The notes under the pieces: generated by a model
Told to the model about the DNA's origin: nothing
Database searches by the model: none
The model's input: the letters and a program-made list of their open reading frames with translations, nothing else
In this document: piece after piece, positions 1 through 64,000 of the stretch
How the letters are laid out: every line of letters begins with the position of its first letter
Numbering within the stretch: position 1 is the first letter of the stretch
Position numbers and translations under genes: made by a program
Assembly (NCBI GenBank): GCA_018818205.1
Contig: JAHISJ010000002.1
Coordinates: 3,895-67,894, forward strand
Source of the DNA: Patescibacteria group bacterium
Lineage (GTDB): Bacteria > Patescibacteriota > JABMPQ01 > JAHIRA01
Direction of reading: 5' to 3'
DNA: 64,000 nucleotides

Positions 1-1
1 A

Positions 2-166
2 GAAGGCGACCTTTTTACCAAGACCGTTTTGCTTGGGTTTCTCATTGCCTTTATCGCGATTTTAGTGCAGTACCTTACGTTTTCTATTTTGTATATCATG
101 CATGTCTGGTTTGTGATTGGTATGCTTGTTGCACTGCAAAATATGCTTCTTGCTGACAAAAAATAA
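2..166 (+). CDS. 3' fragment of a hydrophobic (membrane) protein; 5' end lies outside the window
   Basis: Open frame from the window edge to TAA at 164-166. The translated tail ...ILVQYLTFSILYIMHVWFVIGMLVALQNMLLADKK is strongly hydrophobic. No family recognised. Confidence 0.3.
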   Translation, partial: EGDLFTKTVLLGFLIAFIAILVQYLTFSILYIMHVWFVIGMLVALQNMLLADKK

Positions 167-228
167 GCAAAAAAATCCTCCGTGAATCCCGGGTGGGTTC
201 CACGAAGGGGTGTGTGCAAAGAAATGCA

Positions 229-453
229 CTACAACGCTTTCCTTGGATTATGAATAAATCCCAAGGAAAAGCATACAATAATAGCGATGAACGTGAACGT
301 GAAGAAGAGCTTTTGATGCAATAAATCAGACCAGAGAGTAACGATACTTCTTGAACCTTCTGCTCCAGCAAGTAATAAGCAACTCGTTAACATCAACACA
401 AGAACCGCACCAATCACAACAACCACGCCATTCAGAACTCTTTGCTTCAGCAT
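229..453 (-). CDS. small two-helix membrane protein (hypothetical)
   Basis: 74-aa ORF with two hydrophobic helices. A canonical AAGGAGG Shine-Dalgarno sits about 8 nt upstream of the ATG (reverse complement of 454-470). Confidence 0.45.
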   Translation of the reverse strand: MLKQRVLNGVVVVIGAVLVLMLTSCLLLAGAEGSRSIVTLWSDLLHQKLFFTFTFIAIIVCFSLGFIHNPRKAL

Positions 454-528
454 GTGACAATCCTCCTTAAAAAAGAAAAATACAATTACTCAACACTTTT
501 GTTAAGCATCGCATTTTAACATAAAATA

Positions 529-1968
529 GTGAAATTGTCAACCCATTTTTCGCAAGCTAAAGCTTATGTCATAGATAATAAATGGCTCTTTGCTATTTTG
601 GTTATTGCTGCTTTTTTAAGGCTTTTTAGCCTTGAAAACTGGCTTCATTTCTCGGGAGATGAAGCACGTGATTTGTTTACAGTACGTTCGATTCTTGAAG
701 ATGGCATACAGCTAGTAGGTCCACCAACATCGCTTGGAAACATTTTTTTAGGTCCTTTTTTTTATTATTTTTCGCTCCCTTTTTATTTTCTTGCCTCAGG
801 GAGCCCCGTTGGGCCTGCGATTGGCGTTGCGCTTCTTGATGTAGTGACAGTAGTACTTATGTACGTGTTCTCTAAGCGACATTTTTCTAAAAATGCGGCA
901 ATAATAGCGTCTTTGCTATACGCTACGGCGTTTACCGTTTTAGTACATGCACGATGGGCATGGAATCCCAACATCATGCCATTTCTTGTCGTAGCTCTCT
1001 TTTTAACGCTCTCCTCCATCTTTTTTTCTAAAACAAGGCAAGGATGGCGCTATTCTACTCGATTTGTGCTTCTTGGCATTATAGTTGGACTGTCGCTTCA
1101 ATCGCACGCGCAAGGTATATGGCTGGTAATTCTTGTAAGTCTTGTCCTGCTTTGGAATAGAACAAAAATTCTTGGCTGGATACTTACCGTTGCTGCGCTT
1201 TTAAGTACGCATATCCCGCTTATTGTGTATGAGGCAAAAACGGGAGGGAACAAAGAAGCATTACGTACATGGATTGCGGAAACACGAACAAGAATACCAT
1301 TGTTTGAGCGTGTAAAAACCGGAGTAGTCGATTTTGTTGAAATAATCAAAGAAATAGTGCTTGGCAATGCATCTTGGACTGTTTTTTTGCTGCTCATTGT
1401 CTTACCACTTATCGTTTTACTTATAGTATATAGAGAGAGAATCAAAACGATTTTCATAGAGAAAAGAATGAGCGAAAAAACTCTTTTTGCACTTGTTTTG
1501 ATCTCTATAACCGGACTACTGACGCTCATTTCATTTTTTCTCTTTGCAGAAAAGAAGTATGTCCATTACACGATAATACTCTTTGTTCCTGTGTTTATTG
1601 GGCTTGGATATGGATTCTCTCTTTTCTTTCGTAGTAGAAAGAAAATCGGCAGCGTATGCGGTGTAGTAGTTATTGCTGCACTTATTGGTATTAATATAGC
1701 AACTTTTTATACAAGTGAAGGATTTTCTGGAAAACAGGTACCTTTTGAGGAGCTTAGATGTGTTGCGCATACTGTTTTAGAGAAAGATGAAGAGGTTTCT
1801 GTGGCTATCCAAAGCGAGCTGCTTGGCATGCAAGAACTTTCGTATGTTGTTGTGTGGCAGGGAGGAACAATACATTCAAAAGAGCCGTATCAATTTGGAG
1901 TAGCGGATGCTGCTAGGGATAGTGAAGGAGTGCAGTGTGGGTCTCTAATAGTTGTTGAGAAAAAATAA
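529..1968 (+). CDS. GT-C fold polytopic membrane glycosyltransferase, PMT/ArnT-like (GT39/GT83-type)
   Basis: 479 aa with many TM helices and an acidic D-E pair (SGDEARD) in the first extracytoplasmic loop, as in ArnT/PMT_2 enzymes. GTG start. Confidence 0.55.
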   Translation: MKLSTHFSQAKAYVIDNKWLFAILVIAAFLRLFSLENWLHFSGDEARDLFTVRSILEDGIQLVGPPTSLGNIFLGPFFYYFSLPFYFLASGSPVGPAIGVALLDVVTVVLMYVFSKRHFSKNAAIIASLLYATAFTVLVHARWAWNPNIMPFLVVALFLTLSSIFFSKTRQGWRYSTRFVLLGIIVGLSLQSHAQGIWLVILVSLVLLWNRTKILGWILTVAALLSTHIPLIVYEAKTGGNKEALRTWIAETRTRIPLFERVKTGVVDFVEIIKEIVLGNASWTVFLLLIVLPLIVLLIVYRERIKTIFIEKRMSEKTLFALVLISITGLLTLISFFLFAEKKYVHYTIILFVPVFIGLGYGFSLFFRSRKKIGSVCGVVVIAALIGINIATFYTSEGFSGKQVPFEELRCVAHTVLEKDEEVSVAIQSELLGMQELSYVVVWQGGTIHSKEPYQFGVADAARDSEGVQCGSLIVVEKK

Positions 1969-2013
1969 TAACGTGGTACTATACATAAAGGTAATTTGAT
2001 TTAAGGTAAACCA

Positions 2014-2796
2014 ATGACTGCACAAAAAAAAGGTAATAAGAAAAGTTTGCTTCTCACTGTTTTAGTCATTATTTTTGTGATCGGCGTGGGAGTGGTTGTC
2101 GGTGTTTTGATTTTTAGATCAGAAAAGACAGATACTGCTTCAGTAAGCGAACTTTTTAAAAGTGATGAAAATGGCGAGATTCAAGAAATCGAAGAACCAT
2201 CCGTAGAAGATGATCTGACAGAAGAAGAGGTGGCAGAGCTAGAAAAGAAACTTGAGGACGAGATGGAATCTGAACCAGGAACGTACGAGGGATCAGAAGC
2301 TGAACAGAGTGTAGATAAGCAGGTAAGTGAAGAGGATGAGGACGTGTTAAAGAAGGCTGTTGGAGACAAGGGGTTCGTAAACAGAGCATACGGTTACGCG
2401 TTTATTCCGCCTGAGGGATGGTATCCAGATCAAATAAATAGCGATATCTCTCCATTTATTTACTACACAACCTTTGATCCTTCTGAAGTGAAAACTGCGT
2501 CGGAAGTGCCTGGAGCTAAGATTGAAGTTATTGTCCAAGGAAATGTAAAGGATCAAACACTCGATGAGTGGATAGAAGAAGGACACGGATATATGGATGC
2601 AAAGAATACTGAGAAGATAAAAATTGGTGAGCATGATGCAGTGAAGGAAGAAGTCGATTACGAAGGGTCAATGACCGCTGTTACACTTATAAAGGAGGGC
2701 GATGTGTACACATTTGCGCTCTATGGGGACGAGGATACGTACGCAAAAAACAAAGATACCTTTGAAGAAGTAATAAAAAGCATTGTTGTTCTCTAA
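2014..2796 (+). CDS. membrane-anchored extracytoplasmic protein (hypothetical)
   Basis: N-terminal basic stretch plus one TM helix, an acidic low-complexity linker (EEPSVEDDLTEEEVAELEKKLEDE), then a roughly 150-aa globular C-terminal domain. No family recognised. Confidence 0.5.
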   Translation: MTAQKKGNKKSLLLTVLVIIFVIGVGVVVGVLIFRSEKTDTASVSELFKSDENGEIQEIEEPSVEDDLTEEEVAELEKKLEDEMESEPGTYEGSEAEQSVDKQVSEEDEDVLKKAVGDKGFVNRAYGYAFIPPEGWYPDQINSDISPFIYYTTFDPSEVKTASEVPGAKIEVIVQGNVKDQTLDEWIEEGHGYMDAKNTEKIKIGEHDAVKEEVDYEGSMTAVTLIKEGDVYTFALYGDEDTYAKNKDTFEEVIKSIVVL

Positions 2797-2855
2797 CGTG
2801 TTGTGTTACAAAAGACCTAAGGTAAAAGAGGTCTTTTGTTTTTACTTTTTAAGAA

Positions 2856-4004
2856 ATGCGGTACAATACTGATATGAAGACAGTAAACCCAAACATGAAA
2901 AAATGGATTGTAAACGGCTTCTTTGTTGCGGTCTTTTTAGGTATTTTTATTCTCTTTGCCAAGATAATTCTTCCTTTTATTACGCCCATAGTGCTTGCGA
3001 TTTTATTAGGAGCTGTGTTTTTCCCTCTCTACAAGAAGGTGCTCAAGTCTACCAAGGGCAGAGCACGAGTCGCGTCAGCGATAATGTGTGTGCTTATTGT
3101 GCTTATCGTGGTGCTCCCTTTCATTGGGTTTTTGGGAATTTTATCAAAAGAGGCGTTTGATTTTTATATTAGTACCCGGGAGCGTATAGATACCGGCTAT
3201 TATGGACAGTTGATCGATCAAAATATTTGGATTTATGAACGTGCCGCAGGGTTTTTGGAAGGGGTAAATATTCAAACCGATTTTGATTCCCAACGAGATA
3301 CGCTTTTAAACGCAGGGAAGAACGTTGCATTCTATGTGTACGATCAGGCGGGCAATTTTTTAGGAAACATTGTGCAAGCGGTATTCTTCTTTATCGCTAT
3401 TATTTTCATTCTGTACTATCTTTTTAAAGATCATAAGGTGATTGCAAAAACGCTTATGGATCTCTCACCGCTTCCGGATCACTTGGAGCTAAAGCTGGTA
3501 AAACGGGTAGCAGTGGTAGGAAAGGCCGTAGTCTTTGGTAATATGATTACTGCGTTTGTGCAAGGAGTGCTCGGCGGTATTGGATTTTTAGCATTTGGAC
3601 TTGGAAACAGTATTTTTTGGGGGACGGTTATTGGTATTGCATCACTCATCCCATCGGTTGGTGTGTTTGTTGTGGCAATCCCCGCATCCCTTATCTTTTT
3701 TGTGCAGGGCAAAGTGTGGATTGGTATAGGTTTCTTAGCGTATAATTTGCTTATTGTGGGGTCTGTTGACAATATTATGAAGCCAAAGCTCATTGAATCT
3801 AAAATTAATCTCCATCCATTGTTGGTGTTTCTTGGCGTGCTTGGCGGTATGATTGCATTTGGACCACTCGGTATTATTTATGGACCGCTTATTGTTACCC
3901 TTTTTGTGTCTTTCTTGAGTATTTACAAAGACTACTTCCGTGATGGTGAGTTTCATGAAGAGCCAAACAGGAAGCAGTCGCAGTTAGTAAAAACAAAAGC
4001 CTAA
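2856..4004 (+). CDS. AI-2E family transporter (UPF0118/PerM-like)
   Basis: Eight-TM pattern and conserved C-terminal segment (KRVAVVGKAVVFGNMITAFVQGVLGGIGFLAFGL) typical of PF01594. The start may instead be the MKTV or MKKW codon 18-42 nt downstream. Confidence 0.7.
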   Translation: MRYNTDMKTVNPNMKKWIVNGFFVAVFLGIFILFAKIILPFITPIVLAILLGAVFFPLYKKVLKSTKGRARVASAIMCVLIVLIVVLPFIGFLGILSKEAFDFYISTRERIDTGYYGQLIDQNIWIYERAAGFLEGVNIQTDFDSQRDTLLNAGKNVAFYVYDQAGNFLGNIVQAVFFFIAIIFILYYLFKDHKVIAKTLMDLSPLPDHLELKLVKRVAVVGKAVVFGNMITAFVQGVLGGIGFLAFGLGNSIFWGTVIGIASLIPSVGVFVVAIPASLIFFVQGKVWIGIGFLAYNLLIVGSVDNIMKPKLIESKINLHPLLVFLGVLGGMIAFGPLGIIYGPLIVTLFVSFLSIYKDYFRDGEFHEEPNRKQSQLVKTKA

Positions 4005-4013
4005 ACGTAGACC

Positions 4014-5834
4014 ATGAAGAAATTTTTTGCGTACGTTGATAAGCATTCAGGGTTCTTTGCAGGGATTTTGCTTACCATTATGGTTCTCCTGTCATTTTTC
4101 AGTATGTATTACGATTCGGCGATAATGGATGAGGTTGCTCATGTCCCTGCAGGATATAGTTATGATAAATACCATGACTATAGGTTAAACCCCGAACATC
4201 CGCCGCTTGCAAAGGCACTTTCCGGTGTACCGCTACTCTTCCAGAAAATGGTGTTTCCGGTAGATCTCCCTGATTGGAGTGAGAAGATCAATGGGCAATG
4301 GGAAGTTGGCTGGAAGTTTTTGTATGAGCGGGGGAATGACCCCGACACTATTTTGCTTTCTTCTCGTATTCCAATGCTCCTGATTATGGTGGTGCTGGGG
4401 ATATACTTGTATCTTTGGACCAAGAAACTCTTTGGGAGAAAAGCCGCGGTACTGGCCATGATACTTTTTGCCTTTTCACCAAATCTTATTGCACATTCTA
4501 GGTTTGTCACCACTGACATTGCGGCAACACTGGGTGTAATGATGGGGCTCTACCACTTTGTAAACTACTTAAAAAAACCCACATGGTCCAACATTCTTAT
4601 TGCAATGGTTGCGCTTTCTGTGGCTCAATTACTTAAATTTTCTTGTTTTGTGCTCTATCCTATGATGGGGCTCATTTTACTGTTTGTACTCTTTTACAAA
4701 AAGAAGCCGGCATCATGGCTCCATTATGTAAGCTCGTTTGTACTTATGTGTTTAGGGAGTTTGGTCATTATCAACCTTGTCTATTTACCGTTTATTTATA
4801 AAATGCCCGTTGAACTGCAGCATGAGACAATCTCATACTATTTTCCTGTGATGGAAACCACAGATGCAAAAGAGTTGGTTGGTCAGTATGGGCAGCAGAT
4901 TATGCATACACTTACCAATAGTCCTATTACACGACCGTTTGCATACTATCTCCTGGGTCTCTTCATGGTGTTTGTTCGGGTAACTAGCGGGAACACAACG
5001 TACTTTCTTGGCGAGACATCAAATCAATCGTGGTGGTATTTTTATCCGGTGGCAATTGCTATAAAAACACCAATCGTTACACTCCTTTTGACGCTTGGCG
5101 CACTCATTTTTTCTGTAGGACTTGGTGTGCGGTTTGGCAAGAAATTGTTTACGGATCTGCCAAAAGGAATATGGAGAAAAACAAAAACCATTTGGAATAG
5201 AAAATTTCAAGCCGTATGGAACACGCTTGATCAGTGGGTGGCCATCTTTGTTATTGTATTGTTTGTGGGAACGGGGATTGTAGGCAATCTCAATATTGGG
5301 CTCAGGCACATGTTTCCTATGTATCCGTTTTGGTTTATGCTTATTGCCGGTGCGTTTGTGCTGATGCATACTATGCTTAAGGGTAAGGTACGTTTTGCAA
5401 GCAATGTTGTTATCTCAATTTTGGTCGTCTTATATGTCGCAACAAACCTCATGGTGTTCCCCCACTATTTGGCTTACTTCAATGAACTAATTGGTGGTCC
5501 ACAGAATGGCTACAAATATATGGTCGATTCTAACCTTGATTGGGGGCAGGATTTACGAAGGCTTACACAGTTTGTAGATGAAAACAATATTGATGAGATT
5601 AAAGTGGATTATTTTGGCGGAGGAGATCCACACTATTATCTCAAAGATAGATACGTGGAATGGCACGCAAACGATGGTAAAACGACCGGATGGATTGCAG
5701 TGTCTGCTACCTATTTTCAAAACAGCAAATACTATTCACGCGTGCGTGGAGAAGAGGATTACTCGTGGCTTGAGGCGTATGAACCAGAGGCTATAATCGG
5801 GCACTCTATCTTGGTTTACAACATCAATAAGTAA
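4014..5834 (+). CDS. GT-C fold membrane glycosyltransferase, PMT_2/ArnT-like (GT39/GT83-type)
   Basis: 606 aa. The N-terminal loop motif MDEVAHVPAGYSY...NPEHPPLAKAL matches the DE and PxxHPPL signatures of PMT/ArnT-family enzymes. Twelve or more TM helices. Confidence 0.65.
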   Translation: MKKFFAYVDKHSGFFAGILLTIMVLLSFFSMYYDSAIMDEVAHVPAGYSYDKYHDYRLNPEHPPLAKALSGVPLLFQKMVFPVDLPDWSEKINGQWEVGWKFLYERGNDPDTILLSSRIPMLLIMVVLGIYLYLWTKKLFGRKAAVLAMILFAFSPNLIAHSRFVTTDIAATLGVMMGLYHFVNYLKKPTWSNILIAMVALSVAQLLKFSCFVLYPMMGLILLFVLFYKKKPASWLHYVSSFVLMCLGSLVIINLVYLPFIYKMPVELQHETISYYFPVMETTDAKELVGQYGQQIMHTLTNSPITRPFAYYLLGLFMVFVRVTSGNTTYFLGETSNQSWWYFYPVAIAIKTPIVTLLLTLGALIFSVGLGVRFGKKLFTDLPKGIWRKTKTIWNRKFQAVWNTLDQWVAIFVIVLFVGTGIVGNLNIGLRHMFPMYPFWFMLIAGAFVLMHTMLKGKVRFASNVVISILVVLYVATNLMVFPHYLAYFNELIGGPQNGYKYMVDSNLDWGQDLRRLTQFVDENNIDEIKVDYFGGGDPHYYLKDRYVEWHANDGKTTGWIAVSATYFQNSKYYSRVRGEEDYSWLEAYEPEAIIGHSILVYNINK

Positions 5835-5835
5835 C

Positions 5836-7122
5836 ATGGATCTTATACTCATCGGCTGTGGCTTACTGCTCTATGTATTTTTTTCGTACTTAAAACCAAA
5901 AATAGCTTTTGCCGTTTTAGGAGCCTCGCTTCCGTTGTATCTCATACGGTTTTCAGTTGCAGGAATTCCTTTTACGGTGCTTGAAGGAATGATTTTGGTG
6001 TTGCTTATAGTGTGCATTGCTCGTTCAATGGTAAAAAAAACGTTAATCAGTCAAGCAAGAGATCTTATTGCTTCGTACAAAACGTTGATAGTGCTCTGTG
6101 CGTTACTGCTCCTCTTTTCAGGAATTGCCGCAGTGTATGCGGTTAACGTAAGTGCGGCACTTGGCATATATAAGGCGTACTTTGTTGAGCCGATCATTGT
6201 GTTGTTCTTGTTTTTAACACTTATACAAAGAAAAAAAGATGTTTTGAATGTTCTTTATGGCATTTCCCTGTCCGTTGGCATAGTCTCGATTACTGCAATT
6301 ATTCAATATTTTTTTGTTATTGGTATTCCAGAAGGGTATATTGAACCAGTCAAGCGTGCAACGTCTTTTTTTCCGTATCCAGCGGCACTCGCATTGTTTT
6401 TGACACCGTTTTTAGTGTTGCTTGTAGTACTTCTATGTAAGAATTTTTTTGAAAGTGTGTGGGCAAAGTATAGTATTGCATGCATGACGCTTCTTGGTAT
6501 TGTTGCTTTGGTTCTCTCGCGGGCAGAAGGAGGCATTGGCGCGCTATTTGTCGTGCTATTTATCTTCGGACTTTTTACTAAGGTGAGATGGTACGTTCTT
6601 ACTGCAGGAGTCGTTGGTGTGTTGCTAACTCTATTTGTGCCGACACTAAGAATGCAAGCAATAGAGATACTTACTTTTCAGGATGTTTCGGGCGAGGTGC
6701 GGTTAGCACTCTGGGAGGGGACAGCAAATCTCATAAAAGCACAGCCTATTAAAGGCGCAGGCCTTGCCTCATTCCCTGAAGTCTATGAGCAATACAAGCT
6801 TGCGCGGCATACAGAGCTTCTAGTATATCCGCACAACATTGTGCTCAATTTTTGGGTAGAAATAGGGCTTTTGGGGTTACTTTCGATTATAGGATTGCTT
6901 GTCTATTTCTTTAATAAAGCAGGAAAAATAATCAAAAGGTGTGCAAAAAAACAGTGGTGTGCAACTCTCAGTAGCGCCTCATTGTTTGCTATGGTTGCAC
7001 TTATTATTTACGGACTGGTTGAAGTACCTTTTTTTAAAAATGATCTCTCTGTGCAGTTTTTTCTTGTTATTGGGCTTGGCGTAATGTGTTTAGTAAAACA
7101 AAAAGAGTGTCAATCCTCTTGA
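5836..7122 (+). CDS. O-antigen ligase-like (Wzy_C/WaaL family) membrane protein
   Basis: Polytopic membrane protein carrying the Wzy_C signature region (LLVYPHNIVLNFWVEIGLLGLL) with the conserved His. Directly follows the GT-C gene. Confidence 0.6.
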   Translation: MDLILIGCGLLLYVFFSYLKPKIAFAVLGASLPLYLIRFSVAGIPFTVLEGMILVLLIVCIARSMVKKTLISQARDLIASYKTLIVLCALLLLFSGIAAVYAVNVSAALGIYKAYFVEPIIVLFLFLTLIQRKKDVLNVLYGISLSVGIVSITAIIQYFFVIGIPEGYIEPVKRATSFFPYPAALALFLTPFLVLLVVLLCKNFFESVWAKYSIACMTLLGIVALVLSRAEGGIGALFVVLFIFGLFTKVRWYVLTAGVVGVLLTLFVPTLRMQAIEILTFQDVSGEVRLALWEGTANLIKAQPIKGAGLASFPEVYEQYKLARHTELLVYPHNIVLNFWVEIGLLGLLSIIGLLVYFFNKAGKIIKRCAKKQWCATLSSASLFAMVALIIYGLVEVPFFKNDLSVQFFLVIGLGVMCLVKQKECQSS

Positions 7123-7183
7123 CTTTAGCAGGTTTTTTGTTAGGATAGGGGCATCTTTTGACCCCATATTCCAAGGAGGAATT

Positions 7184-7657
7184 ATGAATGAAAAAGGATT
7201 CGCAGTAGTAATTAGCGATCAAAAACTAAGCACAACGTTTAGCGAAAAACTTAGGCAATTAGGCTTTAAAATTGTTTCGATTGAGTCTATTTTTGCAACG
7301 CAGTGTGAAAGTGCTTATATCGCTAAAAAAATGCATGAGGTGATAGGCGTATTTGCAGGTAGCATTCATATCTTTTTTTTGAATGCCGCTGGCATGGACT
7401 CAGAATATGCTTTTGAGCGTATCACTACTAGTATTGCGATCTTTCGAAAAAAACTTACCCCGCAGCAGCGTAAAAAAGTTACCTTTACTCTTTGCGACGA
7501 TGATCCCTTAGCAATGGTTGGGTCTTTTAGTCAGATGGGTGTGTTATTGTTAGCCCCTCCTCAAGGTGCGGGTCGCAGCGGTTGCTGTGGAGGAGAACGC
7601 TCAGAAGAAGAGAAAGATCATGAGTGCCAATGTCCTGGAGGGGGCGGGACAAAATAA
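7184..7657 (+). CDS. hypothetical protein with a Cys/Gly-rich C-terminal tail; possible degenerate receiver-like fold
   Basis: 157 aa. The segment FFLNAAGMDSEY weakly resembles the REC DxxMPxMDG region with Asn in place of the phospho-Asp. The tail reads GCCGGERSEEEKDHECQCPGGGG. Confidence 0.4.
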   Translation: MNEKGFAVVISDQKLSTTFSEKLRQLGFKIVSIESIFATQCESAYIAKKMHEVIGVFAGSIHIFFLNAAGMDSEYAFERITTSIAIFRKKLTPQQRKKVTFTLCDDDPLAMVGSFSQMGVLLLAPPQGAGRSGCCGGERSEEEKDHECQCPGGGGTK

Positions 7658-7686
7658 TGTTTAAAAAATACGAAGAACAGTTTGTG

Positions 7687-7714
7687 GCAAGAGAGACCTC
7701 TCTTGCCTTTTTTT
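7687..7714 (+). terminator. rho-independent terminator
   Basis: Hairpin GGCAAGAGAG-ACC-TCTCTTGCC followed by a T7 run. Confidence 0.6.
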
Positions 7715-7739
7715 GTAGCGTGCTCTTGAAAAAAGTACA

Positions 7740-8249
7740 GTGCTATGGTACGTTTATAAGCTTACATTTTTTGAAGGAGGATTCATGAAAAAGAAGGTAA
7801 AAATGTTTATTTTTACACTAGATTCTGTTGAGGCTGAGCTTATCAATCGTGCTGCAGGCAAGCTGTCCATTTCTGTTGGTGGCGTTTTCAATTTAACAGA
7901 TATCCATAGCAAGTATGAAGTTCTTGCACATAAATGTTTTGAAACGTTGCTCTCTGACCCCGACGCATTCTGGATCATTACTATGGAGATGGGATGGACA
8001 TCTAATGGCCTTCTAGCAACGCTGCAAGCGCATAAAAATCAATATGATTGTGTGCGACTTATGTATTATCTTAGCGGTATGCTTTCTGCTGAGATGCGAT
8101 CAAGAGTGCATATTATTCTTATGGATGCAGATGTTGAAGGTATTGATGATGCATTTCTTCCTGATCTTAAACGCACACAAATAGATGAGAAAGGAATTGA
8201 ACCAGTTCTAGGGCAGTTAATTACAGACTTTCTTGAGAATTCTTCTTAA
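7740..8249 (+). CDS. hypothetical protein
   Basis: 169-aa ORF. The real start is probably MKKKVKM at 7785. No family recognised. Its 3' end abuts the IS. Confidence 0.4.
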   Translation: MLWYVYKLTFFEGGFMKKKVKMFIFTLDSVEAELINRAAGKLSISVGGVFNLTDIHSKYEVLAHKCFETLLSDPDAFWIITMEMGWTSNGLLATLQAHKNQYDCVRLMYYLSGMLSAEMRSRVHIILMDADVEGIDDAFLPDLKRTQIDEKGIEPVLGQLITDFLENSS

Positions 8250-9301
8250 GGAACTTCAGAAACACGTATTTTCTTAGAGGCCACACGCTTCATTTGTGGT
8301 AAAGAGCCCAAAATGTTCTCTCTAACCTCTTCTGGCACTTTTAAATAACTCTAGCATCTCATTAGGTGTTTTACCATCCAGACCGCAATGCTCCAGATCA
8401 TTGTACTCGTTGTTCCATCTTCGTATTCTTCTCTTGAGAGATAAAACAGAGTTAAATGTATACCTAGAATAGACCTTCTCCTGATCTTCCCGGTGACTTC
8501 TCTCAACCGTACCATTTTGAGCAGGCTTCCCCGGATCAATGAGATAGTGCACTATGTGGTGCTTTGCACAGAAGCGATCTAGTGCATGAATTCTTTTTAC
8601 CGTCATGTCTGATCTCTTGTTCGTCCCCGTGTAGTAGTTGGTGAATGTAGAGTGATTATCGGTCTTAATGGCATCTATTTTAGAAGGAAACCGATTCATT
8701 ACTTCTTTGAGAAACAGAATGGAGTGATAACTTGATTGTTCATCATAGATCTTTAAGTATCTCCACCTGCTTGCAGTGTCAATGGCTGTATATTGGTAGT
8801 ACTTATGGCCTGCTATTGGTCCTGGAACGTGTTTAACGTCAATCTCGAGCAATTCTCCCGGTTTCCTCTGAGCTTTGATGTACGTGCACCTCACCTTCTT
8901 CTTCCGGTACGTTCTTACCAGTCCTTCCTTCTTGATGATCTTCCCAATGGTTCTGACCGGAACCTTAACGCCTTCTTTATTCAATCTCCAGTTCAGTTTC
9001 TGAGCACAGAGACTCGTTTTCTTACGAAGCGCAATCACCTGTTCTTTAACCGCAATAGATGTTTCATTATGATAGCGTTTTGGTTCAGTTGACTTGGGTT
9101 CTAAACCACTCTCGCCAACCTTTCGGTACACCGAGACCCATCGCTCAAGACTTCTTTTACTGTACGGGCACACCTTAGCGGCATCTACGAGCTTAATCTC
9201 CTTATTCACAATGGGCAAAACCCATCGCAGTCGTTCTTCTCTAATTGTTGTAGACATAGTAATACACATAGTATTCTCAGGAAAGCATATCCTGAGAATA
9301 C
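8233..9301 (-). mobile_element. IS481-family insertion sequence (boundaries approximate)
   Basis: Single DDE transposase ORF. Candidate imperfect terminal repeats are TTCTTGAGAATTC (8233-8245) and GTATTCTCAGGA/TCCTGAGAATAC (9271-9301). Target-site duplications were not resolved. Confidence 0.45.
8322..9269 (-). CDS. IS481-family DDE transposase (N-terminal HTH plus rve integrase core)
   Basis: N-terminal HTH region, catalytic triad context (IDVKH, TDNHSTF, NGTVERSHRE) and a C-terminal basic tail. The start could also be MSTTIREE at 9257. Confidence 0.8.
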   Translation of the reverse strand: MCITMSTTIREERLRWVLPIVNKEIKLVDAAKVCPYSKRSLERWVSVYRKVGESGLEPKSTEPKRYHNETSIAVKEQVIALRKKTSLCAQKLNWRLNKEGVKVPVRTIGKIIKKEGLVRTYRKKKVRCTYIKAQRKPGELLEIDVKHVPGPIAGHKYYQYTAIDTASRWRYLKIYDEQSSYHSILFLKEVMNRFPSKIDAIKTDNHSTFTNYYTGTNKRSDMTVKRIHALDRFCAKHHIVHYLIDPGKPAQNGTVERSHREDQEKVYSRYTFNSVLSLKRRIRRWNNEYNDLEHCGLDGKTPNEMLELFKSARRG

Positions 9302-9333
9302 CGCCATATGTGTGTGCACATTACCGAAATGTC

Positions 9334-9362
9334 TTGACAAAAACAATATCATGTGCTAAAAT
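9334..9362 (+). promoter_or_regulatory. sigma70-like promoter (TTGACA-17-TAAAAT)
   Basis: Consensus -35 and a good -10 with 17-nt spacing, about 75 nt upstream of the RBS/ATG at 9439. Confidence 0.45.
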
Positions 9363-9438
9363 CCCATTTGTTATTGTACTTTCCAGATGCGGTAGTGTCC
9401 ATTGTGGGTGCTGCTGTGAATGGAAAATAGGAGGAATC

Positions 9439-9783
9439 ATGTTAGAAATGATTTTAGGAATTCTAAAAGATTTTTTGTCGATTTTTTACCCCGTTAGACA
9501 GATGTCGATTGTGACCGTATTTAGTTTGATTATGGGACTCGTTTCATTGTGGAAAATCATTCAACAAAAACGTTGGAAGTACCGTGAGAACGGTATTTTA
9601 AAGTCGATTCCAGAAGATTCTCCCGAAGCGTGGGCTACGAAGTCCACTTTGGGAAAAATTGGACGTGAACATGGTGGCCATGTTCAGGGTTTAAAACATG
9701 TTATTAAATCAGAAGGCTTGTTTGGATGGAAAAAAGTTATCGAAGTTACTTATCCTATTCAAGAGAAGGCCGAGCAAAAATAA
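9439..9783 (+). CDS. small membrane protein (hypothetical)
   Basis: ATG at 9439 preceded by AGGAGGAAT. One or two TM helices (IVTVFSLIMGLVSLW). The track ORF 9094..9783 extends upstream through the transposase and is not credible. Confidence 0.5.
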   Translation: MLEMILGILKDFLSIFYPVRQMSIVTVFSLIMGLVSLWKIIQQKRWKYRENGILKSIPEDSPEAWATKSTLGKIGREHGGHVQGLKHVIKSEGLFGWKKVIEVTYPIQEKAEQK

Positions 9784-10030
9784 AGCTCATAGGCCAAAAC
9801 CTCTTTTGTCTTAACCTAACATAAACCTCCTCTCACAAGCTGGGACGAGGTGAAGGGTTAAAGACAAAGACAGGAAGGGGTTTCTCTACACTATTATACA
9901 TTACAAATGAAGCGACCTGTCCGCTTCTCTCCTGTGCCGGTCACGAAGAGGCGTGATCCGTAGAGGAGATATATGATGCTTTGCGCATCGTGCTTTAAAA
10001 AACAAAAAAAGAGCCGTTACCCGGTGTTTC

Positions 10031-12643
10031 TTATACCGATATTTCGGGATTTTCGGTTAAATAAAATAATCCTTGTATCCACTGGCCAAACCTAATAGGA
10101 ATGTTTTTTTGACCTAACTTTAATCCTAAATTGGCAATTAAACTTTGTGGAGCCTGGATGTAGAGATCAAATTGAGCTTCGGGAGTTGCTCTGTACGTAC
10201 GCATGATCTCCTCAAGAATCTGTTCCTCAATATACGTTTGTTCGTGTACGTTCATTAAGAGGCCGTTTCTTGAAAGTGAAAAATTAATTTCCGCTTCTCC
10301 TCCGCGTGCAGCTAGTTGTGTTCTAAGCGTTTCTGCCATATTGCTTCGACGACCAAGCTCAATAATGTATGTTTGGTGAGGATTTTTTGTTTCTTCCTTC
10401 TCTACAGTTACTTTTTCATAAAAACTTCTTTCCTCAATGGCATTAAAATCCGGCCTTTCTTTAATGAGGTTAAGGAGATCATTAACATTTTTCTCGAATT
10501 CCTCTCGTTTCTCACCCTGAAGATCAGTTTTTTTCTCATGTATCAGTACCCAAATCGTTTTAATTTCTTCCGTAGAAAGTTCGCGAGCAATAAACTCAGC
10601 CATGGCGTGTTGTGTTTCTTTGTCTATATCAAACTTTTGGTATGGCGGGTCTATTTTTTCTCGATCAAAAAAGAGAGGATTTGTTTTTGATGCATACGCA
10701 AGCGCGCAGGTTAAGAGATTGCCGTATTGTTCTCCCTGCGAAAAAGCTTCTCTAATGGGTTTTTGTTGCAGGATTTTCTGGAGTTTGTCTGAAAATTCAG
10801 CACCCTCATGTATAACTTTTTCAACTATGAGGTGATCAATAAATGATGACGCGGAGTTTTTCTCCAAAAACTGAAACATCGCTTTGTCTTCAGGCGTTGT
10901 TAACCAAGCAAAAAGTTTTTCAGAAGGAAGGTTAAAATAGGTGTTGCGTTCGGGACAATAGATCTTTTCACCAAAAGATGGATTTTGAAGGAGTTCTAAA
11001 ATGACTTTCTCTTGGAACTCTGGGTTGGCAAGAAGCGTGTCTCTTTCTTCTTTCTCTAAAGAATAAATCAATTTAAGCGCTCGAGCTCTTTGACCGTTTT
11101 CATTATATCTATCGATTAATTCTAAGTCAGTGTAAAGCGTTCCTTCTGTAACGTTTATTTGTGATTCTCTGACTGTTTTTAATGTATCTCCATACATTCC
11201 GGCACTGTAGAGTTCAGGCGAAAGGGACGTGCTTTCTCCGTCAACAAATTGAAGTGCCTTTTCGGGAAAACCATTGTCACCGGTTCCGGGAACAAAAACA
11301 ATGCGTGTGCCTTTAAAGCCTTGAGAAGTAGCAAAGTCGAGTAATTCTTTCTCGCTGAGGTGTTTTTCAGAAAGATACTCGGTTACCAATTCAAAAATTT
11401 CGTTTGGATGAATAGTGGTACCCTCTCTTTTGGGTGTGCCGATAAATTTGTTATGCCCACCGAACTCTTCACTACCTTCTTCTAAAACGATTTTTCCCTT
11501 TAATACTTCTTTTATATTCAAAACCTTTGCAAGTAAAGAAAGATCGATTTTCCCTTGCAGCGATTTGTGCAGTGCAATTTTAACCTGGTAACGTTCTTTT
11601 TGAGGACTCTTGCCAATAAGGACCGTTACGTCGGAAAGACGTCTACCTTCCTCGTCTTGGAGTTGGTTAATATTGCCAAAAACACCTTTTGTTTCAACGT
11701 GCGTAGCATCAAAGAGCGCAACACGTAGTCCCGTTGCTGTTTCATTCATCCTAACGAGTTCCAAGCCTTTTAATTCCTCGTTTCTTGTTTCAGTTTCAGC
11801 TTGCATGGCTTCAAGATAGGCAGAGAAACGGTCTTGTTTTTCTGCAAAAAGCAGTTGTGCTTCCTTAGAGTCTGATGCCGGCATATCGAGAGGAATATTG
11901 TCAGTAAACTCCAGTCCTGTCTCTTGAATATACGTAAAAAGATCATAGACTTCATTTAAAAGGGGTTCAAGGTTCTCCGGTGATATCGTTTTTCCTTTTG
12001 GCGTGTATTTTTTGATGATTTGATCAACAATTTGAATAAATCCACGACCGCTACGTTTCATTTTATGCTTAAATGTACGTGTTTCTTCACTTTGCTGGAT
12101 AAGTAAGGCTATATTTTGATATTCGGGTTTTGATCCGGTAAGAGCAAAGAGTTGAGCTGTCGCGGTAAATTTCTGCGTGCCGGTATGGGTAATAGTGCCC
12201 TGTTTAGCGTTGTATTGTTCGGGGGTAACCCCTTCTTCTTCTAAAAACTGGATTCTTGTATCAATGGATCCAGTTTCAAGGCCAACGCCGGCTAGTTGTT
12301 TTTTAAGCGTCTCAAGCTCCATTAGAGTGGGAACTTTCTCTCCCTGAACTTCAATTGCAAGAACGTCAGGGGAAGTAAGGTCATCTTTCTTGGTTCTTTG
12401 TTTAACCTCAATGGGTGTTTGCGCGGAAATATACCCTAAGTCGCGAGCAAGACAATAGCTTGCCAGCGTATCCATATCTATGTGGCCTAAAATAGCCCTG
12501 GAGAATGATTCACCTTCTTTCTTTGCAAAGTGTTCTGGAGAAAGAGTAATACCTTTTAGCTCAGGAGGAACTTCTCTATCCTTTTTTGTTTCCTTGAAAG
12601 CAGGTTCTTGTCTATGTAAAAATTCAGACATAGTATTAAACAA
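10031..12643 (-). CDS. large cytoplasmic orphan protein (870 aa, unknown function)
   Basis: Long uninterrupted ORF with no TM segments and no confidently recognisable domain. Weak DHH/DHHA1-like strings only (HIDMDTLAS near the N-terminus, FGGHNKFIG mid-protein). Confidence 0.6.
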   Translation of the reverse strand: MFNTMSEFLHRQEPAFKETKKDREVPPELKGITLSPEHFAKKEGESFSRAILGHIDMDTLASYCLARDLGYISAQTPIEVKQRTKKDDLTSPDVLAIEVQGEKVPTLMELETLKKQLAGVGLETGSIDTRIQFLEEEGVTPEQYNAKQGTITHTGTQKFTATAQLFALTGSKPEYQNIALLIQQSEETRTFKHKMKRSGRGFIQIVDQIIKKYTPKGKTISPENLEPLLNEVYDLFTYIQETGLEFTDNIPLDMPASDSKEAQLLFAEKQDRFSAYLEAMQAETETRNEELKGLELVRMNETATGLRVALFDATHVETKGVFGNINQLQDEEGRRLSDVTVLIGKSPQKERYQVKIALHKSLQGKIDLSLLAKVLNIKEVLKGKIVLEEGSEEFGGHNKFIGTPKREGTTIHPNEIFELVTEYLSEKHLSEKELLDFATSQGFKGTRIVFVPGTGDNGFPEKALQFVDGESTSLSPELYSAGMYGDTLKTVRESQINVTEGTLYTDLELIDRYNENGQRARALKLIYSLEKEERDTLLANPEFQEKVILELLQNPSFGEKIYCPERNTYFNLPSEKLFAWLTTPEDKAMFQFLEKNSASSFIDHLIVEKVIHEGAEFSDKLQKILQQKPIREAFSQGEQYGNLLTCALAYASKTNPLFFDREKIDPPYQKFDIDKETQHAMAEFIARELSTEEIKTIWVLIHEKKTDLQGEKREEFEKNVNDLLNLIKERPDFNAIEERSFYEKVTVEKEETKNPHQTYIIELGRRSNMAETLRTQLAARGGEAEINFSLSRNGLLMNVHEQTYIEEQILEEIMRTYRATPEAQFDLYIQAPQSLIANLGLKLGQKNIPIRFGQWIQGLFYLTENPEISV

Positions 12644-12787
12644 TTAGAATTCTTTACTCAATTATAGCATGTAAAAAAATCTTTAGAGAATAAAAACTAA
12701 CAATGCAAGATACATACTAGCCTAGTATGCTTTTATTGACTTCTTTCTGTTTTATGTTATGCTCAAAGGCACGTTTTTTGTGCTTTC

Positions 12788-13330
12788 TTGGAGGAAAAAA
12801 AGATGAAAACCGCCGTTTTTCTTGTTATTTTTTTGAACTTTTTTGCCGCTGAGGCTTCCTATGCCAAAGTTTCTATAAGAGTAGAGAAAAAACCCTCTCG
12901 AGTTTCTTTGGGATATAAAAAACTTTTAACCAAACAAGAACAAGAGTTCCTTATTACTGACGTAATAGCATGTATAAGAAGAGGCATGAAAATTTTTGGA
13001 GTAAAGGAAAGTAAACATCCAAGATATGGATTTAGTATTAGATATGCTCTTGAAGTTAAAAATGACAAAAAAGGACTATATTTAAGCGTAGATTTTTCTA
13101 CGTATAGCTCAAAAAAAGCATTAAGAGCAAATATGTGGAGCTTCTTTATTATCGAGTCAAAACGATATTTTCCACAACATCGTGTTGATTTTAGACAAGT
13201 AATGACATATAAGCTTTTTATGCTGTTCAATTTTATCGCATTGCGCTCAAAGAAGTTTAAAACACGCTGTTCAGATTTGTGCAAATGTCCAAAAGGATAT
13301 TCTTGCAAGATGACGGAGTGTGTTAAATAG
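12788..13330 (+). CDS. secreted small protein with Cys-rich C-terminus (hypothetical)
   Basis: Signal-peptide-like N-terminus (MKTAVFLVIFLNFFAAEASYA, probable start 12803). C-terminal CSDLCKCPKGYSCKMTEC. Upstream TTGACT-16/17-TATGCT promoter. Confidence 0.5.
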   Translation: MEEKKMKTAVFLVIFLNFFAAEASYAKVSIRVEKKPSRVSLGYKKLLTKQEQEFLITDVIACIRRGMKIFGVKESKHPRYGFSIRYALEVKNDKKGLYLSVDFSTYSSKKALRANMWSFFIIESKRYFPQHRVDFRQVMTYKLFMLFNFIALRSKKFKTRCSDLCKCPKGYSCKMTECVK

Positions 13331-13357
13331 TATTTTATGAAAATAGTTACTAGTAAA

Positions 13358-13392
13358 GAGACCTGCACGCTTGCACGTCTCTTTTTTTATTG
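13358..13392 (+). terminator. rho-independent terminator
   Basis: GC-rich imperfect hairpin AGAGACCTGCACGC/GCACGTCTCT followed by a T7 run. Confidence 0.5.
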
Positions 13393-13428
13393 CTATACTT
13401 AATTCAGACAAAACTAGTCAGGATATAT

Positions 13429-13875
13429 ATGATACGTATTTCAACAAAATCACTCTACGGGCTTAGAGCCATGATCTATTTGGCAAAAAAAGATCAGGTA
13501 TCATCAACAGCCGCTATTTCACAAAGCGAGAAGATATCGTACGAGTATTTAGAAAAGATTTTACAAGAACTTAAAGGGGCCGGGCTTATCATGTCTAAGC
13601 GAGGTGTTGAAGGTGGATACTATCTTGCAGGCAAGCCAAAAAGCATTACCGTTGGTGCTATAGTGCGGGCACTTGATGGTTCTCTGTCTCCAGTAAAATG
13701 TATTGATGAAGCCACTCACAAAAAGTGTCCTGAAGAAAGCGCGTGCGATTCTAAAATGGTTTGGCAAAAATTGTACGATGCTATGAATGACATGCTTGAC
13801 GCACTTTCTTTAGCTGACCTTGCAAAGGGGGGCGTGCAGTCAAAGAGAAAAAAGACACCGTGTACTAAGAAATAA
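13429..13875 (+). CDS. iscR: Rrf2-family transcriptional regulator (IscR-like)
   Basis: N-terminal MIRISTKSLYGLRAMIYLA wHTH signature and three clustered Cys (C-x7-C-x5-C) for an Fe-S cluster. Sits directly upstream of the suf genes. The track start at 13390 is probably too far upstream. Confidence 0.8.
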   Translation: MIRISTKSLYGLRAMIYLAKKDQVSSTAAISQSEKISYEYLEKILQELKGAGLIMSKRGVEGGYYLAGKPKSITVGAIVRALDGSLSPVKCIDEATHKKCPEESACDSKMVWQKLYDAMNDMLDALSLADLAKGGVQSKRKKTPCTKK

Positions 13876-13886
13876 CATCTATTGCC

Positions 13887-14612
13887 ATGCTAGAATTACA
13901 AAACGTTACGGTAAAAGCAAAGAAAAAAACACTACTTCATGATATTTCGGAAACGTTTGATGTTGGTAAAGTATATGCGATTATGGGACCAAACGGTTCA
14001 GGAAAATCAACACTCGCGCAGAGTATTTTGGGACACCCAGGGCTCACACTCACAAAAAAGTCCAAAATACTACTTCACGGAAAAGATATTACTGGTCTTG
14101 CAACAGATAAGCGAGCAGCAAAAGGCCTTTTTATGACGTTTCAAAATCCGCTTGCGATTGATGGTGTTACCGTATTCAATGTATTGCAATACGCTCTAGA
14201 GAAGAGTATGACCTCGGAAGAGATTAGAGAAAAGGCATACGTGTTATCTGAAAAACTGGGCATCTCTAAAGAATTACTTGAGCGGCCGCTCAACGTGGCA
14301 TTCTCGGGTGGCGAAAAGAAAAAGCTCGAGGTTCTTCAGGCTGCGGTAATTGATCCTGATCTTATAATCTTTGATGAAGTTGATACAGGAGTTGATGTTG
14401 ATGCACTTAGGCGTATGACTTTGGTCATTTCTGAGATGAAGGCGCGTGATCCTAAAAAAACAATGGTAGTTATTACGCATTACACACGGATACTTGACTA
14501 TATAACGCCAGATGAAGTGTTGGTTATGAAAGAGGGCAGTATTGTAGATAGGGGCCCGTATGCACTCGCTCAAAAAATAGATGCTGAAGGATATACGCAA
14601 TATGAAGGCTAA
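13887..14612 (+). CDS. sufC: Fe-S cluster assembly ATPase SufC
   Basis: Walker A GPNGSGKST, ABC signature FSGGEKKK, Walker B IIFDEVD. SufC-specific N-terminus LELQNVTVKA. Confidence 0.93.
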   Translation: MLELQNVTVKAKKKTLLHDISETFDVGKVYAIMGPNGSGKSTLAQSILGHPGLTLTKKSKILLHGKDITGLATDKRAAKGLFMTFQNPLAIDGVTVFNVLQYALEKSMTSEEIREKAYVLSEKLGISKELLERPLNVAFSGGEKKKLEVLQAAVIDPDLIIFDEVDTGVDVDALRRMTLVISEMKARDPKKTMVVITHYTRILDYITPDEVLVMKEGSIVDRGPYALAQKIDAEGYTQYEG

Positions 14613-15966
14613 AAAAAACAAAGACTCATTTGTATATAAGACAAAAAAAGGGCTTTCTCCAAGTACTGTCTCTGAGATTTCTAAACTAAAAAATGAGCCC
14701 TCATGGATGCGTGAAAAAAGGCTTCATGCCTATTCTTTGTTTAAAAAAAAACCGATTCCCTCGTGGGGCCCTGATCTTTCGAACTTAGATTTTAATTCAA
14801 TCACTTACTTTTTACGTGCAACAGAAAAAACTGAGTCAACGTGGGACAAGGTGCCGGACGATATTAAGAAGACATATGACAAGCTAGGGATCCCCGAGGC
14901 TGAGAAGCAATTTTTGGCGGGTGTTTCTGCCCAATACGAGTCGGAGGTGGTCTATGAAAATGTAAAGGAAGAACTAAAAAAACAAGGGGTGCTTTTTTGT
15001 GATATGGACACAGCGCTTAAAAAACATCCGCAGTATCTCTATGAGTATTTTGGCACACTTGTACCACCTAACGACAACATGTTTGCGTCACTCAACTCAG
15101 CGGTGTGGTCTGGAGGATCGTTTATCTATGTGCCCAAAGGAGTGCATGTTGACTTGCCGCTCCAGGCGTATTTTAGAATAAACGCTGAGCTTTTTGGACA
15201 ATTTGAGAGAACCCTTATTATCGCTGACGAGGGAAGTTTTGTACATTACATAGAAGGATGCACAGCACCGCAATATAGAACCGATTCGTTGCATGCGGCC
15301 GTTGTTGAGATTTTTGTCAAAAAGAATGCGCGCGTGCGGTACACGACTGTTCAAAATTGGAGCAAGAATATTTACAATCTGGTAACCAAACGTGCTAGGG
15401 CGGAGGAAAATGCTATTATGGAATGGGTAGATGCGAACATTGGAAGCGGAATAACCATGAAATATCCAGGCGTGTTTCTTGCAGGAAAAGGGGCAAAGGG
15501 CGAGGTACTCTCGCTCTCTACTGCCGCAAAAGGGCAGGAGCAAGATACTGGCGCAAAAATGATACATGCTGCACCCAACACGTCATCTCGCATTATTTCA
15601 AAGTCTATAGTTAAGGATGGAGGTGTGGGTACGTTTAGGAGCCTTGTTGATATGCAAGAAGGTGCCACTAATGCATCCTCATATGTGTCGTGTGATTCGC
15701 TTATCTTAGACGCACAGTCGCACGCACGCACGTATCCTTACATGAGGGTCAAAGAGGGTGATTCAACTGTTGAGCATGAGGCGACGGTAGAAAAGATAGG
15801 GGAAGAAAAAATCTGGTATTTAGAAAACAGAGGAGTGTCAAAAGAAAACGCAGAAAGCATGATTGTAAACGGGTTTGTTGACCCTATTGCAAAAGAAATT
15901 CCTCTTGAATATGCTATTGAGTTAAACCGATTAATCCAACTCGAAATGGAAGGATCGGTCGGCTGA
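14581..15966 (+). CDS. sufB: Fe-S cluster assembly protein SufB
   Basis: Conserved SufB core (ADEGSFVHYIEGCTAPQYRTDSLHAAVVEI...) and beta-helix C-terminal domain. The start is probably ATG 14602, overlapping the sufC stop. Confidence 0.9.
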   Translation: MLKDIRNMKAKKNKDSFVYKTKKGLSPSTVSEISKLKNEPSWMREKRLHAYSLFKKKPIPSWGPDLSNLDFNSITYFLRATEKTESTWDKVPDDIKKTYDKLGIPEAEKQFLAGVSAQYESEVVYENVKEELKKQGVLFCDMDTALKKHPQYLYEYFGTLVPPNDNMFASLNSAVWSGGSFIYVPKGVHVDLPLQAYFRINAELFGQFERTLIIADEGSFVHYIEGCTAPQYRTDSLHAAVVEIFVKKNARVRYTTVQNWSKNIYNLVTKRARAEENAIMEWVDANIGSGITMKYPGVFLAGKGAKGEVLSLSTAAKGQEQDTGAKMIHAAPNTSSRIISKSIVKDGGVGTFRSLVDMQEGATNASSYVSCDSLILDAQSHARTYPYMRVKEGDSTVEHEATVEKIGEEKIWYLENRGVSKENAESMIVNGFVDPIAKEIPLEYAIELNRLIQLEMEGSVG

Positions 15967-15976
15967 TTTTGATTCA

Positions 15977-16594
15977 TTGACCAAGAGATATCACATGCAA
16001 TTTCACGATATAACAACTGACAAAAAAAAGACCCACGTTGTCCAAACTCCCGGGACACATGTCTTTTTCTTTTTTAATAAAACAGGTGATCTCTCATTTG
16101 ACATTGAGTCAAAAAAAGCGCGCGTGTATATTTTTGGCATGTATTTAGGAAAGAAAAAAGCGCGGTTTTTTGTTAAGACTAGTCAAAAGCATAGTGTAGG
16201 AGACAGCACATCCTCATTGCTTATCAATGGTGTGTTTTTTGACGAGGCGGTATTTGCACACGAAGGCCTTATTACTATTCCAAAAGAGGCAAAGAACGTT
16301 GCAGCCGAGCAGTATGGGCACAACGTTCTTATGTCTAAAAAATGTTCGGTTGAATCAAAACCTTTTTTAGAAATCGATACACATGATGTAACATGTACGC
16401 ACGCAGTAACAACTGGTACACTAAATAAAGAGCAAGTACGCTATCTCATGACCCGCGGAATATCTAAGAAGAAGGCTCAGATCCTCATGCTCAGTGGTTT
16501 TTTTGAAGAGGTTTTTGCAAAAATGCATGACGTGGGAATAACAAAAGAAATAGATGCGTACAAAGAGAAGTTAAGAGAATATCAAACGTCATGA
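15977..16594 (+). CDS. sufD: short SufD-like protein (SufBD C-terminal beta-helix domain)
   Basis: 205 aa matching the SufB/SufD C-terminal domain (LEIDTHDVTCTHAVTTGTLNKEQVRYLMTRGISKKKAQ). Lies in the sufC-B-D-S position. Confidence 0.75.
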   Translation: MTKRYHMQFHDITTDKKKTHVVQTPGTHVFFFFNKTGDLSFDIESKKARVYIFGMYLGKKKARFFVKTSQKHSVGDSTSSLLINGVFFDEAVFAHEGLITIPKEAKNVAAEQYGHNVLMSKKCSVESKPFLEIDTHDVTCTHAVTTGTLNKEQVRYLMTRGISKKKAQILMLSGFFEEVFAKMHDVGITKEIDAYKEKLREYQTS

Positions 16595-17823
16595 TCAATC
16601 CTCACGAGATAAAAAAAGATTTTCCTATTTTTAAAAACAATCCCGACCTCATTTATCTGGATTCGACGGCAACGACTCTAAAACCCCAAGGAGTTGTAGA
16701 CGCATTAACAGAGTACTACGAGGACTATTCGGCTAGTGTGCACAGAGGACTCTATCCTCTTGCTGCGAGAGCTACAAAAGGCTACGAAGACTCGCGTGAA
16801 AAAATAGCAGCGTTTATTGGGGCGGCAAGTGCAAAAGAAGTGGTATTCACGCGAAACACCACTGAGTCGTTAAATGTGCTGGCGTATACGTTTGAATCTC
16901 TTCTTCAGGAAGGAGACGAGATTGTTACCACCGCAATGGAGCACCATTCAAACTTTCTTCCATGGCAGGCGCTTGCAGAGCGAAAAGGTCTTACTCTGAC
17001 GGTGCTTGACGTTACAAAAAAGGGCGAACTCAAAAATATAGATGAGGTACTCAAACAAGCAATTTCAAAAAGAACAAAAGTAGTGACACTCGCTCATGTG
17101 TCAAACGTAACGGGAGTAGTAAATCCCATTAAAAAAATTGTTTCTCGTATTAAAGCCGTAAATCCGGAGTGCATGGTCATAGTTGATGGCGCTCAGTCTG
17201 TGCCACACATGCCAATTAACGTGATAGATTTGGGGTGCGATTTTTTTGCGTTTTCTCTTCATAAAATGCTTGGACCAACAGGTGTTGGTGTACTTTGGGG
17301 GAAAAAGAAAATGCTTGAGATACTGCCGCCGTTTCTGTATGGAGGAGAGATGGTTGAGTCGGTGACCTGGAAAAAAAGTACGTATAAAGAGGTGCCGCAT
17401 AGATTTGAGGCAGGAACACCACACATTGCTGGTGTCATTGCTGCATCCAAGGCTACCGAGTATCTTGCAGGTATTGGGATGGAAGAAGCTCTCATGCACG
17501 AAAAAAAGCTTTTAAGCTATGGACTTTCTGAACTTGAAAATGCATTTGGAAGCGATATAGTTATTATCGGTCCAAAAGACACTTCTTCTCGCATCGGGAG
17601 TCTTGCTTTTTTATTCAAAGAGCATCACCCACACGACATTGCTGAGCTTTTAGGTGAGCAAGGAATCTGTGTGCGTGCAGGAAGACACTGCGCCGCACCG
17701 CTCCATATCGCCTTAGCAATTCAAGCAAGCGTACGTGCAAGTTTCTATGTATATTCAGATAGAAAGGATATTGATACACTTATTGAAGGGCTTAAAAAAG
17801 TAGATGCCATGCTTTCTAAATAA
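16591..17823 (+). CDS. sufS: cysteine desulfurase SufS (class II aminotransferase V)
   Basis: PLP-lysine region SLHKMLGPTGVGVLWG and active-site Cys loop RAGRHCAAPLH. Overlaps sufD by 4 nt. Confidence 0.92.
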   Translation: MINPHEIKKDFPIFKNNPDLIYLDSTATTLKPQGVVDALTEYYEDYSASVHRGLYPLAARATKGYEDSREKIAAFIGAASAKEVVFTRNTTESLNVLAYTFESLLQEGDEIVTTAMEHHSNFLPWQALAERKGLTLTVLDVTKKGELKNIDEVLKQAISKRTKVVTLAHVSNVTGVVNPIKKIVSRIKAVNPECMVIVDGAQSVPHMPINVIDLGCDFFAFSLHKMLGPTGVGVLWGKKKMLEILPPFLYGGEMVESVTWKKSTYKEVPHRFEAGTPHIAGVIAASKATEYLAGIGMEEALMHEKKLLSYGLSELENAFGSDIVIIGPKDTSSRIGSLAFLFKEHHPHDIAELLGEQGICVRAGRHCAAPLHIALAIQASVRASFYVYSDRKDIDTLIEGLKKVDAMLSK

Positions 17824-18183
17824 ATGACCATTTATCAGGATATTATTGTTGATCATTACAGAAACCCCAGAAACAAAGGGGTGCTTGAAGATGCAACAAT
17901 CAGTGAATCGCTTAAGAATTATTCGTGTGGTGATACTATTACCGTGTATTTGAATGTGCAGGATGATACAATAACTGATGTGCGGTTTAAGGGATCTGGC
18001 TGTGCTATTTCTCAAGCAGCTGCATCGATACTATTAGAAAACATTAAAGGGAAATCAATTAATGAAGTAAAAAAACTGACGTATAGTGATATTCAAGAGC
18101 TTCTAGGCGTTAAGCTGAGTCCAGCTCGTGTAAAATGTGCCGAACTTGCGCTTAAAGCAGTGCAAAAAGGCGTAACAAAATAA
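17824..18183 (+). CDS. sufU: SufU/IscU-like sulfur acceptor (NifU N-terminal fold)
   Basis: Conserved Cys-containing motifs [20 protein letters not shown] and ARVKCAELA. Confidence 0.88.
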
Positions 18184-18371
18184 TGTTTAAAAAGATGACT
18201 ACTACAGACAAAAAATATATCTGTACTGAGTGTGAATATATCTATGATCCCTATGTTGGAGAACCGGACAGTGCCATTATTCCAGGAACCCCATTTAATC
18301 ATATTCCGGAAAACTGGCTGTGTCCGGTGTGCGGCGCAAGAAAATCACAGTTTCGTGTGTTAAAAAAGTAA
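18183..18371 (+). CDS. rub: rubredoxin
   Basis: [12 protein letters not shown]...[10 protein letters not shown], i.e. two CxxC(G) knuckles with the canonical aromatic residues. Confidence 0.9.
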
Positions 18372-18379
18372 GTGAACCT

Positions 18380-19087
18380 ATGAAGTACACAGTTATCCTT
18401 CTTGGCAAAAAAACAGTTGCAAAGAATACTGTTGCATTTGAGTTTGAAAGACCAAAAGACTTCACTTTTTGTGCAGGCCAGTATGCCACATTTAAACTTA
18501 TTGACCCGGTTTTCACGGATGAGAAAGGGCCAATGCGGGCAATGTCGTTTGCGTCACCTCCTTCAGCTGACACGCTTCTTATTGCAATGCGTATGTCGGA
18601 CTCAGCGTTTAAAAAATCGATATGCGAGCTATCTTGTGGCGATGTAGTAGAGTTGGAAGGTCCTTTTGGCAAGCTCGTGCTGGATAAAGACGATACGTTG
18701 CCTATTGTTTGTATTGCAGGAGGCATTGGCATCACTCCGTTTATGAGCATGATTTCAGATGAGCAAGAAAAAGGATTCCCGAGAGAAATAACGCTACTCT
18801 ATTCAAATTGTAATCCTGAGGAAGCGACATTTTTTGATGAACTCAATGCTATAATACATAAAAACCTAACCGTTGTTTCTACCATGACCGATATAGAAAA
18901 AAATACTGATTGGCGGGGTGAATGTAAAAAAATTGATCAAGATATAATAGAGAGATACGTATCTAATGATTCTCGTTCACTTTTTTATCTCTGTGGGTCA
19001 ACAGGGATGGTGGTAGCTATGAAAACTATACTTGAGAGCATGGGTGTGCCAAAAGATCACATCAAAATGGAACTGTTTGGTGTGTGA
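18380..19087 (+). CDS. FNR-family FAD/NAD(P)-binding oxidoreductase (possible rubredoxin reductase partner)
   Basis: R-x-M/Y-S FAD motif (RAMSFASPP), GGIGITPF dinucleotide motif and C-terminal CGSTGMV. Confidence 0.75.
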   Translation: MKYTVILLGKKTVAKNTVAFEFERPKDFTFCAGQYATFKLIDPVFTDEKGPMRAMSFASPPSADTLLIAMRMSDSAFKKSICELSCGDVVELEGPFGKLVLDKDDTLPIVCIAGGIGITPFMSMISDEQEKGFPREITLLYSNCNPEEATFFDELNAIIHKNLTVVSTMTDIEKNTDWRGECKKIDQDIIERYVSNDSRSLFYLCGSTGMVVAMKTILESMGVPKDHIKMELFGV

Positions 19088-19191
19088 AGAAGAGTTATCT
19101 GTAGGAAAATAAAAAAATGCAGATTTTTTTCAAAAAACAAAAAAGACTATACGGAGCTGTATAGTCAAAATATATGTTAATAAATCAGAAA

Positions 19192-19929
19192 TTACGATAG
19201 CCAAAGGAGAGGATTCTCCTCTCTTTTTAGTGCGCCGTTTGCAAAAAATTGAGTAAGAATGAGCGCTTGAATTTTCAAAAGACCAAGTTGGAATTTCCCA
19301 GAAAAGCTATTTGCGGGGATAGCAAATACATGGGTCGCAAACCTAATTAAAGCTGATTCGTCAGTTTCATTCTCTTTTGGAATTCGCTCTTCAATCAGCA
19401 GCCGTTCAATTTCCGTTAGTTCAGGAGCTGAAAATCCATCAGGAATATTTGTCATACTTGACTCCACTGAACTAAAAATATTTGGAGTCAACATACGTCT
19501 TTGAGTTTCAGCCTCAATCTCAGTTAAATATTCTTTATTGTGTCCAAATAATAATGAGGCTGCATTGTGTGTCATAAATAAATCGTCTGTCAATTCTCTC
19601 AATTTAGCAGTGACTTTCTCAAAAAAGTCTTTATCATTGGGAGAACAAACAATAGGTTTTTGCGCGCCAGGTTGCACAAGTCCGCCTGTACTGTCACATA
19701 CTAATTGCGCCAACCAGGTTTTTGCTTCTTCAAATGACATATCTGGTTTAAAGTCAAGAAAATGTGAAATCGTGCCAAAGAATATTCTTCGGAAATCAAC
19801 CATCCAAATAATTGCTCTTTGAGGATGCAGGCCTAGATCTATTGAAGCAGTCTCTTGTTCTTCAATGCTGTTTTCTTCAAAAATAATCATCAAAATTTTG
19901 TAAATAACACTCATTACTTTTTTTTCCAT
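19192..19929 (-). CDS. hypothetical cytoplasmic protein
   Basis: 245-aa ORF with no TM and no recognised family. It is the lone minus-strand gene between plus-strand operons. Confidence 0.45.
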   Translation of the reverse strand: MEKKVMSVIYKILMIIFEENSIEEQETASIDLGLHPQRAIIWMVDFRRIFFGTISHFLDFKPDMSFEEAKTWLAQLVCDSTGGLVQPGAQKPIVCSPNDKDFFEKVTAKLRELTDDLFMTHNAASLLFGHNKEYLTEIEAETQRRMLTPNIFSSVESSMTNIPDGFSAPELTEIERLLIEERIPKENETDESALIRFATHVFAIPANSFSGKFQLGLLKIQALILTQFFANGALKREENPLLWLS

Positions 19930-20493
19930 GGTTCCTCCTAAAGCCAGTGTGCATACTAGCTTCGCATTTTAGCACAAGATACATAAAATGCAAGTGTTCC
20001 TAAGCAGGTATCACTCGGGTGAAAGTGATCCGCTGGGATACGACAGAGGTTGGTTTACTGAACGTGTTATTGATTTCTTTGACACACAGCACGGTTTGTC
20101 AAAGAAATTTACTTACACAAAGTGTTTTATTGATTCACAAATCGTTCATGAATTCCTTCGATTATTTCGTGATACAGAATTTAGTGAAGCTTATTCTCCA
20201 GACGGTAGGGTTTACTTGGGAAGCGCTGGCTTGTACGTATAATACTATAACAGCAAGGAAGCTGAAGAACCATTGTTTGAAGAGTAACATAGTTAGAGCT
20301 ACACACTTTTGAGAAATACAGTTATAATGATATGCACAGTGCGTATCATTTTTTTATAAAAAAAGTGAAATCTTTTTCCATGAAAATCATACGTATACAG
20401 TGTACCTTCAACGAGAAATGACATTGACAGAAAAACAAATTAACGATACGATACGCAATACATAACGTATAAGTCGAGTTAGATAAAAACATT

Positions 20494-20820
20494 ATGGCAA
20501 TTCCAAAACGGCGCAAATCAAGTTCAGCGCGTGACAAAAGACGCAGTCACTTGCATCTTGAGGAGCAAACAATTATTACCTGTTCTAACTGCGGTAAACA
20601 TGTTCTTCCCCATCATGCGTGTTTAGAATGTGGATATTATAAAGGGAAAAAGCAGGTAACCGTAGCCAGTGACAAAAAGGAAGATAAGGGAAAAGGAAAA
20701 AAGGAAGATAAGAAGAAAGACGTAAAAAAACGTGACAATAAAAAAGAGAACGAGCGCATAACTGACAAGAAACAACCTGAAGGCAAAAAACGACGTCTCT
20801 TTGCACGAAAAGCAACATAA
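20494..20820 (+). CDS. rpmF: 50S ribosomal protein bL32 with a long Lys/Glu-rich C-terminal extension
   Basis: N-terminus MAIPKRRKSSSARDKRRSH and the zinc ribbon (CSNCG...CLECGYY) match bL32. Residues 60-108 are a KKEDK-type low-complexity tail. Confidence 0.88.
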   Translation: MAIPKRRKSSSARDKRRSHLHLEEQTIITCSNCGKHVLPHHACLECGYYKGKKQVTVASDKKEDKGKGKKEDKKKDVKKRDNKKENERITDKKQPEGKKRRLFARKAT

Positions 20821-20835
20821 ATATAACGCAAAAGA

Positions 20836-21312
20836 ATGGCAAATAGGCACCTTCTTCGTACAATTGTTATGCAAACACTGTACGAATGGGACTTTTATGA
20901 AAAGGATTCTACACGGCTTAAGGATTTTGCAGAAAAAAATATTAAAGAATTTTCAGGCGAAACAGAAGACGTCGATTTTGTGTATGACACATTGGAAGGT
21001 ATTGCATCTCACTGTAAAGAGATAGATGACACCATAATCCAAGCTGCACCAGATTGGCCTATTGATCAAATCACCATGGTTGATAGAAACATCTTACGCA
21101 TCGGCGTGTATGAGCTTACGTATGCAGAAGATATTCCCGCAAAAGTAGCTATAAACGAGGCGATTGAACTAGCAAAGACGTTTGGCGGACGTTCTTCAGG
21201 GAAGTTTGTAAATGGCGTACTTGGAACCATATATCGTGAAATTGAGGCAAAAAGGAGCGAAGAAAAAAGAGAAGAACCTAAGGAGCAAGAAACTAAGGCT
21301 AAAGAGGAATAA
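20836..21312 (+). CDS. nusB: transcription antitermination factor NusB (with K/E-rich C-terminal tail)
   Basis: R-x4-R-x2-A-x-Q-x-LY N-terminal signature ([18 protein letters not shown]) and an all-helical roughly 130-aa core. Tail reads [22 protein letters not shown]. Confidence 0.85.
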
Positions 21313-21320
21313 GGCAAACA

Positions 21321-22034
21321 ATGGAAAAGGACTTTGACCAATTTGAAAAGCGTTTAGGGGTAATGTTTGAAAACAAAGACTTGTTAAAGCAAGCTGTTGT
21401 CCACCGGTCATATTTAAACGAGCACGAGGAATTTAAGCTCTCACACAATGAACGACTCGAGTTTCTTGGTGATGCCGTGTTAGAATTAGTGACTACCGAG
21501 TATCTTTTTAAAACCTATCCAAAAAGCCCTGAAGGCACTATGACCAACTGGCGTGCAGCGGTAGTAAACACTAATATGCTTGCCCAAGTATCAGAGTCTT
21601 TGGGAGTAAATGATTATCTGTATCTCTCAAAAGGTGAGGCGAAGGGAAGTCAAAAAGCGAGAGAGCTTATCTTGGCAAATGCGCTGGAAGCTATTATTGG
21701 TGCATGTTACTTGGATCAAGGATATGATGTCACCAAAAAGTTTATTGTTACCGAGATTCTTATTAAGCTAAAAGACATTATTAAAGAAAATACGTACATA
21801 GATCCAAAATCAAAACTCCAGGAAAAAACCCAGGAAGTGCTCAATGTGACACCAAGTTATAAAGTGCTTAAAGAAACCGGACCAGATCATAAGAAGCACT
21901 TTATTATAGGTGCATATGTAGATGATGAGAAAGTTGGAGAAGGAGAGGGATATTCTAAGCAGCAAGCGCAGGTTGCTGCTGCGAAAGATGCGATCAAAAA
22001 GAAGAAATTTCTAGAGGTTAAAGGGAAGGAATGA
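21321..22034 (+). CDS. rnc: ribonuclease III
   Basis: RNase III signature ERLEFLGDAVLELV plus a C-terminal dsRBD (KSKLQE...GPDHKKHFIIGAYVDDEKVGEGEGYSKQQAQVAAAKDAI). Confidence 0.93.
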   Translation: MEKDFDQFEKRLGVMFENKDLLKQAVVHRSYLNEHEEFKLSHNERLEFLGDAVLELVTTEYLFKTYPKSPEGTMTNWRAAVVNTNMLAQVSESLGVNDYLYLSKGEAKGSQKARELILANALEAIIGACYLDQGYDVTKKFIVTEILIKLKDIIKENTYIDPKSKLQEKTQEVLNVTPSYKVLKETGPDHKKHFIIGAYVDDEKVGEGEGYSKQQAQVAAAKDAIKKKKFLEVKGKE

Positions 22035-22516
22035 TTGAGGTTGTAGCAATACTAGCAACCATTATTTTGATACTTGCCGGCTTTGCCGGTCTTTTTGTGC
22101 CCTACCTTCCTGATGCGCCGCTTGTTTTTGGCGGCATTTTGCTGTTTGCTATTGCTGATGGGTTTGGACATGTTCATCCTGTTACTATCGTAGTGCTAGG
22201 GCTTATAACCCTTTTTGTAACTGTGATTGATCTTGTTGCAGCTGAACTGGGAGTAAAGAAACTTGGTGGTTCAACACTGGCGATGGTGCTTTCAATTGCA
22301 GGAGGCATTGTAGGGGTAATTGGATGGAATATAGCGGGGCTTATAGCAGGGACGTTTCTGGGCGCACTGTTAGGGGAGCTTATTAAAACAGGAGATATTA
22401 AGCAGTCGATTAAAGTAAGCGTTGGTTCACTTCTTGGATTCCTTGCTGGGACACTTTTTAAGGTTATTGTGATGGTTATTATGGTAGGGGTTTTTGTGGG
22501 AGCGTTGATTGTGTAA
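22031..22516 (+). CDS. DUF456-like small membrane protein
   Basis: Four-TM, Gly-rich membrane protein (LILAGFAGLFVPYLPDAPLVFGGILLF). Overlaps rnc by 4 nt. Confidence 0.5.
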   Translation: MIEVVAILATIILILAGFAGLFVPYLPDAPLVFGGILLFAIADGFGHVHPVTIVVLGLITLFVTVIDLVAAELGVKKLGGSTLAMVLSIAGGIVGVIGWNIAGLIAGTFLGALLGELIKTGDIKQSIKVSVGSLLGFLAGTLFKVIVMVIMVGVFVGALIV

Positions 22517-22604
22517 TTGAAAATGGTACTCAATTTTGCTATACTATATTCTAGAAAAACTTGAACCTCTCAAGCAGTGTTAATAGTTACCAAAAATCTT
22601 TTTT

Positions 22605-25250
22605 ATGTATCTCGAAAAAATAGAAATTTCAGGATTTAAATCATTCGCAAAAAAGACAACGCTTGATTTTGCCTCAGGAATAAGTGCCATTGTTGGCCCT
22701 AACGGAAGCGGCAAGAGCAATATCGCCGATGCTATTAGGTGGGTCTTGGGCGAGCAAAGCATGAAGACGCTTCGCGGCAAAAAGTCAGACGATGTTATTT
22801 TTGCGGGGACGGATGCTGCCGGCAGACTTGGCGTGGCGGAAGTTTCTTTGCATTTGAATAATCAAGACAAATCATTCCCTGTCGATTTTGAAAAAGCAGT
22901 CGTGACAAGACGAATTTTTAGAGATGGCGAAGGGGAGTACCTAATCAACAAGAGTAAGGTACGTCTTTTAGACGTACATCAATTACTGGCGCAAGCGGGG
23001 TTTGGACAAAAAACGTACGGAGTTATTGGTCAGGGCATGATAGACAATCTTATCAAGGCAACACCGGCAGAACTTAAGGAAATATTTTACGATGCATGTG
23101 GGGTGAGAGCACTCCAGATTAAAAAAACTATTTCACAAAATAAGCTAGGTGCAACTAAACAAAACCTTGAACGCGGCGGGGATTTAATCAAAGAAATCGA
23201 GCCGAGACTTAAAACATTAAAAAGACAAGCAAAAAAAGCAGAGCAAAAAAAGGAGCTCACATCAGAAAAAGAAGAGATTTTCTTTATGTATTATGGACAT
23301 GTATTTAATACGGTGATGGCAGGAGAATCAGCACTAGATTCAAAAATCGATTCTGCACGGAAAAATGAAAATGAGATGGCACGGACGATCCAAGACATCG
23401 ATAAAAAAATTGATGCTGGGGAAAAAACACACGATACATCTAAACGTGATGCACTGGTGGTGGAAATCGAGTCGATCAAAAGAAAACGAGATGAGAGCAA
23501 CCAAAAACTCTATGTCATCAAAGGGAAAATAGAGCTTGAAAAAGAGCGTAGGACGGACAGCAATGTAGTGAGACTCAAAGAAGAGCAGGAAAAAACAAAA
23601 AGTCTGATAAAAGAAGCGCAGGGAGAATATAAAAAATCTGAAAAAGAAACAGCTCGTCTTGACGGGGAACTTTCTAAGATTATTGGTGAACAAGAAAAGA
23701 TTACGATGCTTATTCAAAAAACAAAAAACACCATTCAAGAAACAGAAAAAAAGATACAAGAAGCCGAGACGGGTGTTTCATTTGAGGACGTAGAAAAAGA
23801 ACTGACTACGCTAGTAGCAAATAGTACAAAAATATCAGAAGCGCTGGGTAGTACAAAAGATGTTCATTTGATTAAGAAAAACATCACTTTGTTTAATACG
23901 TCTCTGAGAAAACTCCTAAAATCAGTTAAAAACAGGCACGGAGATGCAAAACTTGAATCTTTTTTGCGAGAGCTCCACAGCGTAGCAACAAAACAGTATG
24001 AAGACAGAAATAAAAAGATGTCTCGTATTAATGAAGTTAAAGTAGCTCATGCAGTGTCAAAAAATAAACGCGACACCATTAAGCGTGAGATAGATCGCTA
24101 TGGAAGAGAGCTGCAAACACTTTTAGACACCATCCAAAAAAAGGAAGAAGAAGCCAAGGAAGATAGTGGAGAAACCAAGGAGTTGCTAGAGACACAAGAG
24201 AAGCTAGAAAAGGAAATAGCAGGAATAACTGGGGAAATTGAAACGCATGGAAAACACCTTGTAGTACTCAGTAAGGACGATGAAGAGAGAAGAAAAGCGT
24301 TTATGCTTTTGGAAAAGCACTACCGGGAATGTCAGCGGACGCTCAATGCTTGCAAAGATGACATTAGGTCACTTGAAATCCAAAAAGCAGCACTGGAGCA
24401 AAAGCGGAAACAACTGCTTTATGAAATAGGGGAAGACAAAGGATACGACTATATTGATGAATTCAGAAAAAAGTGTGAAAAAAACGCTCCCTCTCTTTCC
24501 AAAGAAAAGGAAAAAGAATATGGGAAACGGCTGGAGACAATTAATCACAGGCTGCAAGGCATTGGGGTGATTGATGAAGAAATGGTACACGAGTATCTTG
24601 AGACTAAGAAACGTTATGACTTCTTAACAAAGCAAAGCAGTGATCTTACAGAGGCAAAATCTAAACTGCTTGCCGTTATTGATGAGCTAAATAACAAAAT
24701 TGATCAAAGATTTAATTCTGGGTTTAATACTATTGGAAAGCATTTTCAAGAGTATTTTAAGACACTCTTTGGTGGTGGAAAGGCGCAGCTTAAAAAAGTA
24801 ATTGTTCATAGGGGTGAAAATGACGATTCCTCTGATATACTTTCAGGAAACCATGAAACAAAGAGAGACGTAGTTATTGAGGTTAAGGCAAACCCTCCGG
24901 GGAAGAAACTGAGAGATCTTTCTATGCTCTCCGGTGGTGAGCGAGCGCTCGCTTCTATTGCACTTCTCCTTGCTATTATTGAGAATAATCCTCCTCCGTT
25001 TATTGTGCTTGATGAGGTAGATGCTGCGCTTGATGAAGCTAACTCTCATAGATTTGCTCAGATAATTCAAGAGGCTTCTTCTAAATCTCAGGTGCTTGCA
25101 ATTACTCACAATAGAGCAACTATGAATATGTCTGAACTGCTCTACGGAGTAACCATGGAAGAAAGCGGAATTTCTAAAATTCTCTCGGTAAAACTTGAGG
25201 AAGCGGAGCATTTGAGAAAAAAAGCAGAAAAACCGGTAAGAGTGTCTTGA
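22605..25250 (+). CDS. smc: SMC-family chromosome segregation ATPase (short, 881 aa)
   Basis: N-terminal Walker A (VGPNGSGKSNIADAIRWVLGEQS), long coiled-coil middle, C-terminal signature LSGGERALASIALLLA and Walker B FIVLDEVDAALD. Confidence 0.8.
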   Translation: MYLEKIEISGFKSFAKKTTLDFASGISAIVGPNGSGKSNIADAIRWVLGEQSMKTLRGKKSDDVIFAGTDAAGRLGVAEVSLHLNNQDKSFPVDFEKAVVTRRIFRDGEGEYLINKSKVRLLDVHQLLAQAGFGQKTYGVIGQGMIDNLIKATPAELKEIFYDACGVRALQIKKTISQNKLGATKQNLERGGDLIKEIEPRLKTLKRQAKKAEQKKELTSEKEEIFFMYYGHVFNTVMAGESALDSKIDSARKNENEMARTIQDIDKKIDAGEKTHDTSKRDALVVEIESIKRKRDESNQKLYVIKGKIELEKERRTDSNVVRLKEEQEKTKSLIKEAQGEYKKSEKETARLDGELSKIIGEQEKITMLIQKTKNTIQETEKKIQEAETGVSFEDVEKELTTLVANSTKISEALGSTKDVHLIKKNITLFNTSLRKLLKSVKNRHGDAKLESFLRELHSVATKQYEDRNKKMSRINEVKVAHAVSKNKRDTIKREIDRYGRELQTLLDTIQKKEEEAKEDSGETKELLETQEKLEKEIAGITGEIETHGKHLVVLSKDDEERRKAFMLLEKHYRECQRTLNACKDDIRSLEIQKAALEQKRKQLLYEIGEDKGYDYIDEFRKKCEKNAPSLSKEKEKEYGKRLETINHRLQGIGVIDEEMVHEYLETKKRYDFLTKQSSDLTEAKSKLLAVIDELNNKIDQRFNSGFNTIGKHFQEYFKTLFGGGKAQLKKVIVHRGENDDSSDILSGNHETKRDVVIEVKANPPGKKLRDLSMLSGGERALASIALLLAIIENNPPPFIVLDEVDAALDEANSHRFAQIIQEASSKSQVLAITHNRATMNMSELLYGVTMEESGISKILSVKLEEAEHLRKKAEKPVRVS

Positions 25251-25309
25251 CTTTACGCCAAATATTATTTACAGTACTTAAAGATTAGTATTAATAAGAG
25301 ATTATACAC

Positions 25310-25924
25310 ATGTTGACTATTCGACTTAACAGAGTGGGAAAACGAAATCATGCCGCGTTTCGAGTGGTGGTAATGGATCACAAAAGAGCGACGGATGCGA
25401 AATTTGTAGACCATATTGGTTACTACGATCCGCACGATCAAAAAGAGCCGTTTCATGTTGATGCAGAAAAAGCAGCGTATTGGATTAGCAAAGGGGCAAA
25501 AGCCTCAACAACTGTTGCATCATTTTTGAACAAAATGGATATTGGCGTAGTGGCACCAGTACGAAAGAAGAAGACAACTAAGCCAAAAAAGAAGGACGAA
25601 GAAGCAAAAAAAGAATCGGCAGAAAAGCAGCCAGACAAGAGAGAAATAGAAGAGAAGACTGAAGAGAAGACTGAAGAGAAGACTGAAGAGAAGACTGAAG
25701 AGAAGACTGAAGAGAAGACTGAAGAGAAGAAAGAGCCACCAGTTGAGGAAAAGAAGGCCGAGACAGAAGACGCTCCTGACAACAAAGGAGAGAAAGAAAA
25801 GCCAAAAAATGACGAGAAAAAAGAAGTAGTAGTAGAAAAAAAAGCCGTTCAAGGCTCTGACGAGCCATCAGACTCTGGAAGAGAGCCAAAGTCTGAAAAA
25901 GGAAAAGACAAGCAAGACAGATAA
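25310..25924 (+). CDS. rpsP: 30S ribosomal protein bS16 with a 120-aa Lys/Glu-rich repeat-containing C-terminal extension
   Basis: First 80 aa (MLTIRLNRVGKRNHAAFRVVVMDHKRATDAKFVDHIGYYDP...) are canonical bS16. The tail holds (EEKT)x6 encoded by a perfect 12-bp tandem repeat. Confidence 0.88.
   Translation: MLTIRLNRVGKRNHAAFRVVVMDHKRATDAKFVDHIGYYDPHDQKEPFHVDAEKAAYWISKGAKASTTVASFLNKMDIGVVAPVRKKKTTKPKKKDEEAKKESAEKQPDKREIEEKTEEKTEEKTEEKTEEKTEEKTEEKKEPPVEEKKAETEDAPDNKGEKEKPKNDEKKEVVVEKKAVQGSDEPSDSGREPKSEKGKDKQDR
25649..25732 (+). repeat. 12-bp coding tandem repeat (GAAGAGAAGACT), six perfect copies plus one degenerate
   Basis: Direct repeat read from the sequence. It encodes EEKT repeats in the bS16 tail and creates spurious long antisense ORFs in the track. 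Confidence 0.95.
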
Positions 25925-26000
25925 GTGATATTGACTTTTACAGTCGTATATGTTATTTTGGAAGTGATTAGTACTTTATTAGTAAACGTAACTTAAAGCA

Positions 26001-26375
26001 ATGGCAGATCAGAACCTGGATCTAGAATTTGTCGACTACGTTGTCAAAGCGCTCGTTGACAACCCAGACAAAGTAGCAATCAATCGAGAAATCGACGAAA
26101 TGGGCGTGTTACTTACTCTTACCGTTGACCCTTCAGACATGGGACAAATCATCGGTAGACAAGGCCAAACTGCAAAGGCTATAAGAACTCTTCTTAAGGT
26201 CGTTGGTGCAAAGAACAACGCACGAGTTAATCTCAAGATTAACGAGCCAGAAGGGTCAAAGAGATCTCCACGTGGAGACGAAGCAAAACCTGAAGGCAGT
26301 GCCCCCGCAGCTCCAGCTCCAGCAGCTCCTGCAGCAGAGGCTGATACCTCAATGGTTGATGATCTCAATCTCTAA
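26001..26375 (+). CDS. KH-domain RNA-binding protein (YlqC/UPF0109 family) with Ala/Pro-rich tail
   Basis: KH fold motif DMGQIIGRQGQTAKAIRTLL. Sits between rpsP and trmD as in the canonical operon. C-terminus reads APAAPAPAAPAAEA. Confidence 0.8.
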   Translation: MADQNLDLEFVDYVVKALVDNPDKVAINREIDEMGVLLTLTVDPSDMGQIIGRQGQTAKAIRTLLKVVGAKNNARVNLKINEPEGSKRSPRGDEAKPEGSAPAAPAPAAPAAEADTSMVDDLNL

Positions 26376-26401
26376 AGATAGTTATCATTTGTATAGTGAA
26401 C

Positions 26402-26430
26402 AAACCCCGCTTAAAAGCGGGGTTTTAGTT
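26402..26430 (+). terminator. rho-independent terminator
   Basis: AAACCCCGC-TTAAAA-GCGGGGTTT hairpin followed by a T run. Confidence 0.7.
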
Positions 26431-26483
26431 GCCGTAAATAATATCACATGATATTATTTTGGCATCGCATTCAATGAATACAT

Positions 26484-27182
26484 GTGATAATGATATTTAT
26501 GCGTTTCAACATCATAACAATCTTTCCTGATATTATCGATTCGTACACAAACGAATCGATTCTTAAGCGTGCCAAAGAAAAAAACCTCATTGAGGTAAAC
26601 GCAATAAACCTACGAGATTTTACCGAGGACAAACATAAAACTACTGACGATGCTCCCTATGGCGGAGGTCCTGGAATGGTGATGAAGGTGGAACCGATAT
26701 GTAAGGCGATACAACATGTAAGGGCGGGTGTAAAGGCGCAAGATTTTGCGTCTCGACAGGCGGTCATCCTCCTCTCCCCGCAAGGTGCTACCTTCACCCA
26801 AAAGAAGGCCCAAGAATTTTCAAAACTCGAAGAGATTACTTTTATTTGCGGGCGTTACGAGGGCTTTGACGCACGAGTCTCCGAATTTGTCGATGAAGAA
26901 ATATCCATTGGCAACTACGTACTTTCTGGAGGAGAGCTCCCGGCACTCGTTATCACCGAGGCTGTTTCCAGATTGATTCCTGGTGTTCTTGGAGATCAGG
27001 AATCATCAGTAGAAGAAACGTTTTCTAAAAGCGATAATTATATTGAGTATCCGCACTATACGCGTCCGGAGGTGTTTGAGGTTGATGAAAAAAAGTATTC
27101 AGTACCGGAAATACTTCTTTCAGGAGATCATGAGAAAATAAAAAAATGGCGAGAAAAGAATGCTCAAAAGAAAAAAGAATAA
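26484..27182 (+). CDS. trmD: tRNA (guanine37-N1)-methyltransferase TrmD
   Basis: MRFNIITIFPD start region (probable start 26499), GGGPGMVM and SIGNYVLSGGELPALV SPOUT-knot motifs. Confidence 0.92.
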   Translation: MIMIFMRFNIITIFPDIIDSYTNESILKRAKEKNLIEVNAINLRDFTEDKHKTTDDAPYGGGPGMVMKVEPICKAIQHVRAGVKAQDFASRQAVILLSPQGATFTQKKAQEFSKLEEITFICGRYEGFDARVSEFVDEEISIGNYVLSGGELPALVITEAVSRLIPGVLGDQESSVEETFSKSDNYIEYPHYTRPEVFEVDEKKYSVPEILLSGDHEKIKKWREKNAQKKKE

Positions 27183-27242
27183 AATTTTTATTCCAAATGT
27201 GTACAATCTGTGCACAACTATCAAAAAAACTCATCAAAGTTC

Positions 27243-27271
27243 TTGACACTTAAAAATTGCTATAGTATATT
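27243..27271 (+). promoter_or_regulatory. strong sigma70-type promoter for the 16S gene (TTGACA-17-TATATT)
   Basis: Consensus -35 and a good -10 with 17-nt spacing, about 130 nt upstream of the mature 16S 5' end. Confidence 0.5.
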
Positions 27272-27400
27272 GAGTAGTGCTCGCAATGGAACGTACGTTT
27301 AACAATTGAATAGTGATAAGAAACCACAAAGTTTTACTGTTCTTTTCAAAAATAGTACTTGAGCTACACTACTACATCCCGTGTAGTAGCAGCAAGCTTT

Positions 27401-27816
<416 letters not shown>

Positions 27817-27961
27817 TCTTTTAATAGGGAAAAAGTCTAGCCCTTTCTGTCTTTTATCAACTTTTTGTGTACAGTAAATAGGACATAAAAAGTGAAGATA
27901 GAAAGTGCACAGTCTTTTGGGCTAGAAGCCAGAAAGGGCTAGATTGATGGTACCTATTGAA
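27817..27961 (+). rRNA. rrs: 16S ribosomal RNA, expanded V3 hairpin segment (about 70 nt longer than typical)
   Basis: The GTAAAG-to-GTGCCAGC interval is about 178 nt, against roughly 105 nt in E. coli. Perfect 15-bp complementary arms GTCTAGCCCTTTCTG (27835-27849) and CAGAAAGGGCTAGAT (27932-27946) close an AT-rich interior. Confidence 0.9.
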
Positions 27962-28987
<1,026 letters not shown>

Positions 28988-29085
28988 TAGGGATAATTCT
29001 AGCATCCCAAGGTCGGAACTTGTTTCAAGGAAATGCACATTACATGTGCGCTGGTGTTCTTATCACTATTCAGCGGTTAAGCAAG

Positions 29086-29112
29086 AAAAACCGCTCATAG
29101 CGGCTTTTTTTT
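29086..29112 (+). terminator. rho-independent terminator right after the 16S gene
   Basis: AAAAACCGCT-CAT-AGCGGCTTTTTTTT. Shows that 16S is transcribed on its own. Confidence 0.7.
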
Positions 29113-29132
29113 ATGCACATATTTTGCTATAA

Positions 29133-29468
29133 TTGAGTAAAATAATAGCAAAAACTATGCTTACACAAAAGAAAAGAAAATCCAAAAAAGGAGCACATAT
29201 CAAACTCAAGCAGTATGAAGAAAAAATTGGTTATGAGGCAAAAGAAGTTTTTGTCGGCAATAGAACCATTTTTTCGGTCACCGGATTCGTGGTTGGTGGT
29301 ATTTTAATTGGACGATCACTGTGGGAGTATGGCAATGATTATATTGGTCTCCCGTTAACAATTGTCACAGGTGTTCTTCTTATTTTAGTGAGTGGTGTTG
29401 CGCTTGGTCATTTTCATAGTGATTCCTCTTCTGACATCCTTGGGATTGAGAAGAAAAGCAAAAAGTAG
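29133..29468 (+). CDS. small membrane protein (hypothetical)
   Basis: Basic N-terminus and two TM helices (FSVTGFVVGGILIG..., LPLTIVTGVLLILVSGVALG). The start may be 29157. Confidence 0.45.
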   Translation: MSKIIAKTMLTQKKRKSKKGAHIKLKQYEEKIGYEAKEVFVGNRTIFSVTGFVVGGILIGRSLWEYGNDYIGLPLTIVTGVLLILVSGVALGHFHSDSSSDILGIEKKSKK

Positions 29469-29554
29469 AGGCTCTTGTCAGTGTATATCCTGTGTGATAC
29501 CATGATTTCACAAAGACTTATTTGTCTGTAGAATTGGAATTTGCATATAAATAA

Positions 29555-29631
29555 TGGGCGATTAGCTCAGTTGGTTAGAGCGCGTCACTGATAATGACGA
29601 GGTCCCAGGTTCAAATCCTGGATCGCCCACC
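29555..29631 (+). tRNA. tRNA-Ile (anticodon GAT), CCA encoded
   Basis: GGGCGATTAGCTCAGTTGGTTAGAGCGCGTCACTGATAATGACGAGGTCCCAGGTTCAAATCCTGGATCGCCCACCA. Cloverleaf with anticodon loop CTGATAA; this is the canonical rRNA-spacer tRNA. Confidence 0.95.
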
Positions 29632-29742
29632 ATTCGACAGGCTCATGGTGTTTCACCACGTTTAGGACATTTGAAAATCGCAGTACCATTTTTACCAGTA
29701 CGATTGATTTACTGATGAATCAACCTCACTGGCAAACGTGTT

Positions 29743-30027
29743 ATGTTTTTAAAAAAACTAACTACAAAAGACATGGGGCTGTTTGGGAGAATAGTTGTTG
29801 GACTTCTGGGTATAGCCTTTGGGGTGTTTTTAGCGTGGAAGCATGAATGGTTCATGAACACGTTTGGCAGGATTGCTACCATTGAGCGTGTTTTTGGCTC
29901 CTTTGGAGGGAATAGGGTCTTTTATATTCTGCTTGGTGTTCTTATTGCCCTTGGCTCTGTTCTTTACATGACAGGGGCCTTGCAAGGAATGCTTTCAGGT
30001 TTTTTTGGGTCGATATTTGGGAGATAA
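29743..30027 (+). CDS. small membrane protein (hypothetical)
   Basis: 94 aa with two or three TM helices, Gly-rich. Confidence 0.4.
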   Translation: MFLKKLTTKDMGLFGRIVVGLLGIAFGVFLAWKHEWFMNTFGRIATIERVFGSFGGNRVFYILLGVLIALGSVLYMTGALQGMLSGFFGSIFGR

Positions 30028-30049
30028 AATTAAAAGAGAATACGATTTT

Positions 30050-30070
30050 GACGCGTAGGCGTCCTTTTTT
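30050..30070 (+). terminator. rho-independent terminator
   Basis: GACGCGTAGGCGTC palindromic hairpin followed by CTTTTTTG. Confidence 0.65.
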
Positions 30071-30179
30071 GTACAGTTTATTTTACAGACTTGCTTTGGT
30101 GTTCGAGCTTTTTTTATTGCTGAACCTAAGGGGAATTGCTACCATAACGATACACGAAGCCTTATTGAATACGTAGAAA

Positions 30180-31127
30180 ATGGAAAATCAAAAAAAGAAT
30201 ACAGATATTTCTGTTGTTGTCCCGGTGTACAGCTGTGCACGCTGTCTTCCTGAATTATGTGAGAGACTGACAAAAACCCTAAAAACTATTTCTCAGAATT
30301 TTGAGATTCTGCTTATTAATGATGCCAGCCCGGACGACTCCTGGGCAGTTATCGCTCAACTTGCGAGGGATGATCAAAGAATACGAGGCATTAATTTATC
30401 ACGAAATTTTGGGCAGCATTCTGCAATAACCGCTGGGCTCGATCATGTGTGTGGAGAATGGACAGTTGTAATGGATTGTGACTTGCAGGATCAGCCGGAG
30501 GAGATTTTAAAACTCTACAACAAAGCACAAGAAGGATATGACGTAGTTCTTGGGAGGAGGCATGAAAGAAAAGATACGCAGTTCAAAAAAGCAAGCTCTC
30601 GTGCGTTTTATAAAACGTTTAACTATTTTTCAGGGACCAAAACAACTGCAGAGGTAGCCAATTTCTGTATCTGTTCAAAAAATGTTGTTCAAAACATACG
30701 AAAGTTTAAAGAACAAAATCGATTTTTCCCACATTTCCTTGCGTGGATGGGATTTGATACAGCGTATGTTAACGTAGAACATGCAAAGAGAGCTCATGAT
30801 AAATCGTCTTATACCTTAAAAAAACTCTTTACTCTTGGATTCAATAATCTTGTTGCCTATTCAAACAAGCCACTGAGATTTTCTATTATCTTTGGATTTA
30901 TCGTGGCGCTCGTGTCGCTTATTTTTGCGGTATACCTGGTCGTAAAGTATATTTTCTTGGGTATTTCGGTATCTGGCTGGACGAGTGTTATGGTATCTAT
31001 TTGGTTTACCTCAGGACTTATTATAGCGAGTATTGGCATGGTAGGCTTGTATGTAGGACGAATATTTGATGAGACAAAAAGAAGACCACTCTACATAGTT
31101 AAAGAAGTAACAACAAAACAGGAATGA
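30180..31127 (+). CDS. GT2 polyprenyl-phosphate sugar transferase (GtrB/ArnC/DPM1-like) with two C-terminal TM helices
   Basis: VVVPVYSCARCLPEL...INDASPDDS...VMDCDLQDQPEE GT-A motifs (DxD = DCD) and a C-terminal hairpin of TM helices, as in bactoprenol glycosyltransferases. Confidence 0.8.
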   Translation: MENQKKNTDISVVVPVYSCARCLPELCERLTKTLKTISQNFEILLINDASPDDSWAVIAQLARDDQRIRGINLSRNFGQHSAITAGLDHVCGEWTVVMDCDLQDQPEEILKLYNKAQEGYDVVLGRRHERKDTQFKKASSRAFYKTFNYFSGTKTTAEVANFCICSKNVVQNIRKFKEQNRFFPHFLAWMGFDTAYVNVEHAKRAHDKSSYTLKKLFTLGFNNLVAYSNKPLRFSIIFGFIVALVSLIFAVYLVVKYIFLGISVSGWTSVMVSIWFTSGLIIASIGMVGLYVGRIFDETKRRPLYIVKEVTTKQE

Positions 31128-31834
31128 CGCTTAATCTAATGAAGTTGGATTGGGACTCGGAATTCTTTGGACATACTATTGCTGAATTGTCAGGTTCAGT
31201 GTCTCGTAGTGGACTGGAGGCCGTTTTAAATGAAGCAAAAAAGAGTTCAATTGAGCTTATCCAGGCATGTGTTGACTTATCTGATGTTGACCAAATCAAT
31301 ATGCTAGAGGAAAACGGGTTTCTTTTTTGGGAGACAAAAGTGACATATGAAAAAAAACTATCATTAGAAAAAAAAGAAAAACCCCAGTATATTGAAGCGC
31401 AAGAAAATAACGTTCCTGCATTGCAAAACATAGCCAGTCAGGTTTTTGTTGATAGCAAATACTATGCAGTAGGCTTTGACAAGAAAAAAGTGGATACGCT
31501 CTACGAGGTGTGGGTAGAAAAAGCAGTAAAAGGAACCTTTGATGATTTTTGTCTTATACATCAAGACGAAGATGACATTTTAGGGTTTATTACTGCAAAA
31601 ATACTAGATAAAAAAACTGCTCGTATTGGTTTAATAGGAGTTGACCCACGGCATCAAAGCAAAGGAACAGGTACACAGCTCCTTTTATCTCTTGATGCTA
31701 AGCTTGCCGAAGAAGGAATTGAAAAAATTCAGGTTTCTACGCAAGGGAAGAATGTAGTAGCAAACAACTTTTACATCAAGAATAGTTTTTATCTCAAAGA
31801 ATCTCATGTATGGCTTTATAAGAAAATAATCTAA
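31124..31834 (+). CDS. wecD: dTDP-fucosamine (4-amino-4,6-dideoxy-D-galactose) N-acetyltransferase, WecD-like
   Basis: From memory of enterobacterial WecD it matches along its length: LDWDSEFFG vs LTWENAFFG, YEVWVEKAVKGTFDDFCLI vs YAQWIENAVRGTFDHQCLI, ARIGLIGV, C-terminal HVWLYK vs AYWLYR. GNAT Q/R-x-x-G-x-G/A = HQSKGTG. Confidence 0.75.
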   Translation: MTLNLMKLDWDSEFFGHTIAELSGSVSRSGLEAVLNEAKKSSIELIQACVDLSDVDQINMLEENGFLFWETKVTYEKKLSLEKKEKPQYIEAQENNVPALQNIASQVFVDSKYYAVGFDKKKVDTLYEVWVEKAVKGTFDDFCLIHQDEDDILGFITAKILDKKTARIGLIGVDPRHQSKGTGTQLLLSLDAKLAEEGIEKIQVSTQGKNVVANNFYIKNSFYLKESHVWLYKKII

Positions 31835-31839
31835 ACAAA

Positions 31840-32208
31840 ATGGCCTTTATATATATTGCAGCGACGTCGCTGATGACAGTAGGGTGTCAGTTACTGCTTA
31901 AGTGGAGAGCTACAAAAGTTAATCTTGAACTTGCCGGTAGCGATGAGAAACTAGCTTTTCTTATTAAAATGATCAAGGATCCTTTGGTAATTTTGGCGTT
32001 TCTTTTGGCACTGGGCGCTTCTGTTTTTTGGATGCTTGCACTTTCACAAAGAATCGAGCTGAGCACAGCGTATTCTTTGACGAGCATGAGTTTCATTATT
32101 ATCTTTATTTCTTCGGTTTTCCTTTTTCATGAGTCAATTAGCATATTAAAAATTATTGGTCTTACCTCAATTATTTTTGGCATTGTAGTACTTAGTAGAG
32201 GGTTATGA
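31840..32208 (+). CDS. small four-TM membrane protein, candidate lipid-linked sugar flippase (GtrA / ArnE-ArnF / EamA-like)
   Basis: 122 aa, four TM helices. GCQLLLKWRA near the N-terminus and a C-terminal IIGLTSIIFGIVVLS EamA-like segment. It sits in the position GtrA occupies in gtrABC cassettes. Confidence 0.55.
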   Translation: MAFIYIAATSLMTVGCQLLLKWRATKVNLELAGSDEKLAFLIKMIKDPLVILAFLLALGASVFWMLALSQRIELSTAYSLTSMSFIIIFISSVFLFHESISILKIIGLTSIIFGIVVLSRGL

Positions 32209-33344
32209 CAATGATTCCATTTAACAGGCCACCGTACGTTGGTAAAGAGATAGAGTATATAATACAGGCAGTAGAAGCAAGAAATTTGAGTGGTGATGGC
32301 AGTTTTACTAAAAAATGCCAGGAAGCCATGCAGGATATGTTCGCGTGTAAGAATATTTTTTTAACAACATCTTGCTCAAGTGCGCTTGATATGGCAGCAA
32401 TACTGCTTGAAATAAAAGAGGGTGATGAGGTCATCATGCCATCGTACACGTTTCCGTCTACTGCGAATGCGTTTGCACTGCGTGGAGCACGTATTATTTT
32501 TGTTGATATTAGGTCTGACACTCAAAATATCGATGAAGCCCTGGTAGAGTCAGCAATTACAGAAAAAACAAAGGCTATTGTGGTCGTACATTATGCAGGT
32601 GTGGCATGTGACATGGATGTAATTAACGCTATTGCACAGGAACGTGGTCTTTATGTTGTTGAGGATGCCGCTCAAGGAGTTATGTCGACATACAAGGGGA
32701 GATATCTTGGAACACTTAGTGATATAGGGTGCTACAGTTTTCATGAAACAAAAAACTATACGTGCGGCGAAGGCGGCGCTATAGTTGTTAATAATGAGAA
32801 CTTTCTAGAACGTGCTGAAATTATCAGAGAGAAAGGGACAAATCGAGCAAAGTTCTTTAGAGGAGAGATCGATAAATATTCATGGGTTGATGTGGGCTCT
32901 TCGTATCTTCCCAGTGAACTCAATGCAGCCTATCTCTGGGCACAAATTGAGAAAATGAGGGAAATAAATGAAAACAGAATTGCACTATGGAACGTGTATA
33001 ATGAGCATTTACAGGAACTTGAAGAAAATGGAGACGCAACACTTCCGATAGTACCGGAAAATTGTGAGCACAATGGTCACATGTACTACATTAAAACTAA
33101 CGATTTAGATACGCGTACACAGTTAATACAGCACCTAAAGGCAAAGAAGATCTTAAGTGTTTTCCATTATGTGCCATTGCATTCCTCTGTAGCTGGCAAA
33201 AAGCTTGGTACGTTTCATGGTGACGATACGATTACCACAGATACCAGTGAACGACTACTGAGACTTCCCTTTTATTATGAGATGGACAATGCGCATATAC
33301 GTATAGTAATTAATACTGTCTATGATTTTTTCAAAAACAATTGA
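32205..33344 (+). CDS. wecE: dTDP-4-keto-6-deoxy-D-glucose 4-aminotransferase (DegT/DnrJ/EryC1 family), WecE-like
   Basis: Matches enterobacterial WecE as recalled along the full length (MIPFN.PP.VG.E..Y, GDEVIMPSYTF.STANAF.LRGA.I.FVD.R.DT.NIDE, HYAGVAC.MD, SFHETKNYT.GEGGA with PLP-Lys, AEIIREKGTNR, SERLLRLP). Confidence 0.85.
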   Translation: MTMIPFNRPPYVGKEIEYIIQAVEARNLSGDGSFTKKCQEAMQDMFACKNIFLTTSCSSALDMAAILLEIKEGDEVIMPSYTFPSTANAFALRGARIIFVDIRSDTQNIDEALVESAITEKTKAIVVVHYAGVACDMDVINAIAQERGLYVVEDAAQGVMSTYKGRYLGTLSDIGCYSFHETKNYTCGEGGAIVVNNENFLERAEIIREKGTNRAKFFRGEIDKYSWVDVGSSYLPSELNAAYLWAQIEKMREINENRIALWNVYNEHLQELEENGDATLPIVPENCEHNGHMYYIKTNDLDTRTQLIQHLKAKKILSVFHYVPLHSSVAGKKLGTFHGDDTITTDTSERLLRLPFYYEMDNAHIRIVINTVYDFFKNN

Positions 33345-34860
33345 AGAGGTAAAAAAAATCATTTCTGCGTTAAGCTTGAGCAAAAAAGACATACCGCTTC
33401 TTGTGGTCGGATTTATGGCTTCTTTTCTTTCGCGTGGGGTGCTTTTGTTTTCCTTAGGATACAATACAGACGATTTTTCCATGATGCTTGGCCCCACACG
33501 TAACGGGTATCTACTTGTTTCATACGGAAGATGGGGGATAGCGATCGTTCATAAAGGGTTAGCGATGCTTGGCGTTGAAGCAAACTACGGAACACCCTTT
33601 TTAGTCTTCTTTTCATTTATTGCACTTGCCTACTGTGGCGTGCTCCTCTGTAAGATGTGGGGCATACAAGATAAGCTTGTGCTCTCAAGTGTTGTAATAC
33701 TTCTATTTATTGTACATCCGTATCAAAGTGGTATTTACACGTATTCCTTAGCAATAGTTACGGTTGGACTTGCACTTCTTTTCACATTTGTCCCACTCTA
33801 TGTTCTTACGATCAGGAAGTCAAAAATAATCATTGGGCTTTCTGCCATTCTTTTTTGTTTTGCGTTAAGTATCTATCAAATTACTATAAATTATGCGTTG
33901 GTAGTAGTGTTGGTACTTGTATTGTTGACTTTTTTACGCACTGTTAAGAAAGGACAAAAGACTATTAGTGCATTAAAATACGCATTTAAAAAGTCGTCAG
34001 TACATTTTTTTGTTTTGATTTTAGGAACAGCTTTGTATGGCTGTATTTCATGGATTATCATAAAAGTCCTCGCTATTTTACCATATAGTAGAAGTCAGAT
34101 TCTTTCATTTTCTCCTGAGGAGCTTTTTAAGAGAGCTACACAAATTGCTAATCTCTTTTACGAAATTTTGTTTGTTCATGAGGCTATTAATCCGGGCACT
34201 CTTAAGTACATTGCATTGTTCGTTTTAATGGGGAGTATAGTTGCAGTAGCGGTAAATAGTTGCAGAGGAAAAGTGACATCTTTTGTCGTATATTTAGCAC
34301 TCTTGGTGTCAGTTTTTCTTTCTGTAATTGGTATTTCATTAGCGCTCAAGATTTGGTTTTTTGAGCCACGTCTTTATGCGGCAATCGGCCTTGCTTGGGC
34401 CGCAGTAGTGGTAAGTGGCTATCTATCATTTAGAAGTGTATTTGCAAGGAAAGTATTCATTGCATTATCGGTAGTAGTCATTATTGGTTTTATAAGTATT
34501 GATAATCATATCTTTATTGACAGAATACGAATGAATTCGTTTGATCGAGCTCTTTCTAATAGAATAGTAGCAGCACTTGAACAGAATCCAAACAGTGATA
34601 AGGTAGAACGAATAGTTATCTTGGGAGAGTATGAACATCAGCAACCTGTACAGTCAAGTTTTGCATTAGACTCTTTTTCAAAGGGGTATGCCAAAGTTCA
34701 CTTGCTTAACGAATTTACCGGATATAGCTTTTTAAAGCCGAATGAAGCTGACAGTGAAAAAGCAAACCAGGCGTGTTTGAAGGTATCCAAATGGCCAAAT
34801 CCAGAATCAACTATGATTTTTGATGACCTGGGGGTTGTATGTTTGTCTGAAGTAGAATAA
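33322..34860 (+). CDS. polytopic membrane protein, candidate GT-C glycosyltransferase (GtrC/ArnT-role) with C-terminal extracytoplasmic domain
   Basis: 512 aa, about 11-12 TM helices. Acidic YNTDDF motif in the first extracytoplasmic loop as in GT-C enzymes. A roughly 120-aa soluble C-terminal domain. Overlaps the wecE stop. Confidence 0.5.
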   Translation: MIFSKTIEEVKKIISALSLSKKDIPLLVVGFMASFLSRGVLLFSLGYNTDDFSMMLGPTRNGYLLVSYGRWGIAIVHKGLAMLGVEANYGTPFLVFFSFIALAYCGVLLCKMWGIQDKLVLSSVVILLFIVHPYQSGIYTYSLAIVTVGLALLFTFVPLYVLTIRKSKIIIGLSAILFCFALSIYQITINYALVVVLVLVLLTFLRTVKKGQKTISALKYAFKKSSVHFFVLILGTALYGCISWIIIKVLAILPYSRSQILSFSPEELFKRATQIANLFYEILFVHEAINPGTLKYIALFVLMGSIVAVAVNSCRGKVTSFVVYLALLVSVFLSVIGISLALKIWFFEPRLYAAIGLAWAAVVVSGYLSFRSVFARKVFIALSVVVIIGFISIDNHIFIDRIRMNSFDRALSNRIVAALEQNPNSDKVERIVILGEYEHQQPVQSSFALDSFSKGYAKVHLLNEFTGYSFLKPNEADSEKANQACLKVSKWPNPESTMIFDDLGVVCLSEVE

Positions 34861-34883
34861 AAGTGACAGCTAATAATTAACGT

Positions 34884-35522
34884 ATGCAAGACGAGAGTGG
34901 AGTAAGAAAAATTTTAAATGATGGAGTCTTTTATGATTTTCTGCAGAATATTTTAGGTGCTGGAAAGGCACGAGTATGGCTTGCTGAAAACTATTGGAAT
35001 GTAAAAAAAGGAGACTCTATTATCGATATAGGGTGTGGTACAGGAGAAGTGTTGGACTATCTTGACTTTGATATACAATACACTGGGTTCGACGTTAGTA
35101 AAAAATATATTGATGTAGCTCGAAAGAAATATGGTAACCGTGGAAAGTTCAGTATTGGCACTGCTGAAGAATTTCTAAGAAATCCAAATACATTACCTGA
35201 GGCTGACTTGGTGCTTTGTAATGGCCTGCTTCACCATCTTGAAGATAAAGAAGTAATGCAAGTGCTTGAGCTTTCAAAGGAACTATTGGCAGAAAAAGGA
35301 CGCTTAGTGTGTGTAGAGCCTGTATTTCTAAAAAAACAAACGAAGGCGTCCAAGTGGCTTATGAGTAAGGATAGGGGGCAGAATGTTCGTTCTTTTGATG
35401 AGTGGAATAAAATTGTTGGGAAAATCTTTAATACTTTCTCTCTTGATGTTACTACTGGTCTCATTAGGGCTCCCTATGTTCATGTTATAATTACGTGCAA
35501 TAATGTGCCTGATACTGCATAG
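34884..35522 (+). CDS. class I SAM-dependent methyltransferase
   Basis: Motif I IIDIGCGTGEV, motif II DLVLCNGLLHHL, motif III GRLVCVEP. Confidence 0.75.
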   Translation: MQDESGVRKILNDGVFYDFLQNILGAGKARVWLAENYWNVKKGDSIIDIGCGTGEVLDYLDFDIQYTGFDVSKKYIDVARKKYGNRGKFSIGTAEEFLRNPNTLPEADLVLCNGLLHHLEDKEVMQVLELSKELLAEKGRLVCVEPVFLKKQTKASKWLMSKDRGQNVRSFDEWNKIVGKIFNTFSLDVTTGLIRAPYVHVIITCNNVPDTA

Positions 35523-35579
35523 TAGAAACTCTTGTTAATTAGCGTCTATGTGGTATCCTACTTGTGTATTTGAGTACAT

Positions 35580-35655
35580 GGGCCCGTAGCTCAGTTGGTA
35601 GAGCACTTGTTTTGCATACAAGGGGTCAGCGGTTCGAATCCGCTCGGGTCCACCA
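35580..35655 (+). tRNA. tRNA-Ala (anticodon TGC), CCA encoded
   Basis: GGGCCCGTAGCTCAGTTGGTAGAGCACTTGTTTTGCATACAAGGGGTCAGCGGTTCGAATCCGCTCGGGTCCACCA. G3:U70 identity pair, anticodon loop TTTGCAT; this is the canonical rRNA-spacer tRNA. Confidence 0.95.
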
Positions 35656-35787
35656 GAAATACATAGCAGTATTTCCTTACGAACAATTGAATAGTAGTAT
35701 TTGAGGTTCCTTTAAGAAGAGGAATTTTTTAGTCGAAAAAAGAGTATTATTATGGTATACTTTTGTCATATTAGTAGATAAAAAAAG

Positions 35788-36891
35788 ATGAAAAATAAAA
35801 ATATACTTATTGTTGCGCTTGTCATTGTTTTTGGACTTATCGTTATTTTAGGACTAAGTTTTGCCTTGTACTCGTCTTTTTATAACAATAAAGCTGACGT
35901 AGCCAAAGAAGATCCTTCTCTTTCTGAAGAACTGATTATTGCAAATTGGGAAGACTACTTTGCCGAAGGAATTATTGAGGATTTTGAAGAAGAATATGGC
36001 GTGAAGGTAGAGCTTGAGACCTACGATAACGAAGAAGACATTTTTTCAGAAGTGCAATCCGATTTATCAAAGTATGACCTCGTTGTTGTAACGGATGTCT
36101 TAGCAGAAGAAATGCAGAGTCTTAAGCTCCTATCGCAGTTGAATTTTACCTATATTCCTAATTATGAAAACATAGATGAGGCTTTTAGCCTTCCGGATTA
36201 CGCTACTCAAGGCGGCTACTTGGTTCCCTATCTTTGGGGTACGACAGGAATAGTGGCGAATACCGAATTTGTCGATGTGAGTAACAGTGGCTGGGAAATG
36301 ATGTGGAATCATGAATATTCCGGAAGGGTGAGCATGCTCAATGACAAGCGTGAAGTGATTGGAGCGGCACTAAAGCTTCAAGGGGATTCATTGAATTCAC
36401 AAGATCCGGATGAGCTTGCACGTGCTGAACAGAAACTGCTTGAGCAAAAAAATCTTGATGTAACCTACCTAGGACCACTAGAAGCTACAGAAAAGATTGC
36501 TGCAGGTGAACTTTGGCTTAGCCAAGTGTATAGTGGCGACGCACTTGACATTATTGATAGTAATCCCGATTTAAATCTTGAATATATTATTCCTGTCGAA
36601 GGAACGGCAATATGGGTAGATAATATGGTAATTCCTCGGGACGCAAAACACAAATATACCGCTGAAACGTTTATAAATTATCTGCTTAGGCCGGAAGTCT
36701 CTGCACGCAATGCAAGTGAACTGTGGTACGCAAATCCAAATACCAAAGCTGAACCACTTATGGACGCCGCAGTTCTTGAGGATACAAACGTGTATCCTCC
36801 ACTTGAAGCATTGGAAAAATCGGAGTACATTCAAAGTGTTGGTGACGCAACGTCGCTTTACAATAAGATTTGGTCATTGCTGCAACAATAA
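35788..36891 (+). CDS. PotD/PotF-family periplasmic polyamine-binding protein homolog (lipid-anchored or TM-anchored)
   Basis: N-terminal TM anchor, then ELIIANWEDYFAEGIIEDFEEEYGVKVELETYDNEEDIFSEV...KYDLVV, matching the PotD N-lobe. No ABC permease or ATPase genes adjacent. Confidence 0.7.
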   Translation: MKNKNILIVALVIVFGLIVILGLSFALYSSFYNNKADVAKEDPSLSEELIIANWEDYFAEGIIEDFEEEYGVKVELETYDNEEDIFSEVQSDLSKYDLVVVTDVLAEEMQSLKLLSQLNFTYIPNYENIDEAFSLPDYATQGGYLVPYLWGTTGIVANTEFVDVSNSGWEMMWNHEYSGRVSMLNDKREVIGAALKLQGDSLNSQDPDELARAEQKLLEQKNLDVTYLGPLEATEKIAAGELWLSQVYSGDALDIIDSNPDLNLEYIIPVEGTAIWVDNMVIPRDAKHKYTAETFINYLLRPEVSARNASELWYANPNTKAEPLMDAAVLEDTNVYPPLEALEKSEYIQSVGDATSLYNKIWSLLQQ

Positions 36892-38138
36892 TGGCTTCAA
36901 AAAATAAAAAAAGAACGCGAATTAGTTTTCGTATCAAATTGAGCCTGGTTTTGTTTATTGTAGGTATACTTCCCCTTATAGTCTTAAGCGTTGTGTATAT
37001 CCGACAAATGCAAAGTGCACTTCTTGAAACAACTAAAAACAGTTTGGAAGATATTGCAAAAACAAAAGGGGCAGAAATTGAACTGTATATTTCTAATAAT
37101 TTACTGGATTTACAGATAGTAGCAAAAAATCCCGTACTGATGTCTTCAGAAAGCTCGCCTGAGGAAATTGAGTCAGAGCTTAAGAAAATCACTGAAATAT
37201 ATTCCACGTTTGATGATCTAAGTGTCGTTAATTTAGATGGTCATGTCATTGCATCAGTTGATCATCGATACCGAGGTGAATGGAGCACTAAACAATGGTT
37301 TATTGATGCACGCGATGGTAACGTATCAATGAGCAATGTTCATACTATTCCAGATCCGCTGAGGACAGTACTTGTGTTTACGGCGCCGGTTTTCAATGAA
37401 CGCAATGAAATACAGTCGGTTGTTGCGTTGCAAATATCTATGGAGGAAGTTTGGAACAGACTCAAAGGTACTCTTACGAGAGAAGGGAGCTATGCAATTC
37501 TTGTTGATGAAAATGGACGAATTCTCTATCACCCCAATCGTGAAGCGCTGTTTAGCGATATATCCCCGGAAATTAAAGGAGCCTCTCAAGAAAATTTTGG
37601 CTTTTTTACATTTGAGCAAGAGGGAGACGAATGGTTTAGTGGGTATCAGACTGTTGGACATGGTACAGCTTTTGGACATGGTCCATGGAAGATTTATATT
37701 GTTGAAAAAAGAGAGGTGGTTTTTAAACTCTTTGAAGAGTTGCAAAATCAAACGATTCTTTTTTTTGTGATTACGAGTATGCTTATGGTGTTTATTGGAC
37801 TTGTGCTGAGTATTTACATAACACGTCCAATTGAAAAATTAAAAAAAGCAACCAAGAAGTATGCTGAAGGTGAGTTTGATTACACAGTAGATATTTATAC
37901 GCGTGATGAGATGCATGATTTGGGTAAGAGTTTTAACGATATGGCGCTACAAATAAAAAAATCCAAAGATTTTCTTGAAAAGGAGGTAGATAGACGAACG
38001 AGTGAGCTACGTGAGAAAAACGCGGAGCTTATGAAGACTAATAAACTCATGGTTGGTCGTGAGCTAAAAATGGTTGAACTTAAAAAAATGGTTCAAGAAT
38101 GTGAAAGAAAAAAGGGCAGCCAAAAAAAACAAAAATAA
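36870..38138 (+). CDS. membrane sensor-like protein: TM - Cache/PDC-like periplasmic domain - TM - HAMP - short coiled coil, no output domain
   Basis: TM1 (LSLVLFIVGILPLIVLSVVYI), roughly 250-aa extracytoplasmic domain, TM2 (ILFFVITSMLMVFIGLVLSIYI), HAMP (TRPIEKLKKATKKYAEGEFDYTVDIYTRDEMHDLGKSFNDMALQI), then about 60 aa of coiled coil. Overlaps the upstream SBP gene by 22 nt. Confidence 0.6.
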   Translation: MVIAATIMASKNKKRTRISFRIKLSLVLFIVGILPLIVLSVVYIRQMQSALLETTKNSLEDIAKTKGAEIELYISNNLLDLQIVAKNPVLMSSESSPEEIESELKKITEIYSTFDDLSVVNLDGHVIASVDHRYRGEWSTKQWFIDARDGNVSMSNVHTIPDPLRTVLVFTAPVFNERNEIQSVVALQISMEEVWNRLKGTLTREGSYAILVDENGRILYHPNREALFSDISPEIKGASQENFGFFTFEQEGDEWFSGYQTVGHGTAFGHGPWKIYIVEKREVVFKLFEELQNQTILFFVITSMLMVFIGLVLSIYITRPIEKLKKATKKYAEGEFDYTVDIYTRDEMHDLGKSFNDMALQIKKSKDFLEKEVDRRTSELREKNAELMKTNKLMVGRELKMVELKKMVQECERKKGSQKKQK

Positions 38139-38266
38139 GTAGCAAAGGCAAAAAGCTATTAGGTTTTTAAAATAACGAACACTTTGACATACACAATGAT
38201 GCTGATCCTTGGCATAAAGAGAGAGGAGTGATACAATCAAAAAGCTATCATGTATAGGTTTCACAA

Positions 38267-39064
38267 ATGAGTTATATTGATGCAGTCATTTTAGGGCTTG
38301 TGCAAGGGTTAACTGAGTTTATTCCGGTGTCCAGTTCCGGACATTTAGTTCTTGTTCGCGATGTTCTTGGAATATCAGAGGGAGGCCTCTTTTTTGATGT
38401 GATTTTGCATCTAGGGACTCTTCTTGCAGTTATTATATATTTCAGAAAAGATCTCCTAGAACTCATTGTAAATTTTTCAAAAGATAAAAAAGTATTTTTT
38501 CTGCTCATAATTGGTACCATTCCAGCAATAGTGATAGGTTTTTTCCTAAGTGATCTGCTTGAGCAAATATCTGATTTTGTTTATATTGTTCCAGTGTTAA
38601 TGGTAGTTACTGGAATCCTTTTTTTGGTAAGTGAACGTGTATACGCAAGAAAAGACAAAAAAAAGCTCATTACTTCCTTAGATAAAATAAAATATAAAGA
38701 TGCGACATATATTGGCCTTTTGCAGGCGTGTGCATTGCTCCCCGGTGTTTCTAGGTCGGGAGTAACAATCGTCGGTGGGTTCTTTAGGTCGCTTAAAAGA
38801 GAAACAGCTGCAAAGTTTTCATTTTTCTTATCAATCCCTGCTATTTTGGCAGCTGCAGCATATACGACATATGAAGCAGTAGGTGAAAACGGTGGCATAC
38901 TTATAGAGGGACCGACTGTTCTTGGTTTCTTTGTATCTTTTCTTTCAGGGCTCTTTGCGGTTGCCTTTTTGATGAGATATATAAGAAAGCATGGGTTAAA
39001 CGTTTTTGCTTACTATTTGTTTGCAGTCTCAGGTATCTTAATACTCTTTTACCTACTTCGATGA
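38267..39064 (+). CDS. uppP: undecaprenyl-diphosphate phosphatase UppP (BacA)
   Basis: GLTEFIPVSSSGHL motif plus the C-terminal PGVSRSG motif. Eight TM helices. Confidence 0.92.
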   Translation: MSYIDAVILGLVQGLTEFIPVSSSGHLVLVRDVLGISEGGLFFDVILHLGTLLAVIIYFRKDLLELIVNFSKDKKVFFLLIIGTIPAIVIGFFLSDLLEQISDFVYIVPVLMVVTGILFLVSERVYARKDKKKLITSLDKIKYKDATYIGLLQACALLPGVSRSGVTIVGGFFRSLKRETAAKFSFFLSIPAILAAAAYTTYEAVGENGGILIEGPTVLGFFVSFLSGLFAVAFLMRYIRKHGLNVFAYYLFAVSGILILFYLLR

Positions 39065-39519
39065 TGCGAGATATTTGGAAAGGTAAAAAAGTAAGTATAC
39101 TTTCAAAAGATGAACATGATACCAGACGAGTTGGTGCTGAACTTGCATCGATGATTTCTCCAAAGACAGTCGTGGCATTAAGCGGAGACCTTGGATATGG
39201 CAAGACGGAATTTGTAAAAGGGTTTGCAAAATACTTGGGAGTAAATGAGCCAGTCTCAAGTCCGACATTTGTGCTCTATAAAGAGTACTCGGTTTCCAAA
39301 GGAGATAGTAGGCGGCTGTATCACTTTGATTTATATAGACTTGCGTCACCTGAGGATCTTACTTCCCTTGGTTTTGAGGAAATCATAGATGATAACGAAG
39401 GTGTCTCGATCATTGAATGGGCTGAGAAGATCCCTGAGCTTATACCAAAAGGGAGCGTACAGGTACACTTTTCATATTTAGACGCAGCAAGGCGTAAACT
39501 TACTTTTTCTGTAACATAA
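39061..39519 (+). CDS. tsaE: tRNA threonylcarbamoyladenosine biosynthesis protein TsaE
   Basis: LSGDLGYGKTEFVKG P-loop, SPTF motif and HFDLYRL. Confidence 0.88.
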   Translation: MMRDIWKGKKVSILSKDEHDTRRVGAELASMISPKTVVALSGDLGYGKTEFVKGFAKYLGVNEPVSSPTFVLYKEYSVSKGDSRRLYHFDLYRLASPEDLTSLGFEEIIDDNEGVSIIEWAEKIPELIPKGSVQVHFSYLDAARRKLTFSVT

Positions 39520-39599
39520 AACTGTTTGTACACACATCTCTTGGACAGAGACACTAATCTCTCGTATAATGAGAGGCACTTATAACATAATCAAACACT

Positions 39600-39917
39600 A
39601 TGCCCGCACTTCATATCGATGATACTCATTTTGAAGAAGAGGTAGTAAAATCAGACAAGATTGTGCTCGTAGATTTTTTCGCATCGTGGTGTGGTCCATG
39701 TCAAGCTCTTGGTCCCATCATTGATGAACTTGCTGATGAACAGCAAGAGTTTAAGATTTGTAAAATCGATATTGATGCAAACAGTGAATCTGCATCAAAG
39801 TATGGGGTAATGAGCATTCCTACACTGGTGTTCTTCAAAGAGGGGGCCGAGGTAAATCGTCTGCAGGGACTTAAAACAAAAGAAGAGCTTTTAGAGACAC
39901 TTACTAATCTTAAGTAA
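39600..39917 (+). CDS. trxA: thioredoxin
   Basis: FFASWCGPCQALGP active site and the thioredoxin fold length. Confidence 0.93.
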   Translation: MPALHIDDTHFEEEVVKSDKIVLVDFFASWCGPCQALGPIIDELADEQQEFKICKIDIDANSESASKYGVMSIPTLVFFKEGAEVNRLQGLKTKEELLETLTNLK

Positions 39918-39929
39918 GGGAGCAATTCC

Positions 39930-40622
39930 ATGAAACTGCTCGGGTATTTTTTGCTGGGGCTCCTTCCAGGACTTTTCTGGATGTGGTTTTATTTACGAAA
40001 GGACAGAGAAAAACCAGAGCCTATAAAGCTTATTGCTAAGGTGTTTCTTTTTGGCATGGCTGCAACGTTTCCTGCAATAGCCCTTGAATTTGCCATAGAT
40101 TACTTTTTCCCCTTTTCTGGACAGAGGGGGCTTGTACCCATTATACTTGGATCTTTGCTTGTTGTTGCTCCCGTGGAGGAACTGCTGAAGTACGTGGTAG
40201 TCCGAGATGTTGTGTTTAAAGATCCTCATTTTGATGAACCGGTTGATGGAATAATGTATGCTGTTGTCGCAGCACTGGGGTTTGCGTCGCTGGAAAACTT
40301 ACTCGTAGTGTTTAGTGAAGGCGGAACGGTACTCTTACTCAGGTTTGCAACCGCAACACTGATGCACGCTCTGACATCAGGAATCGTCGGATATTACATT
40401 GGGCGAGGAATGATAGAACCCGAGAAGAAAAAAGCGTATATTCGGCAAGGGCTGTTTCTTGCGATACTGCTCCATGCACTTTACAATATTAGTGTTTCGC
40501 TGAGTAGCAATCTCATATTAACCATAGTACTGGTCACTGTTTTACTCGGTGCAATGTTCTACATACTCTCTCAAGGAATAAAAGAGTTAAAGCTTTTTAC
40601 GGTAAAACGGCGAGTTGAATAG
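39930..40622 (+). CDS. prsW: PrsW-family intramembrane glutamic protease
   Basis: Motifs VEELLKY (EExxK), FASLENL (FxxxEN) and HALTSGIVGYYIG within TM helices. Confidence 0.65.
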   Translation: MKLLGYFLLGLLPGLFWMWFYLRKDREKPEPIKLIAKVFLFGMAATFPAIALEFAIDYFFPFSGQRGLVPIILGSLLVVAPVEELLKYVVVRDVVFKDPHFDEPVDGIMYAVVAALGFASLENLLVVFSEGGTVLLLRFATATLMHALTSGIVGYYIGRGMIEPEKKKAYIRQGLFLAILLHALYNISVSLSSNLILTIVLVTVLLGAMFYILSQGIKELKLFTVKRRVE

Positions 40623-40701
40623 TAGTGTATATAGGTTTTGCATCGGAAGCAAAAATAGTATATAATGGTCACAGAAACTTTAGTTTTAATGTGAAAATAA
40701 A

Positions 40702-41280
40702 ATGGCTCTTGGAAAAATTCTTGGTGGGCTACGTTCAAAGAACGTACCATCCGATGATGATAAAGCAACTAACTTAGGCAAGTCTCTTGAGGTAGAAACA
40801 ATGCCACAAGAGCTTAACGAGGAAGAGGAATTTGAAGAAAAGGACATTGCTATAGAAGAAGATGATAATGGTGAAGACTATTCAGAGGAGTTAGAAGCAG
40901 ATGAAACGGAGCCACCAGAAGAAGCTGAAGGTGGATTATCATCAGAATACGAAGGCCAGCTTACCATAGACGTTTTCCAAACCGACAAAGATATTGTTAT
41001 TAAATCAACCATTGCAGGCGTGAGCCCGGAGAGTATTGATGTTTCTATTGATAACGACATGGTCACCATAAAAGGTGAACGCAGCAATGAGCATGAAGTC
41101 TCAGAAGAAGATTACTATTATCAAGAGTGTTATTGGGGAGCTTTCTCACGTAGTGTTATTTTGCCTGTTGATGTTGTTGCAGACAAGGCAGATGCAAAGC
41201 TCAAAAACGGTATATTGACTGTTAAACTACCAAAAGCGCATCAATCAAAGACCAAAAAGATTAGCGTTAAGGCAGCATAA
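40702..41280 (+). CDS. Hsp20/alpha-crystallin small heat-shock protein with acidic N-terminal region
   Basis: C-terminal ACD (LTIDVFQTDKDIVIKSTIAGVSPESIDVSIDNDMVTIKGER...GAFSRSVILP...NGILTVKLPK). Confidence 0.85.
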   Translation: MALGKILGGLRSKNVPSDDDKATNLGKSLEVETMPQELNEEEEFEEKDIAIEEDDNGEDYSEELEADETEPPEEAEGGLSSEYEGQLTIDVFQTDKDIVIKSTIAGVSPESIDVSIDNDMVTIKGERSNEHEVSEEDYYYQECYWGAFSRSVILPVDVVADKADAKLKNGILTVKLPKAHQSKTKKISVKAA

Positions 41281-41370
41281 TATCAAATACAGTTTAGGAT
41301 ACAGTAGCCCCCTTTTATAGGGGGTTTTCTTCTTCACGGTATTTTTTTGTGTGATATAATTAACCATTGA

Positions 41371-41844
41371 ATGGAGAATTGCATGACTATTGTGGATTAC
41401 ATTGTTATAGCTGGTGTCTTAGTATGTATTGGATGGCTTTCCTATCTCACGTATATTTTTTTTGGTATACAAAAAGAGAAAAAGGAGGTGCTCTCATCAC
41501 TCAAGAGCGATGGTATAGATGATATTTTAGAAAAACATGGCAAACAACTTAAAAAAAGCGATATAGACTCAAAAGAACTCTACACAATAACTGACGAACT
41601 CTCTAAAAAGCTGAGCAGCAGTATTACTAAGTGTGGTGTTATTCGTTTTAATCCGTTCGCAGGCGAAGGAGGCAATCAAAGCTTTTCAATCGCACTTCTT
41701 AACGATCATAACACGGGAGCAGTAATTTCCAGTCTATATAGCAGAAACAGCGGGTCACGCTTTTTTGCAAAACCGGTAACAAATGGTGAGTCAGAAATCA
41801 ACCTAACCAATGAAGAGCGTGAAGCGATTAAAAATGCTAGCTAA
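41371..41844 (+). CDS. membrane-anchored protein with a conserved C-terminal domain resembling DUF4446
   Basis: N-terminal TM, C-terminal VIRFNPFAGEGGNQSFSIALLNDHNTGAVISSLYSRNSGSRFFAKPV. Family identification is from memory only. Confidence 0.45.
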   Translation: MENCMTIVDYIVIAGVLVCIGWLSYLTYIFFGIQKEKKEVLSSLKSDGIDDILEKHGKQLKKSDIDSKELYTITDELSKKLSSSITKCGVIRFNPFAGEGGNQSFSIALLNDHNTGAVISSLYSRNSGSRFFAKPVTNGESEINLTNEEREAIKNAS

Positions 41845-41859
41845 AAACACTAATACGAA

Positions 41860-42261
41860 ATGGCTATGTTTAAAGCAAAGACACTAGAGGAGAGGGAAAC
41901 AGTGCACACTAATGACGAAACGGTCATAGGCACATCCGTTAAACTGGAAGGGGATTTTAAAAGCGAAGGAGATGTAACGGTTAATGGTGAGGTCTCAGGC
42001 ACTGTATTTACTGAAGGCGATTTGACCGTTGGAGAGACGGCAATAGTCAAGGCAAACGTTCATGGGAAAAATGTTCTTATCGCGGGTAAGGTTGAGGGTG
42101 ATGTGAAGTCACAAGATAAGGTTGAGCTTAAAGCAAGCTGTAAAGTGATTGGCAACATTGAAACAAGTCGAATTGAAATTGCTGACGGCGCATTTTTTGG
42201 CGGGGAATGTATTATGGGAAAGACTTCCGATTCTTTAGAAACAGACGAGGGTGAAGCGTAA
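41860..42261 (+). CDS. bactofilin (CcmA/DUF583 polymer-forming cytoskeletal protein)
   Basis: Repetitive GDV/GEV beta-helix rungs (GDVTVNGEVSGTVFTEGDLTVGETAIVKANVHGKNVLIAGKVEGDVKSQDKVEL). Confidence 0.85.
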   Translation: MAMFKAKTLEERETVHTNDETVIGTSVKLEGDFKSEGDVTVNGEVSGTVFTEGDLTVGETAIVKANVHGKNVLIAGKVEGDVKSQDKVELKASCKVIGNIETSRIEIADGAFFGGECIMGKTSDSLETDEGEA

Positions 42262-42273
42262 CTAGAAAGTGGG

Positions 42274-43104
42274 ATGTATTACTATATTTTTGACCAGACC
42301 TCTCAAAAGCACGGTTTTCAAAAGGCGCTCGACAAGATTGGCTTGAAGATCACGGATCTTGAGCTTGATGGAGAGAAGACAAAAGAGACCATAACAAAAA
42401 ATATATCACTCCTTACTAATGAAGCGCTAGAAAAAGACGTTAAGAATATTATCGTTGTTGGAACCGATTCATCACTCAATGCTGTTCTAAAAGGCATTGT
42501 GGCAAAGAAGAAGGATGTGGCACTTGGCTACATTCCACTCAAACGTTCGCTTTATAGCGAACTTTTTAATATCCCGATTCAAGAACATGCACTGGAGATT
42601 ATTTCTAAGCGTAAAATTATTACTACTGATCTAGGAAAAGTTAACCATGGCTATTTCATTTCATCTATGAAATATGCGCATTCACTAAAAAAAAGCGGAT
42701 CAATGTTTAACGTAAAGTCTCTTTTTCAAATAAGAAGTCCTGAGAATATACTTTTTGACTTTCAATATAATGACAATTTTGATTTACACGCAGAGGCTGC
42801 ACGGTTCTCGATTTTTAATGTTGTCTCGAGCGGAGAAAACAAACAGTTGAGAGAAGAGCATAATGTAGCTCTTGGAAAGAGGGCACATAGTGATGGGCGG
42901 TTTGATATATGCGTGCTCAGCAAAGGCTCTAGTCCAGAAAACCGAACGTGTTTTCAAGCAACACATCTCTACGTTAAGTCACATGCAGGGCCGGTCACCT
43001 GTATCCTAGACGAGTGTGTTGATATGCGTTCACAGGAATTTACGGTGCATGTTTTGCCCATGTCTCTTAAAATGATCGTTGGTAATGCTACCCTTTTTAG
43101 GTAG
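42274..43104 (+). CDS. DAGK_cat (YegS/BmrU lipid-kinase)-like protein with a degenerate catalytic motif
   Basis: Overall pattern of the DAGK catalytic domain, but the GGDGT motif reads GTDSS and PLGTGND reads PLKRSLY. Possibly a non-catalytic paralog. Confidence 0.4.
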   Translation: MYYYIFDQTSQKHGFQKALDKIGLKITDLELDGEKTKETITKNISLLTNEALEKDVKNIIVVGTDSSLNAVLKGIVAKKKDVALGYIPLKRSLYSELFNIPIQEHALEIISKRKIITTDLGKVNHGYFISSMKYAHSLKKSGSMFNVKSLFQIRSPENILFDFQYNDNFDLHAEAARFSIFNVVSSGENKQLREEHNVALGKRAHSDGRFDICVLSKGSSPENRTCFQATHLYVKSHAGPVTCILDECVDMRSQEFTVHVLPMSLKMIVGNATLFR

Positions 43105-43114
43105 TGTGCCAGTT

Positions 43115-43190
43115 TTGACGCGTGCTCATTTGTCATGTATGATAGGAGAAAGTCTATAATCTTGACTTTCTCTTTTTGAGTAGCTATAAT
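43115..43190 (+). promoter_or_regulatory. two tandem sigma70-type promoters upstream of infB (TTGACG-17-TATGAT and TTGACT-17-TATAAT)
   Basis: P1 -35 at 43115-43120 and -10 at 43138-43143. P2 -35 at 43162-43167 and -10 at 43185-43190, a near-consensus promoter. Confidence 0.5.
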
Positions 43191-43219
43191 GAGGTGTTTT
43201 ATTCTAGGGAAAAGGATCT

Positions 43220-45157
43220 ATGTATATATCTGATATCGCGCGAAAATTGCGTATTAGGGACAAGGACTTGCGGCAGAAATTAAAAGGCATGGGCTATAAT
43301 TTTAAACCTCGTGTTCGTACTCTTGATGATGCCACTGCACGGGAAATTATTAGCAAACTTGAGGACACCAAAGAGCCTGCAAAGAAGGAAGAAGAAACCC
43401 TGCCAACAGTGAGCGAAGTTGAAATCCCTGAGACAGTCACGGTCGGAGAATTCGCAGAAAAGACAGGAAAGCCAGCGTCAGAAGTGATTCAAGATCTAAT
43501 GAAAAATGGTATCATGGCTGCCATTAATCAAGAGATCGATTTTGACACCGCAACGTTGCTTGCAGAAGGGTATGGTATTACCGTTAAAAAATTTGTTGAC
43601 GAGCAAGTTCAAGACAGAGAAAAAGGCATCAGACAAAAAATCAAAGATGAGGTAGAGAAAAGTGGTGGGAAAAGTGTCAAAATGCGCTCCCCGGTAGTAA
43701 CAGTGATGGGACATGTTGATCATGGAAAAACAACACTACTCGATGCAATCAGAGATACTAATGTGACTTCAAGCGAATCGGGTGGTATTACGCAACATAT
43801 TGGTGCGTACCAGGTAAAAGAAAAAGGTCGCGTGATAACGTTTTTAGATACGCCAGGGCATGAAGCATTTTCTGCCATGCGGGCAAGAGGTGCGAGAGTA
43901 ACTGACATTGCTATTTTGTTAGTTGCGGCAGATGATGGAGTAAAACCACAAACCAAAGAAGCGCTTGATCTTATTAAGAAAGAAAAAGTACCGTTTATTG
44001 TTGCTATAAACAAGATTGATAAGCCCGGGGCAAATATTGAACGGGTAAAAAAAGAACTCGGTGATTTAGAGGTGGTACCTGAAGACTGGGGTGGCGATAC
44101 GGTAATGGTAGAAGTGTCTGCAAAAAAGAAACTCAATATTGACAATCTACTCGAAATGATCTTGCTGGTTGCCGATGTTGAGGAGCTCAAAGCGGAGTTT
44201 GATGTTCCAGCAGTGGGAACAATAATCGAGCAGCACAAAGATGCCAGACGTGGTGCAACCGCAACAGTATTGGTCCAAAATGGAACGTTAAAAGTGGGCG
44301 ACTTTGTAACGGTGGGCGGTGTTATGGGAACTATCAGGTCCATGGAGAACTATCAAGGGAAAAAAGTCGATCATGCGAAGCCGTCAACGCCTGTTCAAAT
44401 CCTTGGGCTAGAATCGCTTCCGGCAGTAGGTGACATTTTGCATGTTGAAGAAGATAAGGCAAAGGCTAAAGAGAAGATAAACAGACTTAAAAAGAAGGCA
44501 AAGTCCTCTAAGAGAAAAGTAGACGACAGCGGCAAAGAAATAAAAAAACTGAACATACTTATTAAAGCAGATGTGCAAGGCTCGCTTGAAGCTATTTTAG
44601 GCTCGCTTGATAAAATCGAGAGTGACAGAGTAGCAATCGACGTGGTTGACTACGGAGTTGGAAAAATAACAGAATCAGACATTATGCTGGTAAGTTCATC
44701 AAATGCTAAAGTGTATCTTTTTAGAACAGCGCCAACATCAATTGCACGAGTTCTTGCGAGAGACAAAAAGATTATCTTAAATGAATACTCGGTTATTTAC
44801 GAGCTCATTGATGCAATTAAGACGGCATTAACTGAACTTATTGAACCGGAAGTCGTCGAAAAAACAATTGGATCCCTTGAGATTTTAAAGATTTTTAGAA
44901 CAGAAAAGGGAAAAATGATCATAGGTGGAAAAGTAGTAAAAGGTAAAATTATTAAAGACTCAAGAGTTGTGGTAACCCGTGGTGAGGAGGAGCTCGGCGA
45001 CGGGTCAATATCAAATATTCAAAGGGGCCAGTCTCCCGTTGATACGGTGGCCCAAGGAGAAGAATGTGGAATGAAGTATGAGGGTAAGGTTCGCATAAAG
45101 ACCGGAGACATCCTTACTATTATAGAGCGCAAAGTGATTAAACATACAATAAACTAG
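43220..45157 (+). CDS. infB: translation initiation factor IF-2 (short N-terminal form)
   Basis: G domain GHVDHGKTTLLD, DTPGHEAF, NKIDK, and the C-terminal beta-barrel domains. Confidence 0.95.
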   Translation: MYISDIARKLRIRDKDLRQKLKGMGYNFKPRVRTLDDATAREIISKLEDTKEPAKKEEETLPTVSEVEIPETVTVGEFAEKTGKPASEVIQDLMKNGIMAAINQEIDFDTATLLAEGYGITVKKFVDEQVQDREKGIRQKIKDEVEKSGGKSVKMRSPVVTVMGHVDHGKTTLLDAIRDTNVTSSESGGITQHIGAYQVKEKGRVITFLDTPGHEAFSAMRARGARVTDIAILLVAADDGVKPQTKEALDLIKKEKVPFIVAINKIDKPGANIERVKKELGDLEVVPEDWGGDTVMVEVSAKKKLNIDNLLEMILLVADVEELKAEFDVPAVGTIIEQHKDARRGATATVLVQNGTLKVGDFVTVGGVMGTIRSMENYQGKKVDHAKPSTPVQILGLESLPAVGDILHVEEDKAKAKEKINRLKKKAKSSKRKVDDSGKEIKKLNILIKADVQGSLEAILGSLDKIESDRVAIDVVDYGVGKITESDIMLVSSSNAKVYLFRTAPTSIARVLARDKKIILNEYSVIYELIDAIKTALTELIEPEVVEKTIGSLEILKIFRTEKGKMIIGGKVVKGKIIKDSRVVVTRGEEELGDGSISNIQRGQSPVDTVAQGEECGMKYEGKVRIKTGDILTIIERKVIKHTIN

Positions 45158-45158
45158 C

Positions 45159-45506
45159 ATGTCACGTTCAGACAAAGTAAATAGTCTTATTAAGCGTGAA
45201 CTTGCAGCGCTTATACCACAAGAGATTGAACTGCCAAAAGGATGTATTGTAACGGTGTCTGAGGTTGAAGCTTCCTTAGATGTGAGGCATGCACGAGCGT
45301 ATATAAGCGTGATGCCCAAAGACAAGGAAGAGGATGTTATGGAACTTCTTGGTACACATATTTACGATATACAGCAAAACCTAAACAAAAAACTCGTTAT
45401 GCGACATGTCCCAAAGATCAGGTTTATGATTGATCATAGAGAGGAACACGCAGCGCGTATAGAAGAGATTATTAGCAGTGAGTATCAAGACGATGGCAAT
45501 AAGTGA
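45159..45506 (+). CDS. rbfA: ribosome-binding factor A
   Basis: RVNSLIKRELAALI...HVPKIRF KH-like RbfA signature, directly after infB. Confidence 0.9.
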   Translation: MSRSDKVNSLIKRELAALIPQEIELPKGCIVTVSEVEASLDVRHARAYISVMPKDKEEDVMELLGTHIYDIQQNLNKKLVMRHVPKIRFMIDHREEHAARIEEIISSEYQDDGNK

Positions 45507-46464
45507 AGTGTTATCTAATAGATTTCGGTATTTGGTTTCAAAGAGCAAATCTATTGTGCTTGTTTCCCACAGAAAGCCCGACGGAGATACTGTTGGTTCA
45601 ATGCTTGGGCTCGCGCTCGCGCTCACTGGTGAAGGAAAGAACGTTTCCACTTTTTCGTCAGATCCCCTTACAGCGCAGCTTACCATTTTACCCTCTGCTC
45701 ATAGAGTAAAGAATACAGCTGACTTTGTTGCTGGTGATTATGATTTAGTTATTGCGCTTGATTGTGGTGATTATAGCCAGATGGGACTTTCCGTTGAGCA
45801 AGATAGACTGCCCCTTATTATAAATATTGATCACCACGGGACGGAATGCTTTGGTGATTTAAATATTGTTGATACAAAGGCGTCATCAACTGCAGAAATT
45901 GTTCATGTGCTTTTAAAAAAACTCCATATCCCTATTTCAAAAAATATTGCGACGTGCTTTCTTGCCGGTATTATGCAAGACACAGACAACTTTAAAAATC
46001 CAAATACAACCACCCAAACACTTGAAACGACGTCATACTTACTCTCTAGAGGTGCGAACTTCAAAAAATTAGGGAGACATTTTAATCATAGTAAGTCGCT
46101 CAGTAGTTTAAAACTTTGGGGCAAGATTTTGGCTCGCATGAGACGACATCCTCAGTTGAATGTGGTTTCAACATTTATTACCAACCAAGAGATAGTAGAA
46201 TCTAACTCATCGTCTGAGGATATTGAAGGAGTGGCAAACTTTTTAAACAGTATTCCAGACGTAAAAGCATCATGTGTGCTTACCGAGATCGAAAAAGACG
46301 AGATTAAGGGAAGCTTACGGACTCTTGACGAGTCGGTTGATGTATCAAAGATCGCTTCCTTTTTTGGAGGTGGTGGGCACAAAAAGGCCGCAGGATTTCG
46401 ACTTAAAGGGCGCATTGTAATGTATAACAACGCGTGGCACGTTAAAAGTACAAAGCTAGCATAA
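45478..46464 (+). CDS. nrnA: DHH/DHHA1 phosphoesterase (NrnA-like nanoRNase / pAp phosphatase)
   Basis: SHRKPDGDTVGS (motif I), LDCGD, NIDHH (motif III), GGGGHKKAAG (DHHA1). Confidence 0.88.
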   Translation: MSIKTMAISEVLSNRFRYLVSKSKSIVLVSHRKPDGDTVGSMLGLALALTGEGKNVSTFSSDPLTAQLTILPSAHRVKNTADFVAGDYDLVIALDCGDYSQMGLSVEQDRLPLIINIDHHGTECFGDLNIVDTKASSTAEIVHVLLKKLHIPISKNIATCFLAGIMQDTDNFKNPNTTTQTLETTSYLLSRGANFKKLGRHFNHSKSLSSLKLWGKILARMRRHPQLNVVSTFITNQEIVESNSSSEDIEGVANFLNSIPDVKASCVLTEIEKDEIKGSLRTLDESVDVSKIASFFGGGGHKKAAGFRLKGRIVMYNNAWHVKSTKLA

Positions 46465-46467
46465 TCT

Positions 46468-47268
46468 ATGACATCTTTTTTTGTCGAATATATTGAAGGA
46501 TTTAAAGCGTATTTTGTACAGCGTACGTTTTTTGATCATGTATTACTTATTGTTGATATTGGTGTTGTTGCGTTGCTTATTTATTATGCACTCGTGTTTA
46601 TTAGAGGCACAAAAGCATCAAAAATTGTGTATGGTATTGTACTGCTTTTAGGCGTTGCATTGGTTGGACAACTTTTGCAACTAGAAACGTTAAACTGGGT
46701 GCTCAAATATGTTGCAACTATTGTGGCGATAGCAATTCCTGTAGTGTTTCAACCGGAGCTGAGACGTGGGTTAGAGAAGCTTGGGAGAACAAGACTTATT
46801 AGTCGGACATCCTTTCTTTCTGACAGAAAACTTGCTACGTCAATTCAAGAACTTATTAAAGCACTACGTGTATTTAAAGAAAATCACGTTGGTGCATTGA
46901 TTGTACTCCAACGAGAGACGGGGCTTAGTGAGTACGTTGAACAAGGAGTGCCGATTAATGGTCTTTTGAGCTCTAAACTACTCATGAATATCTTTTTTCC
47001 AAACTCACCACTCCACGATGGAGCCGTTATTGTGAAGGGCGATAACATTCTCTCTGCCGCGTCAGTGCTCCCTCTTGCTGAGGGGCGAGAAACATATACG
47101 TATGGAACACGGCATAGAGCAGCGATTGGTATAACCGAGGTTAGTGACGCAGTCGCAATAGTTGTTTCGGAAGAACGTGGTACGATTGCACTTGTGTATG
47201 ATGGAAAGGTTGATGATACCATTGCGATTCCAGAGCTTGAAAACAAGCTTATAACTCTTTTGAAATGA
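46468..47268 (+). CDS. cdaA: diadenylate cyclase CdaA (membrane-anchored DAC domain)
   Basis: Three N-terminal TM helices. DAC motifs HDGAVIV and TRHRAAIGITEVSDA. Confidence 0.92.
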   Translation: MTSFFVEYIEGFKAYFVQRTFFDHVLLIVDIGVVALLIYYALVFIRGTKASKIVYGIVLLLGVALVGQLLQLETLNWVLKYVATIVAIAIPVVFQPELRRGLEKLGRTRLISRTSFLSDRKLATSIQELIKALRVFKENHVGALIVLQRETGLSEYVEQGVPINGLLSSKLLMNIFFPNSPLHDGAVIVKGDNILSAASVLPLAEGRETYTYGTRHRAAIGITEVSDAVAIVVSEERGTIALVYDGKVDDTIAIPELENKLITLLK

Positions 47269-48467
47269 AAAAGAAATTCCTTTCAAGCAATCTAGGACTT
47301 AAGCTCATTGCAATCGTTATTGCAATCTTTTTGTGGTTTTATGTGGCAAACGATGGATATCGTGTCGATTTTTTGGATTCAGAAGTTACCATTGAAGCGT
47401 TTAACGTGGCTGAAAGCAAAGCGCTTGCTGAAAATCTTGGTGAGGCACAGGTTAAAGTACGTGCGCCTCTCTCAACATGGTCACGTATTACCGATGATAC
47501 ATTTTCAGCATATGTCGATGCGAAGGGGCTTCAAGCAGGGGAATACACTCTCCCAGTGAAAGTCGTTTCAGAAGATCCTACAGTCCAAGTTCTAGAAACT
47601 GAACCACAAGAAGTACGGGTAGTTATTGATAGCGTAGAATCTGAAAAACGTGATATACGACCAAAAGGAGAAGGTACACCGGGAGAAGGGTATGTTCAAG
47701 AAGAACCCTCAGTAACTGAGACGTCCGCAATGGTCTCTGGTGCCAAAAGAAATGTAGAAAATGTTGCAGAAGTTATTGCACCGGTTGCCGTTGATGGTGC
47801 CATGAGTGACGTAACACAAACCGTTGATCTTGAGGCGGTAGACAGCGAGGGAAATAGAGTAGAGTCAGTTTCCATTTCTCCAAAAACGGTAGAAGTAACC
47901 GTTCCCGTTCACAAAGAAGAAGGGGTTAAAACTGTGGGCGTAAAGGCAAAGACTAAAGGGTCGCCACCGCAGGGGTATTGGATTTCTGACATTAAAATGT
48001 CACCAAGCTCTGTTGCCATTGAAGGCCCGGAAGAGGTGTTAAGCAATGTTGGTTTTGTTGAGACACAATCAATAGATGTATCATCATTTAAAGGCGATGT
48101 TACACAAGAAGTGGCGCTTGATGTTCCAGAGGATATATCTTTAGTAGGAAGTGATACCGTATCAGTGACGGTCAAAGTTAAAAGCGAGGAAGTAGCCCGA
48201 GACATTGAAAAACGTCCAACATTTAGAAACATGCCGGCGGGACAGCACATAACAAGCATGACTCCAGAAAACGTTGTACTGGTTATTGAAGGCCCTGCTG
48301 ATGTGATAAATACGTTTGATCTTAAGACTATGGCCGTTGACGTTGATCTTTCAGGTAAAAAACCCGGAACCTACACCTTGCCAATCCAAAAAGAAATAGT
48401 TACACTTCCCTCAGGCGTGTCGCTCAAAGAAATCGAGACCAAAGAAATAAGAATTGTTATTGAATAA
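47265..48467 (+). CDS. cdaR: CdaA regulatory protein CdaR (YbbR-like repeats)
   Basis: N-terminal TM anchor followed by repeated YbbR-like beta domains. Overlaps the cdaA stop. Confidence 0.8.
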   Translation: MKKKFLSSNLGLKLIAIVIAIFLWFYVANDGYRVDFLDSEVTIEAFNVAESKALAENLGEAQVKVRAPLSTWSRITDDTFSAYVDAKGLQAGEYTLPVKVVSEDPTVQVLETEPQEVRVVIDSVESEKRDIRPKGEGTPGEGYVQEEPSVTETSAMVSGAKRNVENVAEVIAPVAVDGAMSDVTQTVDLEAVDSEGNRVESVSISPKTVEVTVPVHKEEGVKTVGVKAKTKGSPPQGYWISDIKMSPSSVAIEGPEEVLSNVGFVETQSIDVSSFKGDVTQEVALDVPEDISLVGSDTVSVTVKVKSEEVARDIEKRPTFRNMPAGQHITSMTPENVVLVIEGPADVINTFDLKTMAVDVDLSGKKPGTYTLPIQKEIVTLPSGVSLKEIETKEIRIVIE

Positions 48468-48482
48468 TTAACGTACAAAAAA

Positions 48483-49058
48483 ATGAATCTTATTCCCACA
48501 GTTATAGAGAAATCAACACACGGTGAACGTGCATATGATATTTACTCGAGACTTCTTAAAGACAGAATTATCTTTTTAGGCGGTCCAGTAGATGATCATA
48601 TTGCAAACACCGTTATTGCACAGCTTCTCTTTTTGGAAAGTGAAGACAAAGCAAAGGATATTAAACTGTACATTAATTCTCCGGGCGGATCCGTTACGGC
48701 GGGACTTGCGATTTATGATACTATGCAGTACGTAACGTCTGACGTATCAACTATTTGTGTTGGTCTTGCGGCATCAATGGGAGCGGTGCTTCTAGCTGCC
48801 GGAGCAAAAGGAAAAAGACTGACCCTGCCGCATAGCGAAGTCATGATTCATCAGGTTATGGGTGGTGCAGAAGGACAGGCAACTGACATTGAAATTTCCG
48901 CAAAACATATTTTAAAGACCAAAGAAGTATTAAACAAACTTCTTTCAAAACATACCGGGCAAACAATAAAGAGGGTTGAAAAGGACTCGGACAGAGATTA
49001 TTATATGTCTTCAGTTGAGGCAAAAGAGTATGGTATTATTGATCAGATTGTAAAATAA
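48483..49058 (+). CDS. clpP: ATP-dependent Clp protease proteolytic subunit ClpP
   Basis: Catalytic GLAASMG (Ser), MIHQV (His) and D. N-terminal [11 protein letters not shown]. Confidence 0.95.
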
Positions 49059-49065
49059 AGGTCAG

Positions 49066-49230
49066 ATGAAAAAAAAGAGAAAAAAGAAGAAAAAGGAGCG
49101 CAAGAGTCTTCAAAAAGTAAGAAAAGTTTCAAGAAGTGTCATTGCAATGGTGATTGGCGGCATTATTGGTATTGTTGTTATTACATTCACCGCTCTTTTT
49201 GTAAGGAACAAAACAAAGAAAAAATCGTAG
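49066..49230 (+). CDS. small tail-anchored-type membrane peptide (54 aa; absent from the ORF track because it is under 60 aa)
   Basis: ATG 49066, then MKKKRKKKKKERKSLQKVRKVSRSVIAMVIGGIIGIVVITFTALFVRNKTKKKS: a polybasic N-terminus and one TM helix. Stop at 49228-49230. The competing track ORF 49129..49323 (-) is less plausible. Confidence 0.4.
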   Translation: MKKKRKKKKKERKSLQKVRKVSRSVIAMVIGGIIGIVVITFTALFVRNKTKKKS

Positions 49231-49250
49231 GGTGACATTTATGACACCCG

Positions 49251-49278
49251 CTCCTCGTAGGCGCGCGCCTACGAGGAG
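49251..49278. repeat. perfect 28-bp GC-rich palindrome (CTCCTCGTAGGCGC|GCGCCTACGAGGAG)
   Basis: Exact reverse-complement symmetry. Preceded by a second small hairpin GGGTG...CACCC (49231-49250). Lies in the intergenic region before the amidinotransferase-fold gene. Confidence 0.9.
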
Positions 49279-49376
49279 TATTCGCAAATACAAACCCCAA
49301 TTTCCCCTTGATTTCCCTGCCATTCCTGCTTAAATAAAAGCGAGTTTGGGGGTTCTTTTTATGATAGGAGGAAGTT

Positions 49377-50324
49377 GTGATAATTTTGAGTTCGCCACAA
49401 GCGTGTGGCCAATTTGGAAAGTTAATTGAACCTGTTAGAGAAAAAGGACTTACTACGTCACGTATTTTGATGGTGAGTCCGGATCACTTTAAAGTGAGTA
49501 AATTCGCTACACAAAATAATGTGTACATGGGGACTGAGGCAGTTGATCCCAGTAAAGCATGGGAGCAGTTCAATGAACTTCTTAGAAAACTTGAAGCACG
49601 AGGTATTGAGGTAAATGTTTTCCCTGGAAAGCCCGGCCAAAGCGATGGCATTTTCCCCAACAACACGTTTGCAACAGTTCGAGGCATTGAAGGACGCAAA
49701 AAACGTGCGCTTATTGGAATGATGTTAAACGAAGATCGTATTCCAGAGAGGGATCAAGAAGATATTCGTGAGTTTTTACGGTCTTCAGGATATGAATTTA
49801 TTGATTTGCAAGAAGATTCCCGTGCGCAGGTAGGCAAGGATTCCGCTGAGCTTACGGGAAGCGTAGTTATTGACCACCGTCGTGATTTTGGGTTTATTGG
49901 TCTTTCTAAGCGGTGTACGTTTATGGGTGCGATGCTGATGGCAGAAGCATTCGGTTTTAATGCGGCACATGTTTTTGAGCTTACTGAGAATGAATATCAT
50001 ACGAACGTAGTTTTGGCTATTTTGGGTGGAAAAGTCTGTGTTATTGCGCCTTCAGGGTTTAAGAATGAAGACGATGCAAAAGCGATTATGGGACAGTACC
50101 AACACGTTATTCATCTCACCGAAGAGCAAAAGAATCATTTTTGTGGTAATATGCTTGCGCTTGGTGATAGTCACGTGTTTCTCTCGCATGAAGCATGGAT
50201 ATGGCTGAGGGGTGATCAGAGAGATGCGCTTAAAGAAGCTGGGTTTACCGTGAACATGGTTGATATTTCTGAACTCGAAAAAGGCGGCGGTTCCATGCGT
50301 TGTCTTCTCTGCGAACTTTGGTAA
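49377..50324 (+). CDS. amidinotransferase/DDAH/ADI-superfamily hydrolase (guanidino-group modifying enzyme)
   Basis: 315 aa. C-terminal catalytic-Cys motif GGGSMRCLLCEL as in DDAH/ADI-fold enzymes. GTG start preceded by AGGAGGA. Confidence 0.6.
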   Translation: MIILSSPQACGQFGKLIEPVREKGLTTSRILMVSPDHFKVSKFATQNNVYMGTEAVDPSKAWEQFNELLRKLEARGIEVNVFPGKPGQSDGIFPNNTFATVRGIEGRKKRALIGMMLNEDRIPERDQEDIREFLRSSGYEFIDLQEDSRAQVGKDSAELTGSVVIDHRRDFGFIGLSKRCTFMGAMLMAEAFGFNAAHVFELTENEYHTNVVLAILGGKVCVIAPSGFKNEDDAKAIMGQYQHVIHLTEEQKNHFCGNMLALGDSHVFLSHEAWIWLRGDQRDALKEAGFTVNMVDISELEKGGGSMRCLLCELW

Positions 50325-50473
50325 TCCTCTAGTTTAAAAGGCAAATTGGTCATTGACATAGACGCCGATTTCATTACAATTAATCCGAGTACTTATAAGA
50401 GTGCTCGGATCTTTTTATTTTGCTCGCTTTGTGGCGGTTAGAAAAAACAGTTACAAAGTGAGAGGAGGTTAAC

Positions 50474-51745
50474 ATGGAGAAAAGACACGATGGTCTGTTC
50501 TCCGAAACAGGCCGTATTAATGAAGTAGTAGTATATGCGCCAGGAAAAGCGCATGAATTGATGGTGCCGGAACATATTATTGATGAGATTGAAGATGAAA
50601 ATGGGAAAAAGGTAGAAAATCCTGAGTATTGTCTTTTTGATGATATTATTGACCCCTTTGCTGCGACCGAGGAACATAGGGTTATGTCCGAAGTTATTGG
50701 TCAAGTTGGTCAAGTTATATACATGGACGATTTGCTTTTGAGAACCCTTAAGAACAGAGATTTAACAGGAAGAATTATTGAACGAGTCGGTGAAATTGAA
50801 GAACTTTCTCAAGAACAAGTTGATAGACTTTTAGAAATTCGAGATGCCAGGGCTCTTCTTCGTACCTTGGTTACAGGGAAGCTCAACGGTGAAATCGAAA
50901 AAGAACAATTCTTTTTGCCTGCACCAAACTTCATGTTTACTCGTGATGTTGCTGCGTGTGTGGGTGAGGCTGTAGTGGTATGCCATGCCTCAAAACCTGC
51001 AAGGCGTCGTGAAATGGCGCTTACAGGATTTGTAGTAAGAAACCACCCATTGTTTCATGGAAGGAAGATTATTGATATTAAAGAGATTGACCCCAATTCC
51101 AAAGAAACAATCGAAGGGGGCGATATTTTGGTTGTTGACCACACGACTGTTCTTATTGGCATTTCTCAAAGAACAACACAAAAAGCTGCACTTATGATTG
51201 CCAATGAGCTCAGAAAGCCCATTTTTGGGTTCAAAAACATTTTTGGCGTAAAGCTTCCGGAACAAAGGTCCAGCATGCATCTGGATACTACATTCACCCT
51301 TCTTTCTGAAAAGAAGGTTATGGTTTTTGGACCAGTTATTCTTGAAGGATGTACACTTTTTGATCTTTGTGCAGATTGCCAGCTGGAAGAGGAGAGCCTT
51401 ATTGATCTTTTGCACAAGATGGGTAAAATTGTTGATCCCATTTTGTGTGGTGGTGGATGTCCCATGGCTGCTCAGCGCGAGCAGTGGAGTGATGGTGCGA
51501 ACCTTTTTGCTATTGGACCGGGAATCGTCATTGGGTACGAGCGAAATCGCAGGACGACTGCAGAACTTGTGAAAAATGGCTTTAGGCATACGCCTGCAGA
51601 GGAAATTTTGCAACATCCAAATTGGTTTCAAAGTCGAGTAAACTCTGGAGATGAGCTCATCGTTACGTTCCGTGGTGCAGAGCTTTCTCGTGGACGAGGT
51701 GGGGCTCGTTGTATGACGATGCCACTCTCACGTATTGAAGAGTAG
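50474..51745 (+). CDS. arcA: arginine deiminase
   Basis: N-terminal FSETGRINEVVVYAPGKAHE and C-terminal catalytic RGGARCMTMPL. Length 423 aa. RBS GAGAGGAGG. Confidence 0.8.
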   Translation: MEKRHDGLFSETGRINEVVVYAPGKAHELMVPEHIIDEIEDENGKKVENPEYCLFDDIIDPFAATEEHRVMSEVIGQVGQVIYMDDLLLRTLKNRDLTGRIIERVGEIEELSQEQVDRLLEIRDARALLRTLVTGKLNGEIEKEQFFLPAPNFMFTRDVAACVGEAVVVCHASKPARRREMALTGFVVRNHPLFHGRKIIDIKEIDPNSKETIEGGDILVVDHTTVLIGISQRTTQKAALMIANELRKPIFGFKNIFGVKLPEQRSSMHLDTTFTLLSEKKVMVFGPVILEGCTLFDLCADCQLEEESLIDLLHKMGKIVDPILCGGGCPMAAQREQWSDGANLFAIGPGIVIGYERNRRTTAELVKNGFRHTPAEEILQHPNWFQSRVNSGDELIVTFRGAELSRGRGGARCMTMPLSRIEE

Positions 51746-51793
51746 AAAATCTTTGAACAACAAACAGGCAAAGCGAGAAGCAGAGGAGGTACT

Positions 51794-53647
51794 ATGACTG
51801 TGAAAAAAGCAGTAAGCCTGGTTACCATACCAGAGGTATTTGAGGCATTTATTCGTGAACAACTTAAAGTAGTTTTTGGCATTAAAGATGCAGAGATTAA
51901 AGTAGAACGGCCACCTAATGAGATGTTGGGAGACTTTGCTGCTCCACTTCATTCATTGGCAAGAGTTCTGAAGAGGGCTCCCAAGCTCATTGCACAGGAA
52001 TTTATTGAGAAATCAAAAGAAGAAGTTCCTCCGTGGATTCAATCCTATTTTGATACAAACGGTTATGTGAATATGACCGTTGCTCCAGCGTTTATCGCTG
52101 AGCAAATTTTTGGTGATCTTGAGGCATTTATGACTGTTTCGCATCTAAGACCGGAGACAGCAGGGCAGAAAATTATGGTTGAATCTCCTTCGCCCAACAC
52201 CAATAAACCATTTCATCTTGGGCATATCAGAAATGGACTTTTGGGATCCGCGATAGTACGCTTGCTTCGGTTCCTGGGGTTTGACGTTATTGCAGCAAAT
52301 CTCTTGAATGACCGTGGTATTCATATTTGTAAATCGATGATTGCGTATGAGCGGCAGTACAATGGGCAAACACCCGAATCGATTGGTTTAAAAGGTGATC
52401 ATTTTATTGGAAAGTGCTATGTACTTTTTGAAACGTGGATTAAGCTTGAATTAAAAGAACTTTTTAAAAAGAAATACGGAGCTGATCCAGATGTAGAATT
52501 TGATGATGTTAAAGATGAACTACTTAGAGAATCAAAGCTTCAACAAGAAGCACTTGTTATGCTTAAAAAATGGGAAGAAGAGGATCCTGACGTTCGGAAA
52601 TTGTGGAAAGAGCTTGATGGGTGGGTGGTTTCTGGCTTTGAAGAGACTCTTGCGCGTCTTGGAATTTCACATGACAAGGTTTATCGAGAGAGTGATACCT
52701 ATACTTTAGGTAGGAAAATTATTGAACAAGGACTTGCAAAGGGGCTCTTTAAACGGCGTGAAGACGGTGCAGTAATTATTGATCTCTCAAGCCATGGTTT
52801 TGATCCCAAGGTGCTCTTACGTCCAGACGGGACAACAGTTTATATGACTCAAGATATTGGTACTGCAGAGCTTAAAGAGGAAGATTTTGGTCTTAGGCGC
52901 TCAATTTATGTGGTCGCCAATGAACAAGATCATCACTTTAAGGTCTTGTTTAAAATTCTTGAGCTTCTTGGATATTCATGGGCAGGAGGGCTCTACCACC
53001 TCTCATACGGGATGGTGGAATTGCCTGAAGGCCGTATGAAATCACGCGAAGGAACTGTGGTTGATGCAGATGACTTAATGGAAGAAGTCGTTGCATTGGC
53101 GCGAGAGGTAACGGGAGTTAAATTTGCTGAGCGGAAGCAGGATATTTCTGAAGAAGAGCTTGATGTCATCGCAGAAAAGCTTGGCATTGGTGCTCTCAAA
53201 TTCCATTTTCTCTTGGCACGTCCAGAGAGCAGAATCAAATTTAATCCGGCAAAGGCTGTTACATTTGAAGGGAAAACGGGACCATTTGTGTCTTACGTTT
53301 TTGCGCGGATTCATAGCATGCTTACAAAGGGTAGCTTTGATTCAAGTGCTTCAATTGACACTGGAGTTCTTGCTCAGCCGGTTGAACGATCACTTCTTAT
53401 GAATCTTGCAGGCTTTCAGACAGTTGTTTTGCGAGCTGCTGACGAGCTTGATCCGTCGCTTATTGTTGATTATGTTTTTAAGTTGGCACAAGCATTTAAC
53501 TCTTTCTACAATACTAGAGAGTGTAAAGTTCTTAGTGCAGACACAGAAGAACTTAAAAACGCTCGGCTTATGCTGAGCTTTGTTACCGCCCGTGTTATTG
53601 AAAAATGCATGGATCTCTTGGGCATTCAGGTGCCAAAGCGGATGTAG
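51794..53647 (+). CDS. argS: arginine--tRNA ligase
   Basis: Class I HIGH motif (PNTNKPFHLGHIRN), anticodon-binding DALR domain at the C-terminus. 617 aa. Confidence 0.93.
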   Translation: MTVKKAVSLVTIPEVFEAFIREQLKVVFGIKDAEIKVERPPNEMLGDFAAPLHSLARVLKRAPKLIAQEFIEKSKEEVPPWIQSYFDTNGYVNMTVAPAFIAEQIFGDLEAFMTVSHLRPETAGQKIMVESPSPNTNKPFHLGHIRNGLLGSAIVRLLRFLGFDVIAANLLNDRGIHICKSMIAYERQYNGQTPESIGLKGDHFIGKCYVLFETWIKLELKELFKKKYGADPDVEFDDVKDELLRESKLQQEALVMLKKWEEEDPDVRKLWKELDGWVVSGFEETLARLGISHDKVYRESDTYTLGRKIIEQGLAKGLFKRREDGAVIIDLSSHGFDPKVLLRPDGTTVYMTQDIGTAELKEEDFGLRRSIYVVANEQDHHFKVLFKILELLGYSWAGGLYHLSYGMVELPEGRMKSREGTVVDADDLMEEVVALAREVTGVKFAERKQDISEEELDVIAEKLGIGALKFHFLLARPESRIKFNPAKAVTFEGKTGPFVSYVFARIHSMLTKGSFDSSASIDTGVLAQPVERSLLMNLAGFQTVVLRAADELDPSLIVDYVFKLAQAFNSFYNTRECKVLSADTEELKNARLMLSFVTARVIEKCMDLLGIQVPKRM

Positions 53648-53670
53648 CTACTTCCAAAAATTATTTATCA

Positions 53671-53705
53671 CCACAAAATCTAAAAAGGTTTTGTGGTTTT
53701 TTTTA
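53671..53705. terminator. bidirectional rho-independent terminator between the convergent argS and methyltransferase genes
   Basis: CCACAAAA-TCTAAAAAGG-TTTTGTGG hairpin flanked by T-rich (plus strand) and A/T-rich (minus strand) runs. Confidence 0.55.
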
Positions 53706-54434
53706 TGTACGTTTTTCTCCAATACCGATCATATGACGTGCAAATTCTGCAGGTATGGTATTACAAAAGGAGGTTTCTTTTTCTAAAAAATGTATTAATT
53801 GTTTCAATGATAGATTGCGCCGCGTATCAATAACTGTTGAAAAGCGATTATACGTATTCAAAAAATAGTTAATGCCAACCACAGAAATGCTTTCTAAGGG
53901 AGAGAGTAATTTTTTAAGCATTGCGGAGGTGTAGAATATTTTTTTTATTTCTTTATTTAAAGCCGTGCTATCGTCTATAATTTCTAGCTTATATTGGACT
54001 CTCTTGGTGTATGGCATGAGGGCAATATAACCATTTGGCTTTACCACTCTTATAATTTCTGTAATAAGTTTTTTTGGAGACAACGAATAAGACAGAGGAC
54101 CGTATAGGCTGACGACTGAATCAAAGGTGTTGCATTTAAAAGGTAAATTGTGCATATCTCCAGTGATGAATCTTTTTTTTGGATATTTTTTATTTGAAAG
54201 GTTAACCATCTCGTGTGATAGTTCGATGCCAGTGTAATTATCAATGTCTAACATTTCACAGAGAAGTCCATTTCCTGAACCAATATCTAGCACTTTACCT
54301 GTAGCAATAGGTTTTAATATTTTTGATATAATAACGTCTTCAGCTTTGCAAATAAAAGACGAGTATGTTTTATCATAATCCAATGCTTTGGAATCATAGT
54401 AACGGCGAAGCTGATTTAATTTTTCTTTGTTCAT
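53703..54434 (-). CDS. class I SAM-dependent methyltransferase
   Basis: Motif I VLDIGSGNGLL and a downstream acidic loop (DIDNYTGIE), Rossmann MTase fold. Confidence 0.75.
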   Translation of the reverse strand: MNKEKLNQLRRYYDSKALDYDKTYSSFICKAEDVIISKILKPIATGKVLDIGSGNGLLCEMLDIDNYTGIELSHEMVNLSNKKYPKKRFITGDMHNLPFKCNTFDSVVSLYGPLSYSLSPKKLITEIIRVVKPNGYIALMPYTKRVQYKLEIIDDSTALNKEIKKIFYTSAMLKKLLSPLESISVVGINYFLNTYNRFSTVIDTRRNLSLKQLIHFLEKETSFCNTIPAEFARHMIGIGEKRT

Positions 54435-54447
54435 TTGTTTTGCTTTT

Positions 54448-55638
54448 CTATTTAAACCACTCTTTTGCTATAGAAAAATATACCTCTGGCGCCTTGTTAA
54501 GTTCAGTAATATTTATACGTTCATCTGCCACGTGGCTGTACTTAGGATTGCCTGGCCCATATTCATTTATTGTCTTAAATCCTGCATTCCCCCAAAAAGG
54601 CGCATCATTAGCACCAGGGGTTGCAAATGATTGAGGGGCTTTATTGAGCATTTTTTTCACTCCTCTTTTGAATATATCCAAAACGGGGTCGTCATCATGA
54701 AGTGCGTGTCCGGGAACGGGCGGGTGAAGATAGTTATGTGAAATTTTAAAGCCGGATTCCTTATGCTCTAAAAGAAATCGTTTTAATTCATCATTAAGTA
54801 AATAGAATTGGTTTGCAAAAAGAATGGGCCCCACACGACAATCAAATGTTGCAGTCGCAGTAGCGGGAAGACTATTTGGTTTTGCGGGGACAATATTGCT
54901 ATCAATAATCCCAAGATTAGACTCAAGGGTGGTGAGAGTAATGGTGTGTGTGTTAAACGCGTGCTCCGGATATTTTTTGTTTAGTGTTTTTTCGAGCGAG
55001 CTTATATCTGAAATGATAGCCGCAAGTTTTACTGCTGCATTTTTTCCCTGATGAGATCTTGACGCATGTGCACTTTTTCCGGTGATAGTCACTGTTATAA
55101 ATGCATTTCCTTTGTTACCAATAGAAAAATGTCTAAGACCAGTAGGCTCACCGACAATAACAAGAGTCTCTTCAAGGATGGGTTTTATTTTTTCTGTGAG
55201 ATAGGGAACAAGCGCTTCTGTTCCAGCGCCACTTGTTTCTTCGTGCGATACGAGAGCAACAATCATGCGATACTCTTTCGCAAGTTCACTTTTAGAAAAT
55301 GCAAGAAGAGTATGTAACATACTTGCACCGATACCTTTTGCATCGTTTGCACCAAGTCCAAAGAGATATCCATCATGCTCATGAGGATCGAACGGTTTTG
55401 TTTCTTTCCAGCCTTGTGGCTCAGGTACGACCGTGTCTAAATGCGTGGTCAAAATAATAGTCCGCGGTCCCTTTCCGGAAGAAAGGAAAATATTGGTTAA
55501 CCCCTTTTTTTCTTGAATAGTTTGTGAAATATGGTGTTCTTTTCCCCAACTTTTAACAAATTTCATAATTGCATCCTCGTTTCCCGAGGTGCTGGGGATG
55601 GAGATGAGTTGTTTTGCGAGGGTTGTTGGTGTCATCAT
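54448..55638 (-). CDS. M20-family metallopeptidase/deacylase (ArgE/DapE-like)
   Basis: HLDTV (His ligand), GANDAKG (Asp), SHEETSG (Glu-Glu), and the C-terminal His region. Confidence 0.8.
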   Translation of the reverse strand: MMTPTTLAKQLISIPSTSGNEDAIMKFVKSWGKEHHISQTIQEKKGLTNIFLSSGKGPRTIILTTHLDTVVPEPQGWKETKPFDPHEHDGYLFGLGANDAKGIGASMLHTLLAFSKSELAKEYRMIVALVSHEETSGAGTEALVPYLTEKIKPILEETLVIVGEPTGLRHFSIGNKGNAFITVTITGKSAHASRSHQGKNAAVKLAAIISDISSLEKTLNKKYPEHAFNTHTITLTTLESNLGIIDSNIVPAKPNSLPATATATFDCRVGPILFANQFYLLNDELKRFLLEHKESGFKISHNYLHPPVPGHALHDDDPVLDIFKRGVKKMLNKAPQSFATPGANDAPFWGNAGFKTINEYGPGNPKYSHVADERINITELNKAPEVYFSIAKEWFK

Positions 55639-55678
55639 CTACTAGTACGCTAGCATAAAATAGAAAAAAAGAAAAATA

Positions 55679-56749
55679 TTAGGCTGGTACTCCGAGCCCA
55701 AAACCTGTAGGAATCTCAATATCAAAATCGTGATATACGAGCCCCTTGCTCATATTTGAATCAATTCTATCTGGTCTGGTAAGATCATAGCACATAAAAT
55801 CGCCAAGTGTCGCAGCGTGTAAATTGTATGCAGTGCCAATTGACGAGTGTATCATATCTCCTAATACGTATTGGATGCTATTATTCTTGCAATATTCTAT
55901 CATACGTTTAGTTTCAAGCAGCCCTCCTGTCTTTGCGAGCTTAATATTGATCATATCTATGGCACATACTCTGTGCAGATTTTTTAGGTCAAAAAGAGTA
56001 TGACAGCTCTCATCTGCCATGAGACTAACAGGAAGTTCCTTTTTTAGTGCTGCAAAGGCTTCAAAGTTGTGTGCACTAAATGGTTGTTCGAGCCATGCGA
56101 TGTTTTCTGGATTTATTTTTGAGATAAAACCAAGCGCCTCTTTTGGTGTATTCCACGCCTGATTTGCGTCAAAGATAAGTTTGATGTCAGGAAATGCAGA
56201 AGCAATGGTAGCTATGGTCTCTTTTTCTGCGTTTTCATCTCCGCCTACTTTAAGTTTAATGTAAGGAACATTTTTTGAAAGCGCATCAGCAATAGAATCA
56301 ATTAAACCAGAACTTTCTTGATCCTCAAAGGAAAGTGTTTTGATAGTAGTGACTGAGTCTTTCTTTTTTCCTCCAAGGAGCTCAAAAATAGGCTTATTTA
56401 CTTTTTTACCAAGAGCATCAAGAAGCGCTGATTCAATAGCGGTTTTTATTCCGGTGTTACCATAAAGCTCTGATTCAAGATCAGACAAGATACTTTGGAC
56501 GTCTTGAACTGAATTCAACTTCTTATCTTCTATTACGTCTCGAACTAACGTGACGGCTTCTATGCTTCCTGCCTGTGTTTCGCCAGTCACATCCCACGCA
56601 AGCGCTGCCTCACCGTTTCCTTGTATGCTTTCATCTGTCTGAGTAGTGATGAGCGTGTAAGGTAGAGTGGTAAGCGTGAGCGTATGATAAGAAAACGGTT
56701 TTTTAAGACCAATACTATATGGTTTTGCGGATATATGCTTTATTTCCAT
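55679..56749 (-). CDS. enolase-superfamily enzyme (dipeptide epimerase / MR-MLE-like)
   Basis: KLKVG (KxK), IFDANQAW (Asp), WLEQP (Glu), LMADES (Asp), NIKLAKTGG (Lys). Pattern of L-Ala-D/L-Glu epimerase-like members. Confidence 0.75.
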   Translation of the reverse strand: MEIKHISAKPYSIGLKKPFSYHTLTLTTLPYTLITTQTDESIQGNGEAALAWDVTGETQAGSIEAVTLVRDVIEDKKLNSVQDVQSILSDLESELYGNTGIKTAIESALLDALGKKVNKPIFELLGGKKKDSVTTIKTLSFEDQESSGLIDSIADALSKNVPYIKLKVGGDENAEKETIATIASAFPDIKLIFDANQAWNTPKEALGFISKINPENIAWLEQPFSAHNFEAFAALKKELPVSLMADESCHTLFDLKNLHRVCAIDMINIKLAKTGGLLETKRMIEYCKNNSIQYVLGDMIHSSIGTAYNLHAATLGDFMCYDLTRPDRIDSNMSKGLVYHDFDIEIPTGFGLGVPA

Positions 56750-56752
56750 GAT

Positions 56753-57877
56753 TTAGAACGATTTTAATCCCGTTCCTGTAATAATCAGCGCAACTTTTTT
56801 AAGATTCAGATCACGGCATTTCTCTAACGCTGGAAATACAGATGCCGCAGTTGGCTCAATACAAAGTGCTTCTTTTTTTAAAGCAATTGCATTCCACGTT
56901 TTAATTTCACTGTCGGTTACTTCAATAACGGTACCGTTTGTTTTTTTGAGCGCGTTAATCGCTTTTGGGGAACAGTAGCTTTCAAGGGCTACAATACCTT
57001 CGGCAATAGAATCTTCAATGTCATCTAATATTTCATAATCTGTGTCGTTCTTTAAAGCCATTGCGATGGGTGCGGCATTTTTAACTTGTATTCCAATGAG
57101 CTTTGGATATGACTTAAGAGCGCCTGATTCCTTCATTTTTTGCATGCCATTAAAGATTCCTGAAAGTAATGACCCGTTTCCCATAGGAACTACAATTGCA
57201 TCAACAAAACCAATATCATGAACAATTTCCGGACAAATACTCTCATCTCCCAGTTCTCTAAAGGGGTTTTGCCCGGCGGAAACATGAAATGGCGCATGCT
57301 GGTCATCAACGACCTTTCTGTATACATCTTCAAAAAAGCCATCAATGAAATGAATTACCCCGTTAAATTTTTTGATGAGACGTATTTTTTCTTTAGATGT
57401 TTTTTTGGGAATAAAGCAATGACACGCAATGTCTGCTTTTAAAGCGTAGGCTGCCGCAGAAAGCGCGGCGTTTCCGGAAGAGATAACAGAAACCTCTTTT
57501 TTACCTAAAAGTTTTGCAACGTTTATGGCGACTTCACTTTCTCTATCTTTAAATGACCCTGTCGGATTAAAATGTTCACATTTAGCGTATACTTCCGGTA
57601 TGTCTACTAAACGGGAAACATGATGAAGCACGACTGTAGGGGTTTTAAAAAGACCGAGAGTAACCCATGGGGCTCCCGCTTCTCCTTGTATGGTTTCAAG
57701 ACTTACAGTAGGAATAAAATAATCATAATAAGGAGTGGTGGAGCAACATTTTGGCAGGCGACCAGTATAGGTGAATTCTTTGTTGCAGGTGATACATTGT
57801 ATTGTAAAAGTCATTTTATTGACAAAAAAGTAATAAAGACATACAGTCATTATATGGATCACGACACAGTTAGTCAA
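56753..57877 (-). CDS. threonine-synthase-like PLP-dependent enzyme (Trp-synthase beta superfamily) with N-terminal zinc-ribbon
   Basis: PLP-Lys motif NPTGSFKDRE, Gly-rich loop, N-terminal CITCNKEF...CC. The likely start is MTFTIQ at 57814. Confidence 0.7.
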   Translation of the reverse strand: MTNCVVIHIMTVCLYYFFVNKMTFTIQCITCNKEFTYTGRLPKCCSTTPYYDYFIPTVSLETIQGEAGAPWVTLGLFKTPTVVLHHVSRLVDIPEVYAKCEHFNPTGSFKDRESEVAINVAKLLGKKEVSVISSGNAALSAAAYALKADIACHCFIPKKTSKEKIRLIKKFNGVIHFIDGFFEDVYRKVVDDQHAPFHVSAGQNPFRELGDESICPEIVHDIGFVDAIVVPMGNGSLLSGIFNGMQKMKESGALKSYPKLIGIQVKNAAPIAMALKNDTDYEILDDIEDSIAEGIVALESYCSPKAINALKKTNGTVIEVTDSEIKTWNAIALKKEALCIEPTAASVFPALEKCRDLNLKKVALIITGTGLKSF

Positions 57878-57985
57878 AGCATTTTTCTGAATCGTAGAAC
57901 CTAAAGGACTCGCAGTTATAGTCTTTATTTTTAGTGATAAAGCCTATATAGCGAGTTTTTTTGCGCTTTTTGGTTAGGAGGAAGT

Positions 57986-58534
57986 ATGAGAATAATAGAA
58001 GCAGGCCATTATTACCAGGCCCACGGCCCGACTGAATTTTCAAAGTTGGGCTGGGGAATATTAGTGCGGTTGTTAACGGAAGAAGACAAAGCACTTTTAT
58101 GGATTGACGATGTACATAGTTTAAAAGATGTACCAAAACAAGAAAAGAAAATGGATGTTGTTGAATTTGACCCAAGAACCCATTTTCGTCTACTTGAATC
58201 AGCTATGGTTCCGTATGCTCGGAAAATTTTTGATCGGTTGATGCTGCTTCCTAAAAGAAAAAAACCAAGGAAGCGCAAAGATGGCGGTTGGAGCTTAAAC
58301 GGAGACATTCGACTCTTTTGGCCGGACGGAATGCCTACTTGTGTGATGCTGGATGCGGGACTTTCGCTTTGGAAACTAGAGCAAGGATTTAAAGTAGGTA
58401 TTAATATTCTTCCTGCATTCTACGGAGAACAACAACAATCGCTCTTAAAAATATTAGGCAAAGCGCTCCCAGAATTTGATCAACAAGTGGTATTGTTTGA
58501 TGTGGAAGGAGGCTATTATTTCATGGAAAAATGA
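57986..58534 (+). CDS. hypothetical protein
   Basis: 182-aa ORF on the opposite strand inside the minus-strand cluster. Contains a basic patch KRKKPRKRK. No family recognised. Confidence 0.35.
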   Translation: MRIIEAGHYYQAHGPTEFSKLGWGILVRLLTEEDKALLWIDDVHSLKDVPKQEKKMDVVEFDPRTHFRLLESAMVPYARKIFDRLMLLPKRKKPRKRKDGGWSLNGDIRLFWPDGMPTCVMLDAGLSLWKLEQGFKVGINILPAFYGEQQQSLLKILGKALPEFDQQVVLFDVEGGYYFMEK

Positions 58535-58682
58535 ATAGAAAAATTTGATGGAAGACGCAAAAAGCATCTTCCTTTTTTTTATGGAAAGATTTTTTTGCAA
58601 AGAAAAAGGCACACATAACTATGTGTGCTCAGTAAAATCATTCCATACGTTTTTGTCAGCAATAGCGCTATTTTATTTAGCC

Positions 58683-59936
58683 TTAGTCGTTTTCTATCCA
58701 AGCGCTTGTAACAGCCATGTACATCAAAACCGCTTCAGCCATCTCAGAAATACTATTCCACTCATCGGGAATGTGATTCCTGTGTCTGTCCCCTGGTCCA
58801 AATTCATTAATAGTGTCAAAACCAGCTTCGCCCCAGAAGAACGCGTCGTTTGCACCGGTGGAAATATGCATCTTAGCACGGTTGCCGGACTTTTCAAGAA
58901 CTACCTGCTCGAGTGTTCGTGCTGCTTTTCCTTCTGTGTCGGTAACATGACCTTCCACAGGGGAATGCAAAAAATTAACGTCTGCCGTAAAACTTTCATG
59001 AAGTGATTTTTGAACATGTTCTTCTAGTAGCTTTGCAAAAAGTGCGAAGTTATCAACAAAAAGCGGCTCACCCATTCTGCAATCTAAAATAACTGTTGCG
59101 GTATTTGGAATAGTGTTGGGTTTTGCTGGGACAATTTCTCCATCGGTAAAAATCAGATTTGAATTCAATCCTGTAACTGAGATTGTCGGTTTTCCAAGAA
59201 CAGGATCAGTGTAGTCTCTTATTAGTATTTCTTCAAAAGTAGAGATAGAATGTACAATCGAGCAAGTTTCTGCTGCTGCGTTTAGACCACGTTCAGGTGT
59301 TGATCCGTGACAGCTCTTACCGTGAATAGTTATTTTAATAAAAGCATTACCCTTATTGGCACAGGTGTATCCATCAAGACCGGTCGGCTCACCAACAATA
59401 ACCATGGTTTTTTGAGGATCTATCACCAGCTCTTTCAAATGGTCTTTAAAATAGTCAGCAGTAATCCGAGAGCCAAGTCCACTGGTTTCCTCCTGGGAAA
59501 CCAGCGCAACAATAATACGTCCGTGTTTTGCGGCTTCTGTGATTGCAAAATGTTTTGCAGCAAGCATCATTGAGACTGCAATACCGGTTGCGTCATTGGA
59601 CCCAAGTCCGTAAAGCCTGTCATCAACCACTTTGGGAGAAAAGGGATCAGTGACGGTCCATTTCTTCGGAGAGGGAACAACAGTATCAAGATGTGTGGTA
59701 AGAATAAGCGTGGGTCCAGTCGGCTCCCCAACTGCAAATGAAATGTTTACTGATCCATCCTTTTCTATCTTAACCGGAGAACAGTTCAAATTGTTGGAAA
59801 CCCAAGTAAGTACTGCTTCAATAACGTTAGCTTCGTTTCCAGAGGTGCTTGGGATAGCAATGAGCTTAGAACAAAGCTCAGTCACTTCCCTTTGGATTTC
59901 AAATGACATTATTCCTCCTAGATATAAAAAAAGCAC
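58683..59936 (-). CDS. M20-family metallopeptidase/deacylase (second paralog)
   Basis: HLDTVVP, GSNDATG, SQEETSG motifs. The likely start is MSFEIQ at 59909. Confidence 0.8.
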   Translation of the reverse strand: MLFLYLGGIMSFEIQREVTELCSKLIAIPSTSGNEANVIEAVLTWVSNNLNCSPVKIEKDGSVNISFAVGEPTGPTLILTTHLDTVVPSPKKWTVTDPFSPKVVDDRLYGLGSNDATGIAVSMMLAAKHFAITEAAKHGRIIVALVSQEETSGLGSRITADYFKDHLKELVIDPQKTMVIVGEPTGLDGYTCANKGNAFIKITIHGKSCHGSTPERGLNAAAETCSIVHSISTFEEILIRDYTDPVLGKPTISVTGLNSNLIFTDGEIVPAKPNTIPNTATVILDCRMGEPLFVDNFALFAKLLEEHVQKSLHESFTADVNFLHSPVEGHVTDTEGKAARTLEQVVLEKSGNRAKMHISTGANDAFFWGEAGFDTINEFGPGDRHRNHIPDEWNSISEMAEAVLMYMAVTSAWIEND

Positions 59937-59990
59937 ACATAGCGCATGCTTAATGAAGTGTAACAGTAAATGGATTATTGTAAATAGCTA

Positions 59991-60383
59991 TCAAATAGTG
60001 GGATTATACTCGCCAAACTTTTTGCCACGTTCGACAACAGTCACCTCAACCTCAGCAAAACCAAAAAATTCTTGAGTAAAAGCAACAATAGCATCCACAG
60101 GAATATCCGTTTTACACGTGGCAATGTCTATCATGACAAACCCTCGCTCGTCAAAAGTATGGATCGCAATGTGGCTTTCACTAATGACAGTAACACCTGT
60201 CACGCCACCTCTGTCTTTTTCTGAGACTGGTTTTGCGACAAGATTGTGGGGTCCAAAAAGTACGTTCATGCCACACAGGCGCGTAGCTTCCAATTGATAT
60301 TCGGTGATTGCCTCAGTATCACAAAACAATGCGTTGTTTCCCCCATAACAATCAAGAATAATGTGTAAACCGAAAAATGACAT
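59991..60383 (-). CDS. speH: pyruvoyl-dependent S-adenosylmethionine decarboxylase proenzyme, SpeH-type (AdoMetDC / arginine decarboxylase family)
   Basis: FGLHIILDCYG and the self-cleavage site ISESHIAIHTFDE...DIATCK characteristic of the SpeH family. The start is taken at MSFFG, so the track ORF is shortened. Confidence 0.75.
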   Translation of the reverse strand: MSFFGLHIILDCYGGNNALFCDTEAITEYQLEATRLCGMNVLFGPHNLVAKPVSEKDRGGVTGVTVISESHIAIHTFDERGFVMIDIATCKTDIPVDAIVAFTQEFFGFAEVEVTVVERGKKFGEYNPTI

Positions 60384-60790
60384 TGCGTCCCATCCTTTTT
60401 TTGTTGAAAATGATCTAAAAAAGCATTGTGATTGTATCACTGCTCTCTCTATATCTCAATGATATTTTTGACGCATTATACTTGTCAAACTGTTTTTTTT
60501 CTGATACGCTTGATATGCTTTGAGAGTTGAGTGTTAGTCAGGCAGTTTGGATAGTAGGTGATAACTGACCTACAGAGGCTCAAAGCTACATAATCATTAA
60601 ATAGGATTCCTTTAAGATGTACAGTACAAAGATGAAAAGGATGAAAAGCTAGGACAGTGGAGCGTTATACTATGAATCATTTTTCTTTCAGTGATTTAAG
60701 TACAGCAGAATACAGAAGTATCTTATGCGGCGCATAGGGTAGATCTTTGTGCACACATGCTCTTTTGGGACTCCGTAAGGGAGAAATCGT

Positions 60791-62314
60791 ATGAGCGTTA
60801 TTATGATAGCGGCGATTGTTTCATTGGTAGTTGGCACTGGAGCTGGATATGGCATTAGAAAGGTAGTGGCCAGAAAGCGCACTGATGAAGCAGAAGCCAA
60901 AGCAGGAAAACTGCTTGAGGAAGCTAAAACAAAACAGAAAGAGCTTGTTTTAGAGGGTAGAGGCAAGGCGATAAAAATAGCTGAGGAAGCAAAAGTTGAG
61001 GAACAAGAGCGTCGTCAGCAGGTTTTGCATGCGGAAAAAAGAATAGATAAACGTGAGGAAGCGCTGGATCAAAGAGAAAACTCGCTTGAGAGAAAAAACA
61101 AGGGTCTAAACAATAAAGAGCGTGAGATAAGCAAAATCAAGAAGGAGCTCATTGCAATCAAGCAGCAACAACTTGAGAAGCTAGAAAAAGTTGCTGCGCT
61201 TTCTACAGAGCAAGCGAAGAAGCATTTACTCAGTGTTGTTGAACGTGATCTGCGCACAGAAATTACCGATCAGATCAAGAAATACAAAGGCGTTGCAGAA
61301 GAGGAATCAAAGCGAAACGCGCAAAAGATTATTGCATTTGCCATAGAACGGTACTCACGTGATCAGTCAGCAGAGATGACTGCATCATCGGTAAATCTAC
61401 CGTCGGATGAAATGAAGGGACGTATTATTGGTAAAGAAGGCAGAAACATAAAACGATTTGAAGAACTGACTGGTGTTGAGATCATTGTTGATGATACTCC
61501 GGAAGCGATTGTCATTTCTGGATTTAATCCGATCAGACGGCATGTTGCAAAACGTGCGCTTGAAAAGCTCATTCAAGATGGCCGGATCCATCCTGCGAGA
61601 ATTGAAGAGACTATTTTAAAGGTTAAACAAGAGATTGCACAGGATATTAAAGAAGCCGGAGAAGAAGCGGTGTATGAGCTTGGTATTACCGGTCTTAATC
61701 CGAAGCTGGTACAACTCGTTGGGCGTCTTAAATTTAGATCAAGTTTTGGGCAAAATGTACTTAAACATTCAATCGAGGTGGCAAACATTGCCAATATGCT
61801 TTGTGAAGAACTTGGCGCGCGGACAAATATTGTTAAGCAGGCAGGGCTTCTTCATGACATTGGTAAAGCGGTAGATCATGAGGTTGAAGGCACGCACATT
61901 GAGATTGGTAGGAAGATTCTTGAAAAGTTTGGCGTTGCGGAAGAGGTCATTCATGCTATGGAATGTCATCATGGTGATGTTGAACCAACAACTGTTGAAG
62001 CAGTCATTGTGACCGCAGCAGACGGCATCTCTGGAAGTAGAGTAGGCGCAAGAAAAGATAGCTATGAAGATTATATTAAACGGCTTGAAGAGCTTGAGAA
62101 TATTGCTTCAACGTTCCCAGGTGTAGACAAAGTCTATGCCGTACAGGCGGGAAGAGAAGTTCGTGTTTTTGTACGTCCGGAAGAGTTGGATGATGAGGGG
62201 TCACTGCTTCTTGCGCGGAACGTGGCAAATAGAATTGAAGAAGAACTCAAGTATCCCGGTGAAATTAAAGTAAATGTAATTCGGGAACTTAGAGCAATCG
62301 AGTACGCCCGTTAA
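60791..62314 (+). CDS. rny: ribonuclease Y
   Basis: N-terminal TM, coiled coil, KH (GRIIGKEGRNIKRFEELTGV), HD domain (HSIEVANIA...LLHDIGKA). Confidence 0.95.
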   Translation: MSVIMIAAIVSLVVGTGAGYGIRKVVARKRTDEAEAKAGKLLEEAKTKQKELVLEGRGKAIKIAEEAKVEEQERRQQVLHAEKRIDKREEALDQRENSLERKNKGLNNKEREISKIKKELIAIKQQQLEKLEKVAALSTEQAKKHLLSVVERDLRTEITDQIKKYKGVAEEESKRNAQKIIAFAIERYSRDQSAEMTASSVNLPSDEMKGRIIGKEGRNIKRFEELTGVEIIVDDTPEAIVISGFNPIRRHVAKRALEKLIQDGRIHPARIEETILKVKQEIAQDIKEAGEEAVYELGITGLNPKLVQLVGRLKFRSSFGQNVLKHSIEVANIANMLCEELGARTNIVKQAGLLHDIGKAVDHEVEGTHIEIGRKILEKFGVAEEVIHAMECHHGDVEPTTVEAVIVTAADGISGSRVGARKDSYEDYIKRLEELENIASTFPGVDKVYAVQAGREVRVFVRPEELDDEGSLLLARNVANRIEEELKYPGEIKVNVIRELRAIEYAR

Positions 62315-62324
62315 CACAAACAGT

Positions 62325-63116
62325 ATGCTTAAAGTACTATTCTTTGGTGATGTCTACGGACGTCCAGGAAGACGTGCACTCAAGAAGGCAGTGCCAAAAC
62401 TAAAAAAACACTATGATACTGATATTGTTATTGCAAACGTAGAAAACGCTGCACATGGCGTCGGAATAACAAAAAAAACGCTCGCTGAGCTTATGGATGC
62501 AGGGATTGATTTTGCCACCTCAGGAAATCATATCTTTAACAGAAAAGACGGTATTGAGCTTCTCAATGAAAAAGATCCTGTTTTGATTCGTCCGGCAAAC
62601 TATCCTCCGGGGGCGCCTGGGGTTGGGTATAAGATTATCCCCATTAGAACGCAGAAGCTTTTGGTGGTTAATGTTATGGGACGCGTGTTTATGAAAGAGG
62701 ATTTGGATTGTCCGTTTAGAGCGATGGATACCATTTTAGACGAGGTTGGGAGTGATATAAAAAACATTGTCGTTGATTTCCATGCCGAGGTTACGAGCGA
62801 GATGATTGCGCTTGGCATGTATCTTGATGGACGGGTGAGCGCGGTGTTTGGCACACACACGCATGTGCCAACACAGGACTTTAAAATCCTTCCCGGCGGC
62901 ACAGCCTACGTCACCGATGTAGGCATGGTTGGGCCAACAAACTCGGTTTTGGGAGTCGATAAAGATATCATTCTTCGTCGCTATTTAACGCAAATGTCGG
63001 AGTCAATGGAGGTTGCCGATTCACCGCAAGCTGAGGTCAATGCCGTGTATTTTGAAATCGATTCAAAGGGAAAAGCAAGTAAAATAGAGAAGATCTACGA
63101 GGTGTATGACGTATGA
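62325..63116 (+). CDS. ymdB: YmdB-like metallophosphoesterase (2',3'-cyclic-nucleotide phosphodiesterase family)
   Basis: KVLFFGDVYGRPGRRAL...VIANVENAAHGVGIT...GNH signature. Conserved rny-ymdB pairing. Confidence 0.88.
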   Translation: MLKVLFFGDVYGRPGRRALKKAVPKLKKHYDTDIVIANVENAAHGVGITKKTLAELMDAGIDFATSGNHIFNRKDGIELLNEKDPVLIRPANYPPGAPGVGYKIIPIRTQKLLVVNVMGRVFMKEDLDCPFRAMDTILDEVGSDIKNIVVDFHAEVTSEMIALGMYLDGRVSAVFGTHTHVPTQDFKILPGGTAYVTDVGMVGPTNSVLGVDKDIILRRYLTQMSESMEVADSPQAEVNAVYFEIDSKGKASKIEKIYEVYDV

Positions 63117-63203
63117 TATCCACTTGCCCAGCAAAAAAGCCTTATGTAGAATGAAGTTGTTACTTAAAGCTAAGATAAACAAGCCCGAAAGGGGGTGAAA
63201 AAC

Positions 63204-63479
63204 ATGACAAAAACAGATCTTATCAACGAAATGGCAAGCAAAGCATCAGTATCAAAGAAAGATGCAGAAGCAGTGCTTGATGCCCTTATTACAACCGTTA
63301 CCGATGAACTTAAAAAGGACAGCAAGGTTGCAGTAACCGGATTTGGTACCTTTAAGGTTTCAAAGAGAAAGGCCAGGACTGGTGTTAACCCTCAAAAACC
63401 TACAGAGAAGATTCAGATTCCTGCAATGAATGTTCCAAAATTCACACCAGGAAAAACGTTCAAAGACGCAATTCGCTAG
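63204..63479 (+). CDS. hup: DNA-binding protein HU
   Basis: MTKTDLINEMASKASVSKKDAEAVLDAL...GFGTFKVSKRKARTGVNPQ. RBS AAGGGGG 9 nt upstream of ATG 63204. The track begins at an in-frame GTG at 63195. Confidence 0.92.
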   Translation: MTKTDLINEMASKASVSKKDAEAVLDALITTVTDELKKDSKVAVTGFGTFKVSKRKARTGVNPQKPTEKIQIPAMNVPKFTPGKTFKDAIR

Positions 63480-63617
63480 AGCGTTCGTATAATGTTCAAA
63501 CAAAACCTCGCATGGAGGAAACAAAGTGTGGGGTTTTGTTTTAGGAAGAAAATCGTGATTTTTTTTGAAAAAGGCAAGGCAGGTACAATTTTCTAAGGAC
63601 AAGCAATACGAAAAAAT

Positions 63618-63652
63618 GAGAATAAAAAAAGGAAGCGATTTATTTCGCTTCC
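63618..63652 (-). terminator. rho-independent terminator for the serpin gene
   Basis: GGAAGCGA-AATAAAT-TCGCTTCC hairpin followed on the minus strand by a T7 run. Confidence 0.6.
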
Positions 63653-63675
63653 GAGTCAATATTTAAAGTAAGATG

Positions 63676-64000
63676 TTATCGACTAAAGTCAGTTTCTTCA
63701 ATCCAGTGCTTAGGAGTAACATGTGCAATAAAGGGTGGAAAGTCTAGACCTTCCTTCCAGAATATAACAAAAAAAGGTCTGATTATTGTGTAACAATAAA
63801 TACGAGGTCCACCGCAAAGTGGTGGCATGAATACTGCAGCTTGCGCTTTAGCTCCCTTTTCATCAAGTCGAAGCTTAGTCTTCTTTTTTGCAGTTACAAT
63901 TGTATTGCTGTGTGCTTTCATTCCAGTCAAAAAATCTATATCAACATGTATGTCTAGTTCAACCATGGGGAAGCGCAATTTCGTAGACGCTAATGCGGTT
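63676..64000 (-). CDS. serpin-family protease inhibitor, C-terminal part (5' end of the gene lies beyond the window)
   Basis: Hinge/reactive-centre-loop pattern LDEKGAKAQAAVFMPPLCGG, s4B/s5B motifs IIRPFFVIF and PPFIAHVTPKH. The reading frame stays open to the window edge. Confidence 0.55.
   Translation of the reverse strand, partial: TALASTKLRFPMVELDIHVDIDFLTGMKAHSNTIVTAKKKTKLRLDEKGAKAQAAVFMPPLCGGPRIYCYTIIRPFFVIFWKEGLDFPPFIAHVTPKHWIEETDFSR

Follow-up and report, generated by a model that had tools for sequence, protein, structure and literature searches.

Serpins are the textbook example of a metastable protein machine, and the minimum scaffold that can sustain their spring-loaded mechanism is an open structural question. 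They are known in bacteria, although their occurrence there is sporadic. Described prokaryotic members of the family (PF00079), such as thermopin from Thermobifida fusca (1SNG), miropin (5NCS) and chloropin, are canonical proteins of 370-410 aa that exceed the Pfam threshold over the whole domain. Most prokaryotic serpins carry N-terminal transport peptides (Spence et al., PMC8233489), and inhibitory serpins have the hinge consensus ExGTEAAAA at positions P17-P9 (PMC8233489). Insertion of the reactive-centre loop requires that the hinge residues be small (PMC3268027).

A precedent for serpins from which whole elements have been deleted is provided by two viral proteins, myxoma virus Serp-3 (M152R, 273 aa) and cowpox CrmA (341 aa). 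CrmA inhibits efficiently even though helix D and part of helix A are missing from it. We know of no protease target described for Serp-3. This protein is reported to have ‘several apparent domain deletions’, yet it is a virulence factor (PMC3131250). Another short serpin-related protein is Spi1C, a 214-aa ‘serpin’ from a marine metagenome that was reported to inhibit trypsin and chymotrypsin (PMC3225930). Below we describe a gene from a Patescibacteria group bacterium whose product, at 278 aa, falls within this small size range, together with the family to which it belongs.

Extent and surroundings of the gene

The stretch of DNA analysed, hereafter the window, comprises 64,000 nucleotides and ends inside a minus-strand frame that is stop-free from 63999 to 63679. 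By translation this frame yields 107 aa (TALASTKLRFPMVELDIHVDIDFLTGMKAHSNTIVTAKKKTKLRLDEKGAKAQAAVFMPPLCGGPRIYCYTIIRPFFVIFWKEGLDFPPFIAHVTPKHWIEETDFSR*), with the stop codon at 63676-63678. The frame runs open to the window edge, and the TTG-start ORF at 63676..63978 is therefore only a mechanical one. An earlier note on this DNA had drawn attention to this open frame and to the hinge and loop peptides with which it ends, and all of these peptides (EKGAKAQAAVFMPPLCGG, IIRPFFVIF and PPFIAHVTPKH) are indeed present. When the sequence is extended beyond position 64000, as the earlier note had advised, the frame does stay open, but for just 171 more residues and not for about 270-290.

The whole gene (837 bp, encoding 278 aa) was read on an ENA metagenome contig (L001, 11352-12188, minus strand), which was found along with a Logan contig (L002) by an exact-sequence look-up of the neighbouring YmdB protein. 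The ENA contig is 100% identical to the window across an overlap of 11,676 bp and extends 736 bases past position 64000, with the residual 171 codons located at would-be positions 64001-64512. The full protein corresponds to NCBI entry KKH43_00490 from a Patescibacteria group bacterium, where it is named "hypothetical protein".

The ATG is preceded by a GGGAGG ribosome-binding site, and a promoter-like sequence, TTGACA-18-TACTAT with an extended TG, is located about 40 nt upstream. An in-frame TAG is present six codons 5' of the ATG, which rules out a longer product. The claim that the gene has its own terminator is borne out by a hairpin resembling an intrinsic terminator (Table 1), which lies 23 nt past the stop codon, is followed by TTTTTTTATT, and is also present on the ENA contig. 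Given that the promoter-like site, the ribosome-binding site and the terminator are all its own, the gene forms a self-contained single-gene unit. Another, weak terminator-like hairpin, found within the coding sequence (63737-63754, minus strand; seven pairs, three of them G-C, with a poor T-run), is probably a chance match.

We also considered whether a same-frame ORF of 64-68 aa immediately upstream might be an N-terminal exon, a pseudogene piece or a signal peptide. This ORF was rejected because it ends in the TAG, contains the promoter-like site and carries no serpin similarity, and it is probably spurious. With 3,894 bases before the window and 736 after it, the 68,630-bp source contig ends 224 bp upstream of the ATG. 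The ENA contig ends at the same position (L001 12189-12412, would-be 64513-64736), and the Logan contig ends 113 bp upstream of the ATG, which suggests that a repeat or a strain-variable region is located there. The GC content of the gene (0.403) equals that of the window (0.403), and its GC3 is slightly low, at 0.297 versus 0.355 +/- 0.043; this compositional test is uninformative and gives no signal of recent horizontal transfer.

Table 1. Features of the serpin-like gene that lie within the window (window positions).
Feature	Position	Strand	Basis
3' end of the coding sequence, residues 172-278 of 278 aa plus stop codon	63676..64000	-	Translation
Terminator-like hairpin GGAAGCGAAATAAATCGCTTCC (8-bp stem with 5 G-C pairs, 6-nt loop; stem-loop 63652->63631)	63621..63652	-	
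Hinge and reactive-centre loop, residues E218-R237, EKGAKAQAAVFMPPLCGGPR	63802..63861	-	hhalign to alpha1-antitrypsin
Strand s4B, residues 243-251, IIRPFFVIF	63760..63786	-	Alignment; model strand 247-252
Strand s5B, residues 259-265, PPFIAHV	63718..63738	-	Alignment; model strand 261-265
W270 codon, after s5B	63703..63705	-	Invariant in alignments A1 (93 sequences) and A2 (12 sequences)

The gene is convergent with a gene for an HU-type DNA-binding protein (63195-63479, plus strand), which is preceded by genes for RNase Y (60791-62314) and a YmdB-family phosphoesterase (62325-63116). No protease partner for the serpin-like protein was seen within the window.

Several other features of the window merit brief mention. 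A minus-strand block at 53703-60440 contains genes for a methyltransferase, an M20 peptidase, an MR_MLE-family racemase or epimerase and a PALP enzyme; it is interrupted by a 182-aa plus-strand gene of unknown function, after which come genes for a further M20 peptidase and an AdoMet-decarboxylase-like protein. The block may be a cluster for amino-acid or dipeptide salvage. The 16S rRNA gene (27401-28986, plus strand) and the genes for tRNA-Ile (29556-29632) and tRNA-Ala (35580-35655) are also found here, with the two tRNA genes separated by approximately 6 kb of protein-coding ORFs (30180-35522). There is no 23S or 5S gene anywhere in the window, and thus the rRNA genes appear to be unlinked. 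The first 7122 nucleotides belong to a surface-glycosylation gene cluster that also covers about 3.9 kb before the window (L015 1-11016) and encodes two GT4 glycosyltransferases, two Wzy_C O-antigen-ligase-like proteins, two PMT_2 glycosyltransferases and an AI-2E-family transporter. Between this cluster and a large unannotated gene is an ORF of 311-315 aa (8322-9269, minus strand) that resembles an IS-type transposase in having rve integrase and HTH_32 domains. The large gene (10031-12643, minus strand; 866-870 aa) has no Pfam match on record, and its called start differs from the TTG of the mechanical ORF.

Serpin assignment and predicted fold

The only Pfam match of the fragment encoded within the window is to Serpin (PF00079; E 0.0033, 17.1 bits), with residues 24-94 of the fragment lined up in register with positions 295-367, at the end of the 370-position model. 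All eight of its weak matches in the PDB are serpin C-termini, with single-sequence E-values of 0.28-1.3, and the best of these is 1SNG. The Pfam check that the earlier note had put forward nevertheless fails at the cut-off of 27 bits, both for the fragment and for the full protein, which scores 14.3 bits and aligns through residues 195-265 with the same profile positions only. The full protein has no match in NCBIfam. Searches against PADLOC and PHROGs likewise returned no matches, and so do not connect the protein to any known defence system or phage family. Judged by the fragment alone, the resemblance to serpins is suggestive rather than significant; significance is reached with the whole protein and its family.

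A family profile built from 93 sequences matches 127 solved chains at E<=1, and all 60 of those listed are serpins. The best match is to PAI-1 (E 1e-10), where profile positions 135-283 align with PAI-1 residues 212-376, and the alignments to serpins B3 and B4 extend back to position 63. An hhalign comparison with alpha1-antitrypsin, ovalbumin and PAI-1 gave a probability of 96% (E 2.8e-9); the C-terminus of the PAI-1 reference sequence used here agrees with the PDB alignment. In this comparison W98 is paired with the breach Trp194 of alpha1-antitrypsin, F181-P182 with L288-P289, G220 with G344 (P15), P246-F247 of strand s4B with P369-F370, and F261 of strand s5B with F384. The assignments of the hinge, the reactive-centre loop and strands s4B and s5B proposed in the earlier note agree with this alignment.

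The sequence significance is carried by the C-terminal ~100-150 residues. When the N-terminal 175 residues were compared by hhalign with the same three canonical serpins, the probability was 0.4% (E 0.16), and only the helix-F motif aligned. One match, 9HBK, bears the name ‘Superinfection exclusion protein’, and we considered whether it might point to a phage function. This idea was set aside, as our literature search yielded only poxvirus papers that link this name to serpins; 9HBK is probably the vaccinia serpin K2/SPI-3.

An AlphaFold2 model made with the 93-sequence alignment has a mean pLDDT of 89.1 and a pTM of 0.86, whereas prediction from the single sequence (pLDDT 32.8) was useless. 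The sole low-confidence stretch (pLDDT below 50) comprises residues 225-236, which correspond to the predicted reactive-centre loop. A Foldseek search of the PDB with this model returned 286 matches at E<=1e-3, and the 50 listed are all serpins, with query-normalised TM-scores of 0.46-0.64 and sequence identities of 10-15%. Scores of this size exceed what the C-terminal third could give, and therefore the N-terminal part appears to be serpin-like in structure as well. Serpins were also returned from a viral structure library, including myxoma virus M152R (target-normalised TM-score 0.55, 10% identity) and ORF_045R of scale drop disease virus (315 aa). The model thus adopts the three-dimensional fold of a serpin.

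With both the family profile and this confident model leading to serpins, the identification of a serpin-family gene that the earlier note had made holds, and we regard membership in the serpin-fold family as close to certain. The expectation that serpin helices and sheets would be found upstream is upheld in part: they are undetectable by sequence in the N-terminal 175 residues but are evident in the predicted structure, from which the homology of this region to serpins is read.

The protein is approximately 100 residues shorter than canonical serpins. The model begins with a strand-helix pair that fits s6B-hB, which suggests that helix A is absent, and helices B and F are spaced by 40 residues versus about 84 in alpha1-antitrypsin, such that most of hC/hD/s2A seems to be absent also. 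Hence, 278 aa do not accommodate the full complement of helices A-I and sheets A, B and C that makes up a domain of ~350-400 residues, and the missing portions are probably helix A and the hC/hD/s2A segment, as judged from the order of elements and a permissive alignment. Retained in this protein and its relatives, which we call mini-serpins, are sheets B and C, strands s3A, s5A and s6A, helix F, the breach Trp and the hinge, along with a reactive-centre loop that appears to be exposed. Conservation is high in the strands that follow the loop, at P246 (90%) and F247 (95%) in s4B and at P259 (97%) and F261 (92%) in s5B, the latter two residues being equivalent to those of the P-L-F-x-G motif of serpins. 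The invariant W270 is a feature of this family and not of canonical serpins.

Hinge, reactive-centre loop and relatives

The hinge, E218-K-G-A-K-A-Q-A-A226, agrees exactly with the consensus for inhibitory serpins at six of nine positions, and the Lys at P16 is allowed. P15 is G220, the three residues that must be buried on insertion (P14, P12 and P10) are all Ala, P8 is Val, and the Lys at P13 and the Gln at P11 face the solvent. The hinge departs from the usual pattern at P14, where Ala replaces Thr or Ser. By its composition, then, the hinge is of the inhibitory type. Among the 93 aligned relatives, P15 is invariably Gly, P14 is Ala in 95%, Ala and Val predominate at P12, P10 is Ser or Ala, and P9 is Ala in 84%. 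Positions P6-P3' are hypervariable, and no segment of the family varies more than the reactive-centre loop.

In 58 of these 93 relatives, a basic residue (Arg or Lys) is located 12-13 residues past P15, as compared with 14 for the canonical P1, and the residue next to it is Gly, Ser or Cys. The two residues look like a P1-P1' pair that has been moved one or two residues nearer to the hinge. The equivalent pair in the protein described here is C233-G234, within the sequence P-P-L-C-G-G, whereas canonical counting would assign P1 to G234. A Gly at the canonical P1 is unusual, and Cys occupies the position where the family has its Arg or Lys. With Cys-Gly at the putative scissile site, the specificity of this protein cannot be read off and probably differs from that of most relatives. 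There are 25 residues from the P15 Gly to the s4B Pro, versus 24 in alpha1-antitrypsin. The basic residue of the family lies 12-13 rather than 14 residues past P15, and the geometry of the loop may therefore differ from the canonical one.

When 1.84 billion cluster representatives were searched exhaustively with phmmer, 607 representative relatives were identified at E<=1e-3, 194 of them at E<=1e-10. Nearly all are 270-320 aa long (median 291 aa) and are aligned end to end, and 124 of the 150 relatives listed measure 260-319 aa. Since this length is conserved across hundreds of relatives, 278 aa is not an artefact of truncation. Of the 93 relatives in alignment A1, 68 match Pfam Serpin at E<0.01, always through their last ~65 residues and with scores of 17-32 bits, and some of these (28.6, 30.4 and 32.3 bits) are above the gathering score. 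The family has thus largely been missed by annotation, with members at or below the Pfam threshold and named "hypothetical protein". Three of the 93 match PF20307, a divergent DnaB-like ATPase (best E 4.8e-6), and one relative (P0027) is either fused to a ribosomal L7/L12 C-terminal domain or mis-called with one.

A word-indexed homologue search found none with the fragment, only the protein itself with the full sequence, and 12 proteins with the family alignment. An exact search of genome and metagenome contig collections with a 34-mer from the gene gave no match, and a search for related loci with this protein alone revealed no relative in either contig collection.

No conserved neighbour was observed at the loci of six relatives, which are surrounded by ordinary bacterial housekeeping genes. 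The exception is P0158 (L010 5309-10157), whose gene is located directly upstream of, and on the same strand as, a gene for a 436-aa trypsin-family protein (PF00089; 28.6 bits, cut-off 20.6). These two could be paired as inhibitor and protease, in a bacterium that has eukaryote-like genes. Further downstream at this locus are a gene for a 505-aa protein without a Pfam match and a UCH-type deubiquitinase-like gene. A different relative, P0021 (294 aa; L017 8001-8885), is encoded by an intronless gene on a 732-kb scaffold of the fungus Hyaloraphidium curvatum, where the genes around it, among them Pex16, a cytochrome P450 and a BTG gene, are typical of eukaryotes. Another related cluster includes a diatom transcriptome sequence. 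Taken together, these members indicate that the mini-serpin family spans bacteria and at least one eukaryote.

Candidate function and comparison with known serpins

The best explanation for these observations as a whole is a compact cytoplasmic serpin that acts by the canonical suicide-substrate mechanism, which we favour with modest confidence. That this particular protein is a functional protease inhibitor has slightly better than an even chance. If it operates in this manner, a target protease would cleave the loop around L232-C233-G234-G235, the hinge G220-A-K-A-Q-A-A-V, with its small residues, would enter sheet A as strand s4A, and the acyl-enzyme would be trapped as a result. The target could be a protease of the cell itself, or one brought by a phage or a host.

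Serpins need not be inhibitors, as is demonstrated by ovalbumin, HSP47 and the hormone-binding globulins, and the same fold could serve here as a compact scaffold for binding, chaperone or storage roles, with a loop that does not insert. The loss of ~100 scaffold residues, probably including strand s2A of the very sheet that must open, favours such a protein, as do the Ala at P14, the atypical Cys and Gly at the scissile site, and the fact that no protease gene is located nearby on the source contig. However, the small residues at P15, P14, P12, P10 and P9 are strongly conserved across the 93 relatives, whereas non-inhibitory serpins, in our understanding, typically have bulky or charged hinge residues (see also PMC3268027). 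The hypervariable loop, in which Arg or Lys often directly precedes Gly, Ser or Cys, also reflects the pattern of an inhibitor, and one relative (P0158) adjoins a trypsin-family gene. We therefore consider a non-inhibitory role to be rather unlikely, although it is the main alternative.

The earlier note had proposed that the protein might target host or competitor proteases, as a secreted or exported effector would. The organism is a Patescibacteria bacterium, and many Patescibacteria are episymbionts. Moreover, signal or lipoprotein leaders are present in some close relatives (P0003, P0008, P0009, P0011, P0012, P0015 and P0017). The proposal is not supported by the protein itself, where the note's suggested check of the true N-terminus, made by eye and with a crude script, reveals neither a signal peptide nor a lipoprotein signal: the sequence starts with MVVTKSSAFCL directly at the conserved core, has no hydrophobic leader, and is barred from a longer N-terminus by the in-frame stop. 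Most relatives also begin directly at the core, and only a minority have leaders. In a crude scan, no more than 29 of the 150 relatives listed were marked as signal-peptide-like, and some of these are false positives caused by a hydrophobic first helix. An exported effector is consequently quite improbable, and the missing signal peptide suggests that the protein is most likely cytoplasmic.

Two further explanations can be regarded as effectively excluded. The protein might be the decaying remnant of a canonical serpin of ~380 residues from which the 5' part has been lost, as its shortfall of ~100 residues, the same-frame open stretch upstream of the TAG and the end of the contig 224 bp upstream of the ATG might hint. 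Yet its short length is shared with relatives that match end to end, structure prediction gives a compact, confident model, a promoter-like site and a ribosome-binding site serve the gene itself, the open stretch upstream holds that promoter-like site and no serpin-like sequence, and the missing material is partly internal rather than N-terminal alone. A pseudogene is accordingly very improbable. Even less credible would be a chance resemblance to serpins, to which the sub-threshold Pfam scores and the weak single-sequence PDB matches could be attributed; the profile-level matches are to serpins only among those listed, the hhalign comparison agrees, and the top Foldseek matches are all serpins. 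For this last explanation we would reserve the smallest likelihood of all.

Returning to the compact inhibitory serpin that we prefer, its closest described counterparts are the canonical prokaryotic serpins, with which it shares the core of the fold, the hinge-loop-s1C-s4B-s5B module, the breach Trp and the L/F-P motif before s6A; miropin (5NCS) is among the Foldseek matches. It differs from these proteins in its length, in aligning with the end of the Pfam profile only, in apparently lacking helix A and hC/hD/s2A, and in having no transport peptide. The likeness of the family profile to PAI-1 spans s2B/s3B through s5B, including the hinge and the loop, whereas the N-terminal half has no detectable sequence similarity, and we see no reason to infer a specificity or a latency like that of PAI-1. 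The reduced viral serpins differ in belonging to poxviruses and in having no close sequence kinship with our protein, and the comparison does not imply that the same deletions have occurred. Spi1C is 36-43% identical to canonical bacterial serpins, looks like part of one, and falls outside the mini-serpin family.

Our literature search turned up no report of serpins from Patescibacteria or the Candidate Phyla Radiation, none of short bacterial serpins, and no description of a widespread cellular family of ~285-residue serpins. The main phylogeny of the serpin superfamily dropped sequences whose length fell more than 25% below the median (PMC8233489), a filter by which a ~285-residue family would have been excluded. 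We regard the family as overlooked and mis-annotated, and as offering no new mechanism. It is tempting to propose, although we hold this only tentatively and at somewhat less than an even chance, that it represents an unrecognised clade of minimal serpins of ~285 residues that lack helix A and hC/hD/s2A, are mostly cytoplasmic and still function as conformational-trap inhibitors.

If this proposal is correct, the known size limit of the serpin machine would be lowered, and streamlined Patescibacteria, along with other bacteria that carry relatives, would be keeping such regulators, possibly against their own or invading proteases. For Patescibacteria, whose genomes have very few accessory functions, the gene adds a candidate regulator of proteolysis. 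Should the protein described here instead be non-inhibitory, it would be one more divergent serpin-fold protein. The family itself comprises hundreds of 50%-identity clusters with a conserved hinge of the inhibitory type. At ~25% smaller than canonical serpins, this diverse natural family could provide a ready minimal scaffold for studies of serpin folding, engineering and mechanism.
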